64,000 nt of DNA from Thermodesulfobacteriota bacterium (GTDB lineage Bacteria; Desulfobacterota; Binatia; Bin18): positions 4,288,001-4,352,000 of the forward strand of contig OZ219926.1 in assembly GCA_964291405.2 (NCBI GenBank). Reading direction: 5' to 3'. Each line of letters starts with the position of its first letter. Position 1 is the first letter of the stretch. This document shows positions 1 through 64,000 of this stretch, one piece after another. Under the pieces are notes generated by a model. That model ran no database searches. It had not been told where the DNA came from and saw nothing but the letters and a program-made list of their open reading frames with translations. The position numbers were made by a program, and so were the translations under genes.

Positions 1-116
1 TACCGCTGCGCGACTGCAACCGGGTCTCCGGCATCGCGCAGATCGACAAAATTCACCCCCTTCACCACGCGGCCTTCTTTCACATCCAGGCACGGAATAA
101 TGCGTTTGCTCAGCAT
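1..116 (-). CDS. hisF: Imidazole glycerol phosphate synthase subunit HisF, 5' part (runs off window)
   Basis: Manual translation from ATG at 116: [33 protein letters not shown], the canonical HisF N-terminus; follows hisH-hisA. Confidence 0.95.
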
Positions 117-174
117 GCGCGCAGTGTCAGGCGTTTCCGGAAACCTGTCAAGAGAGGCGTAGCGCTCAACCGGT

Positions 175-1143
175 TCAACCCTGGACTGATGGTACGGAGG
201 AGACCGGGGAAGCGGCGAGGTCTGGCTGCGCTGACGCGGACGGCGCTGCGGTGTGGGCCGGCGCTTCTCCGGCAATGCTGTCTTCGGCCCAGATGATATT
301 CCGATAGTCGAGCCGCTGCGAATCGATGATGTTGAATTTAATCGCGTGGAAATAGGGCGACAGGTCGAAATCGCGCGGGGTAATCAGGGTGGGATGTCGC
401 CGCCGAAAGACGGGTCGCCCACGCGTGTCCTGTTCCTTGGCAAAGAGGCGGCGGTAAAAGGGTGGATGTGTCTCCTGAGAGTCGGGGGTGGACTCGACGT
501 GGGGCAGAATGGGAAAGCGGGCTTTACCAAAGGCCGAGGCAATCATGCTGGAACAGATGACCTGGGTTGGCAGCCCACTCCCAAAAGAGAGCGCCCGCCG
601 CCGGAACCGGCGCGGAACCAGACTGACCGGCAGGAAATAGCGTCCCAGGTCAAGGATATTCTGGAGATCATACGTATAGCCGAGCTGACTGATCACATCG
701 TCCAAAATAACCTGGCAGTCCTGAGGCTGGAGGTTGTACGGGCGACACAGGCGGATGTTGTACTCGACGTATTTCGACAGGGTGGACAGCACGACCCCTT
801 CCTCAACCAGCGCTTCCACCAACAGGAACTGGGCGTCGTCGCCAAAAGCGGTCCGGGCCTGCTCTGCCAGCGGATGGTTGCCGCGAATCAGCTCATCGCC
901 AATGTAGATGGCCGAGTGCGACCAGGAACTCTGGGTGAGATATTTAACGACCTCGCTAATGCGCTGAGAACCCTCCACCAGCAGGACATCCCCTTTGCGT
1001 ATCTGGCTCTTGAGCGCATCCAGATTGTTCGGAAAACGAATCGCATAGTTATTGAGGGGTGTGGTGAGCAGGGCGACGAACTGCTTGATAATCGCCTGGC
1101 GGAGGCGCCGAAGTGGGTGAAATGTGGGTATCGCTTGTGCCAT
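175..1143 (-). CDS. YiiX/YebB-like permuted papain-fold (NlpC/P60-like) protein
   Basis: [37 protein letters not shown] and [11 protein letters not shown] motifs; start MAQAIP chosen at 1143. Confidence 0.8.
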
Positions 1144-1272
1144 TCCCTGCGTTCCCTCTCCATATTGTAGAGGAAGCGAGCCGGAGACGACAAGGGAACG
1201 TGTCGATGCCCGACACTTTAATTGTATGCTAGGATGACGTGGTGTGAAAACGCCCAGACGGAGCATGGTCTT

Positions 1273-1716
1273 ATGGCAGCCCAGACAACGTATCCGCGAC
1301 AAGTCAAAGAGGTGATGACCCGAGACGTGGTTGCGCTCAGGCCGCAGCAACCGTTTGCGCAGGCATTAGCGCTCCTGGCCCAGTATCGATTCCGGCATTT
1401 GCTGGTGACGGATGACAATGCCCGTTTGGCCGGAGTGATCTCTGACCGTGATCTGCTCCGCTGCATGAGCCGGGAGGCCGACCTTGAACGGGTCACGGTC
1501 GCCGACATTATGGGGTCTGCCGTGGTGACCGTGCAACCGGACACCACGCTGTCCGAAGCCGCCGCCCAGATGCTGAGCCGTCGTATTAACTGTCTGCCGG
1601 TGGTCGAGAACGACCGGGTCTGCGGTATTCTGACTTCGACCGACCTGCTCCAGGCCTTTCACAACCTCCAAACGCATATTGAACAGGGATCTGTCCCGGA
1701 CGCGCCACAGGAATGA
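1273..1716 (+). CDS. CBS domain pair protein
   Basis: VKEVMTRDVV..RHLLV..GVISDRDLL; ..INCLPVV..GILTSTDLL. Confidence 0.9.
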   Translation: MAAQTTYPRQVKEVMTRDVVALRPQQPFAQALALLAQYRFRHLLVTDDNARLAGVISDRDLLRCMSREADLERVTVADIMGSAVVTVQPDTTLSEAAAQMLSRRINCLPVVENDRVCGILTSTDLLQAFHNLQTHIEQGSVPDAPQE

Positions 1717-1743
1717 TCGCACGGGCCGTCCCGGGACAGCGTC

Positions 1744-2475
1744 TTATCCCTGGGCGGTGCCCAGCCGAATCGCTTCTCCCAACTGCACCCCTCCGGTGTA
1801 AAGCGCCCGCCCGATAATCACCCCCATGACCCCAAACGGTTCAAGGGGCAGAAGACGCTGAATATCGGCGGTACTCGCCACCCCTCCCGAGGCAATGACC
1901 GGGACGGAGACTGCCTGGGCCAGGGCGCCTGTGGCCTCATGATTCACGCCCTGCTGGGTCCCGTCGCGGCTGATATCCGTATAGACGATCTCATTCACCC
2001 CCTGGTTCTGACAGCGGAGCGCCAAGTCCGTGGCATCCAGGTCAGTCGTTTCTGTCCAGCCTTGCACGGCAACCCGACCGGCTCGGGCGTCAATGCCGAC
2101 TGTAATGCGACCGGGGAAACGGGCGCAGGCTTCCGCCACAAGAGCCGGCTGACGATGAGCCACCGTCCCCAGAATCGCGCGACTGACACCGAGCGAGAGA
2201 AGGCGCTCGAGCGTGGCGAGGCTGCGGATACCGCCCCCGACCTGAACCGGAATGCTCAGGGCCTGACAGATACGCTCAATCGCAGCGGTATTGACTGTAG
2301 TGCCGCTAACCGCCGCATCAAGGTCGACCACGTGTAGCCGCTGGGCTCCCTCCCGTTGCCAGCGCAGCGCGGTTTCGACCGGGTCGTCCGAGTAGACCGT
2401 GGCTTGGTCCATATCCCCCTGATAGAGGCGGACACACTGCCCGGCCTTCAGATCAATAGCCGGAATAATCAGCAT
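1744..2475 (-). CDS. hisA: ProFAR isomerase HisA
   Basis: MLIIPAIDLKAGQCVRLYQG, LHVVDLD, QVGGGIRS, YTDISRDG. Confidence 0.97.
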   Translation of the reverse strand: MLIIPAIDLKAGQCVRLYQGDMDQATVYSDDPVETALRWQREGAQRLHVVDLDAAVSGTTVNTAAIERICQALSIPVQVGGGIRSLATLERLLSLGVSRAILGTVAHRQPALVAEACARFPGRITVGIDARAGRVAVQGWTETTDLDATDLALRCQNQGVNEIVYTDISRDGTQQGVNHEATGALAQAVSVPVIASGGVASTADIQRLLPLEPFGVMGVIIGRALYTGGVQLGEAIRLGTAQG

Positions 2476-3140
2476 GACGACACTGAGCCAGCCGCAGCAC
2501 GGGACAGGCTGCCTGGACGATGCTCGCGAACGAGTTGGCCGAAATTGGCCAGAATTCTCAGACCAATCGTCTGGCTTTTTTCCGGATGAAACTGCGTGGC
2601 AAAGATATTCCCCGACCACACGCTGGAGGCAAACGGTCGTCCATACTCCGTGGTCGTGGCAATAATCGCGGGGTCATCCGGGACCGGATAGTACGAATGC
2701 ACGAAATACACGCTCGCGCCCTCGGCGACGCCGTTGAGATGGGGAGGGCGGTGTGTGATGCTGAGCTGATTCCAGCCCATGTGTGGAATTTTTTGTCCAG
2801 CCAGGGTGGTCGGATCAAACCGCACGATCTTGCCTTTCAGAATATCCAGCCCGCGGACCCGGCCAAACTCGACACTCTCCGAAAATAAAATCTGCATGCC
2901 CACACAGATGCCGAGAAACGGCGTGCCTTGCTCAACCACCCGGTGGACGGTATCGACCAGGCCACATTCGGCCAGGCCGTCCATGCATGCTCCAAACGCG
3001 CCCACTCCCGGCAGGACAACGCCGCTGGCGGCCTCAATCTGGGTAGCATCTCGGGTGACGCTTGCCGCATGGCCCATCTTTTCAAAGCCTTTTTGGACGC
3101 TCCGCAGATTGCCCATACCGTAATCAATAATCGCGATCAT
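2469..3140 (-). CDS. hisH: Imidazole glycerol phosphate synthase glutaminase subunit HisH
   Basis: IDYGMGNLRSV, LPGVGAF, GICVGMQ, QFHPEKS. Confidence 0.97.
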   Translation of the reverse strand: MIAIIDYGMGNLRSVQKGFEKMGHAASVTRDATQIEAASGVVLPGVGAFGACMDGLAECGLVDTVHRVVEQGTPFLGICVGMQILFSESVEFGRVRGLDILKGKIVRFDPTTLAGQKIPHMGWNQLSITHRPPHLNGVAEGASVYFVHSYYPVPDDPAIIATTTEYGRPFASSVWSGNIFATQFHPEKSQTIGLRILANFGQLVREHRPGSLSRAAAGSVSSC

Positions 3141-3293
3141 AGTGGACGGCCATTATTCCCGCCGGACTAGCGGGAATCAAGGGACTACGGGGCACCTGTT
3201 CGCCGCCCGTGCCCCCTGAAAAAACATAAAAAAGTGCATTTTGTCGCAGAAGATACGGAAGATGCCCAGGCTCGAACCTTCTTGATTTATTCA

Positions 3294-3331
3294 AACATTC
3301 TTATATAAGATAGTTATTATATAAGAATGTT
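3294..3331. promoter_or_regulatory. Perfect 15-bp inverted repeat, probable operator of the downstream ArsR-family regulator
   Basis: AACATTCTTATATAA-N8-TTATATAAGAATGTT in AT-rich DNA ~85 bp upstream of the ArsR gene. Confidence 0.6.
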
Positions 3332-3416
3332 GGGGGGGACCAAGTCTTGAAAGCGATGTCCCCCATTTTTCTCAGGCTTCCCCGAAGAAGTGTAGGGAGA
3401 AAGCAATGAGGCCATA

Positions 3417-4094
3417 ATGGAAGAAACCAACAAACAGCTCTCAGAGGCCATCTTCGAACAGATTGCACGGATCGGAAAAGCTGTCTCGAATCCTAAACGG
3501 TTGGAGATCTTGGAACTCCTCAGCCAGGCCCCACGGACGGTCGAAGCGTTGGCTCAAGCAGCACATCTGAGCCAAGCGAATACCTCACAGCATCTTCAGG
3601 TCTTGCGGAATTCGCGGCTGGTCGAAGCGAAACGCGACGGGACCTCGGTCTGGTATCGCCTCACCGATGAAACGGTTGCCGATTTTTTCCGGACATTACG
3701 GGTCTTGGCCGTCACGCATCTGGCGGAACTCGATCGTATCGTCAGTCAATATTTTACCGGGCAAGCCAACTTAGAACCGGTCGATCAAAAAACCCTGCTC
3801 CAGCGTGTCCGCAAGGGCGAGGTGACCGTCGTTGATGTTCGCCCCCAGGAAGAGTACCAGGCGGGACATATTCCTGGGGCAATCTCCGTCCCTCTCGAGG
3901 AACTCGAAGACCGCCTCGCTGAGCTGCCGCAGGACCGAGAGGTCGTTGCCTACTGTCGTGGCCCGTATTGTGTCTGGTCAGGTCAGGCCGTGCAGGTCTT
4001 ACAGAATCATGGGTTTCAGGCCAGACATCTGCCCGATGGCGTGTTGGATTGGCGGGCACGCGGGTTTCGTGTTTCAGCCGGAGACAAACCGTAG
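3417..4094 (+). CDS. ArsR/SmtB-family regulator fused to a rhodanese domain
   Basis: KAVSNPKRLEILELL..SQHLQVLR wHTH; VVDVRP.EEYQAGHIPGA and YCRGPYC rhodanese motifs. Confidence 0.92.
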   Translation: MEETNKQLSEAIFEQIARIGKAVSNPKRLEILELLSQAPRTVEALAQAAHLSQANTSQHLQVLRNSRLVEAKRDGTSVWYRLTDETVADFFRTLRVLAVTHLAELDRIVSQYFTGQANLEPVDQKTLLQRVRKGEVTVVDVRPQEEYQAGHIPGAISVPLEELEDRLAELPQDREVVAYCRGPYCVWSGQAVQVLQNHGFQARHLPDGVLDWRARGFRVSAGDKP

Positions 4095-4114
4095 GCAGAA
4101 AGAGAATAGTGCAG

Positions 4115-4753
4115 ATGAAGATGCGCAACTGTGGACGGGTCTCCCTTCTCCTCACGTTGTTCCTCATCGTCCCGCAGCAAGCAGCGGCGACCACTGCCCT
4201 CTATTCACTGAGTTATGGGGCGCGCTCTGCAGGCATGGCCGGCGCGACATCAGCCTCTGGCGGCGACGCGCTCAACCAATTCCTCAATCCAGCCAATCTT
4301 TCATTTCTCCCCAAGCGGCTTGTTGAGCTCGGCTTTTCCTGGATTGGCTGGGGCACAGAAGATCCTTTTCAGACGTTCCAGGTCAAGTTGGATACTCCCC
4401 CAGACGGCTTCCCGAGCACGTTAGCAGCTCCTATTCAGTGGGATGATCAGTATATCTACCGGATCGGTACAGAATACGAACTCACGTCGGACCTGACGCT
4501 ACGTGCTGGATATAGCTACGCCTCGAATCCGGTCAGCGCACCAGGCGCCTTTCTCACGCTCCCAGCCTATGGATTTCAAACGCTCGCTGTGGGAATGACC
4601 TGGGAAATGACGGAAAACTGGGACATCTCGCTGGCATTCGAACGGGCCTTTCCCATCTCTGTGAAAACACGCGCCGGCACTATCGATGTTTTCTATGCCA
4701 ACTCTCAAGAGGATCACAATCAGTATTCCGCTCAACTTGGTTAGTCTTTTTAG
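4115..4753 (+). pseudogene. FadL/OmpP1-family outer-membrane transporter, internally deleted, with premature stop at 4742
   Basis: Signal peptide + GARSAGMAGA..NPANL N-terminus joined to WDDQYIYRIGTEY..LTLRAGYSY C-terminal strands in only ~210 aa; ends QLG*SF*. Confidence 0.7.
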
Positions 4754-4776
4754 CGCTCTGGGGAAGGAGATTTTCA

Positions 4777-6504
4777 ATGAACACGGCAAATCATGAGCGA
4801 GAAAAAATCATTTTGGCGGCGGTGTCGGGAGTCTCTATGTTAATGGCAAGATTGATCGTATGGCTGTTGGTAACCTTGCTCAGCATCTCCAGTCACAGCG
4901 CTTGGGCACAGAGTGAGCCTGACCACCACGCTTCCCCAGCAACTACCGCAGCTACCTCGCCCGAGCAGCTCGGGGAGGTTCACTTTCGCGTCTCGTGCAA
5001 TGTTGTTGCGCAACAGGAGTTCAATCGGGCGATGGCGATGTTTCACTCCTTCTGGTTCGAACCGGCGAAGCACTCCTTCACCAAGGTCCTGGAACACGAC
5101 CCCGAGTGCGGGATGGCGTATTGGGGCATTGCCATCATGTCGATGGGCAATCCTTTCGGCTGGTCCATCAATACGAACGCGCCGAAGGCAGGGGAAGCGG
5201 CCATGGCGGAGGCACTGCGCGTGAGCGCCAAGAGCGAGCGTGAACGCGACTATATTGCGGCGCTGGCCACGCTCTTTACAGAATGGCAGACGGTGGACTA
5301 TCGGTCGCGAGTGCTGGCCTTCGAAAAGGGCATGGAGGGTGTGGCGACACGCTATCCCGAGGATGACGAGGCGCAGATCTTGTACGCGCTCGTGCTCAAC
5401 ATGACCGCCGTGCCTACCGACAAAACCTTCGCTCACCAGCTTAAGGCCGCAAGCATCCTGGAGCCCTTGTTCAAGCAACACCCACACCATCCGGGTATTG
5501 CCCACTACCTGATCCACACATACGACTATGCCGGGCTGGCTGAGAAGGGGCTGCCCGCTGCCCGCGTCTACGCCACCGTCGCGCCTTCAGTGCCACACGC
5601 GTTGCATATGCCCTCACATATTTTCAGCCGGGTTGGTCTCTGGCCGGAAATGGTCGAGAGCAATCGTGCTTCGTACCGTGCGGCGAAGAATCAACTCTCC
5701 GGGCAAACCCTTGGGCTCGGCTCATACGATGCGCTACATGCCATGGATTACATGGTGTTTGGCCATCTTCAGCAAGCGCAGGATAAGGCGGCGAAGCGCC
5801 TGGTGGATGAGGTTGCGGCGATACGCAAGGTCAAGGTGGAAGACTTTTCGGCCGCCTACGCCTTTGCCGCGATTCCCTCTCGCTATGCGTTAGAGCGCGG
5901 CGATTGGCAGCAGGCAGCGGCGCTCCAACTCAGCCCACGCGAGATGGCTTGGGACAAGTTCCCTCATGCGGAGGCCATTCTAGTCTTTGCTCGCGGCTTG
6001 GGTGCGGCGCGCAGTGGAGAGGTTACGGCGGCGCGCAAGGATGTGGAGCGATTGCAGGCGCTTAAGGACGTAATGACGGCAGCCAAGATCGACTACTGGG
6101 CGAACCAGACGGACTTTCAAATCAAGACGATTCTTGCCTGGACCGCCCTGGCGGAGAAGCGTGATGAGGAAGCGATTCAGTTAATGCGCACCGCCGCCGA
6201 AGCAGAAGAGGCCAGTGATAAAGCGCCGGTGACTCCGGGGAATGTTGTCCCTTTACGGGGACTGCTGGGCGAGATGCTCTTAGCGCTCAACCAACCGGCG
6301 CAAGCGTTCACCGAATTCGAGCGCTCCTTGCAACGTGACCCTAACCGTTTCCGAGTCGTGTACAGTGCCAGTCGCGCTGCCGAAGCAGCCGGCAACCGCC
6401 AGGCGGCCCGCGAGCATTACGCCAAGTTGCAGACGCTGGCCGCTGATCATGATACCGAACGTCCGGAACTCGCGCAGGCCACCGCATTTCTGGCAAAGCC
6501 ATGA
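4777..6504 (+). CDS. Secreted TPR-like alpha-helical protein
   Basis: Signal peptide; LGEVHF..SC..FNRAMAMFHSFW, HPGIAHYLIHTYD, HALHMPSHIF motifs of a widespread TPR family. Confidence 0.8.
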   Translation: MNTANHEREKIILAAVSGVSMLMARLIVWLLVTLLSISSHSAWAQSEPDHHASPATTAATSPEQLGEVHFRVSCNVVAQQEFNRAMAMFHSFWFEPAKHSFTKVLEHDPECGMAYWGIAIMSMGNPFGWSINTNAPKAGEAAMAEALRVSAKSERERDYIAALATLFTEWQTVDYRSRVLAFEKGMEGVATRYPEDDEAQILYALVLNMTAVPTDKTFAHQLKAASILEPLFKQHPHHPGIAHYLIHTYDYAGLAEKGLPAARVYATVAPSVPHALHMPSHIFSRVGLWPEMVESNRASYRAAKNQLSGQTLGLGSYDALHAMDYMVFGHLQQAQDKAAKRLVDEVAAIRKVKVEDFSAAYAFAAIPSRYALERGDWQQAAALQLSPREMAWDKFPHAEAILVFARGLGAARSGEVTAARKDVERLQALKDVMTAAKIDYWANQTDFQIKTILAWTALAEKRDEEAIQLMRTAAEAEEASDKAPVTPGNVVPLRGLLGEMLLALNQPAQAFTEFERSLQRDPNRFRVVYSASRAAEAAGNRQAAREHYAKLQTLAADHDTERPELAQATAFLAKP

Positions 6505-6638
6505 TTATGAGTGGCCCAGATCGTGGAGCAAGCGGGATCTGGATGGGGTGAAATCGAGGAATAGACGCAGGCGCGTTTCTTCAATGTCCATCCCGCCATC
6601 GTCTCGCGCCTGATGGCGCGGGAACGAAGAGAAGCTTA

Positions 6639-7874
6639 ATGCGGAGCCTTACGGCGCGCCTGCGGTGTCGCCTCGTGAAGGGACTACGGAAGTCTGTGGG
6701 ATGCGTCAGCGTCACCGCCGTACTGGTGCATGCGCTCGGCGCGATGAGCACCGCCTACTCGTTTTGGGACCCTGAAAAAGAGCCCCCCGGAGGGGCATTT
6801 AAGGGATTCCAAGTGCAGAATCCCTTGTTCCATCCGGGCCTGGTGGACTTTCATCAACGAGTGAACGACGGTGGCGAGACGACGAAGCTCGCGCTGTGGA
6901 CTCCGGTCTTTCGCGGCGGTGTGGGCCGCATCGATCTGAAACATGGGCCACCCCTCACCTATGGGGGCGGATTCCTTCGTGCGTTGGCCGCCGCTCCAGA
7001 CGCGGGCGATCTCATTCTCGCTGCTCAGACTGTCAGTGGCACGGGAGTGGAGGCGTGGGAAGCCCAGGGTGAATACCGCCTCCCCACCGGCGTCCTGCTT
7101 CCTGGCTCGCTTGGAGTTGGTGGCGGCTATGTCTCACAAGATCGCTTCGGCCCCGATATGTGGTTTGCCAAGCTCTCGTATCGCGACGCACTGGAGTATG
7201 GGTGGCAAACGATTGCCTCGGCACAACTCCAAGAGGTTGGACAGAGAACCTCGCCTGGTGGCTACCTCGCCCTGTACAACACTCGCCTGATGTTCACGGG
7301 CGGCACGGACGGTGAGCAATGGCGCACTACGGTAGGCTACGTTCACCCCGCGACAGGCAGACAATTCCGTCCGGCATTTGAATTCTTCTACGTGGATGAG
7401 ACGATTGGCGATGGCAATGGTGGGAAGTTCCTACTGGCGACCGCGACGCTGGGCTACGAAGGGTGGGGCTTTCTCAGCCACGACAGCCGACTTGGTCGGG
7501 CCTTAGGCCCTCAAGGACTGGCATTCACCAACCCCAACGGATTTCTGCAACCCATGTGGAATCGTTTGTTCGACGTGACCGAGGTGGGGGGACTGCTGAA
7601 TGGCCGCGTGACGGAGATTCGCGACGCGGCTGGAATCACCAACCGCGAGTGGCAACTGATTGGGTTTCCATTCCAGTTCGCTTCGGGAAGAAGCTGGTAC
7701 GATTGGCTTTTCATTGGCGGTGGCCTTCGTCAGATGACGAGACAGCCGGATGCGCCCTATCTCATCGGCGGGGCGATCGGCCGACTCGGAGCGGTTCGCA
7801 CCTTAGCCGGGGGGCATTGGGATTTTGAGAGGGACGAAGCCCGACTCCTCCTGACTGTCCAATATTTTCTTTAG
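6639..7874 (+). CDS. Hypothetical protein, probable outer-membrane beta-barrel
   Basis: 411-aa ORF, Gly/aromatic-rich alternating strands, C-terminus LLLTVQYFL; start uncertain. Confidence 0.6.
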   Translation: MRSLTARLRCRLVKGLRKSVGCVSVTAVLVHALGAMSTAYSFWDPEKEPPGGAFKGFQVQNPLFHPGLVDFHQRVNDGGETTKLALWTPVFRGGVGRIDLKHGPPLTYGGGFLRALAAAPDAGDLILAAQTVSGTGVEAWEAQGEYRLPTGVLLPGSLGVGGGYVSQDRFGPDMWFAKLSYRDALEYGWQTIASAQLQEVGQRTSPGGYLALYNTRLMFTGGTDGEQWRTTVGYVHPATGRQFRPAFEFFYVDETIGDGNGGKFLLATATLGYEGWGFLSHDSRLGRALGPQGLAFTNPNGFLQPMWNRLFDVTEVGGLLNGRVTEIRDAAGITNREWQLIGFPFQFASGRSWYDWLFIGGGLRQMTRQPDAPYLIGGAIGRLGAVRTLAGGHWDFERDEARLLLTVQYFL

Positions 7875-8237
7875 GTTCCTCTTTTGCCGTATCGAGAGCA
7901 CGAGGCAATGGCTGAAAATTCCTGTGATACTGTTGGTCAATGTTCGCCAAACCGTAGGTTTCTGTGCAAATGCCCCCGCTGGTCCATTTGGGGGGACAGG
8001 CGTGGTGTGAGGATGCTATGGGCGCTTCTGGATACATACCGTGCGCAGGAAGAAGGGACGACGCAGAGAACTCCGCCACGGATAGAGGAAGGGAAAGTGG
8101 AGTGTGTAGTGGAGGACTTCCCCATGCCAGGACAGGCCACCACTCTGGCGTGGCAACAGAGTAGCCAGAATTTCGTCATTACCGACGTGGAGTAAAAAGA
8201 TATAGGCGGTAGGCTTAGACAATGCTTGGTTTCTCTT

Positions 8238-8252
8238 GATTGCAATGCAATC
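8238..8252. promoter_or_regulatory. Palindrome, probable RHH antitoxin autoregulatory operator
   Basis: GATTGCA-A-TGCAATC ~40 bp upstream of the FitA-like ORF. Confidence 0.5.
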
Positions 8253-8290
8253 GTATCGTAATCTCTGCCTAATCCAATTGGAGGGGTGAC

Positions 8291-8380
8291 ATGGCCAGCA
8301 TTACGATTCGCAATCTCGAAGACGAGCTAAAACGCCAGCTCAGAATCCAGGCAGCGCGGCACGGCCAATCAATGGAAGAG
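8291..8380 (+). pseudogene. FitA-like ribbon-helix-helix antitoxin remnant, no toxin partner
   Basis: MASITIRNLEDELKRQLRIQAARHGQSMEE, then similarity stops and the ORF runs into the next gene. Confidence 0.7.
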
Positions 8381-8462
8381 AAAGCTCTGGCCTTGAGGCT
8401 CCGGGCGAAAACCGATAGGTGTCCACGTAGCCCGCAGAAGCGGGAGCTGAAGGAGGAAGCCT

Positions 8463-9539
8463 ATGAAAGCCGGAGTCTTTATGATGCCCTCACACCCACC
8501 CGAAAGGGACCTCTACGAGGGCCATGCCTGGGACCTGCAACACCTGGAGTTTGTTGATCGCGTCGGCTTTCACGAGGCATGGATAGGCGAACATTTCACC
8601 GCCCCCTGGGAACCCAACCCCGCCCCGGATTTGCTCATTGCCCAGGCCCTCCTGCGCACCCAGCGCATAAAACTCTGTCCCGGCGCTCATCTCCTGCCGT
8701 ATCATCATCCGGTTGAGCTGGCCCACCGGGTGGCTTTTCTGGACCATATGGCCCAGGGCCGCTTCATGCTGGGGGTCGGAACGAGTGGCCTGCCGAGCGA
8801 TTGGAAGCTGTTCAATGTGGACGGTGCGGCCGGAGAAAATCGGCGTATGACGCTGGAGGCGCTCAATATCATGCTCCGGCTGTGGCAGAGCGAAGAGCCG
8901 TTTGAATATCAGGGTGAGTTCTGGTCGTTCAACCGTATTGACACCATGCTCGACTCCCTCAAGTTTCACCTCAAACCTTTCCAAAGCCCTCACCCGCCGA
9001 TCGGTATCGCCGGCCTCACCCCAGGTTCGGATACCCTGAAATTCGCTGGTGAGAACGGCTTCCTGCCCCTCAGCATTGCGCTGAGCAACAGCTATCTCAA
9101 CACCCATTGGCAGGCCGTGGTCGAAGGCGCCGAGCGGTCCGGCGTCACGCCATCCCGTAGCGACTGGCGCATCTCGCGCGAGGTCTATATCGCCGAGACC
9201 GACCAAGAGGCGCGCGAGCAAGCCCTGAACGGCATGCTGGGCCGGGTGTGGGGCGAGTATTTGCTGCCGCTCTTCAAGTCGTTCGAGATGATGAGCCTGT
9301 TCAAGCACCACCCCGAAGTCCCGGATTCCGACGTGACCCTGGAATACCTGGCCGACTATGTGTGGCTGGTTGGCTCGCCGCAAACCGTGACCCAAAAGCT
9401 GAGCGATATGTACGAACAAACCGGCGGCTTCGGTTGCCTGCTGGCCCTGACCTTCGACCAGTCGGAAAACAACGAAGCCTGGGAGAACTCGCAGCGCATG
9501 CTGATTGAAGACGTGCTGCCCCACTTTGCAGACGCGTAA
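8463..9539 (+). CDS. LLM-class flavin-dependent oxidoreductase
   Basis: GFHEAWIGEHF, LLPYHHPVELAHRVAFLDHMAQGRF, PFQSPHPPI. Confidence 0.92.
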   Translation: MKAGVFMMPSHPPERDLYEGHAWDLQHLEFVDRVGFHEAWIGEHFTAPWEPNPAPDLLIAQALLRTQRIKLCPGAHLLPYHHPVELAHRVAFLDHMAQGRFMLGVGTSGLPSDWKLFNVDGAAGENRRMTLEALNIMLRLWQSEEPFEYQGEFWSFNRIDTMLDSLKFHLKPFQSPHPPIGIAGLTPGSDTLKFAGENGFLPLSIALSNSYLNTHWQAVVEGAERSGVTPSRSDWRISREVYIAETDQEAREQALNGMLGRVWGEYLLPLFKSFEMMSLFKHHPEVPDSDVTLEYLADYVWLVGSPQTVTQKLSDMYEQTGGFGCLLALTFDQSENNEAWENSQRMLIEDVLPHFADA

Positions 9540-9567
9540 CTGAAGCTCGCGGAGAGAACCCAAAAGA

Positions 9568-10434
9568 ATGGTGGCCGCTTCGCAAACTGACCCGACCCCG
9601 ACGATCGACTCGCAGGTCCATGCCTATGAACGTGACCACCCGGAGCGGCCGTGGAGGAGGACATTGCCCGGCCCATCCGAGGTTACGGGTGATGACATGG
9701 TTGCCGCGATGGATGCCGTTGGTGTTGACGGGTCCCTGTTGGTCTCGCCGTGGACCCTGTACCGTTTCGATGCGAGTTATGTGCTTGAAGTGTATGCCAG
9801 GCATCCCGGCCGGTTCGGCCTGATCAAACCGTTCGATCCCCGGATAGAAACCGTTAGCGACGAGATTGCCGAATGGGCGGCAAGGCCGGGGGTGGTTGGA
9901 GCGCGCATCATGCTGATGGGTGACGCGGCCGCTGACGATCCGGGTCTGAACCGGATATTGGCGGCTGGTGCGCGGCACGGCCTCCCGGTGAACGTGCTGT
10001 GTTGGGGAAAACTCCCGCTCTTGGGTGAACTGGCTCGCAGGAACCCGAACACTCAGGTGGTCGTGGATCACGTGGGCCTCCGGCAGCCCTTCCAGCCTCC
10101 TGCTCTGCCAGAGCCCTTTGCCGATCTCGGCAAGGTCATCGCCCTTGCCGAGCATGACAATGTCGCCATCAAGATTTCCGGGGCGTGCACCCTGTCGCAC
10201 GAGCCATTTCCCTACGCCGACATCTGGGAGCCCCTGGGACAGATCTTCGAGGCGTACGGCTTTGAGCGCTGCCTGTGGGGCACGGACTGGACCCGGGCGG
10301 TCGGGTTGCTGACCTACGAGCAAGGTGTCGAGGCGTTCCGGGTCACCGACCAGTTGTCCGACTCCGAGCGAGCCGCGCTCATGGGCGGCAGCCTCGCCCG
10401 CATCTATAACTGGTCGCCCACGGTTGCACGCTGA
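9568..10434 (+). CDS. Amidohydrolase family protein (amidohydro_2)
   Basis: IDSQVHAY, VVDHVG, KISG, CLWGTDW. Confidence 0.9.
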   Translation: MVAASQTDPTPTIDSQVHAYERDHPERPWRRTLPGPSEVTGDDMVAAMDAVGVDGSLLVSPWTLYRFDASYVLEVYARHPGRFGLIKPFDPRIETVSDEIAEWAARPGVVGARIMLMGDAAADDPGLNRILAAGARHGLPVNVLCWGKLPLLGELARRNPNTQVVVDHVGLRQPFQPPALPEPFADLGKVIALAEHDNVAIKISGACTLSHEPFPYADIWEPLGQIFEAYGFERCLWGTDWTRAVGLLTYEQGVEAFRVTDQLSDSERAALMGGSLARIYNWSPTVAR

Positions 10435-10486
10435 TCAGCCCCATTACGCATACTCTGGAAAACCATTCCAAAGAAAAGGAGAAGAT

Positions 10487-11341
10487 ATGGCAGAAGACAG
10501 TACGTACACACCGCCGAAAGTCTGGCAGTGGGACAAAGAAAGTGGAGGGCGTTTTGCAAACATCAACAGACCTATCGCAGGCGCGACGCACGACAAAGAA
10601 CTGCCTGTAGGTGAACACGACCTGCAGCTCTATTCGCTTGCCACGCCCAATGGCGTCAAGGTGACCGTCCTGCTGGAGGAACTCCTTGAACTCGGTATCA
10701 AGGCGGCCGAGTACGATGCCTACCTGATCGACATCAGTGAGGGTGAGCAGTTCAGCAGTGGTTTTGTGGCCATCAACCCAAATTCCAAAATCCCGGCGTT
10801 GCTTGACCGCAGCACCACCCCCCCGACCCGAGTCTTTGAGTCCGGCGCCATGCTCGTCTATCTGGCGGAAAAATTCGGCGCTTTCCTGCCGACCGAGCCT
10901 TCAGTCCGCGCAGAATGTTTGTCGTGGCTGTTCTTTCAGATGGGCAGCGCTCCCTACATAGGCGGCGGGTTTGGGCATTTTTATGCCTACGCGCCGGAAA
11001 GGTTCGAGTATCCCATCAATCGCTTCGCCATGGAGACAAAACGCCTCCTCGATGTGTTGAATCGCCATCTCAGCGACCATCAGTATTTGTGTGGCGACGA
11101 GTATACGATCGCGGACATTGCGAACTACGCCTGGTATGGTGCCTTAGTAGGACAGAATATCTATGAAGCCGCAGAGTTTCTTGACGTTCAATCGTACACG
11201 CATGTGATCCGATGGACGAAAGAAATTGAAGCCCGGCCCGCCGTCCAACGCGGCCGTCGCGTGAACAAATCCTGGGGACCAGAGGAAGAGCGGCTCATCG
11301 AACGACACAGTGCCAGCGATTTCGATGCGCCGGCTGGCTAA
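10487..11341 (+). CDS. yghU: Glutathione-dependent disulfide-bond oxidoreductase (nu-class GST)
   Basis: YTPPKVWQW..GGRFANINRPIAG, LYSLATPNGVKV, ERHSASDF; RBS AGGAG. Confidence 0.92.
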   Translation: MAEDSTYTPPKVWQWDKESGGRFANINRPIAGATHDKELPVGEHDLQLYSLATPNGVKVTVLLEELLELGIKAAEYDAYLIDISEGEQFSSGFVAINPNSKIPALLDRSTTPPTRVFESGAMLVYLAEKFGAFLPTEPSVRAECLSWLFFQMGSAPYIGGGFGHFYAYAPERFEYPINRFAMETKRLLDVLNRHLSDHQYLCGDEYTIADIANYAWYGALVGQNIYEAAEFLDVQSYTHVIRWTKEIEARPAVQRGRRVNKSWGPEEERLIERHSASDFDAPAG

Positions 11342-11429
11342 TACTCAATCGCTACTCAAGGGTGCCCTGGGGAGGGGCACCCACACCAGTCCTCAGGGCA
11401 GCGAATCTAGTAAAAAGGAGGGGAGCCGC

Positions 11430-12263
11430 ATGAGCGCGAAGACTGACGAACGACCGAACGCACGAGAGAGGGAACAACGCCTGGGGTTTGTGAGCCGGCC
11501 GCGGTTCGAGGACTACCAGGAGAAATACGCCACGTACTTTAACATGGAGCGCCGCGACGGCATCCTCCAGGTGCACATGCACACCGAGGGAGGACCCGTC
11601 ATATACGGCCTGCCGATTCACAACGCCTGGTCCCAGCTGTGGCTCGACATCGGCAACGACCCCGACAACGAGGTGCTGATCTTCAGCGGCACCGGGGATA
11701 AGTGGATTGCTGGCTTTGACCCGGAAATGTCCAAACTGCCCTTCCATGAGATGTCCGCGGATGTGTTCTACGATCAGATCTACGCGGACGCGACCAAGCT
11801 GCTAGAGGCATTTATCTTCAATATCGATATTCCTACGATTGCCTGCATCAATGGCTCAGGTTTGCACACGGAATTCGCCCTGTTATGCGACATTACGCTG
11901 TGCGCGGAGCACGCCGAGCTGTTCGATCCGCACTTCAAGTTCAACCTGGTGCCTGGGGACGGCCAGGGCTTGACGTTCCAAGAGTTGATGGGGCTGAAGC
12001 GCGCTGCGTACTTTCTGTACACCAGTGACACGATTGACGCGCAGACGGCCAAGGAACTGGGCCTCGTCAACGAGGTGCTGCCGCTCGACCGGCTGCTGCC
12101 ACGGGCATGGGAGATTGCCGAAAAGGTTATGCAGAAGCCGCGTGCGATCCGGCGTATGACGAGTGCGGTGTTGCGGCGACAGTGGAAGCAGCGGTTGGTG
12201 CAGGATCTGGGGTTCCATATTGCGCATGAACTGCTCGGCATGCACCTCAACAAACCGGAGTAG
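11430..12263 (+). CDS. Enoyl-CoA hydratase/isomerase family protein
   Basis: PTIACING..HTEFALLCDI, LVPGDG, DAQTAKELGLVNEV. Confidence 0.88.
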   Translation: MSAKTDERPNAREREQRLGFVSRPRFEDYQEKYATYFNMERRDGILQVHMHTEGGPVIYGLPIHNAWSQLWLDIGNDPDNEVLIFSGTGDKWIAGFDPEMSKLPFHEMSADVFYDQIYADATKLLEAFIFNIDIPTIACINGSGLHTEFALLCDITLCAEHAELFDPHFKFNLVPGDGQGLTFQELMGLKRAAYFLYTSDTIDAQTAKELGLVNEVLPLDRLLPRAWEIAEKVMQKPRAIRRMTSAVLRRQWKQRLVQDLGFHIAHELLGMHLNKPE

Positions 12264-12295
12264 CCCACGCAACTCAGGTCCTGGGGAGGACCGGT

Positions 12296-13168
12296 ATGCA
12301 GCGAGGGCACAGAAGTGTCACAGCAGAATTTTCCGCTGTATTACGTGCCATTCACATGGTGCTGGATCCGAAACCCAGTATCTTCGTTGATCGTGTTGCC
12401 CGGCCGCTGCTGAAGCTCGACCGGCAGATGTTAGAGACGGCTCTTCAAGGACAGCTGGCCACAGCGGCACACTATGGCGACTCGCAGTCCGCCGTGCGGA
12501 TCGCCGCAAGTCTGCGCATGTTCACCGTACTGCGCTCACGCTTCACCAGAGATGCATTTTTTGAGAGCGGCCTCAAACAGATTGCGCTGCTCGGGGCCGG
12601 TTTGGACCTGTCACTTGCCTTCGAGGCAGACGTTCCAGTCTTTGCCGTAGATCATCCAGATACGTCGAGATGGACCCGCAGCCTTTTTGCCGATGCTGAT
12701 TTACCGACCGACAAAAATTTGCACTTCGTCGAGATGGACTTTGCCGAGGGACCGGAGGTACTGTTACCAACGCTCGCGGAGTATGGGTTTCATCCGGACA
12801 ACCCCGCTTTCTTTGTGTGGCTTGGCGTCCAGCCCTACCTCACTATTGAACGCGTCCTTGAGACAGCCCGCGTCCTGGGGAGCTGTCCAGCCGGGACACA
12901 ACTCGTTACCGACTTTCTGACACCGGATACGAGCTGGAGTGGAATCGGCGAGCGCGCCGGGAAACTGCTGCAGGACTCACCGCACCGCGAGCTGGAACCA
13001 TTTAAGAGTTATTCGGATCCCGCAACACTCAAGAAACAGTTGTTGGCATATAGCTTCACGACGGTGCGAAGCATCGAGGCAGACGAGGTAAACGCTCTGT
13101 ACTGTTGTGAACGGACCGATGGGCTGCGTTACCCAAATTGCGCAGCGATGGTGCTTGCTACAGTGTGA
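12296..13168 (+). CDS. Class I SAM-dependent methyltransferase (LCM/TIGR00027-like)
   Basis: RSRF, QIALLGAGLD, FAVDHPDT, FVWLGVQPYL. Confidence 0.85.
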   Translation: MQRGHRSVTAEFSAVLRAIHMVLDPKPSIFVDRVARPLLKLDRQMLETALQGQLATAAHYGDSQSAVRIAASLRMFTVLRSRFTRDAFFESGLKQIALLGAGLDLSLAFEADVPVFAVDHPDTSRWTRSLFADADLPTDKNLHFVEMDFAEGPEVLLPTLAEYGFHPDNPAFFVWLGVQPYLTIERVLETARVLGSCPAGTQLVTDFLTPDTSWSGIGERAGKLLQDSPHRELEPFKSYSDPATLKKQLLAYSFTTVRSIEADEVNALYCCERTDGLRYPNCAAMVLATV

Positions 13169-13186
13169 CGACCGACCTCAGTTCAC

Positions 13187-14404
13187 TCAGGTCTGGGAAA
13201 TCCAGCTCGGCTCAATGACTGGAGCGACGCGGAGTTCAGGTGGAATGTTCTCAATCCCGATGATCTCATCGACAGCTTGATGCCAGTGATACAGGCGTGC
13301 TTCTTGGTAGTTCAACGGCACGCCATCAAAGGCGTAGGACTCGACTCCCTTCTGAATGCCGTTACCAAACTGCTGGTCCTCTCCGACAATGTCATTGAAA
13401 TAGTCGATATAGGTGTCCCATGTGCTCGGCTTCGGTGCGTCGCCCCAATCCTCTCCAAACCATGAAAGCTCAAGCGTGGTGGTGTTGATGCTGGTTGGCC
13501 AGAAGGCAAAAATCGGCAGCCCCTTTTCGTTCATGGGCGAAACAAGGTTGGGTACGATATTAAAGGATACCACGCAGGTCCGTGGGATCTCACCAACGGT
13601 TTCAATATCCGGGCGATCCTCGATGATCTCGGCCGTTTCCGTATGGTTCTGTGCTTTGAGGGGCGCTATCATACGCCCGTGCCCACCCGGGTAGAGCGTA
13701 TTCACGTTGCCGCGATGATCCAGCAGCGGCGAGACGGTCTCCGGGTGAATCGACCGGACATGATAGACCTCCATGTTGGATTCCATGGCGATCTTCCAGT
13801 TGCAGTTCAGGCTAAACGTATCTTTCTGCACAAAACGCAAGCGCTCAAACTGAAACTGCTCCCACTGCGGGAGCAGCGGCGCCAGCGCGTGTGTCAGCGG
13901 AGGAGCGTCCGGGTCAAAGTTGGCAAACAGAAACTTGCCCAAGCGTTCGAGACGGACGGAATACAGCGAACGACAGGAAAAATCGAGACCCACAAAATCG
14001 CGCTTATCACGGAGATTAATCAGTTCGCCGTCATGATTATAGGTCCAGCCGTGATAGCCACAGGTGAAGCGGTCGACTTTGCCTGTGGCCTCGCGTACGA
14101 GCGGTGCCCCCCGGTGGCGGCAGGTATTGTAATACGCACGCACGTCGCCAGTCCGGGTATGGAGAAGGACAACCGGCTGTCCGGCCGTTTCCCATAGCTT
14201 AAAACAGCCCGGCTCTGGTATTTCATCCATATGTCCGGCCAACAGCCAGGATTTCCGCCACAAGTGCTGTTTTTCCAGGTCATAAAAACGCTGATCGGTG
14301 TAACGTTTACCGGGCAGGTCTGGGAACTGTGGAAAGCCCTCGGGTGGACCTTTGCGGCCGGTTTCGTAACGGATCTGCGTGCGGATTGATCGGGTGTCTT
14401 CCAT
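13187..14404 (-). CDS. Rieske aromatic ring-hydroxylating oxygenase alpha subunit
   Basis: NTCRHRG..CGYHGWTY Rieske motif; NWK..ESNMEVYHVRSIH mononuclear Fe site. Confidence 0.93.
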   Translation of the reverse strand: MEDTRSIRTQIRYETGRKGPPEGFPQFPDLPGKRYTDQRFYDLEKQHLWRKSWLLAGHMDEIPEPGCFKLWETAGQPVVLLHTRTGDVRAYYNTCRHRGAPLVREATGKVDRFTCGYHGWTYNHDGELINLRDKRDFVGLDFSCRSLYSVRLERLGKFLFANFDPDAPPLTHALAPLLPQWEQFQFERLRFVQKDTFSLNCNWKIAMESNMEVYHVRSIHPETVSPLLDHRGNVNTLYPGGHGRMIAPLKAQNHTETAEIIEDRPDIETVGEIPRTCVVSFNIVPNLVSPMNEKGLPIFAFWPTSINTTTLELSWFGEDWGDAPKPSTWDTYIDYFNDIVGEDQQFGNGIQKGVESYAFDGVPLNYQEARLYHWHQAVDEIIGIENIPPELRVAPVIEPSWISQT

Positions 14405-14428
14405 GGCGTCTCTCTGTGAGATGTTCTT

Positions 14429-14587
14429 TCAATACAGAATCACACTACGCGCTACTTCGCCTTTCTCCAGCCAGTCAAACGCGGTGTTGATATCTTCCAG
14501 GGTGATCCGCCGTGACACGAGCGCATCAATTTGGATCTCTTCGACTATCAGGGGCGCATTGTATTCGTAAAAGACCGCGGCTTTCAT
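14429..14587 (-). pseudogene. Zn-dependent alcohol dehydrogenase reduced to a 52-aa head-plus-tail fusion
   Basis: Manual translation: MKAAVFYEYNAPLIVEEIQID|ALVSRRITLEDINTAFDWLEKGEVARSVILY*; RBS GAGG; not in ORF track. Confidence 0.8.
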
Positions 14588-14623
14588 GGGCCGGTCCTCT
14601 TTGAACAGTTGGTCTTCTCGAAT

Positions 14624-15214
14624 TTACAGGCTGCCTTTTGTGGATAAGACACCCTGAACTCGGGGGTCATGCTCGACCGCACTGCTGAGCGCCCTAGCAA
14701 AAGCCTTGAAGCCAGCCTCGATAATGTGGTGGGGGTTCCGGCCCTGGGCCATATTCAGGTGCAGGTTCATGCCGACCTGATTCGTCAGGGCCAGAAAAAA
14801 GTCGTGGACCAGCTCCGTTGAAAAATTTCCCACCCTTTCCTGTTGAATCTCCAGATTATAGGCCAGAAACGGCCGCCCACTCAGGTCAACCACGCACGAG
14901 ACCAGGGCTTCGTCCAGCGGCACGCTGGCATCACCGAAGCGGCGGATGCCGTGTTTGTCGCCCAGGGCTTCCCGGAGTGCTTGGCCGAGTGCCAGGCCGA
15001 TGTCTTCAACCGTATGATGATCGTCCACCGCAATATCGCCGCTCGCCTGCACCCTGAGATTAAAAAAGCCGTGTCGGGCAAACAGTTCCAACATATGGTC
15101 AAGGAAGGGAACACCGGTCGAGACCTCGTACTGCCCTTCACCTTCGAGTTGGATACTCAGGCGGATATCGGTTTCATTGGTCTTTCGCTGGACATCAGCT
15201 TTGCGTGCGGCCAT
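14624..15214 (-). CDS. hisB: Imidazoleglycerol-phosphate dehydratase
   Basis: [30 protein letters not shown]. Confidence 0.97.
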
Positions 15215-16535
15215 GCCTGCCTCCGTCTAAACGATATTGCACGGCTCGGGCGTGGGCCTCAAGTCCCTCAAGCTCGGCCAGCCGCACCACTTCGGGACCC
15301 AAGGCAGACAGGGCCTGCGACGACGCCCGTATCACGCTGGTACGTTTCAAGAAGTCATAGACGCCCAGAGGCGAGGAAAACCGAGCCGTCCCGCCGGTCG
15401 GCAGCACGTGGTTGGGTCCGGCGATATAATCGCCAAACGGTTCGGTCGAAAGATGCCCCAGAAAAATTGCTCCAGTGTGCCGAATATCCTTGACCCAGGC
15501 CTGCGGGTCTTTGACGGCCAGTTCCAGATGTTCAGGGGCAATCGCATTGGCCAGTTCCACGACTTCCTGACGATGCCGGGCGAGAATAACCGCGCCGAAG
15601 CGGCGTAGGGAGGCCGACGCGATGGCGCGCCGGGGAAGCCGGGCGAGCTGTTCGGTGAGTTCCCGGACCACCGCCTGTCCCAGGCGTCGGGACGTCGTCA
15701 GACACAGCGGGGCGGCCAGGGTGTCATGTTCCGCCTGGGAGAGCATATCGGCCGCAATATAGTCGGGTCTGGCCGTCTGGTCGGCGATTACCAGAATCTC
15801 ACTCGGCCCGGCAATCATATCGATATCAACCCGGCCAAAGACGAGCCGTTTGGCGGTCGCCACATAGATATTGCCCGGTCCGACGACTTTATCGACGCGT
15901 GGAATCGTCCGGGTGCCATACGCCAGGGCGGCTACCGCTTGGGCTCCGCCGACCCGAAAAAAGGCGTCCGCACCCGCAATACGAGCCGCAGCCAGCAGGG
16001 CGGGATTGTCTCCTTCGGGAGACGGCGGGGAGACCACGATAACTTCTTTGACCCCAGCAACCTTCGCTGGAATCACATTCATGAGCACCGAAGACGGATA
16101 GGCCGCGGTGCCGCCGGGAACATACACCCCGACCCGTTCAAGCGGTGTTATCTTCTGGCCCAGAGTGACTCCAAGCGCGTCACGATAGGTCCAGGATGAC
16201 TGGCGCTGCTTGCGGTGAAAGCGCCGGATACGTTGGGCCGCGGCGCGTAGCGCTTTTCTGACGGGCGCTGCCAGGCTCTTGAGCGCGTACTCCATCTCGG
16301 CCTGGGTCGCGCCCAGTTCGTGAGGCGAGAGTGACACCTGATCGAATTTTTTGGTGAGAGCTATAAGCGCCCGGTCGCCGCGTTTGTGAACATCGTACAA
16401 AATGGAGCGGACCGCGGCTTCAACCTGGGCACTGGCGCTCTCGCCCCGCGACAGCAGTTTGTCCAGGTGCCGTTGGCAAGCCGCATCCGTTGTAGAGAGC
16501 AGCGGAACCAGAGCTTTTGCTGCGGAGCGTGTCAT
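15195..16535 (-). CDS. hisD: Histidinol dehydrogenase
   Basis: [40 protein letters not shown]. Confidence 0.97.
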
Positions 16536-17800
16536 TGGACGGGCCGATGTGTTTGGCGCTGGATTTTTGCCCCAAGCTGAGACAGCTTGGCCTCGATGTG
16601 TTCATAGCCGCGATCAAGATGGTAAATCCGGGCGACCTCCGTCTCACCGCGGGCTGCCAATCCGGCCAGGATCAGCGACACGCTGGCTCGCAAGTCGGTC
16701 GCCATGACGGGCGCACCGCTTAAAAACGCGACGCCCTGAATGGTTGCGGTATGGCCCTGGACATACACGTCGGCGCCTAAACGGACGAGTTCCTGGGCGT
16801 GCATAAAGCGATTCTCGAAAATGGTTTCGGTGATGCTGCTCTGCTCTTCACCCAAGGTCAGGAGCGCCATCATTTGTGCTTGCAGGTCGGTTGGAAAGCC
16901 TGGGTAGGGCTGAGTACTGAACTGGACGCCGGTCGGCCGTCCATTGCCCTGGACCCGAATCCCTTCCGGTTCGTGGCGAATGACGACACCTGCGCGCTGC
17001 AGGGTGTCCAAAAAGCTGGTGAGATGATCGGCGTGGGCACCCTGAACCAGAATGTTGCCCGACGTGATTGCACCGGCAATAAGAAAAGTCCCGGCCTCGA
17101 CGCGATCGGGAATAACCTGATGGCTGACGCCGTGCAGTGCATCAACACCCTCAATCACGATTGTCTGACTCCCTGCCCCATGAATACGAGCACCCATTGC
17201 AATAAGCATGGCTGCGAGGTCCTCAATTTCGGGTTCACGCGCGGCATTGTCCAGGACGGTTGTTCCTGTGGCTAAGGTGGCCGCCATCATGAGGTTCTCT
17301 GTCGCGCCCACGGAGGGAAAATCGAGGCTGATACGCGCCCCCGTCAGCCGGTTGGCCCGCGCTTCGACATAGCCTTGTCGAATCCGTATGGATGCGCCAA
17401 GCTGCTGTAAGCCCGCCAGATGAATATTGACCGGACGGGTCCCAATGGCACAGCCGCCAGGGGTTGAAACGCGAGCCCGGCCAAAGCGAGCCAACAGCGG
17501 CCCAAGCACCAAAAACGACGCCCGCATGGTCTTGACCAGGTCATACGGCGCTTCAAATTGACCGACCCGCTTGGCATCGAGTACGACCTCATCCGTACTG
17601 AGCCAATCCGCCCGCACCCCGAGTTCAGTCAGCAAGCTCAGGGCAGTCTGGATATCGACCAGACGTGGCACGCCACGCAGGGTGCATTCCTCGTGGGTTA
17701 AAAGAGAGGCGAAGAGCAGCGGTAAGGCGGCATTTTTCGCGCCGCTGACCGTTACTTCCCCATGCAGGGGAATACCGCCTTGAATGAGAATCGTATCCAT
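16532..17800 (-). CDS. murA: UDP-N-acetylglucosamine 1-carboxyvinyltransferase
   Basis: [35 protein letters not shown]. Confidence 0.98.
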
Positions 17801-17835
17801 AGAGCCCGTCCCGCTACCTCACCACTCGCTACTAC

Positions 17836-18795
17836 TCAACCAGCGGTCTTTTGGAAGACAACCACCCGGTCCCGGCCAGCATAGTCTTGCCTGCACGTCT
17901 GGAAACGCAGGCGGCGCTGCTTGTATCCGAGCTGCACCTTTTGTCCAAGCTGCACTAGGGCGTCTTTTTGCGTCTCCCCAATTTCCGCGACGAGCCAGCC
18001 GTCAGGCCGTATGTAGTCTGGACTGTCGTACAACAGACGGCCGTAAAAATCGAGACCATCCACTCCGCCGTCCAGGGCGGCCCGCGGCTCCCATAGTCGG
18101 ACCTCGGGCTGAAGCGTGTCGAGCGCTTGAGAGGCGATATACGGGGGATTAGTCACGAGTAGGTCAAAGAATGGTCCGCCAGACGGCACGGGAGCGAGCA
18201 GGTCTCCACAGGCAAAGGTGATGCGGTGACCAACTTGATGCGTCTGGGCATTCTTTTGAGCAATGGACAGGCTTGTATGCGTCCTATCGACCGCCCAAAT
18301 ATGTGCGTTCGGCAATTCAGTCGCGAGGGCAACGGCAATGCAGCCGCTACCTGTCCCAATATCAAGGATACGTGGAGCGGTTATCCGAGACGATGCCAGC
18401 AGGCGTATGGCCGTCTCAACAAGGATTTCCGTATCGGGACGCGGAATAAGCACGCAGGGGTTGACCTGGAACTCCAGCGACCAGAATTCCTGGCGGCCGG
18501 TGATGTAGGCTACCGGCTCGCGTTGGGTCCGGCGGACCACGCTCTGTTGGAAGTCGGTTTTCTGAGAATCGGCAACCCTCTCTTGAAGTCGTCTGTACAG
18601 GCAAGACTTGCTGACGTGAAGCGTATGCGCCAGCAGGACTTCCGCGTCCAGGCGAGGCGTGTCTATATTGGCCGTCTTGAGCCTATGCTCGGCCCAGGCC
18701 ACAAGCTGGGCGACCGTCTCAGCACGGGATAAGGAATCCGGCTGGAGACTTGGAGGAATTGTGAGCGGGGTAGGGCGAGTCTGAACGTTTTTCAC
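17836..18795 (-). CDS. prmC: Release factor glutamine methyltransferase
   Basis: EPVAYI, VLIPRPDTE, DIGTGSGCIA, NPPY; start uncertain (GTG at 18795 chosen). Confidence 0.93.
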   Translation of the reverse strand: MKNVQTRPTPLTIPPSLQPDSLSRAETVAQLVAWAEHRLKTANIDTPRLDAEVLLAHTLHVSKSCLYRRLQERVADSQKTDFQQSVVRRTQREPVAYITGRQEFWSLEFQVNPCVLIPRPDTEILVETAIRLLASSRITAPRILDIGTGSGCIAVALATELPNAHIWAVDRTHTSLSIAQKNAQTHQVGHRITFACGDLLAPVPSGGPFFDLLVTNPPYIASQALDTLQPEVRLWEPRAALDGGVDGLDFYGRLLYDSPDYIRPDGWLVAEIGETQKDALVQLGQKVQLGYKQRRLRFQTCRQDYAGRDRVVVFQKTAG

Positions 18796-18820
18796 CGGAG
18801 ACAACCCCGTCGGGCCGAAT

Positions 18821-19906
18821 TCAATTCGCGGTAGCCTTGAGCGTTTCGGCCTGATGCGAAGTGATGAGGGCATCCACAACCGGGTCGAGCTCTCCATCAA
18901 GAATACGCTCAAGAGTGTGGAGCGTCATATTGATCCGATGGTCGGTCATGCGCGACTGGGGGAAATTATAGGTGCGTATCCGCTCGGAGCGATCTCCCGA
19001 GCCGACCATGCTCCGCCGCGAAGCCGTGATTTCGCTCTGTTGTTCTGCTTGTGCCCGTTCGAGCAGTCGAGAACGCAGAATTTTAAGCGCCTTGGCTTTG
19101 TTCTTGTGCTGCGATTTCTCATCTTGGCAGGAGACCACGAGGTTGGTTGGTAGATGCGTAATGCGGACGGCCGAATCCGTGGTGTTGACACTTTGTCCGC
19201 CTGGACCGGAGGACCGAAAAACATCGATACGGAGCTCTTTTTCGTCAATGGCGATATCGACCTCATCCGCTTCAGGCAGGACTGCGACTGTGACGGCCGA
19301 GGTGTGAATTCGACCCGACGCTTCCGTCTCGGGAACCCGCTGGACGCGATGCACCCCGCCCTCGAATTTGAGACGGCTGTAGGCATTCTTGCCCGTGACC
19401 ATGCTGATGATTTCCTTAAATCCACCCAGGCCGGTTGGGCTCGAACCCAGCACATCCATACGCCAGTTGCGCTGTTCGGCATAATGCGAATACATCCGAA
19501 ACAGGTCGGCGGCAAACAGACTTGCTTCCTCGCCTCCGGTGCCGGCCCGGATTTCAAGAATTACGTTTTTTTCGTCAAGCGGGTCTTTGGGAAGCAGCAG
19601 GAGATGGAGGTGGTCTTCAAGCTGGGTGGCCCGTTGGCTCAGACCCTCGATCTCTTCTTGCGCCAGATCGCGCATGTCCGGGTCGCTATCTTCAAGCAGG
19701 GCTTTGCTGCCTTCGAGGTCCGCATGGACTTTGCGCCATTCCCGAAAGCACGTAACGACCTCTTCCAGGGCGGCGTGCTCCTTGGCCAGCTTGGCATACT
19801 CCTTGGCGTCACTGGCGACCTCGGGACGGCCCAGCGTGCGTTCCACTTCTTCGTAACGCTTCTCAACTTCAGAGAGTTTTTCGCCCAACGCAACGGCTTC
19901 ACTCAT
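18821..19906 (-). CDS. prfA: Peptide chain release factor 1
   Basis: [15 protein letters not shown] (PxT), [18 protein letters not shown]. Confidence 0.97.
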
Positions 19907-19944
19907 AATCGTAACCGGGGGCCAGAGCGGAGACAAATATAATA

Positions 19945-19967
19945 AGGGGCGGTAGAAAACCGCCCCT
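19945..19967. terminator. GC hairpin between rpmE2 and prfA
   Basis: AGGGGCGGT-AGAAA-ACCGCCCCT; followed by TTATT on the minus strand. Confidence 0.45.
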
Positions 19968-20002
19968 CCGCTCGGTCTTGCTCTGCGTCCGTCCGACGCA
20001 GG

Positions 20003-20278
20003 CTATGCGTCTTCTTCTTTCTTCTCCGGGTCTTGCAACCCATATCTCCGACGAAAGCGTTCAACTCGTCCTGCTGTATCAACAATGCGTTGTTTCCCGG
20101 TGTAGAACGGATGGGACGCGCTCGAAATATCGAGTCTATACAACGGATAGGTCTTGCCGTCTTCCCACTCAATCGTTTCGTTCGTCTCGATACACGCCCG
20201 CGTGAGGAAGGCGAAGTTCGCCGAGGTGTCCTGAAAGACGACATCTCGGTACGTTTCTGGATGAATTCCTGCTTTCAT
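20003..20278 (-). CDS. rpmE2: 50S ribosomal protein L31 type B (Zn-independent)
   Basis: [35 protein letters not shown]; lacks CxxC motifs. Confidence 0.93.
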
Positions 20279-20342
20279 TCTCAACCTCCAGCGGCTAGTA
20301 TTACCATCTCGTCAGATGGGCCGCAACTCAAGCGAGGAAGGT

Positions 20343-21515
20343 ATGGACGCAGAGCGCTTGCACGAGATTCAGCACGCATTGCAAGAGGAAACGCTCGACG
20401 GGTGGCTGTTTTACGATTTTCGGGGCAGTGACCCGCTCGCCTACCGCATTCTCGGGCTCGATGAAACTGAGCTGTCGACGCGACGCTGGTATTACTTCAT
20501 TCCGGCCGAGGGTGTGCCAATCGGACTCGTTTCCAGCATTGAGCCGTATCGTCTGGATCGCCTGCCCGGACCAAAGCTGCCGTTTTTTACCTGGCAGCAG
20601 CACGCAGAACGCTTAGCCGAGTTGCTGCGTAACCGGCGGCGTATTGCCATGCAGTATTCACCGGGGAATGCCATCCCGTACATCTCGCGTGTTGACGCCG
20701 GCACAATTGAAACCATCCGTCAGCTTGGGGTTGAGGTGGTCTCGTCTGCGGACCTGGTGCAGCGCTTTGAAGCGGTCTGGACCCCAGAGCAATGGCAGAG
20801 TCATCGCCGCGCGGCCACGGTGGTCCGCCAGACGGTTGACGCTGCCTTTGGCTATTTGAGAGACAACGCGCCGGTGTCTGAGTATCAGGTGCAGCAATTC
20901 ATCCTGGATTGCTTTGCCCAACATGGGCTGACGACCTACTATCCGCCTGTGGTGGCTGCCAACATCCATAGCGCGGACCCGCACTACACGCCAACGGCCG
21001 AGCAGACGGCGCTGATTCGGCCTGGTGACTTTGTGCTGATTGACCTGTGGGCCAAAGAGCCGGACGGGGTATATGCCGATATCACCTGGACCGGTTTTAT
21101 GGACAAGGTTGTCCCCGGGCGCTATCAGGAGATATTTCAACTCGTTCGTGAGGCGCGTGATGCCGCGATATCCTTTGTGAAAGAAAGTGTGACAAGCGGC
21201 CAGACGTTTTTCGGTCATGAAGTTGATGCCGCGTCCCGAAGCGTTATTGCCAATGCCGGCTATGGTGACCAGTTTTTTCACCGCACCGGCCACTCTATCG
21301 GTACGGAGGTCCACGGCAATGGTGCGAATATGGACGGCGTCGAGACCCGTGATACGCGCCGGGTGCTGCCCCATACCTGTTTCTCGGTCGAGCCTGGGAT
21401 TTATCTGGCCGGAGACTTTGGGGTGCGTAGCGAGGTTGACGTCTATATCACCGAGAATGAAGCGATTGTGACCGGTGATCCGGTCCAAACGGAAGTCATC
21501 CCGATTCTCACATAA
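20343..21515 (+). CDS. M24 family (Xaa-Pro) aminopeptidase
   Basis: LIDLWAK, YADITW, HRTGHSIG, EPGIY, GVRSE. Confidence 0.9.
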   Translation: MDAERLHEIQHALQEETLDGWLFYDFRGSDPLAYRILGLDETELSTRRWYYFIPAEGVPIGLVSSIEPYRLDRLPGPKLPFFTWQQHAERLAELLRNRRRIAMQYSPGNAIPYISRVDAGTIETIRQLGVEVVSSADLVQRFEAVWTPEQWQSHRRAATVVRQTVDAAFGYLRDNAPVSEYQVQQFILDCFAQHGLTTYYPPVVAANIHSADPHYTPTAEQTALIRPGDFVLIDLWAKEPDGVYADITWTGFMDKVVPGRYQEIFQLVREARDAAISFVKESVTSGQTFFGHEVDAASRSVIANAGYGDQFFHRTGHSIGTEVHGNGANMDGVETRDTRRVLPHTCFSVEPGIYLAGDFGVRSEVDVYITENEAIVTGDPVQTEVIPILT

Positions 21516-21529
21516 GGAAAGCCGAACCT

Positions 21530-21850
21530 ATGGCAAAAGTGTGGTTTATCCAACAGCAAAATCGGTTGCTTGCCGTTGGCGGCAAGCCGGCCTATGAGCG
21601 GCCTTTTGAGACTATTCAGTGGCCTTTGGATATTGGCGTCCATCGGTTTTATACGGACCAGGCTCCCACGCTTGGCTCCAGCCTGCCGACTCAGGAGGTG
21701 TCATCCGCCGACCTGGTGCTGGTCGAACTCCAGGGGAGTGACGTTGCGGCCGGGTCGAGCTATAAGGTCGGTTTCTACTCGTCTCCGTATTCTCCCCACG
21801 CGGTTGCCGAGCGACTCGGCCAACCCTGGGTCGAGGACTCCACGGCCTAA
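21530..21850 (+). CDS. Hypothetical protein
   Basis: 106-aa ORF with RBS AAGGA directly after the peptidase. Confidence 0.6.
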   Translation: MAKVWFIQQQNRLLAVGGKPAYERPFETIQWPLDIGVHRFYTDQAPTLGSSLPTQEVSSADLVLVELQGSDVAAGSSYKVGFYSSPYSPHAVAERLGQPWVEDSTA

Positions 21851-22266
21851 TCCCGCGTCCGACACCGTTCCGCGGGAATCGCCAACTGTGCGATCAAATA
21901 CGCCTTGAAGCTTGCGGCGTAGGGTTGTTGCTCCAGCGCCTGTTGCATACAGGACAGCCAGGCATCGCGCTGTTTCGTCCCGATGTGCAGATGGGCATGC
22001 GCACTCGGAATCCTGATCGGGCCGTATTTTTCGTGATACAGCTTCGGTCCGCCTAACCAGCCGCATAAAAACCGGGCCAGTTTGTCTCGGGACTGGGTGA
22101 GATCAGCAGGGTGCATATTCCGAATTTCCTGGGCCTCGGGCAACCGTTCCATCAAATCGTAAAAATCGTCGATCAACTGCCGTATCCCTGCCACACCGCC
22201 GGCGGCCTGAAATGAGGCCTTACCGTCGCCATAGCCGGGTTTTTCTGTATGCATGCGTGCCGTCAT
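21847..22266 (-). CDS. Group II truncated hemoglobin
   Basis: AAGG..GIRQLIDDFY, FLCGWLGGPKLY, AHAHLHIG..RDAWLSCM. Confidence 0.9.
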   Translation of the reverse strand: MTARMHTEKPGYGDGKASFQAAGGVAGIRQLIDDFYDLMERLPEAQEIRNMHPADLTQSRDKLARFLCGWLGGPKLYHEKYGPIRIPSAHAHLHIGTKQRDAWLSCMQQALEQQPYAASFKAYLIAQLAIPAERCRTRD

Positions 22267-22335
22267 GTCCTCAGCCCAGTTCTTCTGTTATGCTCCCTCG
22301 CCTGAGATATATGCTGTTCGGAAAGGATAGTCACC

Positions 22336-23265
22336 ATGTCAGACTTTGACCTCCGCATTTTTTCCTATCTTCCTAACCCGCGCATTTGGAAGGCCACCAT
22401 TGCGGCCCGCCTGTGCGATATCCGCATTGACATCCGAGGCAGTACTCCGCCTGACTTGCAGAACTGGCTGTGGGATTTTGAGGCTCGCCCGCTGACCGAA
22501 GAAGAAAAGACCGCTCCTCAGGAGACGGAACGGCAGGCCCGGGCCGGTTTTTCCGGCCGTTTGTTCAAGACGGATGCCTTTCTCGAAGCGCACCCGTTTG
22601 GGACGGTTCCGGCAGCCTTCAGTCCTGACGGCCAGACCGGGATTTTTGAATCGAACAGTATCATGCGCGCAGTCGGGCGTCTGGGGCAGAAGACCTATCC
22701 GGTGTATGGAACGGATGCGTATTCGGCGGCCCGCATTGATAGTTTTCTGGACGCCAGCCTGGTCTTTGCGCGCGACTCACAGATTTATCTCCTGGCCTTA
22801 ATGGGTGGCAAGCTGACGGCGGATATTCATGCCAGGGCGAAAGACGCCTTTGGGATTTATCTCTCAGGCATTGAGCGGGGACTGACCGAACCGGGACTAT
22901 CTCGTTGGCGATGCTATCACCTTGGCGGATATCTGCTTTGTGGCGGAAATGCCCTGTTCTCCAACGAAAAGGCCCAGGAGAAGCTGTTGGCCGACAATGG
23001 GTTGACCTGATATTCCATGTGGCGGAAGGAATATCCGCGAGCCTGGCGCATTTTCTCCCAACGAAAAGGCGCAGGAAAAGCTGTTGGCTGATAATGGGCT
23101 CGACCTAGTATTCCATGCCGACGCGGAAGCCGAATATCCGCGACGCGCTGGCGCTGGATTTTACCAAGGCTGTCTCGAGCACGAGATAGCGTTCTGCGCC
23201 GGATGTGCCCAAGGCCTTATCCAATGGAGAAGCTGCAAAAACGGATTGAGCGGCAGAGCGCCTAG
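22336..23265 (+). pseudogene. Glutathione S-transferase family protein, frameshifted near 22890 with a duplicated 3' segment (decay or assembly error)
   Basis: FSYLPNPR, HPFGTVPA, IFESNSI; YLVGDAITLADICF lies in another frame; imperfect ~105-bp tandem repeat at ~22955-23165. Confidence 0.7.
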
Positions 23266-23761
23266 ACGAGGCGTGAGCCTTTACCGGTCTCTGGTCTCCT
23301 TGGCATGTGTCTGCCTGTTCCGGTTCAGGCTGAAACCTGGGTATCCGTCAGAGCTTCACGATAGTGCCGGCACCTTCTTATACGAGGTGCGGGCTTCCAG
23401 CGCCCAAGGCCTTTACTTAGATACGTCTTCTTCCGCTCACCCCCCGGGGAACCAGCCTGACGGATACACTCGGGCCTACTCCGGTCAGTGCCCCCCGTTT
23501 CCTGTGCAGGCCGGGTGTCCTTCCCGGTCATATCGCATGGCAATGTTCGTTCCCTGGCACTACACATAACCGGCTCGTATAACCGGCAGTTTTTCAAGGC
23601 CTCCAGCTCCGCGAAGTCTTTACGGCTCACGGCAACGCTCGCATCGGCCTGACGACTGGAAGGACTTCCGGTCACATCATCCGTTGTCCAATCCGTGCCA
23701 AGCGGATCCGTGCCACGTACCGCATAGGTTGTTCGCTGAAGGAACTCCATACAGCGCCCAG

Positions 23762-24625
23762 TCACCTGAACCTAACCCTGGTGCGAGCGCCCCGTGCAGA
23801 TTTCAGACTGACCTGGGTATCCGTCAGAGTGGACTCTTCTCTTATCAGCGCGCCCAAGGCTTTTTTATACGTCTTCTTGCTCACCCCGAACCACTGCCGG
23901 ATAGACTCGGGCGTACTCCGGTCGGTAACGGGAATCTGTCCGCCGTGTTGTTCCAGAGCGTCCAGAATTATCGCGCTGATATCCGAGACTTTTGCATATC
24001 CCGGCTTGTGCAGACAGACGTCAATCTTTCCGTCCGCTCGCACGGTTTTGACGAAGCCGGTCAGCCGTTGTCCGCTGTGAAGCGGCTGAAAGATGTCGCT
24101 GGAGTGCAACAGCCCCCAGTGTGCACGATTGATAATGATCTTGCGGCCCAGCGTCGTCTGGATACAGACGAAGAGGTCAACTTCCTGACCGACGTGGAGA
24201 TCGGTCGCGGTATCGGACAGAAAGCGGTCGAGTTTTGCCGAGGCGACGACACGCTGACTCCGCTCATCCAGATAGACTCTGACAATATAGGCGCGCCCCT
24301 TTTTCATCGGCGTGTTTTGTTCTCGAAAAGGAACCAGCAGGTCCTTGGGTAAACCCCAATCGAGAAAAGCGCCGACCGGTGTCTCGGCGGCGACCTTGAG
24401 CAGCGCAAAGTCGCCGACCATGGCCAATGGCGATTGCGTGGTGGCAACCGGACGATCCTCGGAATCCGTGTAGAGAAAAACGGTGAGGCGTTCACCTGTC
24501 CGGCACGTAGCGGGACCATCGGGCTGCGGGAGGAATATCTCGCCGAGTGCTCCCGCGTCGAGATAGACTCCCTTGTCCGTTGCCTTGACCACCTGGAGCG
24601 TATTCAGCCTGCCGATGTGTGGCAT
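23762..24625 (-). CDS. cvfB: CvfB-family S1 RNA-binding protein
   Basis: IGRLNTLQV, GAFLDWGLPKDLLVP, FGVSKKTYKKALGAL. Confidence 0.88.
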   Translation of the reverse strand: MPHIGRLNTLQVVKATDKGVYLDAGALGEIFLPQPDGPATCRTGERLTVFLYTDSEDRPVATTQSPLAMVGDFALLKVAAETPVGAFLDWGLPKDLLVPFREQNTPMKKGRAYIVRVYLDERSQRVVASAKLDRFLSDTATDLHVGQEVDLFVCIQTTLGRKIIINRAHWGLLHSSDIFQPLHSGQRLTGFVKTVRADGKIDVCLHKPGYAKVSDISAIILDALEQHGGQIPVTDRSTPESIRQWFGVSKKTYKKALGALIREESTLTDTQVSLKSARGARTRVRFR

Positions 24626-24632
24626 ATGGGCT

Positions 24633-25616
24633 CTAGCGGGACACAAACTCGGGCATGACGTTCTTGACGAAGAGTGCCTGCGTATCAGCGGAGGTCGCTA
24701 TGAAAACGAAATACGTGATGCCCAGGTCTTCAATGCGTGTGGTGAGGTCACGCCTGACCTCGTCCGGAGTACCCATACAGAGCAGTGGTGAGCGCCGCGC
24801 CGTTTCCACATCAGGAAAACCCAGGCGGGACGCGATTTTGCCGAACCGGGGATCGTCTGCCGTATCGGACAGGCACAGCATGACCATACCTCCGAGCTCG
24901 ATGCTCTGCGGATCGCGGCCGACTTCACCGACATATTTGCGGAACATGCCAATCCGCCGTTTGAGTTGGGTCATGTCAAAGGCGACGGTGGCAACCGGGT
25001 CGTTCACAAAGTCTTTGCCGTTAAAAATGGGTGGGATGATATTGAGGATGTCGGCCTCGGCCGCGGCGATTTTGAGCAGTCCGCTCCCCGAGCCGCCCAG
25101 CATCAGCGGCGGACGGGGCTGTTGCACGGGTCGTGGATTATTGTAGGCCTTCTCGATTGTGTAATACTGGCCGTGAAACGTTGGCTCCGCCTGGGTCCAC
25201 ATGGCTTTGAGCACCTGGATGGCCTCGGACATTTGGGCCAGACGTTCCGCGTTGGAAGGATAGGCATAGCCGTGAGCATCGTATTCCGACTGCTGCCAGC
25301 CGGCTCCCAGACCCAGGGTCAGTCGCCCATTACTGACTTGATCCAGGGTGGACGTAATCTTGGCCAGCAGCGGAGGCGGACGAAACGAGGCGGCGGTGAC
25401 CGCGGGTGTCAGACGGATGCGGCTGGTCACGGCGGCAACAGCGGTCAGGGTGGTGAAGCACTCCAACTGCGGGGCCTGCGGCGTGCCCAACGGAGAGAAA
25501 AAGTGATCGTTAAGCGACACCGAATAAAAGCCGTCGTTCTCGGCCCGCAGCGCAGCCTGCTTCGCCGCGGCAAAATCGCCAGTGGGTAGGAACAAGCCAA
25601 ACTTGACATCACGCAT
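24633..25616 (-). CDS. LLM-class (probably F420-dependent) oxidoreductase
   Basis: SLNDHF, TLDQVSNGRLTLGLGAGW, PVQQPRPPLMLGGSG. Confidence 0.9.
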   Translation of the reverse strand: MRDVKFGLFLPTGDFAAAKQAALRAENDGFYSVSLNDHFFSPLGTPQAPQLECFTTLTAVAAVTSRIRLTPAVTAASFRPPPLLAKITSTLDQVSNGRLTLGLGAGWQQSEYDAHGYAYPSNAERLAQMSEAIQVLKAMWTQAEPTFHGQYYTIEKAYNNPRPVQQPRPPLMLGGSGSGLLKIAAAEADILNIIPPIFNGKDFVNDPVATVAFDMTQLKRRIGMFRKYVGEVGRDPQSIELGGMVMLCLSDTADDPRFGKIASRLGFPDVETARRSPLLCMGTPDEVRRDLTTRIEDLGITYFVFIATSADTQALFVKNVMPEFVSR

Positions 25617-25832
25617 GCGTCTCTCCTCTGCCTCTCGCTGCTGTCTCAGACAAAGGCCGATAGGTATATCAGATAGGTGTCCGCTGCAAACGCTTGTCCC
25701 TTTCTCCTGCTACCGGTAGGATGTGGGATGTGAAAATAATAAGCTTTCAATCAAGAGCCGGTCCCAGGGCCATCAACAGGCCCATAAGATATCGCTACCC
25801 CCAAGATTCTTCTCAAACGTGTCTGGATGACG

Positions 25833-25931
25833 GCTGGTTGTCTCCCATACAACGGGCAGTCGAAGACCTTGGAAGATATGAATGATGCTATCCGGCAGGG
25901 GATTTTTAAAGGCCTGCGGAATTATCACTGA
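25833..25931 (+). pseudogene. C-terminal remnant of an AbrB/MazE/SpoVT-family antitoxin
   Basis: Manual translation AGCLPYNGQSKTLEDMNDAIRQG resembles the AGCL.Y.G..KTLE.M..AI tail of this family; no N-terminus or toxin. Confidence 0.5.
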
Positions 25932-25946
25932 CATTAGGACGTGAGT

Positions 25947-26654
25947 ATGGCAGAAAAACCAGTTGCTGCAGTGCTCGGAGTTGGTCCGGGCTTGGGGGCC
26001 GCTCTGGCCCGCCGGTTCGCTAAAGAATATGCGGTGGCAATCAACGCCCGCCGTACGGAATATCTCGCATCGCTGGCGGAAGAGATTCGGGCTGAAGGGG
26101 GGCAGGTCTGTGAGGCCCCGGCTGATCTGAGCGACCGGGCTCAGATCGAGGCCCTGTTCAAGACGATCCGTGAACAGCTCGGTCCGCCCGAAATCCTGCT
26201 CTATAACGCCGGCGGTGGGGCCTTTGGCACAATCGCCGATATGACCCCGGAACAGTACGAGAATTCCTGGCGGGTCAACGCCTATGGCGCGTTTCTGAGC
26301 GCGAGAGAAGTAGTTCCGGACATGCTTGAACGCGGGCGTGGCAGCATGCTGTTTACCGGCGCGACCGCCGGCGTCAAGGCCGGCCCCCGCTCAGTGGTCT
26401 TCGGCCCGGCCAAGTTCGCTCTGCGCGGTTTGGTGCAGTCGCTGGCGCGCGACCTTGGCCCTAAGGGCATTCATGTAGGCTGGGTCAATGTTGACGGTGT
26501 CATCGACATCCCTGGCCGCAACTATCCCAATATGACCGAGGAAGACATGCTCAAGCCCGAGGCCATAGCCGAAACCTACTGGCATATGGCCCATCAGGAT
26601 CGCAGCTCCTGGACGACCGAGATTGACGTGCGGCCGTTCAAGGAAAAATTCTGA
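25947..26654 (+). CDS. SDR family oxidoreductase
   Basis: GVGPGLGAALARRF, YNAG, AKFALRGL, RDLGPKGIHV. Confidence 0.92.
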   Translation: MAEKPVAAVLGVGPGLGAALARRFAKEYAVAINARRTEYLASLAEEIRAEGGQVCEAPADLSDRAQIEALFKTIREQLGPPEILLYNAGGGAFGTIADMTPEQYENSWRVNAYGAFLSAREVVPDMLERGRGSMLFTGATAGVKAGPRSVVFGPAKFALRGLVQSLARDLGPKGIHVGWVNVDGVIDIPGRNYPNMTEEDMLKPEAIAETYWHMAHQDRSSWTTEIDVRPFKEKF

Positions 26655-26699
26655 GGGAAGGGTGGGTGTCTGCGAATATGTCGCTGGGAACCTCTGCGC

Positions 26700-27065
26700 T
26701 TAGCCTCGGAGCTGACTCCCCAACATGATGCGATGACCATCGACCGTTCGCAGGCCAAACTCCCGCATGCCCCACGGCTCATCCCGAATCTCTTTGATGA
26801 GTGCCACTCCATGAGCCAGCGCCCTCTGGTGGAATTCATCTACAGCGTCAACGACCAAATAGGCGAAGTACGAGTGATCCCCAAGCTCTGCGGCTGGAAT
26901 CGCCCCTGGACACTCCCCGGCCATGATCCGACATGAGTCCCGCACAAAAAGACGCCAGCCTGGATCTCCGATTTCCTGAATTTCAAACCCGAGGACGTCT
27001 CGATAGAACGCTCCCGATCTCTCTAAGTTTGGGACTGCGATGACAAACATCGTGTCGGTGATCAT
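26700..27065 (-). CDS. VOC (glyoxalase/bleomycin resistance) family protein
   Basis: IAVPNLERSGAFYRDVLGF, EPWGMREF..DGHRI. Confidence 0.88.
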   Translation of the reverse strand: MITDTMFVIAVPNLERSGAFYRDVLGFEIQEIGDPGWRLFVRDSCRIMAGECPGAIPAAELGDHSYFAYLVVDAVDEFHQRALAHGVALIKEIRDEPWGMREFGLRTVDGHRIMLGSQLRG

Positions 27066-27106
27066 GGGTGACTCTTGGGGGTAGGGTCTGTCGGGTCCGT
27101 TGGGTC

Positions 27107-27904
27107 TCAGACGAGGGTGAATCTGCTGCCCGGTGCGGGTGGCTCTTCCGGTGGGCCGGCAAAACACTGGGCGATCGACATCCATCTGGTGGCCGTAGCG
27201 CCACTCACACGAAGTGAGGTGTCCGCGATGTTGCGCACCTGCGTGACCACCTGGCAGAACTCGACCGCGCTGCCTTCGATCCGGCTCTCCTGATCCGGCT
27301 GATTCCACTCCCATACTTCTCCCGACGGCGCGCTGAGCCGCAGGTAGGGGACGTCCGTCGGCACGGCGAGCTTGCGATTCGTGAAGGTCCAGCCGAAGGT
27401 GTTCACCCCTATGACGACAACATTCTTGATCCGGTCGGTGTCGGTGCGCGTTTGACCCAGCAGGTCGTATATGGCCTGACTGTGCGCCCAGGTTTCCATC
27501 AGACGCGCCGTGATACTGGAGCGTACGCTCATGTCCGGGCCAAACCATTGCACCCGTTTTTTCGGGTCCGCGGCCGCAAAGCGCTCCGCCATCTCAAGAG
27601 AGAAAGTACGCCAGCGGTTCAACAGCGCGCGGTCCCGTAGCCCGTCGAGCCAGACATGGGTGAATGCCTGACGACCGTGCTGCTTGCGGCCGACGGTGAA
27701 TTCTTTCACCAGGTCCAGGAAGGCATTCGTATCCTGCAACGAAAGATCAGCCGCATAGTCGCCCATATGCAGATGGGCCACGATATCGTTGATCGTCCAC
27801 TCTTTGAACTGCGTTTTCCTTTCCCAGTCCTGATCGTCCAACCCGTCAAGCAGGGCGAAGACCGCTTCGCTCTCCTCCCGGAAATCTAGGGCTTGTTGCA
27901 ACAT
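27107..27904 (-). CDS. TIGR03084-like metal-binding protein (MDMPI/DinB fold)
   Basis: WTINDIVAHL, WFGPDMS, ARLMETWAHSQ, AQCFAGPP. Confidence 0.85.
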   Translation of the reverse strand: MLQQALDFREESEAVFALLDGLDDQDWERKTQFKEWTINDIVAHLHMGDYAADLSLQDTNAFLDLVKEFTVGRKQHGRQAFTHVWLDGLRDRALLNRWRTFSLEMAERFAAADPKKRVQWFGPDMSVRSSITARLMETWAHSQAIYDLLGQTRTDTDRIKNVVVIGVNTFGWTFTNRKLAVPTDVPYLRLSAPSGEVWEWNQPDQESRIEGSAVEFCQVVTQVRNIADTSLRVSGATATRWMSIAQCFAGPPEEPPAPGSRFTLV

Positions 27905-28056
27905 CGGCTGCTCCTGTCCACGCTGTCGCTCATCTGGCCAGGCAAACAAATCACACCCAGGGTGAAAAGGCCACTCGCCGAGGAGGGGGGGATTATGCAC
28001 TGTATCGATTTTCCTATACGTAGAAGCCGTTCTCTTGCACATTATTGAGGTTTTCC

Positions 28057-29922
28057 ATGCACGGACGAGGGGGGCGAAGCACTACACTCAGACAGGTCGT
28101 GCGGATTACGGTCTGTATCGCTGCTGTCGTCTAGCGCACTCTTACTCAGCACGCGGATTGCTTTCTTGGAGGTGGAGCGGCCGGAGCAGTCGAGGGGACA
28201 CGTTTGCTCAACGCCCACATAGACCACGACAACTGGCTGACCTATGGGCATGGCTATGCCAATCAGCGCTACAGCGGGCTTGAGCAGATTACGACCGACA
28301 ATGTGCACCGACTGGTGCCGAAGTGGATCTATCAGACCGGTGTGCTCGGGACGTTCCCAACCAATCCCCTTGTTGCCGACGGAACGATGTATCTCACTAC
28401 GCCGTACAACCATGTGGTTGCCCTTGATGCGGCAACCGGGGCGGTGCGCTGGCGTTACACGCACGAGATGTCCGTTGATACGCTCTGTTGCGGCACCCAC
28501 AATCGGGGGCTCGCCCTGGGTTACGGACGACTGTATATGATCACCGCGGACGGGCGCCTGGTAGCGCTCGACGCCGCCACGGGAACACGCGTGTGGGATA
28601 TGCCAGTTGTCGATCCGACGACCGGCAACCCGGCTGACCTCACGGCGCTCAAAGAGATCAAAGCCACAGACGTGGCAAAGCCTGAGCGCGCGGCCACGCT
28701 CGCGGCACTGACGCGCTTTGCCGGCAACATGGCGCCGGCCGTATACGACGGCAAGGTCTTCGTCGGCGTGAGCGGGACCGGGTATAGCGGCGTACTCGGT
28801 GAAGCCGAAGCGGATGACCCGTCTCTCCTCGGTCGGCCCGGCCCTCGGCGCGGCCTACGTGCCTTCCTGTCCGCCTATGACGCAACGACCGGGCAGTTGG
28901 ACTGGCGCTGGTACTCGACCGCCTCGGAAGGCTGGGAAGGCGATTTTGTCGGGCAGACTTCATTCGGCGATACGCTGGAGCGCGACCTGGGTGCCGAACG
29001 CGCCAATGCGGACACATACCGTGACGCCTGGAAGACTGGCGGCGGTTCGATCTATTCCTCCCCATCGATCGACCCGGAGTTGGGGCTGATCTACTTCGGG
29101 ACCGGGAATGCGTCGCCCGGTTATGATGATTACAAACGCCCCGGCGACAATCTGTACACCGCCTCCCTGGTTGCGCTCGACATACAGACCGGCGCGTTGC
29201 GCTGGTATCACCAGATCGTCCCGCATGACATTTGGGGCTATGACGTGGCCTCACCCCCGGTTCTGTTTGACTTTCTCGCCAATGGCACAACGGTACGGGC
29301 GGTGGCGGAAGCCTCGAAGTCCGGCTGGCTGTATATATTCGACCGGGAGACCGGCAAGCCACTGCGCCGCTCGGAAGCCTTTGTTCCCCAGAACGATTTG
29401 CTCTTCCGCAGGCCAACTGCTGAAGGCATGCTTATCGCGCCCGGTGCCGCGGGTGGAGCCAATTGGCCGCCTACCTCGTACAGCTCCCAGACCGGCTGGT
29501 TGTACGTCCCAGGGACCCACAACCCGACGCGCTATCAACTCAAACCGGGGGAGGCCGGACAGCCCGAGCGGATCGTCATTTCGTTTGATAAAACCGTGGA
29601 ACGCTGGGGAACCCTGAGCGCCATTGCGCCCCAGGACGGGAAGATCAAATGGCAGGTCAAAACGGACTTACCCCTGGTCAGTGGCTCGCTCGCGACCGTG
29701 GGCGGGCTGATCTTTTATGGGGAATCGAACGGCAAGTTTGTGGCCCGCAATGCCCGGGACGGCACGGCGCTATGGCACTTCAACACCGGGGCCGGGGTCA
29801 ATGCTCCGCCGGTGACCTATGCGGTGGACGGGAAGCAATTTGTGGCGGTTGCCGCCGGTGGACATAAATTGTTCGATTTTCCTCTGGGCAACGCGGTGAT
29901 CGCCTTTGGTCTTCCTGACTGA
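28057..29922 (+). CDS. PQQ-binding beta-propeller dehydrogenase-like protein; signal-peptide region interrupted by in-frame TAG at 28132
   Basis: NWLTYG..NQRYSGL, LCCG..NRG, GTGNASP, PGDNLY, PVTYAVDGKQFVAVAAGG; ATG 28057 is in frame with the 28204 ORF. Confidence 0.85.
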
Positions 29923-29954
29923 CCTGACGTTGCTGTTGCAATATATCCCTCGCC

Positions 29955-30533
29955 TCAGCCGCTTGACCCGTCTTTCCGTTGAGCTTCGAGTTGACGAACA
30001 TAGTGTTCGAGTTCGGTGACATGCTCATCCGTCACCCCCAGGTCGCGTAAGCTCTCCGCGAGTCGGAGCAGATAGTCTCGATTCGAGCCGCTCGGCCCCT
30101 TGGAATGAAAAATCTGGAGCGCCATCTCTGGTACGGAGGCCGGGCCGAGATAGTGCGGGTTATCGTCCTGAGCGATATAGACAACGGCGGTGGTCACGGA
30201 GGGCGCAGGGGCATCGGTTGTAGTGATCTTGGGGTAAAAGTCCACCTGATGACGAAGAAACCCGCCTTGCTCGCGCTCATCGAGATAAGAAAAAATCGAC
30301 TCCAGGGACTCTCCGGCAACCTGATAGGCCACACCCCAGCACACCGATTGGGTATCGGCGATCAGGGTTACGACGCGGCCTGGGGAGCCTGGAATCCCCC
30401 TGTGGTCGGGTGAACCCTGATAAAAACGTCGCGCCCAGCCTCGGATGTAACCGACCTGACGCTGTTCAAAGGCAAAACCGGGGTGCCAGATCAATGACCC
30501 GTAGCCAAAAATCCAGACCTTGGTAGGCATCAT
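29955..30533 (-). CDS. chaC: ChaC-family gamma-glutamylcyclotransferase
   Basis: WIFGYGSLIW, DHRG..PGRVVTL, YLDERE, GPSGSNRDYL. Confidence 0.9.
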   Translation of the reverse strand: MMPTKVWIFGYGSLIWHPGFAFEQRQVGYIRGWARRFYQGSPDHRGIPGSPGRVVTLIADTQSVCWGVAYQVAGESLESIFSYLDEREQGGFLRHQVDFYPKITTTDAPAPSVTTAVVYIAQDDNPHYLGPASVPEMALQIFHSKGPSGSNRDYLLRLAESLRDLGVTDEHVTELEHYVRQLEAQRKDGSSG

Positions 30534-30568
30534 CTTGTATGGAGACTGGATGGGCGGGATAGGGGAGG

Positions 30569-30594
30569 AAAAGGTGGGCCGGGTGGCCCACCTT
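30569..30594 (-). terminator. Probable intrinsic terminator after the VOC gene
   Basis: AAGGTGGGCC-N4-GGCCCACCTT stem ending in a short T run on the minus strand. Confidence 0.55.
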
Positions 30595-30620
30595 GGGTGA
30601 ACAATAGAGCGTCTATGGAG

Positions 30621-30989
30621 CTATCCCATGTGGATGGCGTTGAGCTTGTTGCCGTCCAGATCGCGAAAATAGCCGATGGTCATACCACCGTCACCACGTG
30701 GTCCGGGCGCGCCTTCGTCCGTACCGCCCAACTCCAGGGCCTTCGCATGGATTGCGGCCACCTGTTCCGCACTGCTCGCGGCGAGGGCGACCATCACTCC
30801 ATTGCCGACCGAGGCGGCACTGCCATCAAACGGCTTGCACACCGCCAGCATCGGAGCCCCTGCGGTGCCCCATAAGATAATGCGCTCATTCTCCATCATG
30901 CGCTTGGCACCAAGTTCGGCCAGGAGTTCGTCATAATACTTGGCCGCGCGGTCCAGATCGTTCGTTCCGACTGTGACATAACTAATCAT
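30621..30989 (-). CDS. VOC family protein
   Basis: YVTVGTNDLDRA..YYD, GNG.MVAL, DEGAPGPR, YFRDLDGNKL. Confidence 0.9.
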   Translation of the reverse strand: MISYVTVGTNDLDRAAKYYDELLAELGAKRMMENERIILWGTAGAPMLAVCKPFDGSAASVGNGVMVALAASSAEQVAAIHAKALELGGTDEGAPGPRGDGGMTIGYFRDLDGNKLNAIHMG

Positions 30990-31018
30990 ACTTACCTCCT
31001 TCTTCTTTCGTGACAGGG

Positions 31019-31816
31019 TTAGGGTTGGATAAAATCCCGGACCAGGCCGGAGACACGTTCAAGCTGCTCTAGCTGCGGCACGTGGGCCGCCTGTTCGACC
31101 ATTTCAATCTGGGAGTCGGCAATCCGGCTGCCGAACTCCTCGGCATACGCCGGTGGGACGAGCTTGTCCTCGGTGCCCCAGACAATCAGGGTCGGGGCCG
31201 TAATCCGATGGATGCGCTTCTTGAGCCCTTTATCCGGAATGGGCCAGATGAATTTGCCCGTGCAGGCGAGTGACCACGTCACTCGAATTTGCAGGTCTTG
31301 GGCTTCCTTCTCATCCTCCGGCACGCTCAACATCTGCTGGGCGAGTGGACCGCTGGAGTCATAGAAGGCGGCTTTGACCACCTCTTCCATAGGCAGGATC
31401 ATCCAGTTTTTGACCGGGACGTCGTCCCGCCAGAGGCCGATGGGACTCAGCAGCACCAGCTTGCCAACCCGTTGCGGATAGCAGGCAGCGATCTCCGAGG
31501 CGACCATGCCGCCAAACGAATGACCGATGACCGTTGGATTGTCTAAGCCGAGCTGGGCAAACAGCTCGTCGTAATACAGCACCAGGTCCCACAAATCATC
31601 CAAAGCCTTCACGCCGTCCGGGTCGCCCAAGGTCGTGCCGGGATGCTCCGGGGCGTACACGGTGAACTGCTCAGCCAGCATATCCAGAAAGGGGTCCCAC
31701 GTCAGGCCGTAGGCGCCGTGCAGGAACACCACTGCCGGGCCACTGCCGGCAACGTGGACTTTGGGGTTAATCTGATTTTTCCACACACTGACGGTTTGTT
31801 CTTGGACTGCGACCAT
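31019..31816 (-). CDS. Alpha/beta fold hydrolase
   Basis: FLHGA, GHSFGG, PTLIVWG, AAHVPQLE. Confidence 0.9.
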   Translation of the reverse strand: MVAVQEQTVSVWKNQINPKVHVAGSGPAVVFLHGAYGLTWDPFLDMLAEQFTVYAPEHPGTTLGDPDGVKALDDLWDLVLYYDELFAQLGLDNPTVIGHSFGGMVASEIAACYPQRVGKLVLLSPIGLWRDDVPVKNWMILPMEEVVKAAFYDSSGPLAQQMLSVPEDEKEAQDLQIRVTWSLACTGKFIWPIPDKGLKKRIHRITAPTLIVWGTEDKLVPPAYAEEFGSRIADSQIEMVEQAAHVPQLEQLERVSGLVRDFIQP

Positions 31817-31835
31817 CTGTTCTTCCCTTGTGTCC

Positions 31836-33083
31836 TTATAACGCCGCAATCGAGGCCTGGCGCTTGGTCCGCAGCTTTTCCGGCCACCAGTGATTCTCCC
31901 ACTGGTTGTCCCACATATCGTGGATATGGGGCATGACTTCGCTGGAGAACATATCGATGTTTTTGAGGGTCAGGTCATGCGGCATGGAGCCGATATGTAA
32001 CAGGACCATCAGATTGCCGATTCGCAGGTCTTTGGCCGCGTCGGCGAGCATGTCGCGCACCGTCGCCGGGCTGCCGGCAATCACAAAACCTTCGTCCACA
32101 AAGTCTTTGAACTTCCAGTTGGGGATGTCATCGAGTTTATCGAAATAGCTCTTGAAGATACCCTTGCGGATATTGTTTTCCAGACTGCGATAATCCTGAT
32201 GGCCCGGCGGGAAGAAGTATTCGGGCGGGATATGCAGGGATTTATTGTAGAAGTACTGGATATGCTTTTCATACAAGGCTTCGGCTTTGGCGTCGGTTTC
32301 GGCCACGGCCACGAGTTGCAGAAAACCGGCGCGGTAGGGGTTGGGTTCGATGCCGCGATCGCCGATGAACTGCCAGAACCCGTCCATTACGTTCTTGCCG
32401 GCCTTGGGGCCGTAATAGCTCAAAAAACAGTAGCAATGGTTGTGCTGGGCGGCAAACTCCCAGGTGCTGAGGCTGCCCAGGCCGGGAATCCAGACGGGCG
32501 GATGGGGCTGCTGGATCGGCCGCGGCCAGACGTTGACCTTGGGGAGCTGATAGTATTTGCCGTTCCAGGCGAAGATGTCATCCGCGGTCCAGGCCTTGAG
32601 GATCAAATCGTGGGCCTCGTAATAGCGCTCACGCTGTTCAATCGGCGTAATACCCGCACACAAGGTGGCATCCATAGCCGTTCCCAGCGGCATACCGGCC
32701 ACCAGGCGACCGCCGCTTATGGTATCCAACATGCCGTATTCTTCGGCTACGCGCGTGGGCGGGTTGGTGGTTGGCAAGGTTGAGCCCATTTGCACCACCG
32801 CCACGTCCATGCCATTGGTGGCGCGGGCCAGGACCGAGCCCATCAGGTTGGGGTTGGGCATAAAGCCGTAGGCATTCTGGTGATGTTCATTGACGCAGAT
32901 ACCGTCCATCCCGGCTTTGGCGGCATGGATCAGTTCGTCCAGTGACCAGTTATAATATTGGCCGACTTTCTCGGCGTCGCCCAGTTCCGTCCAGGGCGGA
33001 TCGACCCAGACTGAGTGGTATTTTTGCTCAAAATCGTCCGGCAGGTCCCGGTAGGGCATCAGGTGAAACATGGATACTTTCAT
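31836..33083 (-). CDS. LLM-class flavin-dependent oxidoreductase
   Basis: CVNEHHQNAYG, VAEEYGMLD..SGGRL, WPRPIQQPHPP. Confidence 0.92.
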   Translation of the reverse strand: MKVSMFHLMPYRDLPDDFEQKYHSVWVDPPWTELGDAEKVGQYYNWSLDELIHAAKAGMDGICVNEHHQNAYGFMPNPNLMGSVLARATNGMDVAVVQMGSTLPTTNPPTRVAEEYGMLDTISGGRLVAGMPLGTAMDATLCAGITPIEQRERYYEAHDLILKAWTADDIFAWNGKYYQLPKVNVWPRPIQQPHPPVWIPGLGSLSTWEFAAQHNHCYCFLSYYGPKAGKNVMDGFWQFIGDRGIEPNPYRAGFLQLVAVAETDAKAEALYEKHIQYFYNKSLHIPPEYFFPPGHQDYRSLENNIRKGIFKSYFDKLDDIPNWKFKDFVDEGFVIAGSPATVRDMLADAAKDLRIGNLMVLLHIGSMPHDLTLKNIDMFSSEVMPHIHDMWDNQWENHWWPEKLRTKRQASIAAL

Positions 33084-33263
33084 CCCTGGCCTCCTTTGTG
33101 TGTACTGTGTCCGGCTAGAGTACCAATTGTGGCGTGGTTTGACTAGGCGACCTTAGCGCTGATTCACACGACAGTCTTACGCGAACAGGATAATATAATT
33201 CTTCATTTTTTGTGTTACTATCGTATATACGATCTGGTACACATTAGAAAACAGGAGATTGTC

Positions 33264-33551
33264 ATGCGCTTTGTGAGCGTTCGTGAATTGCGCAACCAGT
33301 CGGCCTCGGTATGGAAGGTGCTATCCGAAGAGAAGGACTTGGTCATTACCTCCAACGGCAAGCCAATCGCCCTCCTGTCGGCGATGATGGAGGAAGACCT
33401 GGAGGCATCGCTGGGGGCCGTACGTCGTGCGCGCGCCCAAGCCGCTGCCACAGCCCTGCAACAAGCTTCTCTGCAAGCCGGGACTGATCGCCTCTCGGTG
33501 GAAGACATCAACGCAGAGATCAACGCGGCGCGCCGGGAACGCGCTCGATGA
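33264..33551 (+). CDS. Phd/YefM-family antitoxin
   Basis: MRFVSVRELRN..LVITSNGKPIALL; overlaps PIN gene by 4 nt. Confidence 0.88.
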   Translation: MRFVSVRELRNQSASVWKVLSEEKDLVITSNGKPIALLSAMMEEDLEASLGAVRRARAQAAATALQQASLQAGTDRLSVEDINAEINAARRERAR

Positions 33552-33973
33552 GGATCGTGCTGGATACAAATGTCCTGGTCTCCGGTCTGCTTTCTCCCTT
33601 CGGCCCTCCAGGAGATATTGTGAGACTGATAACGACTGGGACAGTACGGGTCTGTTATGATGCCCGCATCCTGGGTGAGTATCGTCAGGTCCTCCTGCGG
33701 CCGGCCTTCTCGTTCAGCCAAGTCCAAGTCGAATCCGTGCTGGCTCAACTCGAAGCCGATGGAGACCTCGTGACAGCGCACCCTCTTTCCGAGGGTCTAC
33801 CAGACCCGGACGACGAGGTTTTTCTCGCGGTGGCTCTCGCGAGTCAAGCCCATTGTCTGGTAACCGGTAATATCAGGCATTACCCCGCTTCGCGCCGCCA
33901 AGGGGTGCGGGTCGTTTCCCCGAGAAATTTCCTGGAGTTGTACCGGAAAATGGCAGTGTCTGACGATTTATGA
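33548..33973 (+). CDS. PIN-domain toxin
   Basis: MRIVLDTNVLVS, PDPDDEVFL, LVTGNIRHYP. Confidence 0.9.
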   Translation: MRIVLDTNVLVSGLLSPFGPPGDIVRLITTGTVRVCYDARILGEYRQVLLRPAFSFSQVQVESVLAQLEADGDLVTAHPLSEGLPDPDDEVFLAVALASQAHCLVTGNIRHYPASRRQGVRVVSPRNFLELYRKMAVSDDL

Positions 33974-34027
33974 TTTCTCACCACGTCTAACGAGAACCGC
34001 CCAACAGAGTGACGAAAGCGCTGAGCG

Positions 34028-34639
34028 TTAGAAAAACTTCACGCAATAACTGATCCGCGAAGCGCTGTCGTGGTCGGCATCGGCCGGCACGAGTTGTCTG
34101 TCTTTTACGAGGTCGCGCAGTTCGGTATCAACCACACTCGAAAAGACCTCAAACCCGCGTTCCAGGTAGGCTTTGGGTGGATGCCCGCCCATGAAGGCCA
34201 TGACCGCCCGTGGAGTAGGGGTGGCCTTGGCCGTCACCGCTGCGAACCCGGCCTGCTTGGCCCAGTCCAAAAAATGATCCAAGAGGCTCAGGCCAATGCC
34301 CCGCCCCTGATAACGCGCGTCTCGGTCGTCCGTGTCGTCGAGTTGACCAACGTGGTAGCAGTAAATGGACAGGCTGCGGTCGGGCAGCGCGGGCGCTGCG
34401 TTGCCGAACTCGCCCCAATACAGCGGGTCCCACAGCCCCTTTGGCGAGCGGGTGTCCGCGGCGTAGCGTCGAAACTGGAGTTGGCCGACATGCTGAGTGC
34501 CGTCAAACGCCAATATCGCGCTTGAGCCCAGGTCCCGGATACGGGCACGGACCTCCTGCTCGTCGCCCTGATGACCAATGGGTATGGTCCCAACATCCTC
34601 TGATGTCATGGGTCGGAAGGTAATAGTGTCTGTGGGCAT
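34028..34639 (-). CDS. GNAT-like protein
   Basis: RYQGRGIGLSLL acetyl-CoA motif, YLERGF. Confidence 0.7.
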   Translation of the reverse strand: MPTDTITFRPMTSEDVGTIPIGHQGDEQEVRARIRDLGSSAILAFDGTQHVGQLQFRRYAADTRSPKGLWDPLYWGEFGNAAPALPDRSLSIYCYHVGQLDDTDDRDARYQGRGIGLSLLDHFLDWAKQAGFAAVTAKATPTPRAVMAFMGGHPPKAYLERGFEVFSSVVDTELRDLVKDRQLVPADADHDSASRISYCVKFF

Positions 34640-34801
34640 GTATTTTCTCCCTCGAGCGTTTGTAGCGATGCTGTCACAATAAACGGAACGGCCATCAACA
34701 TAAATTCCCCATATACTCTCCTGGACCTGTGCTTGAGACAAGACCCGGACTGTGACAAGCCTGCGAAAATGCAAGCGGGCTGGAGATTGCGATAGAGGAC
34801 T

Positions 34802-34827
34802 GCGCGGGCGAAGTTCTTCGCCCGCGC
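34802..34827. terminator. GC hairpin downstream of the helicase gene
   Basis: GCGCGGGCGAAG-TT-CTTCGCCCGCGC; no clear U tract. Confidence 0.4.
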
Positions 34828-34837
34828 GGAGTAGTGT

Positions 34838-36085
34838 TTAGCCGGCGCGCCTTTGGCTGCGCCCCCGGCGAGCCGGATGAGGTTGCCCGCTCCGGGGCCG
34901 TCTGCCGGGGCGCTTGAGCTGCTTGGGCTGCTCGTTGACATCGGGCGCGAAGCCCTCGACCTGCCGACGGGGTATGGGTGAGCCGATCATGCGTTCGGTC
35001 GCACGTACCCAGCCGGAATCGTCAGCCGTCACAAAAGTACATGCCTCTCCACGGCGCTCGGCGCGGCCGGTGCGCCCAAGGCGATGGGTATATGCCTCGG
35101 GTGTGTCCGGTACATCGAAGTTAATCACGTGGGAGACTCCGCTCACGTCAATGCCGCGCGCCACGATGTCTGTTGCCACGAGGATGTTGTGGTGGCGTGA
35201 GCGGAAGCTGCGCATGGCCCGGTCGCGCTGGGACTGGGACAGGTTGCCCTGGAGACCCACGGCCCGGTGTCCGGCCTGACCGAGGCGCTCGGCCAGACGC
35301 CGGGCGCGGTGCTTGGTGCGGGTGAAGACGATGGCCGAGTCGCAGTTGTCTTGGGTGAGGACGTGTTCGAGCAGGGCGTGCTTGCGCTGCTCTGCGACGA
35401 GCACCAGGGCATGTTTGACGGTAGCGGCCGGGGCCATATCGGTTAACTCGACCACGTGCGGAGTCTGCAATAGATCGTCCGCCAGCCCGCGGACTTCTCT
35501 TGGCATAGTGGCTGAGAACAGCAGGTTCTGCCGGCGAGCGGGAAGCGCGCCGAGGATTTTGCGAATGCCGGGCAGGAAGCCCATATCGAACATATGGTCA
35601 GCTTCGTCGAGCACGAGGGTTTCGACCTGGCCGAGGCGGAGTATACCCTGCTGGAGCAGATCAAGTATGCGGCCTGGGCAGCCCACTACGATCTCCGGGC
35701 GCTGACGCAGCGCACTTATCTGGTTGCGCATTGAGACACCGCCGTAGATGGTGGCCATCTTGAGGCGGGTGAACTGAGCCAGTGTCCGAATTTCTTCCGT
35801 AATCTGGCTGGCGAGTTCCCGGGTGGGTGCGAGCACCAAGGCGCGCAGGCCCTTACGGCGTTCTCCGAGGAGCCGGTCGAGCAGGGGGAGGGCGAAGGCC
35901 GCCGTTTTGCCGGTACCGGTCTGGGCTAAGCCGAGTACGTCGTGGCCGTCGAGGCCGGGGGGAATGGTTTTGACCTGGATTGGCCAGGGAGTTTCAAAGC
36001 CGGCGACGTGGATGCCGCGCATGAGGGCTTCGTGAAGCCCGAACCGGTCGAATGTTGCCGGTGCGATTGATACTGAATCAGACAT
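34838..36085 (-). CDS. DEAD/DEAH-box RNA helicase (RhlE-like)
   Basis: AQTGTGKT, PTRELA, DEAD, SAT, ARGID, HRLGRTGRA. Confidence 0.95.
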   Translation of the reverse strand: MSDSVSIAPATFDRFGLHEALMRGIHVAGFETPWPIQVKTIPPGLDGHDVLGLAQTGTGKTAAFALPLLDRLLGERRKGLRALVLAPTRELASQITEEIRTLAQFTRLKMATIYGGVSMRNQISALRQRPEIVVGCPGRILDLLQQGILRLGQVETLVLDEADHMFDMGFLPGIRKILGALPARRQNLLFSATMPREVRGLADDLLQTPHVVELTDMAPAATVKHALVLVAEQRKHALLEHVLTQDNCDSAIVFTRTKHRARRLAERLGQAGHRAVGLQGNLSQSQRDRAMRSFRSRHHNILVATDIVARGIDVSGVSHVINFDVPDTPEAYTHRLGRTGRAERRGEACTFVTADDSGWVRATERMIGSPIPRRQVEGFAPDVNEQPKQLKRPGRRPRSGQPHPARRGRSQRRAG

Positions 36086-36294
36086 AAGTAGATTAATCTC
36101 CGCCGTAGAGGCACGAGTTGCTCCTGTACGGCCGTATTTTCCGACCCAAACAACAGGGAAAGGGAAGAAGGGTTTTTTTAGCGGCGTGCCCTCGGAGGGA
36201 CGGAGAGGGCCTGTTGTTCGCCGCTGTCGAGCGGATGCTCAAATCACAGGAGCTAGGCTACACGGTCTGCGCGATTTGTGCCACCCCACTGGGA

Positions 36295-36942
36295 CTAGCT
36301 CTTGTTTTTGAAGGCTGCGAAATCTCGCTGCATAACCGAATCGACCACGTTGACCGACGGGCGTTCGCCGACCATTTGCAAATACTCACCCAGGCCGGGG
36401 ACATCATTCGTAATGTCCCAGTCGTAGATTTGCGTAGTGTGCAGATTGGTAAAGCGCAACTCGAAATAGGCGGTCAGGTCGGCGAAGGTGAATGTGTCGC
36501 CGGCAATATAGGGCTCGAAGCGGGTGAGTTGCTTGAGCGCCCGCAGCCCGTTTTCCAGCAATGGCCGGGCTGCGTCGTACGCGGCCTGGTCAACCGGCGC
36601 GCCGAAGTACACGGTCGGTACATGGCGCCGGGCCGGTGCGTCGAGATACAGCTCGACAAAGCGGATAATTTCTTTGGCTTTGGCCCTGGCCCAGGGGTCG
36701 CTGGGATACAGCGCCGGTTGCGGCTGGACATCTTCGAGATAGTCAAAGATGACGTTCGTCTCGGTCAGGGTCGTACCATCGACCTCAATATAGGGCACCT
36801 TGCCCATCGGGCTTTTGGCCAGGACTTCAGGGTCTTGGCTCGGCATGATCGAGACTTCCTCAAAGGCGAGTCCTTTTTCGACCAGTGCGGCCTTGGCCGT
36901 GCTGTAATAATTGCTCAGGGTCGTACCGTAGATTTTGATCAT
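36295..36942 (-). CDS. Glutathione S-transferase family protein
   Basis: SNYY, SPMGKVP, ETNVIFDYLE, TFADL. Confidence 0.9.
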   Translation of the reverse strand: MIKIYGTTLSNYYSTAKAALVEKGLAFEEVSIMPSQDPEVLAKSPMGKVPYIEVDGTTLTETNVIFDYLEDVQPQPALYPSDPWARAKAKEIIRFVELYLDAPARRHVPTVYFGAPVDQAAYDAARPLLENGLRALKQLTRFEPYIAGDTFTFADLTAYFELRFTNLHTTQIYDWDITNDVPGLGEYLQMVGERPSVNVVDSVMQRDFAAFKNKS

Positions 36943-37004
36943 AGTGTGTCCTCCTTGCAGTGTGCGTTCATATACTCAGGGCGGGCAGGTCTCCGCTGGT
37001 CAGA

Positions 37005-37136
37005 TCAATAGACAGGGCTCGTAGATGGTCTGTAAGGTCCCAGCGTCTCGCCTTGCGTCCAGTAATCAGGATACTCGTGGAGATAGCCGAGCCACGCTCC
37101 CTCGTCTTCCCAGTAGACAAATTGTGTCTTATGCAT
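37005..37136 (-). pseudogene. HicB-like antitoxin remnant
   Basis: VYWEDEGAWLGYLHEYPDYWTQGETL, then unrelated sequence; no hicA. Confidence 0.65.
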
Positions 37137-37229
37137 GGTCATCCGCTCTTTTTTCGTCTCTCTCACCGTAAATGTCAATGCGTATGAGCGTACACCCCGT
37201 GGCAAAACGGTGCAGCCCTTGTCTCGACG

Positions 37230-37553
37230 TTACTCCCGCATCGCCTCAATAATACGGGTGAGCCTGAGCAGCTCTTCATCACTGGCATCATTGACCAGCC
37301 CGTCCAGCTTTCGGCGGAGTTCGACGGGAGGATATCCTTCCTCCCGTCGATACTGAAACAATTCGGACAGCGGAACCTCCAGACCCGCGGAAAGGCGCTC
37401 AAGCAGAGCGAGTGTCGGATTCGCCTCTCCCCGCTCAATGACGGCCAGGTAGTTGGTGTTGATGTCGATGATTTCTGCCAGCCGTTCCTGCGTATGTCCC
37501 TTTGATCTTCGCAGGCTTTTAATCCGTTTTCCTAACAGCTCTCGGTCCTTCAT
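37230..37553 (-). CDS. XRE-family HTH transcriptional regulator
   Basis: LGKRIKSLR..TQERLAE..YLAVIERGEANPTL. Confidence 0.9.
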   Translation of the reverse strand: MKDRELLGKRIKSLRRSKGHTQERLAEIIDINTNYLAVIERGEANPTLALLERLSAGLEVPLSELFQYRREEGYPPVELRRKLDGLVNDASDEELLRLTRIIEAMRE

Positions 37554-37797
37554 ACCCGCCTCGTGGTGCAAGACCAGTATGGATAGACCTCTATGTTAGG
37601 TGAACGCTCTGATAGGGATAGTTTATTGACAATATATCTCTGTTAGTAATAATATATTGTCCTTCAGATATAATTTACGAGCGAAACTATACCTGTCAGA
37701 TACCACGAAAGAGGACGTAAACATTTGTCGTCGGCGGACAAGCGCGTGAACCTGAAGCAAGAAACAAGGGAGGAAAGGAGGAGTGCGGAATGAAGGA
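37554..37797 (+). repeat. Promoter/leader module R1, copy A
   Basis: Colinear with 42824-43052; TTGACA at 37626, TAATAAT at 37647; ends in AGGAGG RBS and mini-ORF MKE*. Confidence 0.85.
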
Positions 37798-38002
37798 ATA
37801 GCTCGATGCTGAGATCGGAGGGTGGGGCGTCAAGCGGACTATCCCTTACCGGCCTACTCGCAATGAAGGCTCAGAACTGCGTTGGAAGGAACGATATCAT
37901 AGTCTGAAGGAGGAGGAAAAAGTGATGCATAAAATAGTGTGTAGTCAATACGGACCGGCAACTCGCATGTGCCGGGCGGTGATCGGAGAGAGAAGGTTTT
38001 GT

Positions 38003-38584
38003 ATGGGTCGTGTCGTTGGGGTCGTCAGTATCCTGCTCTGCTTTCTCCTGGCTCCCATCGGAGCACAGGGGCAGGAAGAGGGGCAGGAGACCCCGGCCAC
38101 CGCGTATTTTCTGGATGTTCCATACCAGGGAGGACAATACTCTGGCGTGGGCACAGTGCATGGCTGGATATGTGAGCCGATGGGGGACCTGACGGTTCGT
38201 TTCGACGATGGGGAGCCCATCCCTCTGCTCTATGGTGCCCAGCGGGCGGACGTGATGGAAACCGGACAGTGTGACCACGCAGAAGTCGGTTTCGTCACGA
38301 TCTGGAACTGGGGTGAATTGGGAGAAGGGGAACACACCGCACGGGTGTATGATGGTGACATGTTACTCGTAGAGCATACGTTCATGGTCGCCACGTTTGG
38401 CGTGCCCTTCCTCATGAATGCAGAAGGCAGTTGCACCATTGCCGATTTCCCGTCTACCGGGGAAACCGCGCATTTTACGTGGACCGAGGGAACGCAGCAC
38501 TTAGAGCTGGACCCGTCTGAAGACACGGAGGGCGAGGCCGGCGAGGAAGAGGACGGAAGCGAGGACATGGACGATATGAGCTAA
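38003..38584 (+). CDS. Secreted protein consisting of the shared SGxGxxxGWxC..WNW domain plus an acidic tail
   Basis: Signal peptide MGRVVGVVSILLCFLLAPIGAQG; YSGVGTVHGWICE..LTVRFD..GFVTIWNWG..TQHLEL. Confidence 0.8.
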   Translation: MGRVVGVVSILLCFLLAPIGAQGQEEGQETPATAYFLDVPYQGGQYSGVGTVHGWICEPMGDLTVRFDDGEPIPLLYGAQRADVMETGQCDHAEVGFVTIWNWGELGEGEHTARVYDGDMLLVEHTFMVATFGVPFLMNAEGSCTIADFPSTGETAHFTWTEGTQHLELDPSEDTEGEAGEEEDGSEDMDDMS

Positions 38585-38748
38585 GTGGGTTCCCCGCCCT
38601 TGGTCAGCCTCTTTGGTCGGCCAAAAAGAGGTCGCCCGTTTTTTCCCTCGGGGCGGGTGGCCTCTCTGATTTGCTTACCATGAGGGCTTCATGCACGACT
38701 GGACGAAAGATTGGTCTGCCGGGACCCTCGCCGTGGAAGGAGCAGCGT

Positions 38749-38841
38749 ATGCGAGTGGAATGTCCACACTGTAAAGCCGTGGTGAATTTCAAGCGAGATG
38801 CAAAAGGCCGGTGGGTCGGTACGAAATGGATCCCATTCTGA
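38749..38841 (+). CDS. 30-aa CxxC mini-ORF behind a partial R2 leader (possibly truncated zinc-ribbon gene)
   Basis: MRVECPHCKAVVNFKRDAKGRWVGTKWIPF*, preceded by TCTGCCGGGACCCTCGCCGTGGAAGGAG. Confidence 0.45.
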   Translation: MRVECPHCKAVVNFKRDAKGRWVGTKWIPF

Positions 38842-38879
38842 ACGAACTCCTACCGACTGTTCCGTAGAGGAGGAGATAA

Positions 38880-40703
38880 CTGTACCGTATTATCGCACTT
38901 ATTCTTGCCCTGTTCATGGTCTCTGAGGCTCACGCGGCTATTCTGGAAAATCCCACACATAATGCCCTGTATTCCGGGATTGGCGTCATTTCTGGATGGA
39001 AGTGTGAGACGTCAGGAGAGTTGACCGTCCGTTTTAACGAAGATGATCCGATCCCCCTGGTGTACGGCAGTCAGCGGCTCGATGTCCTCGACGCTGGCGC
39101 GTGTGACAGTGCCGATGTGGGATTTGTAGCCATCTGGAATTGGGCCAAACTCGGTACCGGAACGCACACCGCAGTTGTCTACGACGATGGGGAAGAGTTC
39201 GCTCGCTCTATCTTCGACGTAGCAACGACTGGAGAAGAGTTTCTCCGGGGGGCAAGCGCGCAAGTGTGGATAGACGAATTTCCTGCACCTGGAGAACGAA
39301 CGCGCTTTGTGTGGAATCAAAGTACACAGCATCTTGAACTCGCCGAAGTCACGGAACAGCCTGGCAATGAGGACGATGGCCCGCAATCTGGCAATGGAGC
39401 GACGGAACAGCCTAGCAACGAAGAAGAGGAAGAGGACCCGCAATATGCTCTTCATAGAGCAGCGCAGAATGGAGACGCAGAAGCGGTTCGGACTCTGATT
39501 GCCAATGGAGCGGACGTACATGAGAGGATTAATACGGGGCGTGATACTCCCTTGCATCGGGCTGCGTCAGGGGGAACCGCGGAGGTCATCGAGATTTTAC
39601 TGGAGGCGGGTGCGCTTGTGAACGCGCGGAACACCTTCGGGGACGCGCCATTGCATCATGCCGCAAGGAACGAAAATAGCGGGGAGATCACCCGGGCTCT
39701 TCTTGCGGGGGGCGCGGATTTGTACGCGGGGGATAGCGAAGATCGTACACCGTTACATTGGGCCGCGAGAGAAGGAAGCGTGGATATGGTCTTGATTCTC
39801 TTGGCGGAGGGTATGGACGTGAACACGCAGAGTAAGTGGGGTGACACTCCGCTGCATTATGCAGCAGGTGGCGGAAATGCAGCGGTTATTCGTATATTGC
39901 TTGACGCCGGCGCGGACGTGAATGCACAGGCTTCTCGGGGAGTAACTCCATTACATCGTGGCGCGGGAAGCGGGGATGCAGAGGTTGTTCGCCTCTTGCT
40001 TGACGCAGGCGCGGATGTGAATGCGCGAGGAAGGGGCGATAACACACCGTTGCACCATGCAACACATGGCGGAAACGTAGAAGTTCTCCGGGCGCTACTT
40101 GACGCCGGCGCGGACGTGTATGCGCAAAATGATGACGGTGACACAGCATTTGCACTCGCCGAAAAATATTCAACTCCCGAAGTGGTCGAGTTTCTCCGCA
40201 ATGAAGGAGGGGCCGGGGAAAGGCCCTGCACGCCAGAAACCACAACTGTTCCAGTGATCCTCACAGGCGGGGGGAATCAAGAATCTCAGTGGGCAATAAC
40301 GAACTCCTGTGACGGCACCACGCTGACCATAGATATTACGGTGTTTGGTCTGATCTTCCATCCTCGTTTCTCAAGCTTCCCACTCGATGCAGCAGATTTG
40401 ATGATCGAACAACACGGGCGTTACTACACGTCCCTGTCAACAACCGTATGGAGTCGTCTGTTAGGGTGGTTCATACAGGATTTCTCATGGACATATGATG
40501 ATGGTGGGGAGAACATAGAAGATTATTTCACGTTATATGGACCTCCTGAAACTGTCGGGACGCCCTACACGGTCACGCTCCGCACGATCGTCACGCTTCC
40601 CATGGACGCCAGCCTCAACTTTCGTGAGCCGTTCAAAGTTTTCTATCGGGATACAATAGACACACTTGACGACCTGGAGAACCCGCTGTTTGAGTTTCCG
40701 TAG
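38880..40703 (+). CDS. Secreted ankyrin-repeat protein with the shared N-terminal domain; probable CTG start
   Basis: LENP..YSGIGVISGWKCE..IWNWA..TQHLEL, then ~8 TPLHxAA..G..LLxAGADVN repeats (~39446-40200), then unknown C-terminal domain. Confidence 0.9.
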   Translation: MYRIIALILALFMVSEAHAAILENPTHNALYSGIGVISGWKCETSGELTVRFNEDDPIPLVYGSQRLDVLDAGACDSADVGFVAIWNWAKLGTGTHTAVVYDDGEEFARSIFDVATTGEEFLRGASAQVWIDEFPAPGERTRFVWNQSTQHLELAEVTEQPGNEDDGPQSGNGATEQPSNEEEEEDPQYALHRAAQNGDAEAVRTLIANGADVHERINTGRDTPLHRAASGGTAEVIEILLEAGALVNARNTFGDAPLHHAARNENSGEITRALLAGGADLYAGDSEDRTPLHWAAREGSVDMVLILLAEGMDVNTQSKWGDTPLHYAAGGGNAAVIRILLDAGADVNAQASRGVTPLHRGAGSGDAEVVRLLLDAGADVNARGRGDNTPLHHATHGGNVEVLRALLDAGADVYAQNDDGDTAFALAEKYSTPEVVEFLRNEGGAGERPCTPETTTVPVILTGGGNQESQWAITNSCDGTTLTIDITVFGLIFHPRFSSFPLDAADLMIEQHGRYYTSLSTTVWSRLLGWFIQDFSWTYDDGGENIEDYFTLYGPPETVGTPYTVTLRTIVTLPMDASLNFREPFKVFYRDTIDTLDDLENPLFEFP

Positions 40704-40875
40704 CATGGGGAATTCCAACAGGCCGTGAGAAAAACCGGCGGGTTGCATGGACGGATGTCAGTCAGCGCGACCCCCCGGCTCACCGGGGTCCACAGAGATG
40801 CCATCATGCGGCTGAACCCGTGCATCGGCCGTTGAGACTCCGTCAGCCAGCCCGCAGCTCAAGACCAACACCATT

Positions 40876-40934
40876 TTATGTGTCCTCGAACAGCTCCTGG
40901 ATGTGCGCCTCGGGCAGGGGCTGGGTCACTTTGG
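40876..40934 (-). repeat. Orphan copy of the 3' end of the sodium:solute symporter gene
   Basis: Encodes KVTQPLPEAHIQELFEDT*, versus KVTQPLPEAHVQVLFEDV* in gene 52209-53786. Confidence 0.85.
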
Positions 40935-41131
40935 GGACAGGGATAGTTTCGAGCACGATTAAGTCCTTCCCTAATGGCACGGTCAGCCGCCGGGGCAGCG
41001 GCAGTAGGTCAGTGCTGGCGAAACAGATAGCGGCACTCAGAAAGGAACAAGAGATGACCGAGAAAATCCGACAGATCATCGAAGAGGCGGTAAGGTGTTT
41101 TGAAGAGGAGCAGGAAGACCCCCGCATCCTT

Positions 41132-41212
41132 CAAGCTCAGCTCTGTGGCCATACCCTGCGATTAACAGGGATGGGGAACAGGGCATATAAGTCCCCTCAT
41201 TAGGACAGTACC
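41132..41212 (+). repeat. 81-bp repeat R3, copy A, ending in IS-like end ATTAGGACAGTACC
   Basis: Direct repeat of 42004-42084 with 3 mismatches. Confidence 0.9.
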
Positions 41213-41236
41213 ACCTTGCGTTGCGAGTCAACCTTT

Positions 41237-41254
41237 ATTATATTTCAATATAAT
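41237..41254. promoter_or_regulatory. pemIK-type operator palindrome
   Basis: ATTATAT-TTCA-ATATAAT just upstream of the antitoxin gene. Confidence 0.6.
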
Positions 41255-41267
41255 GTGAGAGGTGCTT

Positions 41268-41525
41268 ATGCATACCACGACTCTGCGCAAGGTTGGCGGT
41301 TCCGTCATGCTCGCCGTGCCCCCGGCCCTTCTGAATCTCCTGCAGCTCGGGGTCGGTGCCAGAGTGGATATCCGGATTGAGGACGGCCGCTTGGTTGTTA
41401 CGCCCAGGACACGTCCACGGTACTCGCTTGATGAACTGCTGGCACAATGCGACGAGACCGCCCCCGTGGCGGCCGGGGATCGCGCCTGGATTGACGCGAA
41501 GCCGGTCGGCAACGAACTGTTGTAA
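41268..41525 (+). CDS. pemI: PemI/MazE-family antitoxin
   Basis: MHTTTLRKVGGSVMLAVPPALL..RPRYSLDELLAQCD..PVGNELL. Confidence 0.92.
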   Translation: MHTTTLRKVGGSVMLAVPPALLNLLQLGVGARVDIRIEDGRLVVTPRTRPRYSLDELLAQCDETAPVAAGDRAWIDAKPVGNELL

Positions 41526-41857
41526 TGCAGCGGGGCGACATCTGGCTCGTCAGCCTCGATCCCACGGCCGGCCATGAACAACAAGGGACCCGGCCGGTCG
41601 TGATCGTGTCCCCGGCAGCGTTCAACGAATTGACCGGGACGCCAGTTGTCCTGCCCATCACCACCGGCGGGAGCTTCGCGCGCCGGCGTGGTTTCGCGGT
41701 TTCCCTCGAAGACGCGGGCACCCACACGAGGGGCGTGATCCGCTGCGACCAGCCGCGCGTCCTCGACCTCGCTGTCCGGAATGGGAAACGCCTCGAAACC
41801 GTCCCGGAGCCCATCATGGATGAAGTGCTTGCCCGCCTCGCCGCCATCATCACGTAG
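41525..41857 (+). CDS. pemK: PemK/MazF-family endoribonuclease toxin
   Basis: RGDIWLVSLDPTAGHEQQGTRPV, PITTGG, IRCDQPRVLD. Confidence 0.93.
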   Translation: MQRGDIWLVSLDPTAGHEQQGTRPVVIVSPAAFNELTGTPVVLPITTGGSFARRRGFAVSLEDAGTHTRGVIRCDQPRVLDLAVRNGKRLETVPEPIMDEVLARLAAIIT

Positions 41858-42003
41858 GCAGCTTCGCCGGTGCCCGAGCTTCGTGCGAGACGGACACGAG
41901 GATGCATGCGCGTGCAGTCGGGCCGTGGCAAGAAGAGCGGAGCCGGCCGCGGGCCACGGTGGAATGCCGTGGCGTCGGCGGGAAACTGATGGAGGAGCGC
42001 AAC

Positions 42004-42084
42004 CAAGCTCAGCTCTGTGGCCATACCCTGCGATTAACAGGGATGGGGAACAGGACATATAAGTCCCCAAATTAGGACAGTACC
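42004..42084 (+). repeat. 81-bp repeat R3, copy B
   Basis: Ends CAAATTAGGACAGTACC, the reverse complement of the R2 start with one mismatch. Confidence 0.9.
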
Positions 42085-42174
42085 CTTATTTGTTAAACTT
42101 GGCCGTCTCCGGAAGTTCGCGGCGGAGACTGGCCGGCCGGACGCTGAGAACATGGTATTCTGTCAAGACACGGC

Positions 42175-42474
42175 TCAGGCGCGTTTCGCCTGGGGAGTCA
42201 CGCTGAGCCGCAGGCCCAACTGCCCGAGCACGCCGCTCAAGGTGGAGAGCCGGGGATTGCCGTCTGCCGAGAAGGACTGGTACAAGGTCTCGCGGCGTAA
42301 CCCCGCCCCTTGGGCGACCGTGGTAAAACCCTTGGATTTGACAACCTTGCGCAGCGCCACCAGCAAGAGCTTGTCATCTCCTTCTTCCAGAACGGCGTCC
42401 AAGTACGCGGCGATCTCCTCGGGACTGCCGAGGTGGGCGGCGACATCAAATGCTCTCGTCGTTGCCCCTGCCAT
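42175..42474 (-). CDS. Addiction module antidote protein (HigA-like, XRE)
   Basis: FDVAAHL.SPEEIAAYLDAVLE..GLRRETLYQSFS..GNPRLSTL; own RBS GGAGG. Confidence 0.88.
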   Translation of the reverse strand: MAGATTRAFDVAAHLGSPEEIAAYLDAVLEEGDDKLLLVALRKVVKSKGFTTVAQGAGLRRETLYQSFSADGNPRLSTLSGVLGQLGLRLSVTPQAKRA

Positions 42475-42794
42475 TATGTCTCCTCCTGAGTCCAGGAGCC
42501 TTGCCAAAGTTCGCGCGCGTTCAATGTCTCGCGTTTGGGTTCGCTTTGTCCCGCCCCACAGCAGGACTACCGTTCGACCACTGATACGGTAATATATCCG
42601 GTAACCTGGACCGGCGTCGATACGATACTCAAATAATGCCGGTACTCCCTTAATGGACTTTGCCCCGCCGAAGTTCCCGTCCGACATCTTGCTGACCGCA
42701 GCGAGGATGCGCGCCTCGCACCCAGATCACGCAGTCCGTTCAGCCACGCTTCGAAGGGAACGCTACCGTCCGCCAGTTCGAGCGCGCGGGTCAA
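42475..42794 (-). pseudogene. Addiction module killer (HigB/RelE-like), frameshifted near 42715 and in frame with the antidote without a stop
   Basis: DGSVPFEAWLNGLRD in one frame; GNFG..KSI..FEYRIDAGPGYRIYY..LLWGGTKRTQ.RDI in another. Confidence 0.75.
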
Positions 42795-42823
42795 TTGGGC
42801 AGAATTGAGGCGGAAGAGGGCAA

Positions 42824-43052
42824 ACCCGCCTCGTGGTTCAAGACCAGTATGGATAGACCTCTATGTTAGATGAACGGTCTGGCTGAGATAGTTCATTGAC
42901 AAATTATCTTTGTTAGTAATAATACACCGTCTGAAAGATATAATTTATAAGTAAGACTATATCTGTCAGACATTGTAAAAGATGACATAAACATTCGTCA
43001 TCAGCGGAGGAACGCGTGGGCCCGAAGCAAGAAACACGGGAGGATAAGGAGG
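42824..43052 (+). repeat. Promoter/leader module R1, copy B
   Basis: Colinear with 37554-37781, including TTGACA/TAATAAT and the AGGAGG RBS. Confidence 0.85.
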
Positions 43053-43059
43053 CGTCACC

Positions 43060-43395
43060 ATGACAAAAGAGAATGATTCAGGGTGGAACGGCTTCGTGCT
43101 TGAAAAAGACGGAAAAAGCAACTGCCTGCTTAAAAAAGACGAAGAGACATACTGCATCGTGCTCAAAGCAGAAGGGGATGATGAGGTGAAAGAGGGACAC
43201 TTTAGAGCAGACTTCCAGGGCAAATACAGGATCAATGGCAGGACATGTCAACCAGTTAATATCTCAGGGTCTCCCGACGCTCCCGGACCCTGGAGGGGGT
43301 CGTATTGTGGTGGTTTGGAAACACACGTTCGCGGCCACGAAAAGGATGGGTGGGTCATATCTCCGCTGGAAAGTTTTGAATGTCTCTGCACCTAA
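43060..43395 (+). CDS. Hypothetical protein behind R1 copy B
   Basis: 111-aa ORF with strong RBS TAAGGAGG. Confidence 0.6.
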   Translation: MTKENDSGWNGFVLEKDGKSNCLLKKDEETYCIVLKAEGDDEVKEGHFRADFQGKYRINGRTCQPVNISGSPDAPGPWRGSYCGGLETHVRGHEKDGWVISPLESFECLCT

Positions 43396-43458
43396 CGATT
43401 GAAGGTGATGTCCGTGTCCGAGTCTCTGCCGGGACCGCGTTCGCATAGGAGGTAGGCC

Positions 43459-43893
43459 ATGGAGGGAGTTGAGATATTAGGCGCACTGCTCGTGTGGGTG
43501 CTCTGTGGGATTGCCGGGGCTATGATTGCCTCGCAGAAAGGCCGAAGTGCTGGAGGCTGGGCCGTGCTGTGTTTTCTGCTTGGGCCGCTCGGTGTCATCC
43601 TCGCGTTGGTCGCCAGTCGAGATGAGGCAGGACTGGAAGCGCAGGCGCTAGAGAGTGGGGACAGTCGGAAGTGTCCGCAGTGTGCCGAGATCATTAAATC
43701 GGAGGCCACGAAATGCCGCTATTGTGGGAGCGAACTGGAACCCCTACCAGAACCACAGGAGGGAGGCCCCTGTTTCGTGTGTGGTTTTATAATACGGGAC
43801 CATAAGGTGCCCATCTGCCCCAACTGTGGGCGGAAAGACCCGCTGGCAGGACCTGCTGGGAGCAGAGAAGGCGTGTCATGGAAGGATGGGTAA
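43459..43893 (+). CDS. Membrane protein with double zinc ribbons
   Basis: Two TM helices (KGRS..GW..GPLG), then CPQC..CRYC and CFVC..CPNC. Confidence 0.8.
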   Translation: MEGVEILGALLVWVLCGIAGAMIASQKGRSAGGWAVLCFLLGPLGVILALVASRDEAGLEAQALESGDSRKCPQCAEIIKSEATKCRYCGSELEPLPEPQEGGPCFVCGFIIRDHKVPICPNCGRKDPLAGPAGSREGVSWKDG

Positions 43894-43965
43894 TGATGAA
43901 GTCCATGGTCCTGTTGACAGTGTTTCTGGATATCCGCCAACTCTTGCGGGAGCTCAAAGGGAATG

Positions 43966-44104
43966 GGGCACTGTCCTAATTTGACACTGCACTGCCTGAT
44001 TTCGCGGGCTACCACCTATTTGAAGGGGAACGCGCTGAGCACCATCTCTGTGTCGTGTGCTCAACGACCCGACAACTCTGTCGGGACCCTCGCAGTGGAA
44101 GGAG
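43966..44104 (+). repeat. IS-like-ended structured leader R2, copy A
   Basis: Starts GGCACTGTCCTAATTTG; hairpins TGAGCAC/GTGCTCA and CCCGACA/TGTCGGG; ends GGAAGGAG. Confidence 0.88.
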
Positions 44105-44112
44105 GAGATGCG

Positions 44113-44340
44113 ATGTCTTGGATTACCGGTGTTTTGGATGAACTCAGTGATGCTCTTCGTTCGTCGATAAGTCGGCGACTTAACGCATACTTCTATGAGG
44201 ATGAGGATAAACACGAATATGGTCCAGAGGATGGGGGTGATCCAAGCCCAGACCCATGGCCCCCTGACCCCGACTTCAGGGGTCCTGATATCCCCCTGCA
44301 CTTTAATGCTCCTCCTGGCGAGTATGATGAGGAGGAGTAG
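44113..44340 (+). CDS. Small acidic, Pro-rich hypothetical protein
   Basis: MSWITGVLDELSDAL..EDEDKHEYGPEDGGDPSPDPWPPDPD..EYDEEE*; follows the R2 RBS. Confidence 0.6.
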   Translation: MSWITGVLDELSDALRSSISRRLNAYFYEDEDKHEYGPEDGGDPSPDPWPPDPDFRGPDIPLHFNAPPGEYDEEE

Positions 44341-44343
44341 CGT

Positions 44344-44781
44344 ATGGCATTATTTGAAGAAGAGGAAATGACTTGGCGTGAATTTGAAAAGCTCTGCGAG
44401 CAACTCGTAACAGATACTTTCCACGGCGACACCTGGAAAGTGAAAATACAGCCAGTGCGGACTTATGCCGATGGCCAGACGAAAAGAATGGACATCGAAA
44501 TTTCCGAGAGGAGGCAGGGAGGAAGACATTACGTAGTTGATTGTAAACATTTCCCGAAAGCCGCGCTAAACGAGGAAGAAATTAGGACGACACTCGACTA
44601 CAAAAGAAGGTCCCGTGCATCCAGAGCTTTTATCCTTGTCAGTAGTGCTTCCAATTGTCCGCAATCATTTTTAGATTCTGCCAGACGCCAAGATGTGAGC
44701 GTTGAGATAGTGAGTACAAAAAAGTACCCAGGACTGCTCAAATGGATGAGAAACGGTTTCTTTGATCTCGATTTGTCATGA
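44344..44781 (+). CDS. Stand-alone Mrr-like PD-(D/E)XK restriction endonuclease domain
   Basis: WREFEKLCEQL, RMDI, VVDCK, AFILVS. Confidence 0.75.
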   Translation: MALFEEEEMTWREFEKLCEQLVTDTFHGDTWKVKIQPVRTYADGQTKRMDIEISERRQGGRHYVVDCKHFPKAALNEEEIRTTLDYKRRSRASRAFILVSSASNCPQSFLDSARRQDVSVEIVSTKKYPGLLKWMRNGFFDLDLS

Positions 44782-44793
44782 AGGAGACCACAC

Positions 44794-44932
44794 GGGCACT
44801 GTCCTAATTTGACGCTGCACTGCCTGATTTCGTGGGCTACTACCTTATTTGAAGGGGAACGAGCTGAGCACCATCTCTGTGTCGTGTACTCAACGGCCGA
44901 TAACTCTGCCGGGACTACTGTAGTGGAAGGAG
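44794..44932 (+). repeat. IS-like-ended structured leader R2, copy B
   Basis: Near-identical to 43966-44104. Confidence 0.88.
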
Positions 44933-44938
44933 AATGTC

Positions 44939-45238
44939 ATGGAGCAGAAGGGCATTATCGATGCGAGTTGTATTGATACAAGGGAGATGGAAAAGCGAAA
45001 TCGCGGACCAATTCGGGAGGTATGGGAAACAAAAATCGTCCCAATGAGAGCCCTTGCCTTCGACTCTGGCGCGGATTGGACATCGCGAGCGATTGCGATT
45101 GGGGCACTGATTTATCTCATTTCTCCGATTGACGCTGTTCCTGATGTCTTACCAGGAGGGCTGTTGGACGACCTCGCCGTCATCCTTGCCGCTGCCGCGC
45201 AGATTGTTGACGTGCTGCGGAAGTATGTCAATGACTGA
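44939..45238 (+). CDS. DUF1232/YkvA-family membrane protein
   Basis: GALIYLISPIDAVPDVLPGGLLDDLAV. Confidence 0.85.
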   Translation: MEQKGIIDASCIDTREMEKRNRGPIREVWETKIVPMRALAFDSGADWTSRAIAIGALIYLISPIDAVPDVLPGGLLDDLAVILAAAAQIVDVLRKYVND

Positions 45239-45640
45239 CCGGCTCGTCCTTCGCTCTACGGTGTTGTGACTAGAGCCTACACCGCAGAAGAAGCTGGACA
45301 GTGGATTGCCGGGTAGTGTCTCACTTTGAAATTTGTCCCCCTCGCCGTCGGCTGCGTCGCCCCCTTTCCCCTCCCGGTTTCGCCTGCTGAGCTTCTGCGG
45401 GGCTCGTATCTTTTTTTTGTTCCCCCCCATTTGGGGGGGGATAAGGGCCGCAGCAGTGTGTTAGGAGTCCTTATTGATGGAGGCGACACCGGACAAACAG
45501 CGCGAGTTTTTTACTGCTGCACGGGCCAGTCGGGGGAGTATGCAATCGCTGATCTGGGTGTTCCTGTTCATCCTGGCCTTTGTCGTCCTAGTGATGCTCC
45601 GCTGAGTCTGTTTCGTTTGCGTGTAATTCGAGGCAGGAAG

Positions 45641-45705
45641 GGCGGATAAACGCGTAGGCCCGAAGCAAGAAACACGGGAGGATAAGGAGGAGGCAGAATG
45701 AAGGA
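45641..45705 (+). repeat. Partial R1 module, copy C (RBS end)
   Basis: CGCGTAGGCCCGAAGCAAGAAACACGGGAGGATAAGGAGG..AATGAAGGA; mini-ORF MKEFV*. Confidence 0.75.
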
Positions 45706-45824
45706 GTTTGTATGAGAAGAGTTACGTGGCGAATAGGTGGGGGCTCACAATGCGTTCATGCCGTGATGTTGACACAGCCCGGCAACTCTCATGTGCCGTA
45801 TTGTGGTTTGGAAGGGGGGAGAGT

Positions 45825-46799
45825 ATGCCTGGAGACCACACGAACGAATGGACAAAAACGATTTACACCTGTCGGTATCATTGGAAATGGATACTGTTTT
45901 GGGCCATGTTCATTCTCTTTGGGTTTCTCTCTCTTCGTGTATGGGCTGACACGTTGGAAATTCCCGGCCACGGCAGCATTCAATCTGGCATTGGCGTGAT
46001 TTCGGGCTGGAAGTGCCGAGCCAATGGACGCATTACCGTCCGTTTTGATGGGGGCCGGTCCATTCCGCTGGTCTATGGCAGTGAGCGAACTGATACCCGT
46101 GGGGTATGCGAGGATGCAAACAATGGGTTTGTGGCTATTTGGAATTGGGGGGCACTGGATGACGGAACATATACGGTCGTGGCCTACGATAATGACCGAG
46201 AGTTCGACCGTGCCACCTTTACCGTGGTGACGACTGGCGTGGAATTTCTCAGAGATGTGACGGGTTCCGGCACGGCGACCCTCAGCAACGGACAACAAGC
46301 CACCTTAGAGTGGTCACAGGCGACACAAAGTTTCGTGGCAACGGATTTCACCGACCCCCGAGGGACACCCGTCACGCCAGAACCAGTAGAGACGCCTGAA
46401 GCACGCCAGTTACGTGGACTCATTGGCACCTGGGCGTTCACCTTGACAGTCCTGGACCCACCGAATCAGAGTCCCATTCGACGGTCCTATACCGTCAGTA
46501 GGGTTGAACAGACCGATGCCGGTGCTGGTGCTATTGGCCGTGACCCAGCGGATCAATCCACCTTCCTCGTTATTGTCTCGGACCCGCCCGCGGTCTTAGA
46601 GGGGCAAAGTTATCCGTTTTTTCTGGTTGATGTGGATCGCCTGCAAAGTGGGTATATTTGTAGCAGCTATTTTCTCCGGCAGTCCGGCAATCGTCTGACT
46701 GGGTATTTCGGTCTTGCAGAAGGCCGAGGTCCCGATTTGAGTCAATGTGATGCGGATACGCTTTTTGCTGTTGGGACAGTGACAGCAACACGGAGATAA
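45825..46799 (+). CDS. Secreted/membrane-anchored protein with the shared N-terminal domain and a beta-rich C-terminal domain
   Basis: LEIPG..SGIGVISGWKC..ITVRFD..GFVAIWNWG..WSQATQSF; Pro/Thr linker; LIGTWAFT. Confidence 0.8.
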   Translation: MPGDHTNEWTKTIYTCRYHWKWILFWAMFILFGFLSLRVWADTLEIPGHGSIQSGIGVISGWKCRANGRITVRFDGGRSIPLVYGSERTDTRGVCEDANNGFVAIWNWGALDDGTYTVVAYDNDREFDRATFTVVTTGVEFLRDVTGSGTATLSNGQQATLEWSQATQSFVATDFTDPRGTPVTPEPVETPEARQLRGLIGTWAFTLTVLDPPNQSPIRRSYTVSRVEQTDAGAGAIGRDPADQSTFLVIVSDPPAVLEGQSYPFFLVDVDRLQSGYICSSYFLRQSGNRLTGYFGLAEGRGPDLSQCDADTLFAVGTVTATRR

Positions 46800-47207
46800 C
46801 GACAGGTAGCCCCCACGCTTGACATGCTGAGAGGCCCTATAGTAACGAAGCTTTCTCCTCTATAGGGTCAGCACTCAAGAATCGCTTTGTTCATAACCTG
46901 ACAGGAACAAAAGGCTGAGACCCACCTCTGGCAAAGGATATCGCCAAACTCCTTGACAGGTTGGGAGACATGCTCACCAAAGATCCATTTATCAGGCAGA
47001 TGGCGAATGAACGATTGAAGGCTACTATTCCCTCTTTCGTAGATCGCTACCAGGGCAGCTGGCGCTAACGCCTGGGCTACTTGTCAGCGTAACACTCCGT
47101 GCAGGCATGCCGGATCAGGACCAAGGAGAGACGCGCGGCAAGCGAGCCCGGCAGGATGCCCCCGAGCATGAGCGACCTCCATATCTCACCAAGAGAGGAG
47201 TGCAGGA

Positions 47208-47801
47208 ATGACAAAGACTGCCATGATAATTGGATACGTGTGTATCGTGGTGTGCTCCGCCACCCCTGTCGGGGCGACCACGGTGCTGGAGAAGGATTTC
47301 CCAGCCCTAGTGCAGGAAGCCGAGACGATAGCAGTCGGCACCGTCATCAGTATCGAAGTGGTCCAGGAGGGCGAGACCCCCTTCACCCTGATCACATTCT
47401 CCGATCTCGACATTCTCAAAGGCGACTCAGATCAAGAAGCACTCACCGTTTCTGTGATGGGCGGTCCGAGTGCAGGCGGACTCAGGCTCCATATCGCCGG
47501 TGTCCCGGAGTTCACCCTGGGCGACCGTATGGTCGTGTTTATCGTGGGGAACGAGACCCAAGCGGTGCCGTTTGTGGGAATGTGGCAAGGCGTGTATCGC
47601 GTGGTGCAGGACCCCGAGCAGGGCACCGAGCGCATGGCCGACCATGCAGGCCGACCACTGACGGCGTTACCTCAACGCCAGTCTGCTGACGGACTTGTCC
47701 ATGATGACGCCCCCTCTACTGTGCAAACACTCCAGGCTCCCGCACTCTCGCTGGATATCTTCCTTGAGGCGATTGCGGAGAAGGTGCAGGATGAACAGTA
47801 A
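47208..47801 (+). CDS. Secreted protein coupled to the downstream metalloprotease
   Basis: Signal peptide; LVQEAETIAVGTV, G.PEFTLGDRMVVF, GMWQGVYRV; overlaps next gene. Confidence 0.75.
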   Translation: MTKTAMIIGYVCIVVCSATPVGATTVLEKDFPALVQEAETIAVGTVISIEVVQEGETPFTLITFSDLDILKGDSDQEALTVSVMGGPSAGGLRLHIAGVPEFTLGDRMVVFIVGNETQAVPFVGMWQGVYRVVQDPEQGTERMADHAGRPLTALPQRQSADGLVHDDAPSTVQTLQAPALSLDIFLEAIAEKVQDEQ

Positions 47802-49581
47802 ACAACGGAGTATGTGGGCACTCGCGGGCCTCCTAGTGCTAGTCTCCATCAGCCTCAGTTTTGCCTATGTCCGCACCACAACCCCGCAGGGCAACGCCAT
47901 CTTCTGGCCCAAGCCGCAGGCCACGCTCGTCGGGAACCTCGGCTGTCCCCAGGTCCAGCTGGCGGCGTGGGGACGGTGTTGGGATGATGTCGCCCGCCAT
48001 GCCGCGTCGGCCTGGAATGGGGCGGGATCACGGTTTCGCTTTCAGACGGTGCGGTCCACCGCGCGGGAGCAACTGTCCTGTACCACCAACCAGATTGATT
48101 TCCGTAACGTGGTGGTGTGGTCTCCCTCGCATTGTGGCAGGGCGTGGGGAGACACTGTCGCGATCACGCAAACGTGGTTCCTTGAGTCGGGTGAGATAGC
48201 GGATACGGATGTGCTGGTGAATGAGCAGCTGCTCTGGAATGCGTATCAAGGCCCTGCACGCTTCAACGGCGGTCGCATAGTCTATGATCTGTACCGCGTG
48301 CTGCTGCACGAGTTCGGCCATGTGCTGGGGCTCGCTCACCCGGATGAACACGGCCAGAACGTGCGCGCCATCATGCACAGTAGCAATATGAACGGGACGA
48401 TTGAGCGCTTGCAGCCCGACGATATTGCGGGCATCAAAGCAATCTATGGTGTCGCGGGTGCTGGTCCCGACCCCGATTACTGTGTGAACAATTACTGTGG
48501 GATTGGAGATGGGGATTGCGATCCAGGACAATGTGATGAAGGCGTGTGCGTGAATGATGTCGGTGCACGCTACGGTTTACCCGCCCATTATGATGTCTGT
48601 GAAGCAAGGGGGAGTGGTCAGCCTGATCCCGACTACTGTGTCTATAACGATTGTGGGGCAGGCGAGGGAGACTGCGACCCTGGCCAGTGTGGGGCTGGTC
48701 TCGTCTGTGTCAATGATGTCGGTGCCCGGTATGGGTTGCCCGCGCATTACGATGTCTGTGAAACGCGGAGTGCAGGTCGTCCTGATCCTGACTATTGCGT
48801 GTACAACTACTGTGGGATTGGGGATGGGGATTGCGATCCGGGACAGTGTGACGAAGGGACGTGTGTGAACGATGTCGGGGCAGAATACGGATTGCCCGCG
48901 TACTACGATGTCTGTGAAACGCGGAGTGCAGGTCGTCCTGATCCTGACTATTGCGTGTACAACTACTGTGGGATTGGGGATGGGGATTGCGATCCGGGGC
49001 AATGCGATGAGGGTGTCTGTGTCAATGATGTGGGGGCACAGTATGGCTTGCCAGCCCACTACGATGTGTGTGAAGCACATGACACCACACCACCGGTTAC
49101 CAGTGGTGTCCGCCAATTCGTGGGGACCTGGCGCTTCACCAACAGCCGCACGACGCAAACCTACCGCTTCGGAGAGTGTCCGGCAAATACCGTGCTGAAA
49201 CCATGCGTAGCGGATGTGCCACAAAGAACGTATTTGTGGCCGACGTACCTTTTTGAAGGATTAGGTTCCCTTGGGCATAGCTATTATCTCGCGGACGTTG
49301 AACGTAGCGTGTGCCGGATATGGCTTTTCTATGAACCAGACGGCAATCGTGTGAGCGGTCATTATGGAGAGGCGTATGGGAATTGTCTTTCAAGCTCAGC
49401 CCTTTCCTCGATTACTGAAGATTTAACGTATCAGCGCTATCCCACCACCGGCACCCGTAGCAGTCAATCTGCTACGGGTCTGACGACCACACCAGAAACC
49501 CTTCAACCCCCCGTCACACCAGAAGTACAAGAGGCGCTTGAACAGGCTATTGAGGATTCGCTGTTCTTGCTGATGAAATAG
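47791..49581 (+). CDS. Secreted matrixin (M10-like metzincin) with four Cys-rich repeats
   Basis: HEFGHVLGLAH zinc motif, AIM Met-turn, L.PDDIAGIKAIYG. Confidence 0.88.
   Translation: MNSKQRSMWALAGLLVLVSISLSFAYVRTTTPQGNAIFWPKPQATLVGNLGCPQVQLAAWGRCWDDVARHAASAWNGAGSRFRFQTVRSTAREQLSCTTNQIDFRNVVVWSPSHCGRAWGDTVAITQTWFLESGEIADTDVLVNEQLLWNAYQGPARFNGGRIVYDLYRVLLHEFGHVLGLAHPDEHGQNVRAIMHSSNMNGTIERLQPDDIAGIKAIYGVAGAGPDPDYCVNNYCGIGDGDCDPGQCDEGVCVNDVGARYGLPAHYDVCEARGSGQPDPDYCVYNDCGAGEGDCDPGQCGAGLVCVNDVGARYGLPAHYDVCETRSAGRPDPDYCVYNYCGIGDGDCDPGQCDEGTCVNDVGAEYGLPAYYDVCETRSAGRPDPDYCVYNYCGIGDGDCDPGQCDEGVCVNDVGAQYGLPAHYDVCEAHDTTPPVTSGVRQFVGTWRFTNSRTTQTYRFGECPANTVLKPCVADVPQRTYLWPTYLFEGLGSLGHSYYLADVERSVCRIWLFYEPDGNRVSGHYGEAYGNCLSSSALSSITEDLTYQRYPTTGTRSSQSATGLTTTPETLQPPVTPEVQEALEQAIEDSLFLLMK
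48466..49074 (+). repeat. Four tandem ~156-bp coding repeats (6-Cys module)
   Basis: PDPDYCVxNxCGxGxGDCDPGQCxxGxCVNDVGAxYGLPAxYDVCE x4. Confidence 0.95.
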
Positions 49582-49599
49582 AGAAGAAGGAGGAAAAGG

Positions 49600-49935
49600 A
49601 TGAAGCAACGAATATGGATAACATTTGCGGCGCTTGCGTTTGGGCTGTGTGCGTGTACCCACCAGAAGGTGCGCATATCACAGACTACGGACACACAACT
49701 TTCGTGTGCGGCGTTACGGAATGAACTGGCTCGGGTGGAGCAGGCCCGTGCGGAGATCGACTCTAAGACCGGGTTCTCTGGCCGGAATGTGGGCATGGCC
49801 CTGGTGTTTTGGCCGGGCATTATCGTGAATGAATCACAGGCAGCCAGCGCTGAGGCCGCCGCTGTGGCCCGGTTGGATCGGCTCAATCAATTGTATTATG
49901 AGCGGGGCTGCTTGGAGAAAGAGCGGCGGCATTGA
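49600..49935 (+). CDS. Probable lipoprotein
   Basis: Lipobox-like LCAC; DTQLSCAALRNEL..RGC. Confidence 0.7.
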   Translation: MKQRIWITFAALAFGLCACTHQKVRISQTTDTQLSCAALRNELARVEQARAEIDSKTGFSGRNVGMALVFWPGIIVNESQAASAEAAAVARLDRLNQLYYERGCLEKERRH

Positions 49936-50004
49936 GGGCGGATTCCTGGGGATACCCAACAGCAAGGAGGAGTCAGTCAAGTACATTATTATCCTTTTTT
50001 GGCG

Positions 50005-50159
50005 TGTGTACACGCAGAAAATTGGCTTTCAACATGAAGTTTCCCCCTTCGGGTCCGGGCCCTTCAGGGAAAGAGCGACGAGAAATTTTACGCCTGGTCC
50101 TCCAGCATAGAGATGAGCTTTATGCTGAATGGGAAGCCAAAGTAGATAGAGGGAACTGA
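50005..50159 (+). pseudogene. Possible DUF4160-like toxin C-terminal remnant
   Basis: KERREILRLVLQHRDELYAEW immediately upstream of a DUF2442 gene; no intact N-terminus. Confidence 0.45.
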
Positions 50160-50161
50160 AA

Positions 50162-50971
50162 ATGTCAAAGCTGGCAGCAATGACCGTTTGGGCGCAAGAC
50201 CCTTTCAGCTATGACATCATTCCGCCTTCTTTCAGCATTTTTCGGAAGCCGGATTTGAGAAAAGTCAACGCGCGGAATGTTTTCGTTCTCACCTCTGTTG
50301 CCGCCCTGCCGGCGGTCAGCGAGTTTGTCCGGGCTGCAAAGCATCGCAACCATCTCCGCACTCTTTTCGTCCGAGAAGATGACAACGCTCGGTTTTTACC
50401 CCAGATGCTTTGTGAGGCAAAACTCCGAATCAGCCGACATATCCTTGTCCACTCGGGGAAAGAGGTCCCAAAGCGGGTGCTCATGGCCTGGAGTTTGGGC
50501 TGTCCGAGTCAACTCATTGCCACTGCACAGGTCACCCAGGATGACCTCTTCGTCATGGCCTGTGACCATAGCTTGTTCAAGGTTGGCTTCGAAGAAATGC
50601 CGGCACTCAAGGGGATTCAGCCCCAACACCGTTCTTCCTTTACCATATCCAGCGAAGGCAGCTATCTGCACTGGCCCGAGGGCGATGTCCATATCGATCT
50701 CGACGCGATTCGCTGTCTGAAAGACGAGGGCTGGCGGAGGAAAAAGGAGCGGGAAAGACTGCTGTATGATCTGCGATTCGGAGAGGCGGTTGCCGCATTG
50801 CGCAAGCAGCGCGGAATCAAGCAGACCGAGATTCAAGGGCTGTCCGAACGCCAGGTGCGAAGAATCGAAAAGGGGGAACGGACAAAGCTGGCTACGCTGG
50901 CGGTTGTGGCCGGAAGCCACGGCTTGTCTCTTGAAGAGTATCTGGATGAAATTGCTGAAATGCTCTCATAG
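50162..50971 (+). CDS. DUF2442-domain protein with C-terminal XRE HTH
   Basis: FTISSEGSYLHWPEGDVHIDL; LRKQRGIKQ..GLSERQVRRIEKG. Confidence 0.75.
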   Translation: MSKLAAMTVWAQDPFSYDIIPPSFSIFRKPDLRKVNARNVFVLTSVAALPAVSEFVRAAKHRNHLRTLFVREDDNARFLPQMLCEAKLRISRHILVHSGKEVPKRVLMAWSLGCPSQLIATAQVTQDDLFVMACDHSLFKVGFEEMPALKGIQPQHRSSFTISSEGSYLHWPEGDVHIDLDAIRCLKDEGWRRKKERERLLYDLRFGEAVAALRKQRGIKQTEIQGLSERQVRRIEKGERTKLATLAVVAGSHGLSLEEYLDEIAEMLS

Positions 50972-51015
50972 ATTTATGCCTCCTCGAACTGTTAAGTTTC
51001 ACCGCTCAAGCGCCG

Positions 51016-51162
51016 CTAGTGCAGTTTACGATAAGTTGTAGCCACATCGCTTCACCTTCGTCATACCGGACGTGATCCGGCATCCAGAGGGCGGGGGGCG
51101 GGGCTGGATTCCTGCTTTCGCAGGAATGACGGGCGGCTACACAGAATCGTAATTTGCTCTAG
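51016..51162. mobile_element. CTAG-bounded MITE with IS630-like ends and internal palindromes, copy 1
   Basis: Imperfect TIRs CTAGTGCAGTTTACGATAAGTTGTAGCC / GGCTACACAGAATCGTAATTTGCTCTAG; inverted copy at 53863-54012. Confidence 0.75.
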
Positions 51163-51241
51163 GGCTTACAGCCCAGGCAACCTGGGCCTCATAATAATTT
51201 AATAAAATTAAGAGATTAGAGCAGTAGGTCGGATTAGTGGA

Positions 51242-51287
51242 GTGCGCCCTGCGCACCAGGAAGCTGGTGCATGGGATGCACCCTACG
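51242..51287. repeat. Degenerate GTAG-type REP doublet
   Basis: GTGCGCCCTGCGCACC..GGTGCATGGGATGCACCCTAC; same family as 56982-57034. Confidence 0.65.
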
Positions 51288-51306
51288 GAAGGGAACGGGG
51301 GGCTAT

Positions 51307-51541
51307 GATTTATGCCTCCTCGAACAGTACCCGGACGTGCGCCTCGGGCAGGGGCTGGGTCACTTTGGAGAAGATGATGGTAAAGGCCACCGAGGTGAGG
51401 CTGGCGAGGGCCGAGCAGGAGAACGGATTGACGCCCTCGATATAGAGCCAGGAGACGACGGAGTGCAGCAGGCCGGGTGCAAACCAGGCCGGGTCAATCA
51501 GTTGGGCGTGCAGGACCAGAAAGCTGACAAAGCCGCTGACC
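51307..51541 (-). repeat. Orphan ~235-bp copy of the symporter gene 3' end
   Basis: Near-identical to ~52209-52440; ends PEAHVRVLFEEA*; its first 19 bp also occur at 50971-50989. Confidence 0.9.
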
Positions 51542-51546
51542 GCCTC

Positions 51547-51837
51547 TCAGTCTACAGGTTCATCTGGCAACTGAGCACCATGCCATACGCCCACTATCCA
51601 GACTGTGTTCTGTTCTGGACGGTAGAAAAAACGATACGGAGTAATAAGGACTTCTCGGTAGGGTAGCTCTGGAAACTCGGGAATGACTCTACCCGAGCCT
51701 GAAAATCGTCCGAGCCGACGGAGAATCTGCTCGGCGCGTTGGCGAAACTGTCTCGCCGCTTCTGGGTTGTCGCAACGGATGTACGTAATGGCAGCCAGGA
51801 ATTGCGCCCGAGCCGCTGGGGTGAATTGGACGGTCAC
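51547..51837 (-). CDS. RelE/ParE-family toxin
   Basis: VQFTPAA..YI..DNPEAA, SGRVIPE, PYRFFY, VWHGAQ. Confidence 0.88.
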   Translation of the reverse strand: MTVQFTPAARAQFLAAITYIRCDNPEAARQFRQRAEQILRRLGRFSGSGRVIPEFPELPYREVLITPYRFFYRPEQNTVWIVGVWHGAQLPDEPVD

Positions 51838-52115
51838 TGCTCGTCAGCCTCAAGCAGTGCATCAGCCTCAGCGAGCACCGTACCCAAGTCGATACCACGC
51901 CCTTCAGCAATTTCTTTTTCCCCCCGAGCCAGGAGTCTGAGTATCTGCCGCTCAGACTCTGCTCGCCGGTAGGCTTCTGCGCTCAATAACACTGCCGCGG
52001 CCCGTCCTCGTTGGGTGATGACAAACGGGTCGTCCGACTTGCTAACTTGCTTTAATACGGTCGCAGCGTCCTGGCGCAGTGCGGTGATAGGGATAATGTG
52101 CGGCAAACTCGACAT
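51834..52115 (-). CDS. Phd/YefM-family antitoxin
   Basis: IIPITALRQDAATVL..PFVITQRGRAAAVLL. Confidence 0.88.
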   Translation of the reverse strand: MSSLPHIIPITALRQDAATVLKQVSKSDDPFVITQRGRAAAVLLSAEAYRRAESERQILRLLARGEKEIAEGRGIDLGTVLAEADALLEADEQ

Positions 52116-52208
52116 AAACAATCCTTTTCGGAACGTTTGGATGTACAGCCAAACGTATCATAGAACGTATGACTGAGCAATGTATCATCGTCCAAGCCGT
52201 ACCATATT

Positions 52209-53786
52209 TCAAACGTCCTCGAACAGCACCTGGACGTGCGCCTCGGGCAGGGGCTGGGTCACTTTGGAGAAGATGATGGTAAAGGCCACCGAGGTGAGGC
52301 TGGCAAGGGCCGAGCAGGAGAACGGATTGACGCCCTCGATATACAGCCAGGAGACGACAGAGTGCAGCAGGCCGGGCGCAAACCAGGCCGGGTCGATCAG
52401 TTGGGCGTGCAGAACCAGAAAGCTGACAAAGCCGCTGACCAGACCGGCGTAGGCCCCGGCCCGCGTGACTCCGCGCCACAGCGCCCCGAATACCAGGGAA
52501 CCGGCCAGGGCCGACATGACACAGCCGGTACCAATCCAGACAATCAGCATGACGTTGGTTTCAACCCACGACCAGGCTATTGCCGCGCAGACGACCAGCA
52601 CGGCAACGGTCGCTACCCGGCTGATGTATAAAACCTGGCGGTCGAGTCGTTCCCCGGTTGGCGGATGCTTCAATCGCGGGACTATACTCCGACGGTAGAG
52701 GTCGTTGGCGATAATCTGGGAAGATGACACGACGAGTCCGTCCGCGGTGGACATAATGGCGGCCAGGATGCCGACGCCGACCAAGGCCGCCAACCAGGTC
52801 GGGAACAGCTCGATGAAGAGTGTGGGCAGGGCGTGATTCGAGGTTGCGCCCTCGGCGAACAGGGCGTCACCCATCAGCGCCCGGGCCAACAGGCCGCCCA
52901 AGGTCAGCATGGCCAGGGTGATGATGAATATGATCGTGAGGGTAAGAAAGCGGTTCTGGTGCATGCTGTGTTTCAAGGCCCAGAGCTTATTGCCCAGGTG
53001 CGGCAGCACGCCCAGCGGAATGAACGAAATCACCAGCGCGGCAATGGACCACCAGGAGTGATAGAGCGGGGTTTTCGTGTTGAGCGGGCTCACCAGGTGT
53101 TCGTCCTGAGTGGCCAGATTATCGATCAGTCCCAGGAATCCGCTTCTGCCCGATTCGCCCACCTCCAGCCCAAAGCCGATGAGGAAGAGCACGACGACCA
53201 CCACGGCGACCAGCAGCATCAGACAGGCCTGGACCCCGTCGGCGATAATGTCGGCATGCGCCCCGCCCAGGACAACGTAAATCAGCAACACGGTGGTGGT
53301 GATGATCAGGGCCCAGAGCGGTGGTAAACCCAGCAGAATCTCGAACATGACCAGGCCCGACACGAGCTGGCCGGCCAGATAGAAACACAACAACAGGGAA
53401 AACACTGACACCAGCACCCGAATGCCTTCGGACTGGTAGCGGTCACCGAGGTACTCGGGGATGGAGCGGTTGCCGAACTTATGGCCGGAGCTTGTAATCA
53501 GGCGCATGGTGAGCAACATGCCCAGACACAGACCGGCGGGACCCAGAAAGACGCCCCACATGGTGGTCAGCCCCCAGGTGTAGCTCAGCCCCGGCATGCC
53601 CAGGAAGGTTGCCCCGCTCACGGTGGTCGCCGAAAACGCCAGGGCCAGAAACAGGGGGCCGTACGCGCCACGCGCCGTGGCAAAGTCGTCGGCATGTTTG
53701 ACCCGCCGCTGGGCCAAAACCCCGATGCCTATCATGCCGCCGATATAGATGACGAGGAAGAACCACGACCAGCTAATGAGTGTCAT
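52209..53786 (-). CDS. Sodium:solute symporter family protein
   Basis: Multiple TM helices; SGATFLG, SIPEYLGDRY, AAIMSTADGL. Confidence 0.93.
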   Translation of the reverse strand: MTLISWSWFFLVIYIGGMIGIGVLAQRRVKHADDFATARGAYGPLFLALAFSATTVSGATFLGMPGLSYTWGLTTMWGVFLGPAGLCLGMLLTMRLITSSGHKFGNRSIPEYLGDRYQSEGIRVLVSVFSLLLCFYLAGQLVSGLVMFEILLGLPPLWALIITTTVLLIYVVLGGAHADIIADGVQACLMLLVAVVVVVLFLIGFGLEVGESGRSGFLGLIDNLATQDEHLVSPLNTKTPLYHSWWSIAALVISFIPLGVLPHLGNKLWALKHSMHQNRFLTLTIIFIITLAMLTLGGLLARALMGDALFAEGATSNHALPTLFIELFPTWLAALVGVGILAAIMSTADGLVVSSSQIIANDLYRRSIVPRLKHPPTGERLDRQVLYISRVATVAVLVVCAAIAWSWVETNVMLIVWIGTGCVMSALAGSLVFGALWRGVTRAGAYAGLVSGFVSFLVLHAQLIDPAWFAPGLLHSVVSWLYIEGVNPFSCSALASLTSVAFTIIFSKVTQPLPEAHVQVLFEDV

Positions 53787-53862
53787 GGGCAGGTTTCCTT
53801 ACATGTCCAAAAGGGAATCCGGGGGCCGCAGCCGCCGTTGCCGCTTGCCCGCTCTTGATGGT

Positions 53863-54012
53863 CTAGGGCAAATCACGATGCTATGTAGCCGCCCGTCATT
53901 CCTGCGAAAGCAGGAATCCAGGTCTCCAGCCCCCCGGCCTCTGGATGCCGGATCAAGTCCGGCATGACGAGCGTGTACTGGCATGGCTACAACTTATCGT
54001 GAAATGGTCTAG
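53863..54012. mobile_element. CTAG-bounded MITE, copy 2 (inverted relative to copy 1)
   Basis: CTAGGGCAAATCACGATGCTATGTAGCC..GTCATTCCTGCGAAAGCAGGAATCC..GGCTACAACTTATCGTGAAATGGTCTAG. Confidence 0.75.
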
Positions 54013-54449
54013 CCTTGGCGGTCGGCCGTCATCCGCAGGACGACCCGTAGGTGTTGGTACTTCCACTCCCCGTTGACCTTCACGTAGTCGTCGTCATAGC
54101 GCAGGGCCAGCCATTTCTCATCGTCGTTTTCGGCATACGTCCACGGACCCATGATATACCAGACGCCGGTGGCGCGGTCTCCGTTGACCTCGATGATGGG
54201 GTTCATGATGTTGTGCTGAGAAAAGCTGAACATGTTTTGGAATTTCTGAAATAAATCGCGAATAGCCGCATGACCCTCAGCCTTGCCGAAATCCGGACTC
54301 TCCCAGATGGCATCTTCGACAAAGACTGAGGTGACCCTGTCGGGGTTGTGCATATCGTCGCAGATTTCGCAGTAGCGGGCCTTGAGCTGTTTTATCGCCT
54401 CGATGTCTTCGAGCCGGGTGATGCGCGCTTCCAGTTCCGACATGGCCAT
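54009..54449 (-). CDS. SnoaL/NTF2-like protein
   Basis: LEDIEAIKQLKARYC..D, HNIMNPIIEVNGDRATG.WY, YDDDYVK. Confidence 0.85.
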   Translation of the reverse strand: MAMSELEARITRLEDIEAIKQLKARYCEICDDMHNPDRVTSVFVEDAIWESPDFGKAEGHAAIRDLFQKFQNMFSFSQHNIMNPIIEVNGDRATGVWYIMGPWTYAENDDEKWLALRYDDDYVKVNGEWKYQHLRVVLRMTADRQG

Positions 54450-54588
54450 ACTGAACCCTCCCTTTGATCGGACTTGTGATTGCATTCTTACTACACGGTT
54501 CGCTGACGGTATGGCAATTCCCGTGCAGGATTGGTTTCGACCCATGCAGGTTATGCCGCATAGCGGAAGAATGATGCCTATTGTATCC

Positions 54589-55521
54589 CTAGCGGATCGC
54601 GACAGGATGGACGGGGCTCTGCACCGCCCCAACCAGGCGTGGTGCAGCGAGCATGAAGAAAAACTCGTAGGCTTGATCCGCAGCCAACTCGGCGGTCTTG
54701 ATATTTTCCAGAATATACACGCCCCGTTTCGTCAAGAGCAAATCGTGAACGGGCAGGAAGTGGTCCGGTAGCGTGTCGTTGGTGGGCCAGCCTTCGATGG
54801 TCCAGGTATCCGCACCAACGGCCACAACGTCCTGGTCGGCCAGCCAAGTTGCGCCGTCTAGGCCAATCCCGGGTGGCTTGGCCAGAAAGCGCTCCCCGTC
54901 CTCGGCGGCAACGCTGAGCCAGCCGGTGTGCAGCAGGACAACATCACCCGTGCGGATTTCCATGCCCTGACGCTGGGCCGCCGTCCGCAACTCGGCGCTC
55001 TCGAAGACGGTCCGCTCGGGCAGTTGAGCGACGCCCGCGGCGGCTGCCATGTCGAGCAGAACACCCCGCCCAACGATGGGCGGCAGGGTATGGATACCGT
55101 ATTGGATTGCACCATCCGGGCGGATGACTTCCTCGGTCGGGACGCCGTTGTAATGCCGACCGTCAGACCCGACGTGGGCAAAGCCGTCGATCTGAGTGCC
55201 AACGCCCAGCCAGGAGATGACCAGATCGTCAAAGCCCTGGAGCTTATTGGCCCCGACGGTTGGACTGTCTCCGACAAAAATCCTATCGGTGCGGATTTGG
55301 TAATTGCGGGGGCCAAAGGCTGGGGTTTTCGGGCCGGTCGGCATGGCAAGCGAATAGACCTTGCCCGTTGTGATCAGACCGGCCGCTTCAACCACGGCCT
55401 GCGCCGACAGATTGTTTATCGCTCCCAGCCGGTCCTTCGCACCATACTTCGACGGAAACCAATCCGCCGCATAGGCCGGGCTCAGCCACAGCACAACCAC
55501 TACGAATGCCAGGATGCTCAT
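54589..55521 (-). CDS. Cyclase family protein with signal peptide
   Basis: GTQIDGFAH, GRGVLLD, GDVVLLHTGW, GVYILEN. Confidence 0.88.
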   Translation of the reverse strand: MSILAFVVVVLWLSPAYAADWFPSKYGAKDRLGAINNLSAQAVVEAAGLITTGKVYSLAMPTGPKTPAFGPRNYQIRTDRIFVGDSPTVGANKLQGFDDLVISWLGVGTQIDGFAHVGSDGRHYNGVPTEEVIRPDGAIQYGIHTLPPIVGRGVLLDMAAAAGVAQLPERTVFESAELRTAAQRQGMEIRTGDVVLLHTGWLSVAAEDGERFLAKPPGIGLDGATWLADQDVVAVGADTWTIEGWPTNDTLPDHFLPVHDLLLTKRGVYILENIKTAELAADQAYEFFFMLAAPRLVGAVQSPVHPVAIR

Positions 55522-55701
55522 ACCAGTTCCTTCGCTCCCGAGCAGCGCCGCTCAGTCGTCTCACCAATGAACTACTCCACTCAACCTCGTCCCCTCTATC
55601 GCCGGTCTTGAGATCAAAATGCTTACCGCGCCCTCGCGCACCAAGCGATGATTACGAAAGGAACGGGATTCTCGGCAGGCGTCTGTTCTCAGTTGACGCC
55701 C

Positions 55702-56544
55702 TTAAAAGCTCGGCCTGGTCGAAAATGGAGTCAATTGGAGTTCATGCGTCCAACAGGATTTGTCTTGGGTGTGTAGATAATAGTACGCCTCAGCGATCTG
55801 AACGGGATCCATCACCACTTCAGGCCGCTTCTGGGCCAGCGGCAGGGCGCGGGTGCCTGGAGAGTCGATGAGGCCGTCTATCACGATGTTGGCTACGTGT
55901 ATGCCATGCTCGGAATATTCCTCCGTCAGCACCTGCGCCAGCGTGCGCATCATCACTCTCGGATAGTACAACGACTGTCCTGTCAGTCGCTTTCGTCCGC
56001 GCAAGGACGCCGCGTTATTGGAAATGAAGAAAGACCCTGAGCCGCGTTCTCGCATGGTGGGCAACACCTCCTTGGCAACCAGGAACGGGCCTCGGCTGGA
56101 GATGTGCTGCGCGGTGTCAAAGAGTTCGACCGGGATGTATTCAAGCAATTCTTTCTCCGGCGGCAGGTCACGCCCCTCCAGGTAGCCCGCGTTGAAGATC
56201 AAGACATTCGGGTCACCGGCTTGCTCTCGAATCCGGGCAAACGCCTGCGATATGGAGTCGTGCGACACGAGGTCCAACTCGACAATCATGCCTTCGCCAC
56301 CTTGCTCTTGGATTGCCTGCTCCAACCCGGAGGCATTGGCGGCCTTCCGGGTGGTCAACACGACGAAGAAGCCCTCTTTGGCAAACTTCTGCGCGACGGC
56401 ACCGCCGATACCCCAGCGCGCACCGACGGGTATATCGCTGTCGTCGATCTCCTGACCGTGCGCGAGTTTGGTATTACGGCCATCTGACTGCCACTTGGAC
56501 GTTGCTCCCACCACGACGGCAACCGGTTTACGGGTCGCGTTCAT
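55702..56544 (-). CDS. SDR family oxidoreductase
   Basis: GIGGAVAQKFAKEG, FNAG, HGIHVANIVIDG, WTHELQLTP. Confidence 0.88.
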   Translation of the reverse strand: MNATRKPVAVVVGATSKWQSDGRNTKLAHGQEIDDSDIPVGARWGIGGAVAQKFAKEGFFVVLTTRKAANASGLEQAIQEQGGEGMIVELDLVSHDSISQAFARIREQAGDPNVLIFNAGYLEGRDLPPEKELLEYIPVELFDTAQHISSRGPFLVAKEVLPTMRERGSGSFFISNNAASLRGRKRLTGQSLYYPRVMMRTLAQVLTEEYSEHGIHVANIVIDGLIDSPGTRALPLAQKRPEVVMDPVQIAEAYYYLHTQDKSCWTHELQLTPFSTRPSF

Positions 56545-56647
56545 ATCGGATTCCTTTTCCCTTGTTGCGAGTCACCCAAGCGTAAGGAAAAATAGCCACA
56601 TTCACAACGACAAACAGAATTATCTTAGTTACGGTCCAGGAGATTGC

Positions 56648-56716
56648 CTTTGAAGCCGAAAGGTCAGAAAACGGAAATCTGACGGTGACTACTGAGCCGG
56701 GTCTAAGTGAGTCCAC
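56648..56716 (-). pseudogene. PemK/MazF toxin N-terminal remnant
   Basis: GSVVTVRFPFSDLSASK, then similarity lost (expected KxRP missing). Confidence 0.65.
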
Positions 56717-56904
56717 GCTTCATCTTCTTCTAGACGGTTCCAGTCTTTCGCAAGTGCTTCTTCGCTGAGTTGTGCAGTTGAGGGGATGCGCGGAGTTTCT
56801 TCAAGGATGGTGACGATCGCGCGCCGCGCTTGAGGAAGCTGTACTGGTTCCGACAGGTGGACACGCCCGTCTTTGTCTATGGTCGCTTCGAGGGTACGAA
56901 TCAT
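56689..56904 (-). CDS. Putative antitoxin partner of the MazF remnant
   Basis: MIRTLEATID.DG.V.L.EPV..LSEEALAKDWNR.EEDEAW.HL. Confidence 0.7.
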   Translation of the reverse strand: MIRTLEATIDKDGRVHLSEPVQLPQARRAIVTILEETPRIPSTAQLSEEALAKDWNRLEEDEAWTHLDPAQ

Positions 56905-56981
56905 TGAAAACCTCTTTCCCATATTCTAGCGCAAAATTCACATGAGTGTCGCGTCCAACGGCCTCCGCGTGTTTCCCGATA

Positions 56982-57034
56982 CGTAGGGTGCGCCCTGCGC
57001 ACCAGTAAAGTTGGTGCGCAGGGCGCACCCTACG
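56982..57034. repeat. GTAG-type REP doublet (REPIN-like)
   Basis: Perfect 23-bp inverted repeat CGTAGGGTGCGCCCTGCGCACCA-N7-TGGTGCGCAGGGCGCACCCTACG. Confidence 0.85.
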
Positions 57035-57077
57035 GAACTATGGAGAGCACCTCGCTACACCACGGAGAAAACTGCTC

Positions 57078-58098
57078 TAGAGCGTGTTACACTGTCGTGT
57101 AGCGTCTAGAGGAAGGCGTGGTACGTGGTGAGAGGCAAGGGGGACGTATGCAAGCATATTCGCTAGATCTCCGGGAGCGCGTCGTAGCCGACCGGGTGGC
57201 GGGACTGCGCACGGCCGAGGTGGCCCGCAAGTATCGCGTGAGTCCGGCGTGGGTACGCCGGCTCCTGCAGCGCTACCGGGCGACGGGGAAGGTGGCCCCC
57301 AAGCGACGGACGCAGTATCGCCTGCCCCTCCTCCAGCCGTATCTCCCGCAACTTGCCGCGTTGATTCAGGCGCAGCCCGACGCGACCCTCGCCGAGTTAC
57401 GCGCGGCCTTGGGCGTCTCGGTCAGTCTGCCCACGGTATGGCGAGCCATACGCCACTTAGGCCTGACGGTAAAAAAAAGTCCTACACGCGGCAGAACAAG
57501 ATCGGCCTGATGTCGTGGTGGCACGCCAGCGCTGGCGCGCCCAAGCGGCCTCCCTCGATGGGCACGGCCTCGTCTTCCTGGATGAGACGGCCGTGCGGAC
57601 GAATCTGACCCGGCGGTACGGTCGGAGTCGGCGCGGGACACGCCTCGTCGCCAAAGTCCCTCATGGACACTGGCAAACGACCACCCTCATTGCCGCCCTG
57701 CGCGCGCAGCACCTCACCGCCCCGGCGGTCTTGGATGGGCCGGTTGATGGCCCCTGCTTTGTCGCTTATGTCGAACAGGTCCTCGCGCCCACCTTGCACC
57801 CCGGCGACTGCGTCGTCATGGACAATCTCGCCTGTCATAAAGTCACAGGCGTGCGCCAAGCGATTGAGGCTGTCGGGGCGCGCTTGCTCTATCTGCCCCC
57901 CTACAGCCCCGACTTCAATCCCATTGAGCAAGTCTTTGCCAAACTCAAAGCCCGCCTGCGGGCCGCTCCGCCCCGCACGGTTGCCCGCTTGTGGGCCGCT
58001 ATTGGCCACACCCTCCAGACCTTCTCTCCCGCGGAATGTGCCAACTATATCCGCCACGCTGGCTATCGCCTCGCTACACCACCATGAAAACTGCTCTA
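57078..58098 (+). mobile_element. IS630-family insertion sequence
   Basis: Ends TAGAGCGTGTTACACTGTCGTGTAGCG / CGCTACACCACCATGAAAACTGCTCTA, both in CTAG context. Confidence 0.92.
57148..58087 (+). CDS. IS630 transposase (two ORFs joined by probable -1 frameshift at A8 run 57471-57478)
   Basis: [13 protein letters not shown]; [25 protein letters not shown]. Confidence 0.92.
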
Positions 58099-58185
58099 GT
58101 CTTTGGCTTATAGCCCGTCCGTGCCCCTTTGAAAGCCGTGTGCTCAAGAGGACGACCGGTCGAATCCAGAGCGAATTTTGGACGT

Positions 58186-59754
58186 CTACGTCCCCTCAAA
58201 CAACGCCTTCACATGCGACTCGGGCAACGGTTGCGTTGCTTTGGACACGATATAGGTGCAGGCAACCGACATGAGTTCCCCTATCGTTGCGCAGGAGAAC
58301 GGGCTGGGGCCTTCGGCGTAAAGCCAGGCGGCGGCGGTGTGCAGCATGCCGGGTGCGAACCAGGCGGGGTCTATCATTTGGGTGTGCAGCACGAGGAAGG
58401 TGACGAAGCCGCTGACTAAGCCGGCATAGGCGCCTTTGCGGGTGACGCCGCGCCAGAGCGCGCCGACCACGAGGGGTCCGGCAAAGGCCGCCATCATGCC
58501 GCCGTTCCCGATCCAGACAATGAGCGCGATATTGGTCTCGACCAAAGCCCAGGCCAGGGCGGTACACAGCACCAGCACCACAACGGTCGCCACCCGACTG
58601 ATGGATAAAACCCGCTGGTCAAGTTGCTCGGCACTCGGGGGATTCTTGAGCCGAGGCACGATGGACCGACGGTAGAGATCGTTGGCAATCACTTGGGATG
58701 AAGATATGACCAGCCCGTCGGCGGTAGACATGATGGCGGCCAGCACGCCCACCCCAATGAGCGCGGCGAACCAAGTCGGGAACAACTCGATGAAGAGGAG
58801 GGGCAGGGCCTGATTCGGGTTCGCTCCCTCGGCATACAGCGCATCGCCCAATATCGCGCGGGCGAGGAGACCGCCCAGCCCGAGCATGCCCAGCGTCAGC
58901 CCAAACGCGAAGGCCAGCTTGATAAACGATTTCTGTTGGCTCACGCTCTTTAATGCCCAGAGTTTGTTCCCGAGATGGGGGAGCAGGCCGAGCGGGATGT
59001 GCGCAATAAAAATGGCAACAACGGACCACCAGGAATGGTAGAGCGGAGTCTCGGCGTTGAGCACACCGACCAAGTGTGCATCCTGCTCGGTGAGGCGGTC
59101 GATGATACTCAGCATGCCCGCTCTTTCGCCGTCTACCCCAAATCCGGTCAGAAACAGGACAATCACCATCGCCGCGACCAGCAGCATCATGAAGCCCTGC
59201 ACCCCATCCGTCAGGATGTCGGCATGCGCGCCGCCGAGCACAACGTAAATCAACAATACGGTTGTGGTGATGAGCAGCGCCCACAGGGGGGACATGCCCA
59301 GCATAATCTCGAACATCACCAGCCCGGACACCAACTGCCCGGCCAGATAGAAAAACAACACTAAGGAAAAGACCGAGATGAGTATCCGAATGCCGTCGGA
59401 TTGGAAGCGGTCGCCGAGGTATTCCGGTATGGAGCGGTTCCCGAACCGGTGGCCCGAAGCGGTAACCAGGCGCATGGCAACCAACACGCCGACATACATC
59501 CCAGCCGGGTACAGGAAGCAACCCCAAATCGTTGGGAGCCCCCACTCGTAGCCAAAGCCCGAGCTGCCGAGAAAGGTGGCGCCACTGGCCGTGGTCGCGG
59601 CAAAGGCAAACGCGAGAAATAACGGTCCGTATGCACCCCGCGCCGTGGCAAAGTCGTCAGCGTGTTTGACCCGTCGTTGGGCGAGCACGCCGATAGCCAG
59701 CATGCCGCCGATATAGACGATGAGAAATATCCACGACCAGGTAATGAGTGACAT
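58186..59754 (-). CDS. Sodium:solute symporter family protein (paralog of 52209-53786)
   Basis: ASGATFLG, SIPEYLGDRF, AAIMSTADGL; colinear with the paralog. Confidence 0.93.
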   Translation of the reverse strand: MSLITWSWIFLIVYIGGMLAIGVLAQRRVKHADDFATARGAYGPLFLAFAFAATTASGATFLGSSGFGYEWGLPTIWGCFLYPAGMYVGVLVAMRLVTASGHRFGNRSIPEYLGDRFQSDGIRILISVFSLVLFFYLAGQLVSGLVMFEIMLGMSPLWALLITTTVLLIYVVLGGAHADILTDGVQGFMMLLVAAMVIVLFLTGFGVDGERAGMLSIIDRLTEQDAHLVGVLNAETPLYHSWWSVVAIFIAHIPLGLLPHLGNKLWALKSVSQQKSFIKLAFAFGLTLGMLGLGGLLARAILGDALYAEGANPNQALPLLFIELFPTWFAALIGVGVLAAIMSTADGLVISSSQVIANDLYRRSIVPRLKNPPSAEQLDQRVLSISRVATVVVLVLCTALAWALVETNIALIVWIGNGGMMAAFAGPLVVGALWRGVTRKGAYAGLVSGFVTFLVLHTQMIDPAWFAPGMLHTAAAWLYAEGPSPFSCATIGELMSVACTYIVSKATQPLPESHVKALFEGT

Positions 59755-59778
59755 GCGGGGATTAGGTGCTGAGTGGCG

Positions 59779-61020
59779 TCAGATTGCGCCCTCGGCCTGG
59801 GCTGCTTTAACCTCTTCGTTGCTGTACCCGACCAGCTCCCGCAGGATTTCCTGGGTATGCTCGCCGAGGCGGGGCGAAGTCGTGACCTCGACCGGTGAAT
59901 CGGAGAGCTTGAGCGGACAGCCGACCGTTTTGAACCGTCCGCGCTCCCGATGCTCGACTTCGGCTATAATGTCTCGCGCGGCCAGCGACTCGTCCTCCAG
60001 CAGCTCTTTCATGTCCAGGGTCGGGCCGCAGGGCACATTGGCCGTGTTGAGGAGCTGCATGGCTTCGTACTTGGTGTGCTTTTGGGTCCAGGCCTCGATC
60101 GTCGCGAAACAGTCATCCAGATGGGAGAGACGCGCCTCCGGCGTGGCATAGTCCGGATGGTCGATGAGTTCCTCGCGGCCAATCAGCTTCATCAGCGGCC
60201 CCCAGACCTGGGCCTGGACGACCACATAGATGTAGTCGTTGGGGCCGCCGGGTTTGCATTTGAGGGCCACCCCCGGATGGCCACCCCCGGAGGCGTTACC
60301 GGAACGCGGTACGGCTGGGCCAAAGGGCTTATCGGGATACTGCGGGTACTCCTTCAAGGGACCGTGGGCAAGCCGCTGCTGGTCGCGCAGCTTGACCCGA
60401 CACAGATTCAGCACCGCATCCTGCATGGCGACCTCAACCCGCTGCCCGGCTCCGGTTTTCTCCCTCTGAAAGAGGGCCGCCAGAATCGCGGCTACCAGAT
60501 GCATGCCCGTCCCGGAATCTCCGATCTGGGCTCCCGTACTGGTCGGCGGGCCGTCATCCCAGCCCGTTGTGCTCATGGCTCCTCCCATGGCCTGGGCGAC
60601 GGTTTCGTATGCCTTGCAGTCTGCGAACGGACCGGGACCGAACCCCTTGCCGGAGGCATAGATTATGCGCGGATTGATCTGCCGGATGACCTCCCAACTG
60701 AAGCCTTGGCGGTCCAGAGCGCCGGGCGCAAAGTTTTCGACCAGCACGTCACACTTCTTGATCAGCTTCCGAAAAATATCCTGTCCCTTGGGGGTCTTGG
60801 TATTGATAGTGATGCTGCGCTTATTGCAGTTGAGCATGGTGAAATACAGGCTATCGACATCGGGCAGGTCCCGGAGTTGTTGGCGGGTGATATCGCCCCG
60901 GCCCGGCAGTTCGACTTTGATGACATCCGCGCCGAGCCAGGCGAGCATCTGGGTACAAGAAGGCCCCATCTGGACGTGGGTCATGTCAAGAACACGGATG
61001 CCGTCCAAAGCTTTTCCCAT
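59779..61020 (-). CDS. frc: Formyl-CoA transferase
   Basis: [53 protein letters not shown]. Confidence 0.9.
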
Positions 61021-61053
61021 GGTTTTCTCCTTGCCAGACGTACGCTGAATATT

Positions 61054-61092
61054 CCCCCTCACCCCAACCCTCTCCCCCCGGGGGAGAGGGAG
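61054..61092. repeat. REP-like palindromic element
   Basis: CCCCTCACCCCAACCCTCTCCCCCCGGGGGAGAGGGAG. Confidence 0.65.
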
Positions 61093-61221
61093 CCACGACT
61101 GCCTTGCGGTTACTTGTATATCGTCTGATTCCTGACGCAAAGAGGGGCGCGGGGCCGCTCCCTTGCCGAGGTCAGGGCCATCCAATATCATGCCGCCTGC
61201 AAAAACGCCCGGTAGGATAAT

Positions 61222-62886
61222 ATGAGCAAACAGACTGCAACAAAATCAATGGACCCCATTGTCTCGCTGTGCCGACGCCGCGGGTTTATCTTTCAGTCAT
61301 CCGAGCTGTACGGTGGCATTAACGGTTTTTGGGACTACGGTCCGCTCGGCGCTGAGTTGAAACGCAACCTCAAGGAAGCCTGGTGGCAAGACGTGGTCCG
61401 CTGCCCGGCCCCCGGTCCGGATGGCCGGCCCATTGAGATCGTCCCGGTTGACGCGACCATTATTATGAACCCGAAAGTCTGGGAGGCTTCGGGGCATGTG
61501 GGTGGATTCTCCGATCTGATGAGTACCTGTCGTCACTGTAAGAAGCTCGTACGGTACGATCACATCGAGGAGATGACTTACGAGAGTGACTGGTATGCTT
61601 CGTTCGTCGCCGAGTTGTACGATCCTGGTCCGCCGACTGTTAAGAGTTTACTCCGCTGGGCTAAAAAGTCGGGCAAGTTGGCTCCTGGCTTGGCGCAATC
61701 CATCCAGCAGACTGGCAATAAGATGGGCGAAGATGAGACACCAATAGAGCTTAGACCCTATAGACTACTCAAGCGTCTGGCAAGAACGGATGGAAGAACT
61801 CTGCTGGCGCGCCAACACTATGGTGTTGAAGAGACCGAACCTTATGAATTGCTGATTGACGCTTCTAGAGACGGGGAAGGACCGTGCCCATTCTGCGGCG
61901 GAGAGATTACTGAGCCGCGGCCTTTCAACCTGATGTTCAAGACCACAACCGGCGCGGTCGAAGACCCGTCGGCGGTCACCTATCTGCGCCCGGAGACGGC
62001 CCAGGGAATTTTTACCCAGTTCTGGAATGTGCTGGATAGCAATCGGGTGCGCGTGCCGTTTGGGATTGCGCAGATCGGCAAGGCGTTCCGCAACGAGGTC
62101 ACGCCGCGTAATTTTACGTTCCGGTCGCGTGAGTTCGAGCAGATGGAAATCGAGTTCTTCATTCATCCCGAGGAGGCCGCGGAGTGGTATCAGTACTGGC
62201 GCGACACCCGCTTTCGCTGGTGGCAATCTATTGGTCTGGCGGGCGAGAACCTGACGCTACGTGAGCACGACCAGGATGAGCTGGCCCACTACGCCAAGGA
62301 GGGGGCCGGCACGAGCGATGTGGAATATCGTTTCCCGTTTACCGCGCCCGGCTATGGGGAATTGGAAGGCGTGGCCCATCGGGCGGACTATGACCTGCGC
62401 CAGCACGCCACCCATTGCGGCCAGGGAGATAAGCTGCGCTATTTTGATGACCAGCGTAAAGAGCGTTATTTCCCGCATGTGATTGAGCCGAGCGCCGGTG
62501 CCGACCGTGGCACCCTGGCAGCACTGTGTGAAGCCTATACACAAGACGAGAACCGGCCGAGCAAGGTCTATATGAAATTCCACCCCCGGCTGGCGCCGAT
62601 CAAGGCGGCGGTATTCCCTCTGGTCAATAAAAGCGGCATGCCCGAGGTGGCCGAGAAGCTCTACCAGGAGTTGCGTCCGAAATACGCCGTCCAGTTTGAT
62701 GTGAAGCAGAACATCGGCAAACGCTACGCGCGTATGGACGAGGCCGGCACACCCTACTGCTTTACGATTGACGGCGACACGCTTGAGGACCAGACCGTGA
62801 CCGTGCGTTACCGTGACACCCTGGAGCAAGACCGTATCGGGATTGATAAGGTCGGCGCGTTTCTGGACGAGAAGATGGGGAAGTAA
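61222..62886 (+). CDS. glyQS: Glycine--tRNA ligase (alpha2 type) with long insertion
   Basis: [48 protein letters not shown]. Confidence 0.95.
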
Positions 62887-62931
62887 GTCGGGACTCGCCT
62901 GTCCCTTCCCTGGGCGGGTGATGTAAGAAGG

Positions 62932-62975
62932 AACCCACCCCGGCCCTTCGGGCCACCCCTCCCAAGAGGGGAGTT
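62932..62975. repeat. REP-like palindromic element after glyQS
   Basis: ACCCCGGCCCTTCGGGCCACCCCTCCCAAGAGGGG. Confidence 0.55.
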
Positions 62976-63223
62976 TTCCCATCTCCTCCTCGGAGGGAGT
63001 TATAGACAATCTTACCCACGCTCATAGTACCTTCATGGCTTGACTTTCATTATTTCCAGAGCATATATTTTCTGCATAACAGAAAAGCCCCGTCCATTCG
63101 TCCCTGATTAAAGACGCCCATCAAAGGCGGCACGAGTGGACGGGGCACCCCACTACCACCTTCCCCCAATACTATGAACTCTACTTATGCAATCCTGTTG
63201 GATGGCGGGGTGGGTTGCCCCGT

Positions 63224-64000
63224 TTATTCAACACCCAATTCTACTTCACCCAGCCCGTCCATCGTCAACTGCACCCTGTCGCCCTGACTCACAAACTTGG
63301 TCGCCACCACGCTGCCGGTCATGACGACCATGCCCTGAGACAGAGTCTTGCCCTGGGCGGCCAGCGTGCTCGCCAGCCAGGCCAGGGCATCGAGCGGATG
63401 GCCCAGCACGTCCCGGCCATCACCTTCTCCAACGACCTCGCCGTTGATGCGCATGGTGCCGTGGATGGCGGCCAGGTCGAGCGATTGCCAGTCTGTCAGA
63501 GGCGAACCCAGGACAATGCCGCCGTTCCAGGCGTTGTCCGCGAGCAGCGTCAATATATTGTCGGCGATCTTGGTGTAGTCCGCGTGGCGATCATCAACCA
63601 ATTCAAAGGCCGGCATGACAGCCCCGATTGCCCCGGCCACGCTATCGCGCGTATAGGGAGCCCGCTCGGCTGGCAAATCATGCGCAATCTGCACGGCAAT
63701 CTCACACTCGACTCCCAGGCGACCGAAGTCGCTCAGGCGCACCCGAGCAGGTGTATGATGGATGCTTTTTTCCATGACGGCGGCGGCAATGGGTTCGTCA
63801 AAACCGACCATTTTTTGCATCACTGGGGTGGTCAATGCAATTTTATGCCCGGCGATAGGGCCGTAGGTCTCCGTCAAGAGTTGCTGAAATGCTGCCTGAA
63901 TGGCATAGGCGTCTTCAAGATGGCGCGGGGTATGCGGCTCCGGGATGGGGATAAAGGGGCGGCCGGCCTGGCGTTCGTTCCATAAAAATCTGGCGGCCTC
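63224..64000 (-). CDS. 2-keto-4-pentenoate hydratase / FAH-family protein (5' end outside window)
   Basis: GHKIALT, VECEIA, AFELVDDR, ADNAWNGG, VLGHPL, VMTGS; frame open to the window edge. Confidence 0.88.
   Translation of the reverse strand, partial: EAARFLWNERQAGRPFIPIPEPHTPRHLEDAYAIQAAFQQLLTETYGPIAGHKIALTTPVMQKMVGFDEPIAAAVMEKSIHHTPARVRLSDFGRLGVECEIAVQIAHDLPAERAPYTRDSVAGAIGAVMPAFELVDDRHADYTKIADNILTLLADNAWNGGIVLGSPLTDWQSLDLAAIHGTMRINGEVVGEGDGRDVLGHPLDALAWLASTLAAQGKTLSQGMVVMTGSVVATKFVSQGDRVQLTMDGLGEVELGVE

Follow-up and report, generated by a model that had tools for sequence, protein, structure and literature searches.

When several short, unrelated genes stand in a row and the same segment recurs ahead of their start codons, is the row an array that captures and expresses genes, or the remainder of something else? 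The window, a stretch of 64,000 nucleotides, raises this question through two copies of a repeated unit (A and B) and several shorter repeats with similar features (Table 1). We consider the locus to be a decayed cluster of IS1595-family cargo cassettes, of the transporter-IS or mobile-insertion-cassette (MIC) type, with a probability of roughly three in four.

Table 1. Positions of repeats, relics and cargo genes in the window.
Feature	Position	Strand	Remarks
R1 leader relic	37937..37973	+	HMM positions 112-148, E 0.0023
Leader 3' relic, CTGCCGGGAC..GGAAGGAG	38715..38742	+	Before truncated CxxC gene 38749-38841
R81a, right-end relic	41132..41212	+	Ends ..ATTAGGACAGTACC; inverted partner of the units' start
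MazE/MazF-type toxin-antitoxin pair	41262..41857	+	Cargo between R81a and R81b
R81b, right-end relic	42004..42085	+	Ends CAAATTAGGACAGTACC; 96% identical to R81a
D1, second repeated promoter/leader	42821..43063	+	Near-consensus sigma-70-like site 42896-42923
Minimal leader relic, CTCTGCCGGGAC + Shine-Dalgarno	43424..43452	+	Before zinc-ribbon membrane protein gene 43459-43893
Unit A	43966..44104	+	IS1595-type left end fused to R1 leader tail
Acidic peptide (44113-44340) and Mrr-like nuclease (44344-44781)	44113..44781	+	Cargo behind unit A; start codon of the peptide at 44113
Unit B	44794..44932	+	Built like unit A; hairpins weaker
DUF1232 membrane protein	44939..45238	+	Cargo behind unit B; start codon at 44939
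R1 leader 3' half	45725..45796	+	HMM positions 77-147, E 2.3e-10

Repeated units and end relics

An earlier note on this DNA had described a repeated unit of about 140 bp, and this description is accurate: units A and B are 139 nt each, share 90% identity, and both open with GGCACTGTCCTAATTTG. The distance between them is 828 bp, and the 4.95-Mb genome has no other full copy. The left end of unit A, which includes three subterminal repeats, occupies ~43966-44028 (unit nucleotides 1 to ~63), and the 3' part corresponds to the last ~75 nt of a leader that we term R1, with a hairpin (CCCGACA/TGTCGGG) and the Shine-Dalgarno sequence GGAAGGAG. A shuffle test agreed with the reported difference between perfect hairpins in A and weaker ones in B (z of -2.58 for A and +0.76 for B).

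The shared tail of the units is likewise found ahead of start codons as reported. Its motif, CTGYCGGGAC-N8-16-GGAG, occurs four times genome-wide, each time within the window and directly ahead of a start codon (38716, 43426, 44078 and 44906); the background in 60 relatives is ~0.3 per genome. Recurrence of the longer 3' part was recovered for the leader 3' relic near the CxxC gene (28 nt at 93%), whereas the minimal relic shares only CTCTGCCGGGAC and the Shine-Dalgarno sequence with the units. Pfam gives no common family for the ORFs behind the four copies, which are indeed unrelated: a zinc-ribbon fragment, a zinc-ribbon membrane protein, an acidic peptide of no family followed by Mrr_cat, and DUF1232. 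In relatives, a full leader precedes a full-length CxxC membrane protein (G002) and a DUF1232 gene (G010).

R81a and R81b are 81-nt direct repeats that terminate in the reverse complement of the unit start. The sequence GGYACTGTCCTAATTTG is located on the + strand at 43967 and 44795 and, as reverse complement, terminates at 41212 and 42084/5, as in terminal inverted repeats; the MITEs, the G011 element, and the G022 cassette described below are bounded by the same ends. GGYACTGTCCTAAT has four matches in the window (two on each strand), compared to 0.4 expected. A search of 100 other genomes found no relative of the R81 interior. Along the window, the ends run right, right, left, left (41212, 42085, 43966, 44794), and the layout of a MIC is absent from the window, as neither left end is followed by a right end. 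The four window ends have no matching 8-bp flanks; the best pair, ACCACACG and ACCTTGCG, agrees at 5/8 positions, which is compatible with chance. Given this order and the mismatched flanks, no unit is a complete mobile cassette, and because no flanks match in the window, past transposition at this site is something that we infer.

The second promoter/leader is repeated at 37551-37793, 42821-43063, and 45642-45701. R1 relics lie downstream of the first copy and behind the third, the latter relic ahead of a secreted GIGVISGW-type protein. A terminator-like site (45388-45415) follows the DUF1232 gene; the promoter and the terminator were both called by consensus match only. The promoter in the middle copy likely drives ORF111 through DUF1232, which would probably form one transcript from 42896 to 45388. 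On such a single transcript, the leader tails would serve only as intercistronic hairpin-plus-RBS segments.

IS1595-family cassettes in relatives

The proposal that the unit start is an IS1595-family end is supported by a 3.15-kb element in relative G011 (L036 2394-5545), the end of which matches at 15/17 positions. This element has ends GGTACTGTCCAAATTAG and CAAATTAGGACACTACC and 8-bp flanking repeats (GGACAGCG and GGGCAGCG), and it encodes a 327-aa PF12762 (DDE_Tnp_IS1595) transposase (L036 2459-3442, E 7.2e-42) along with three passenger ORFs. MITEs of ~100 bp with the window-type end also occur in relatives, with perfect 8-bp target duplications. In a scan of the relatives' contigs, 7/29 loci had a right end within 151 nt together with identical 8-bp flanks.

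Two further elements contain the leader. In G022, a transposase-free cassette of 1960 bp (L163 190-2149) with a perfect 8-bp duplication on both sides (CGGAAGCG) consists of an end with three subrepeats, a promoter, a full leader, a gene for a 371-aa lipoprotein, and an end terminating in CATGAGGACAGTACC. A 2725-bp element in G051, with at least three sequenced copies (six equal-scoring leader matches) and 8-bp duplications (ATCACAAA), has the order end, promoter, leader, 380-aa secreted protease-like protein, opposite-strand transposase, end. The idea of an IS end and leader ahead of varied cargo therefore describes the family in relatives, in which promoter, structured leader, and RBS precede different cargo. 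Neither the window, as had been noted, nor the rest of the genome contains a transposase with matching ends: the PF12762 matches of this genome, all outside the window, are at C3:1895896 and, as a fragment, at 4717218, and the intact element has different ends (GGGAATTATATAC..).

In alignment with the G022 and G046 elements, the units match over the end, including the three subterminal repeats, and then again from GAATAGGCAGG on; ~160 alignment columns between these two parts are absent from the units. Based on this alignment, units A and B have lost the promoter together with the leader's first ~90 nt. The unit had been read as containing a promoter, which the alignment contradicts, and a consensus scan of the units finds none. 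By HMM alone, homology of unit A to the leader is limited to model positions 104-148 at 44043-44087, with an E of 0.033 over 33 kb, and the reported matches do not include unit B; the homology between units and leader therefore rests on alignment with G015 and G046 (G015 unit, E 1.6e-6).

Intact cassettes in relatives start with a terminal inverted repeat holding three subrepeats spaced by ~21 nt (presumed transposase binding sites), followed by a sigma-70-type promoter, the R1 leader, a Shine-Dalgarno sequence, cargo, in some cases an IS1595 DDE transposase, and finally the second inverted repeat. Such cassettes insert with an 8-bp target duplication, and copies lacking a transposase would need mobilisation in trans. 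The window shows the result of an internal deletion that joined the left end straight to the leader tail, giving a hybrid that is now present twice, with two right ends remaining upstream of it. As correctly oriented partner ends and a transposase with these ends are both absent, the cassettes are probably immobile relics.

The R1 leader family

R1 is defined here by a model of a ~150-nt structured 5' leader (151 positions, 24 pairs), with ~201 matches in 32/101 genomes and up to 17 copies per genome. Across 52 distinct copies, 98.1% of cells pair, compared to 92.3% in shuffled alignments, and 0/500 shuffles reach the observed value; 13 pairs change on both sides, and slid controls pair at ≤45%. 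The outer helix extends to at least 7 bp in 42/51 copies versus 22% of cross-pairings. The fold comprises five covarying helices and an invariant core, and a 3' hairpin (CCCGGC..GCCGGG) may form as an alternative; the helix GUCGGGUC:GGCCCGGC is predicted to compete with this hairpin. TTGAC lies 41-48 nt upstream in 34/52 copies and within 20-70 nt in 36/52, versus 2/52 for a control window. Genes behind R1 encode GIGVISGW-type secreted proteins, M10/M4 peptidases, and small membrane proteins, and the intact leader would most likely control expression of this cargo.

The window has no full-length R1 at E ≤0.001 (best with filters off, E 0.083). Its matches are local HMM matches to the 3' part only, namely the two listed in Table 1 and 44043-44087; two full copies are present elsewhere in the genome. 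Four loci with a full leader have no match in Rfam 15 at E ≤1, and positions 36000-48000 of the window yielded only a chance miRNA match (E 0.64). A literature search outside ISfinder and the 2009 IS1595 paper found no paper mentioning such a leader, and the family appears undescribed. Like riboswitches and other cis-regulatory leaders, R1 is at a fixed distance behind a promoter, ahead of an RBS, and has covarying helices; unlike Rfam riboswitches, it stands before genes that span secreted proteins, membrane proteins, and transposon cargo instead of one metabolic pathway.

A PF12762 match lies within 5 kb of 16/122 R1 matches, compared to ~0.7 expected (about 20-fold enrichment). An IS1595-type end is present ≤300 nt upstream of 9/52 copies and in 0/52 control windows, and end and leader are separated by an almost constant 106-130 nt at four independent loci. 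These associations bear on an alternative in which R1 belongs to the chromosome, as the cis-regulatory RNA of a Binatia secreted/membrane-protein regulon; IS1595 MITEs and ISs would tend to land just ahead of its promoters or now and then capture a module of leader and gene, and the units would stem from such an insertion followed by a deletion. The leader could be a host element picked up by ISs: 106/122 matches have no transposase match within 5 kb, 43/52 copies have no recognised end upstream, and the few downstream gene families form a regulon-like pattern. Moreover, at locus L005 a MITE that is complete and flanked by a target duplication lies just upstream of the -35 hexamer, an insertion beside the promoter and not a component of a cassette. 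We nevertheless regard a host regulon as an unlikely source of the units, in view of the enrichment near transposases, the nearly fixed spacing, the position of leader and cargo inside inverted repeats in G022 with the 8-bp duplication outside, and the leader inside the multi-copy element of G051.

As to the nature of R1 within IS1595-family cassettes, we suggest only tentatively that it represents a novel class of structured regulatory RNA carried by transposons: a portable expression platform of Binatia IS1595 elements, with a promoter by one end, that may place varied cargo (secreted proteases, ankyrin and GIGVISGW proteins, small membrane proteins, toxin-antitoxin-like genes) under one shared signal, clusters like that of the window being built by repeated insertion and leader-to-leader recombination. 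ISs with passenger genes and transposase-less cassettes are already known; what would be new is a conserved, covarying leader RNA of 150 nt that accompanies the cargo. If true, transposons would deliver a regulated expression module together with genes, which would account for the spread and reshuffling of secreted-protein families in an uncultured lineage, and R1 as a portable platform would be a transposon-based functional counterpart of the integron. R1 is a ready candidate for in-line probing, a search for ligand or protein partners, and an Rfam entry.

Strain variation and known systems

The full unit occurs only here and in G015, and the downstream gene in G015 is the same. The G015 copy is unit B without the terminal ~27 nt, and its position ahead of the same gene fits vertical descent. 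A metagenome scan for the unit core found no match. G015 lacks 40754-44277 of the window. Metagenome contigs join 43052 to 44340, and also 41131 to 41966 with 197 other letters between; these joints come from contigs matched at 88% likeness, with sides of 42 and 182 nt, and other strains or species are a possible source. One contig (run X3) lacks the MazEF pair and R81a. Judged from the sequences, the strain differences fit recombination between repeated leaders, and the repeated leaders and ends may act as recombination substrates that shuffle gene modules between strains. Nothing in the analysed data points to site-specific capture.

The earlier note had read the unit as one that captures and expresses genes. 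In that reading, the 139 nt would be a working end, promoter, and RBS that still gains genes without an integrase, and both the unrelated ORFs behind four copies of a shared 3' motif and the differing gene content among this genome, G015, and the metagenome contigs would be explained. We consider it highly improbable. The units have lost the promoter, the ends are misordered and lack duplications, and a transposase with these ends is missing from the genome; Pfam analysis of 44 ORFs from 23.7-64 kb found no integrase or recombinase family, including the IntI type, and the full unit recurs solely before the same gene in G015, with an empty metagenome scan. Because of the promoter loss, the order of the ends, vertical descent, and recombination, "integron-like array" is an analogy only: the cluster is decayed and recombining, not an active capture array. 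Plain local duplication of an intergenic spacer with a chance IS-like start, which the proximity of the only two full units might suggest, can be set aside, as two other repeats of the locus terminate in inverted copies of the 17-nt start (4 matches in all versus 0.4 expected), as this start matches the relatives' MITE and IS ends with 8-bp duplications, and as the three subterminal repeats have aligned counterparts in G022 and G046.

The decayed IS1595-family cluster can be compared to several known systems. IS1595-family ISs with passenger genes, as cited in PMC3129680, are termed "transporter IS" (Siguier, Gagnevin & Chandler 2009, ref. 6 in PMC3129680). Elements in G011, G051, G010, and G004 resemble these in their PF12762 DDE transposase, inverted repeats starting GG, 8-bp duplication, and non-transposition genes inside. 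Relative to transporter IS as cited there, the cargo in the relatives stands behind a conserved promoter and ~150-nt structured leader beside one end, and the window has truncated ends only, with no transposase. The G022 element fits the definition of mobile insertion cassettes such as MIC231 of Bacillus cereus (De Palmenaer et al. 2004, ref. 5 in PMC3129680): passenger genes lie between IS ends, a transposase is lacking, and movement is presumably in trans. As far as MICs are presented through that citation, the differences are the family (IS1595 versus IS231/IS4), the leader RNA as part of the cassette, and the state of the window copies, which are half-cassettes, immobile as they stand.

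Like integron arrays, the locus has short, unrelated genes lined up without promoters of their own, a recurring boundary before each, and strain-variable content. Whereas integron cassettes are bounded by attC sites, the boundaries here were identified as IS ends and leader tails, the variation fits homologous or microhomology recombination, and there is no common Pc-type promoter by an attI site. Correia elements of Neisseria are MITEs that bring regulatory signals to neighbouring genes. The relatives' short non-autonomous IS derivatives are like such regulatory MITEs in that they lie beside genes in multiple copies with target duplications, whereas in the window, where no promoter is predicted at the end, the end is fused to a leader tail in an operon-like gene row. 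For annotation, short "leader" repeats ahead of unrelated small genes can be cassette fossils.

Repeat units and their IS1595-family end

The earlier note described a repeated unit before unrelated genes, and this observation was confirmed: two 139-nt units (A and B), 90% identical, each precede a start codon, and their 3' motif stands at four sites before ORFs that are mutually unrelated by Pfam (Table). No further full copies occur in the 4.95-Mb source genome (G000). Both units start with GGCACTGTCCTAATTTG and end in CTG(C/T)CGGGAC..GGAAGGAG a few bases from the start codon; the final 28 nt recur as a 93% copy at one other site, and a shorter core of the 3' end plus RBS recurs at another. 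The pattern CTGYCGGGAC-N8-16-GGAG matches only these four sites in the whole genome, and in 60 relatives it occurs ~0.3 times per genome, near the reversed-pattern control. The unit core GCACCATCTCTGTGTCGYGT had 0 matches in the metagenome scan. The hairpins had been called perfect in unit A and weaker in unit B; relative to its own shuffles, unit A folds more stably (z -2.58), whereas unit B folds no better (z +0.76). The 30-aa CxxC ORF at 38749-38841 is a truncated remnant, and in the relative G002 (locus L088) a 95-aa version, which includes a glycine-rich membrane segment, stands behind a full leader.

We searched for the unit in 101 genomes (G000 and 100 relatives); eight matched, and in all except the relative G015 the match was limited to nt 1-46. 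The G015 unit stands before the same gene as in the window. In the other relatives, the nt 1-46 matches correspond to the ends of ~100-bp MITEs (short non-autonomous IS derivatives) with 8-bp target duplications such as GAGATGTA, CAATTCGA and GGTCCACG. Scanning one genome per species with GGYACTGTCCTAATTTGAC identified 29 loci, with record titles from several phyla; Candidatus Binatia is named among them, for loci matching the relatives. At seven of these loci, a right end lies within 151 nt and the 8-bp flanks are identical. A transposase between closely similar ends was found in the relative G011, where a 3152-bp element (ends GGTACTGTCCAAATTAG / CAAATTAGGACACTACC, flanks GGACAGCG / GGGCAGCG) encodes a 327-aa protein with an IS1595 DDE domain (E 7.2e-42) alongside three passenger ORFs. 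Together with the MITEs, this element bears out the proposed IS1595-type start. The absence of a cognate transposase extends to the whole of G000, which lacks an element of the G011 type and any transposase with these ends; its single intact IS1595 transposase has different ends, GGGAATTATATAC... G000 also contains a 70-bp mini-element with inverted ends of the window type (C3:67360-67429) and two solo end-like sites, at 86180 and 1079204, the latter adjoining an AAA-ATPase-like gene (-).

The R1 leader and its association with IS1595 elements

Tracing the CTGYCGGGAC motif in relatives revealed loci at which a far longer conserved 5' region is closed by it. At these loci, a TTGAC -35 hexamer is followed by ~150 nt of leader, a local hairpin, an RBS and a start codon; the leader contains GUCGGGUC, CCUGC..GAAUAGAAC, a hairpin with a variable stem, GGYGAAUAGGCAGG and ACGGCCCGGCA. 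A covariance model of this leader (R1), built from 28 sequences, has full-length matches in 32 of the 101 genomes, with up to 17 per genome and ~201 in total (150 listed and 51 more). Two genera account for most matches, and G000 has two full copies outside the window. No Rfam family matches the leader.

Covariation in R1 is strong. Across 52 distinct copies, in an alignment that was fitted to the model and so favours the structure, 98.1% of cells pair versus 92.3% in shuffles (0 of 500 shuffles reach the observed value), changes on both sides occur at 13 of 24 pairs, and slid controls pair at ≤45%. On one alignment (A5), an outer helix with fixed columns gave poor pairing, as two subfamilies lie in different registers; in an alignment-free test used instead, 42 of 51 copies form an outer helix of at least 7 bp, compared with 22% of cross-pairings. 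In 34 of 52 copies, TTGAC lies 41-48 nt 5' of the model start; it falls 20-70 nt 5' in 36 of 52, versus 2 of 52 in the control window. Based on a rough script, 37 of 51 copies could form a local hairpin of at least 5 bp using the GGCCCGGC segment, and this hairpin would compete with R1 helix 1.

We found no paper combining Binatia with riboswitch. Among the papers listed on IS1595 with passenger genes or MITEs and on mobile insertion cassettes, the titles and opening abstract lines mention no leader RNA. The leader RNA, uncovered in pursuit of the earlier note's idea, appears to be new to description.

The leader is often carried along with IS1595 elements. In the relative G022, a 1960-bp element with CGGAAGCG on each side and no transposase consists of a window-type end with three subrepeats, a promoter, a full leader, a gene for a 371-aa lipoprotein, a short second ORF and a right end; a window-type end also lies 106-130 nt 5' of the leader in G046, G002 and G051. 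A 2725-bp element in G051, with another IS1595-type end (GGGAACAAYATACTTGA) and 8-bp duplications, was sequenced in three copies, and six leader matches share one score. Between its ends, it carries in turn the promoter, the leader, a gene for a 380-aa secreted, protease-like protein with a GIxVISGW domain and, on the opposite strand, a gene for a 311-aa IS1595 transposase; elements in G010 and G004 have the same plan. Two inverted G051 copies ~21 kb apart (L157 and L158, contig C8) have swapped 8-bp flanks (TTTGAGAA / TTTCGGTT); because each bears the other's flanks, inversion via recombination between the copies is indicated. Among the 122 leader matches in genomes also searched for transposase, 16 have a PF12762 (DDE_Tnp_IS1595) match within 5 kb versus ~0.7 expected; of the 16, nine converge with the transposase gene, and seven lie directly 3' of a same-strand transposase. 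An IS1595-type end occurs within 300 nt 5' of the leader in 9 of 52 copies versus 0 of 52 control windows. The G004 element (L161, G004:C3, 2208-6467), whose IS1595 ends are of the GGGAATTATAGTG.. type (~2354-6273), lies inside a ~340-bp MITE with ends GGTAGTGTCTCAGTTTG (17/17 inverted), similar to the window type.

Origin of the units and layout of the island

In an alignment to the elements of G022 and G046, units A and B, together with the unit of G015, match in two stretches, one comprising the end and subrepeats and the other extending from GAATAGGCAGG through the RBS. Between them, ~160 alignment columns are missing, corresponding to the promoter and about 90 nt from the 5' end of the leader. 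The promoter that had been proposed within the units was not found by a consensus scan, and its region falls in this deletion. The units are best explained as relict cargo cassettes of the IS1595 family from which promoter and leader core were deleted, rather than a working gene-capture device, and they are probably immobile. Across the family, the proposed arrangement of an end plus expression leader before varied cargo, often without transposase, holds.

A global covariance search of the window with R1, filters off, gave no significant match; a local HMM detected the R1 3' part in unit A and behind copies of D1, a second repeated promoter/leader, and reported no match for unit B alone. From these relics and the unit alignment, the island comprises hybrid leaders of two types, end::tail and D1::tail, plus a pair of minimal tails. 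Behind three D1 copies stands the 3' half of R1, with different genes downstream, and two D1 copies are divergent from an XRE or HigA-type gene.

Coordinates of features in the window (unless a genome or locus is named) and in other sequences
Feature	Location	Detail
Motif site	38715-38742	zinc-ribbon fragment follows
Motif site	43424-43452	zinc-ribbon membrane protein follows
Unit A	43966-44104	no-family acidic peptide, then Mrr_cat follow
Unit B	44794-44932	DUF1232 follows
Right-end repeat R81a	41132-41212	
Right-end repeat R81b	42004-42085	
D1	37551-37793; 42821-43063; 45642-45701; G000:C3:1969812-1970016	
R1 3'-part relic	45725-45796	local HMM, E 2.3e-10; behind D1 copy
R1 3'-part relic	37937-37973	local HMM, E 0.0023; behind D1 copy
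R1 3'-part relic	44043-44087	local HMM, E 0.033; in unit A
R1, full copies in G000	C3:4718418-4718570 (-); C3:3915257-3915406 (+)	outside window
R1, examples in relatives	L095 1544-1691 (-); L131 1501-1652; L157 4676-4824	
SGIGVISGWKC-domain family	37922-38584; 38916-40703; 45708-46799; L075; L105; L110; L157	

The variable island spans ~37-52 kb, flanked by DEAD-box helicase/GST and a solute symporter. Two 81-nt direct repeats (R81a and R81b; 96% identical) terminate in CAAATTAGGACAGTACC, which reverse-complements the start of units A and B; the order of ends at the locus is thus right, right, left, left. A nested-then-permuted origin of this order was considered and dropped. Pairing the four ends by their 8-bp flanks, by eye, gave at best 5/8, compatible with chance, and a search of 100 relatives for the 81-nt repeat found it in G000 only. 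A MazE/PemK pair sits between the two right ends; from the second to unit A lie a HigB-like/HigA pair (-), D1 and two small ORFs. In this pair (42175-42794, -), the HigB-like killer gene, 5' of an HI1420-type antidote, appears frameshifted, its halves lying on ORF 42567-42794 and at the N-terminus of the overlapping ORF 42175-42687. Based on consensus scans, D1 holds the region's sole near-consensus sigma-70-like site (42896-42923), and terminator-like sites occur at 38618 and 45388. A 130-aa IS630/Tc3-type helix-turn-helix fragment without a DDE domain (57118-57510) resembles another IS relic.

In G015, whose flanks are ~89% identical, Mrr, unit B and DUF1232 occur in the window's order; its unit lacks the terminal ~27 nt, positions 40754-44277 are missing, and a different leader precedes the acidic-peptide gene. 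Metagenome contigs from runs X1, X2, X3 and X5 were placed at 88% likeness, and their joints should be taken cautiously. One contig of run X3 joins 43052 (D1 RBS) to 44340 (Mrr start) via two other letters, a second has 197 other letters in place of 41132-41965 (R81a and MazEF), and contigs of X1, X2 and X3 join 43044 to 40950. Together with the differences in G015, these joints suggest gain, loss and re-joining of modules at leader and RBS boundaries. Joints 38742-44795, 44104-45182 and 42924-38500 were set aside, as such joints stem from the repeated D1 leader or from sides of 28-30 nt. Parts of the stretch occur at a small share in runs labelled sponge or marine metagenome (X3, X7, X9 and others); among the public runs containing it, none is listed as RNA.

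Cargo behind the leaders

An RBS and ORF follow the leader at 28 of 29 loci examined, and genes for secreted and membrane proteins lie downstream of R1; a signal-peptide-like start, judged by eye, is common. Of 22 such ORFs put to Pfam (7 short or doubtful ones omitted), six have a family (DUF1232, FGE-sulfatase, Peptidase_M4, weak Peptidase_M10, ankyrin repeats and weak zinc-ribbon) and 16 have none. Cargo families also present in the window's island are GIGVISGW-type proteins with or without ankyrin repeats, M10 peptidase, the 47208 family, the CxxC protein and DUF1232. The island itself codes for ankyrin-repeat proteins. One secreted family has an N-terminal domain (..SGIGVISGWKC..VRFDGG..PL.YG..R.D...GFV.IWNW..) with no Pfam match, fused, depending on the copy, to ankyrin repeats, FGE-sulfatase or an M10-like protease.
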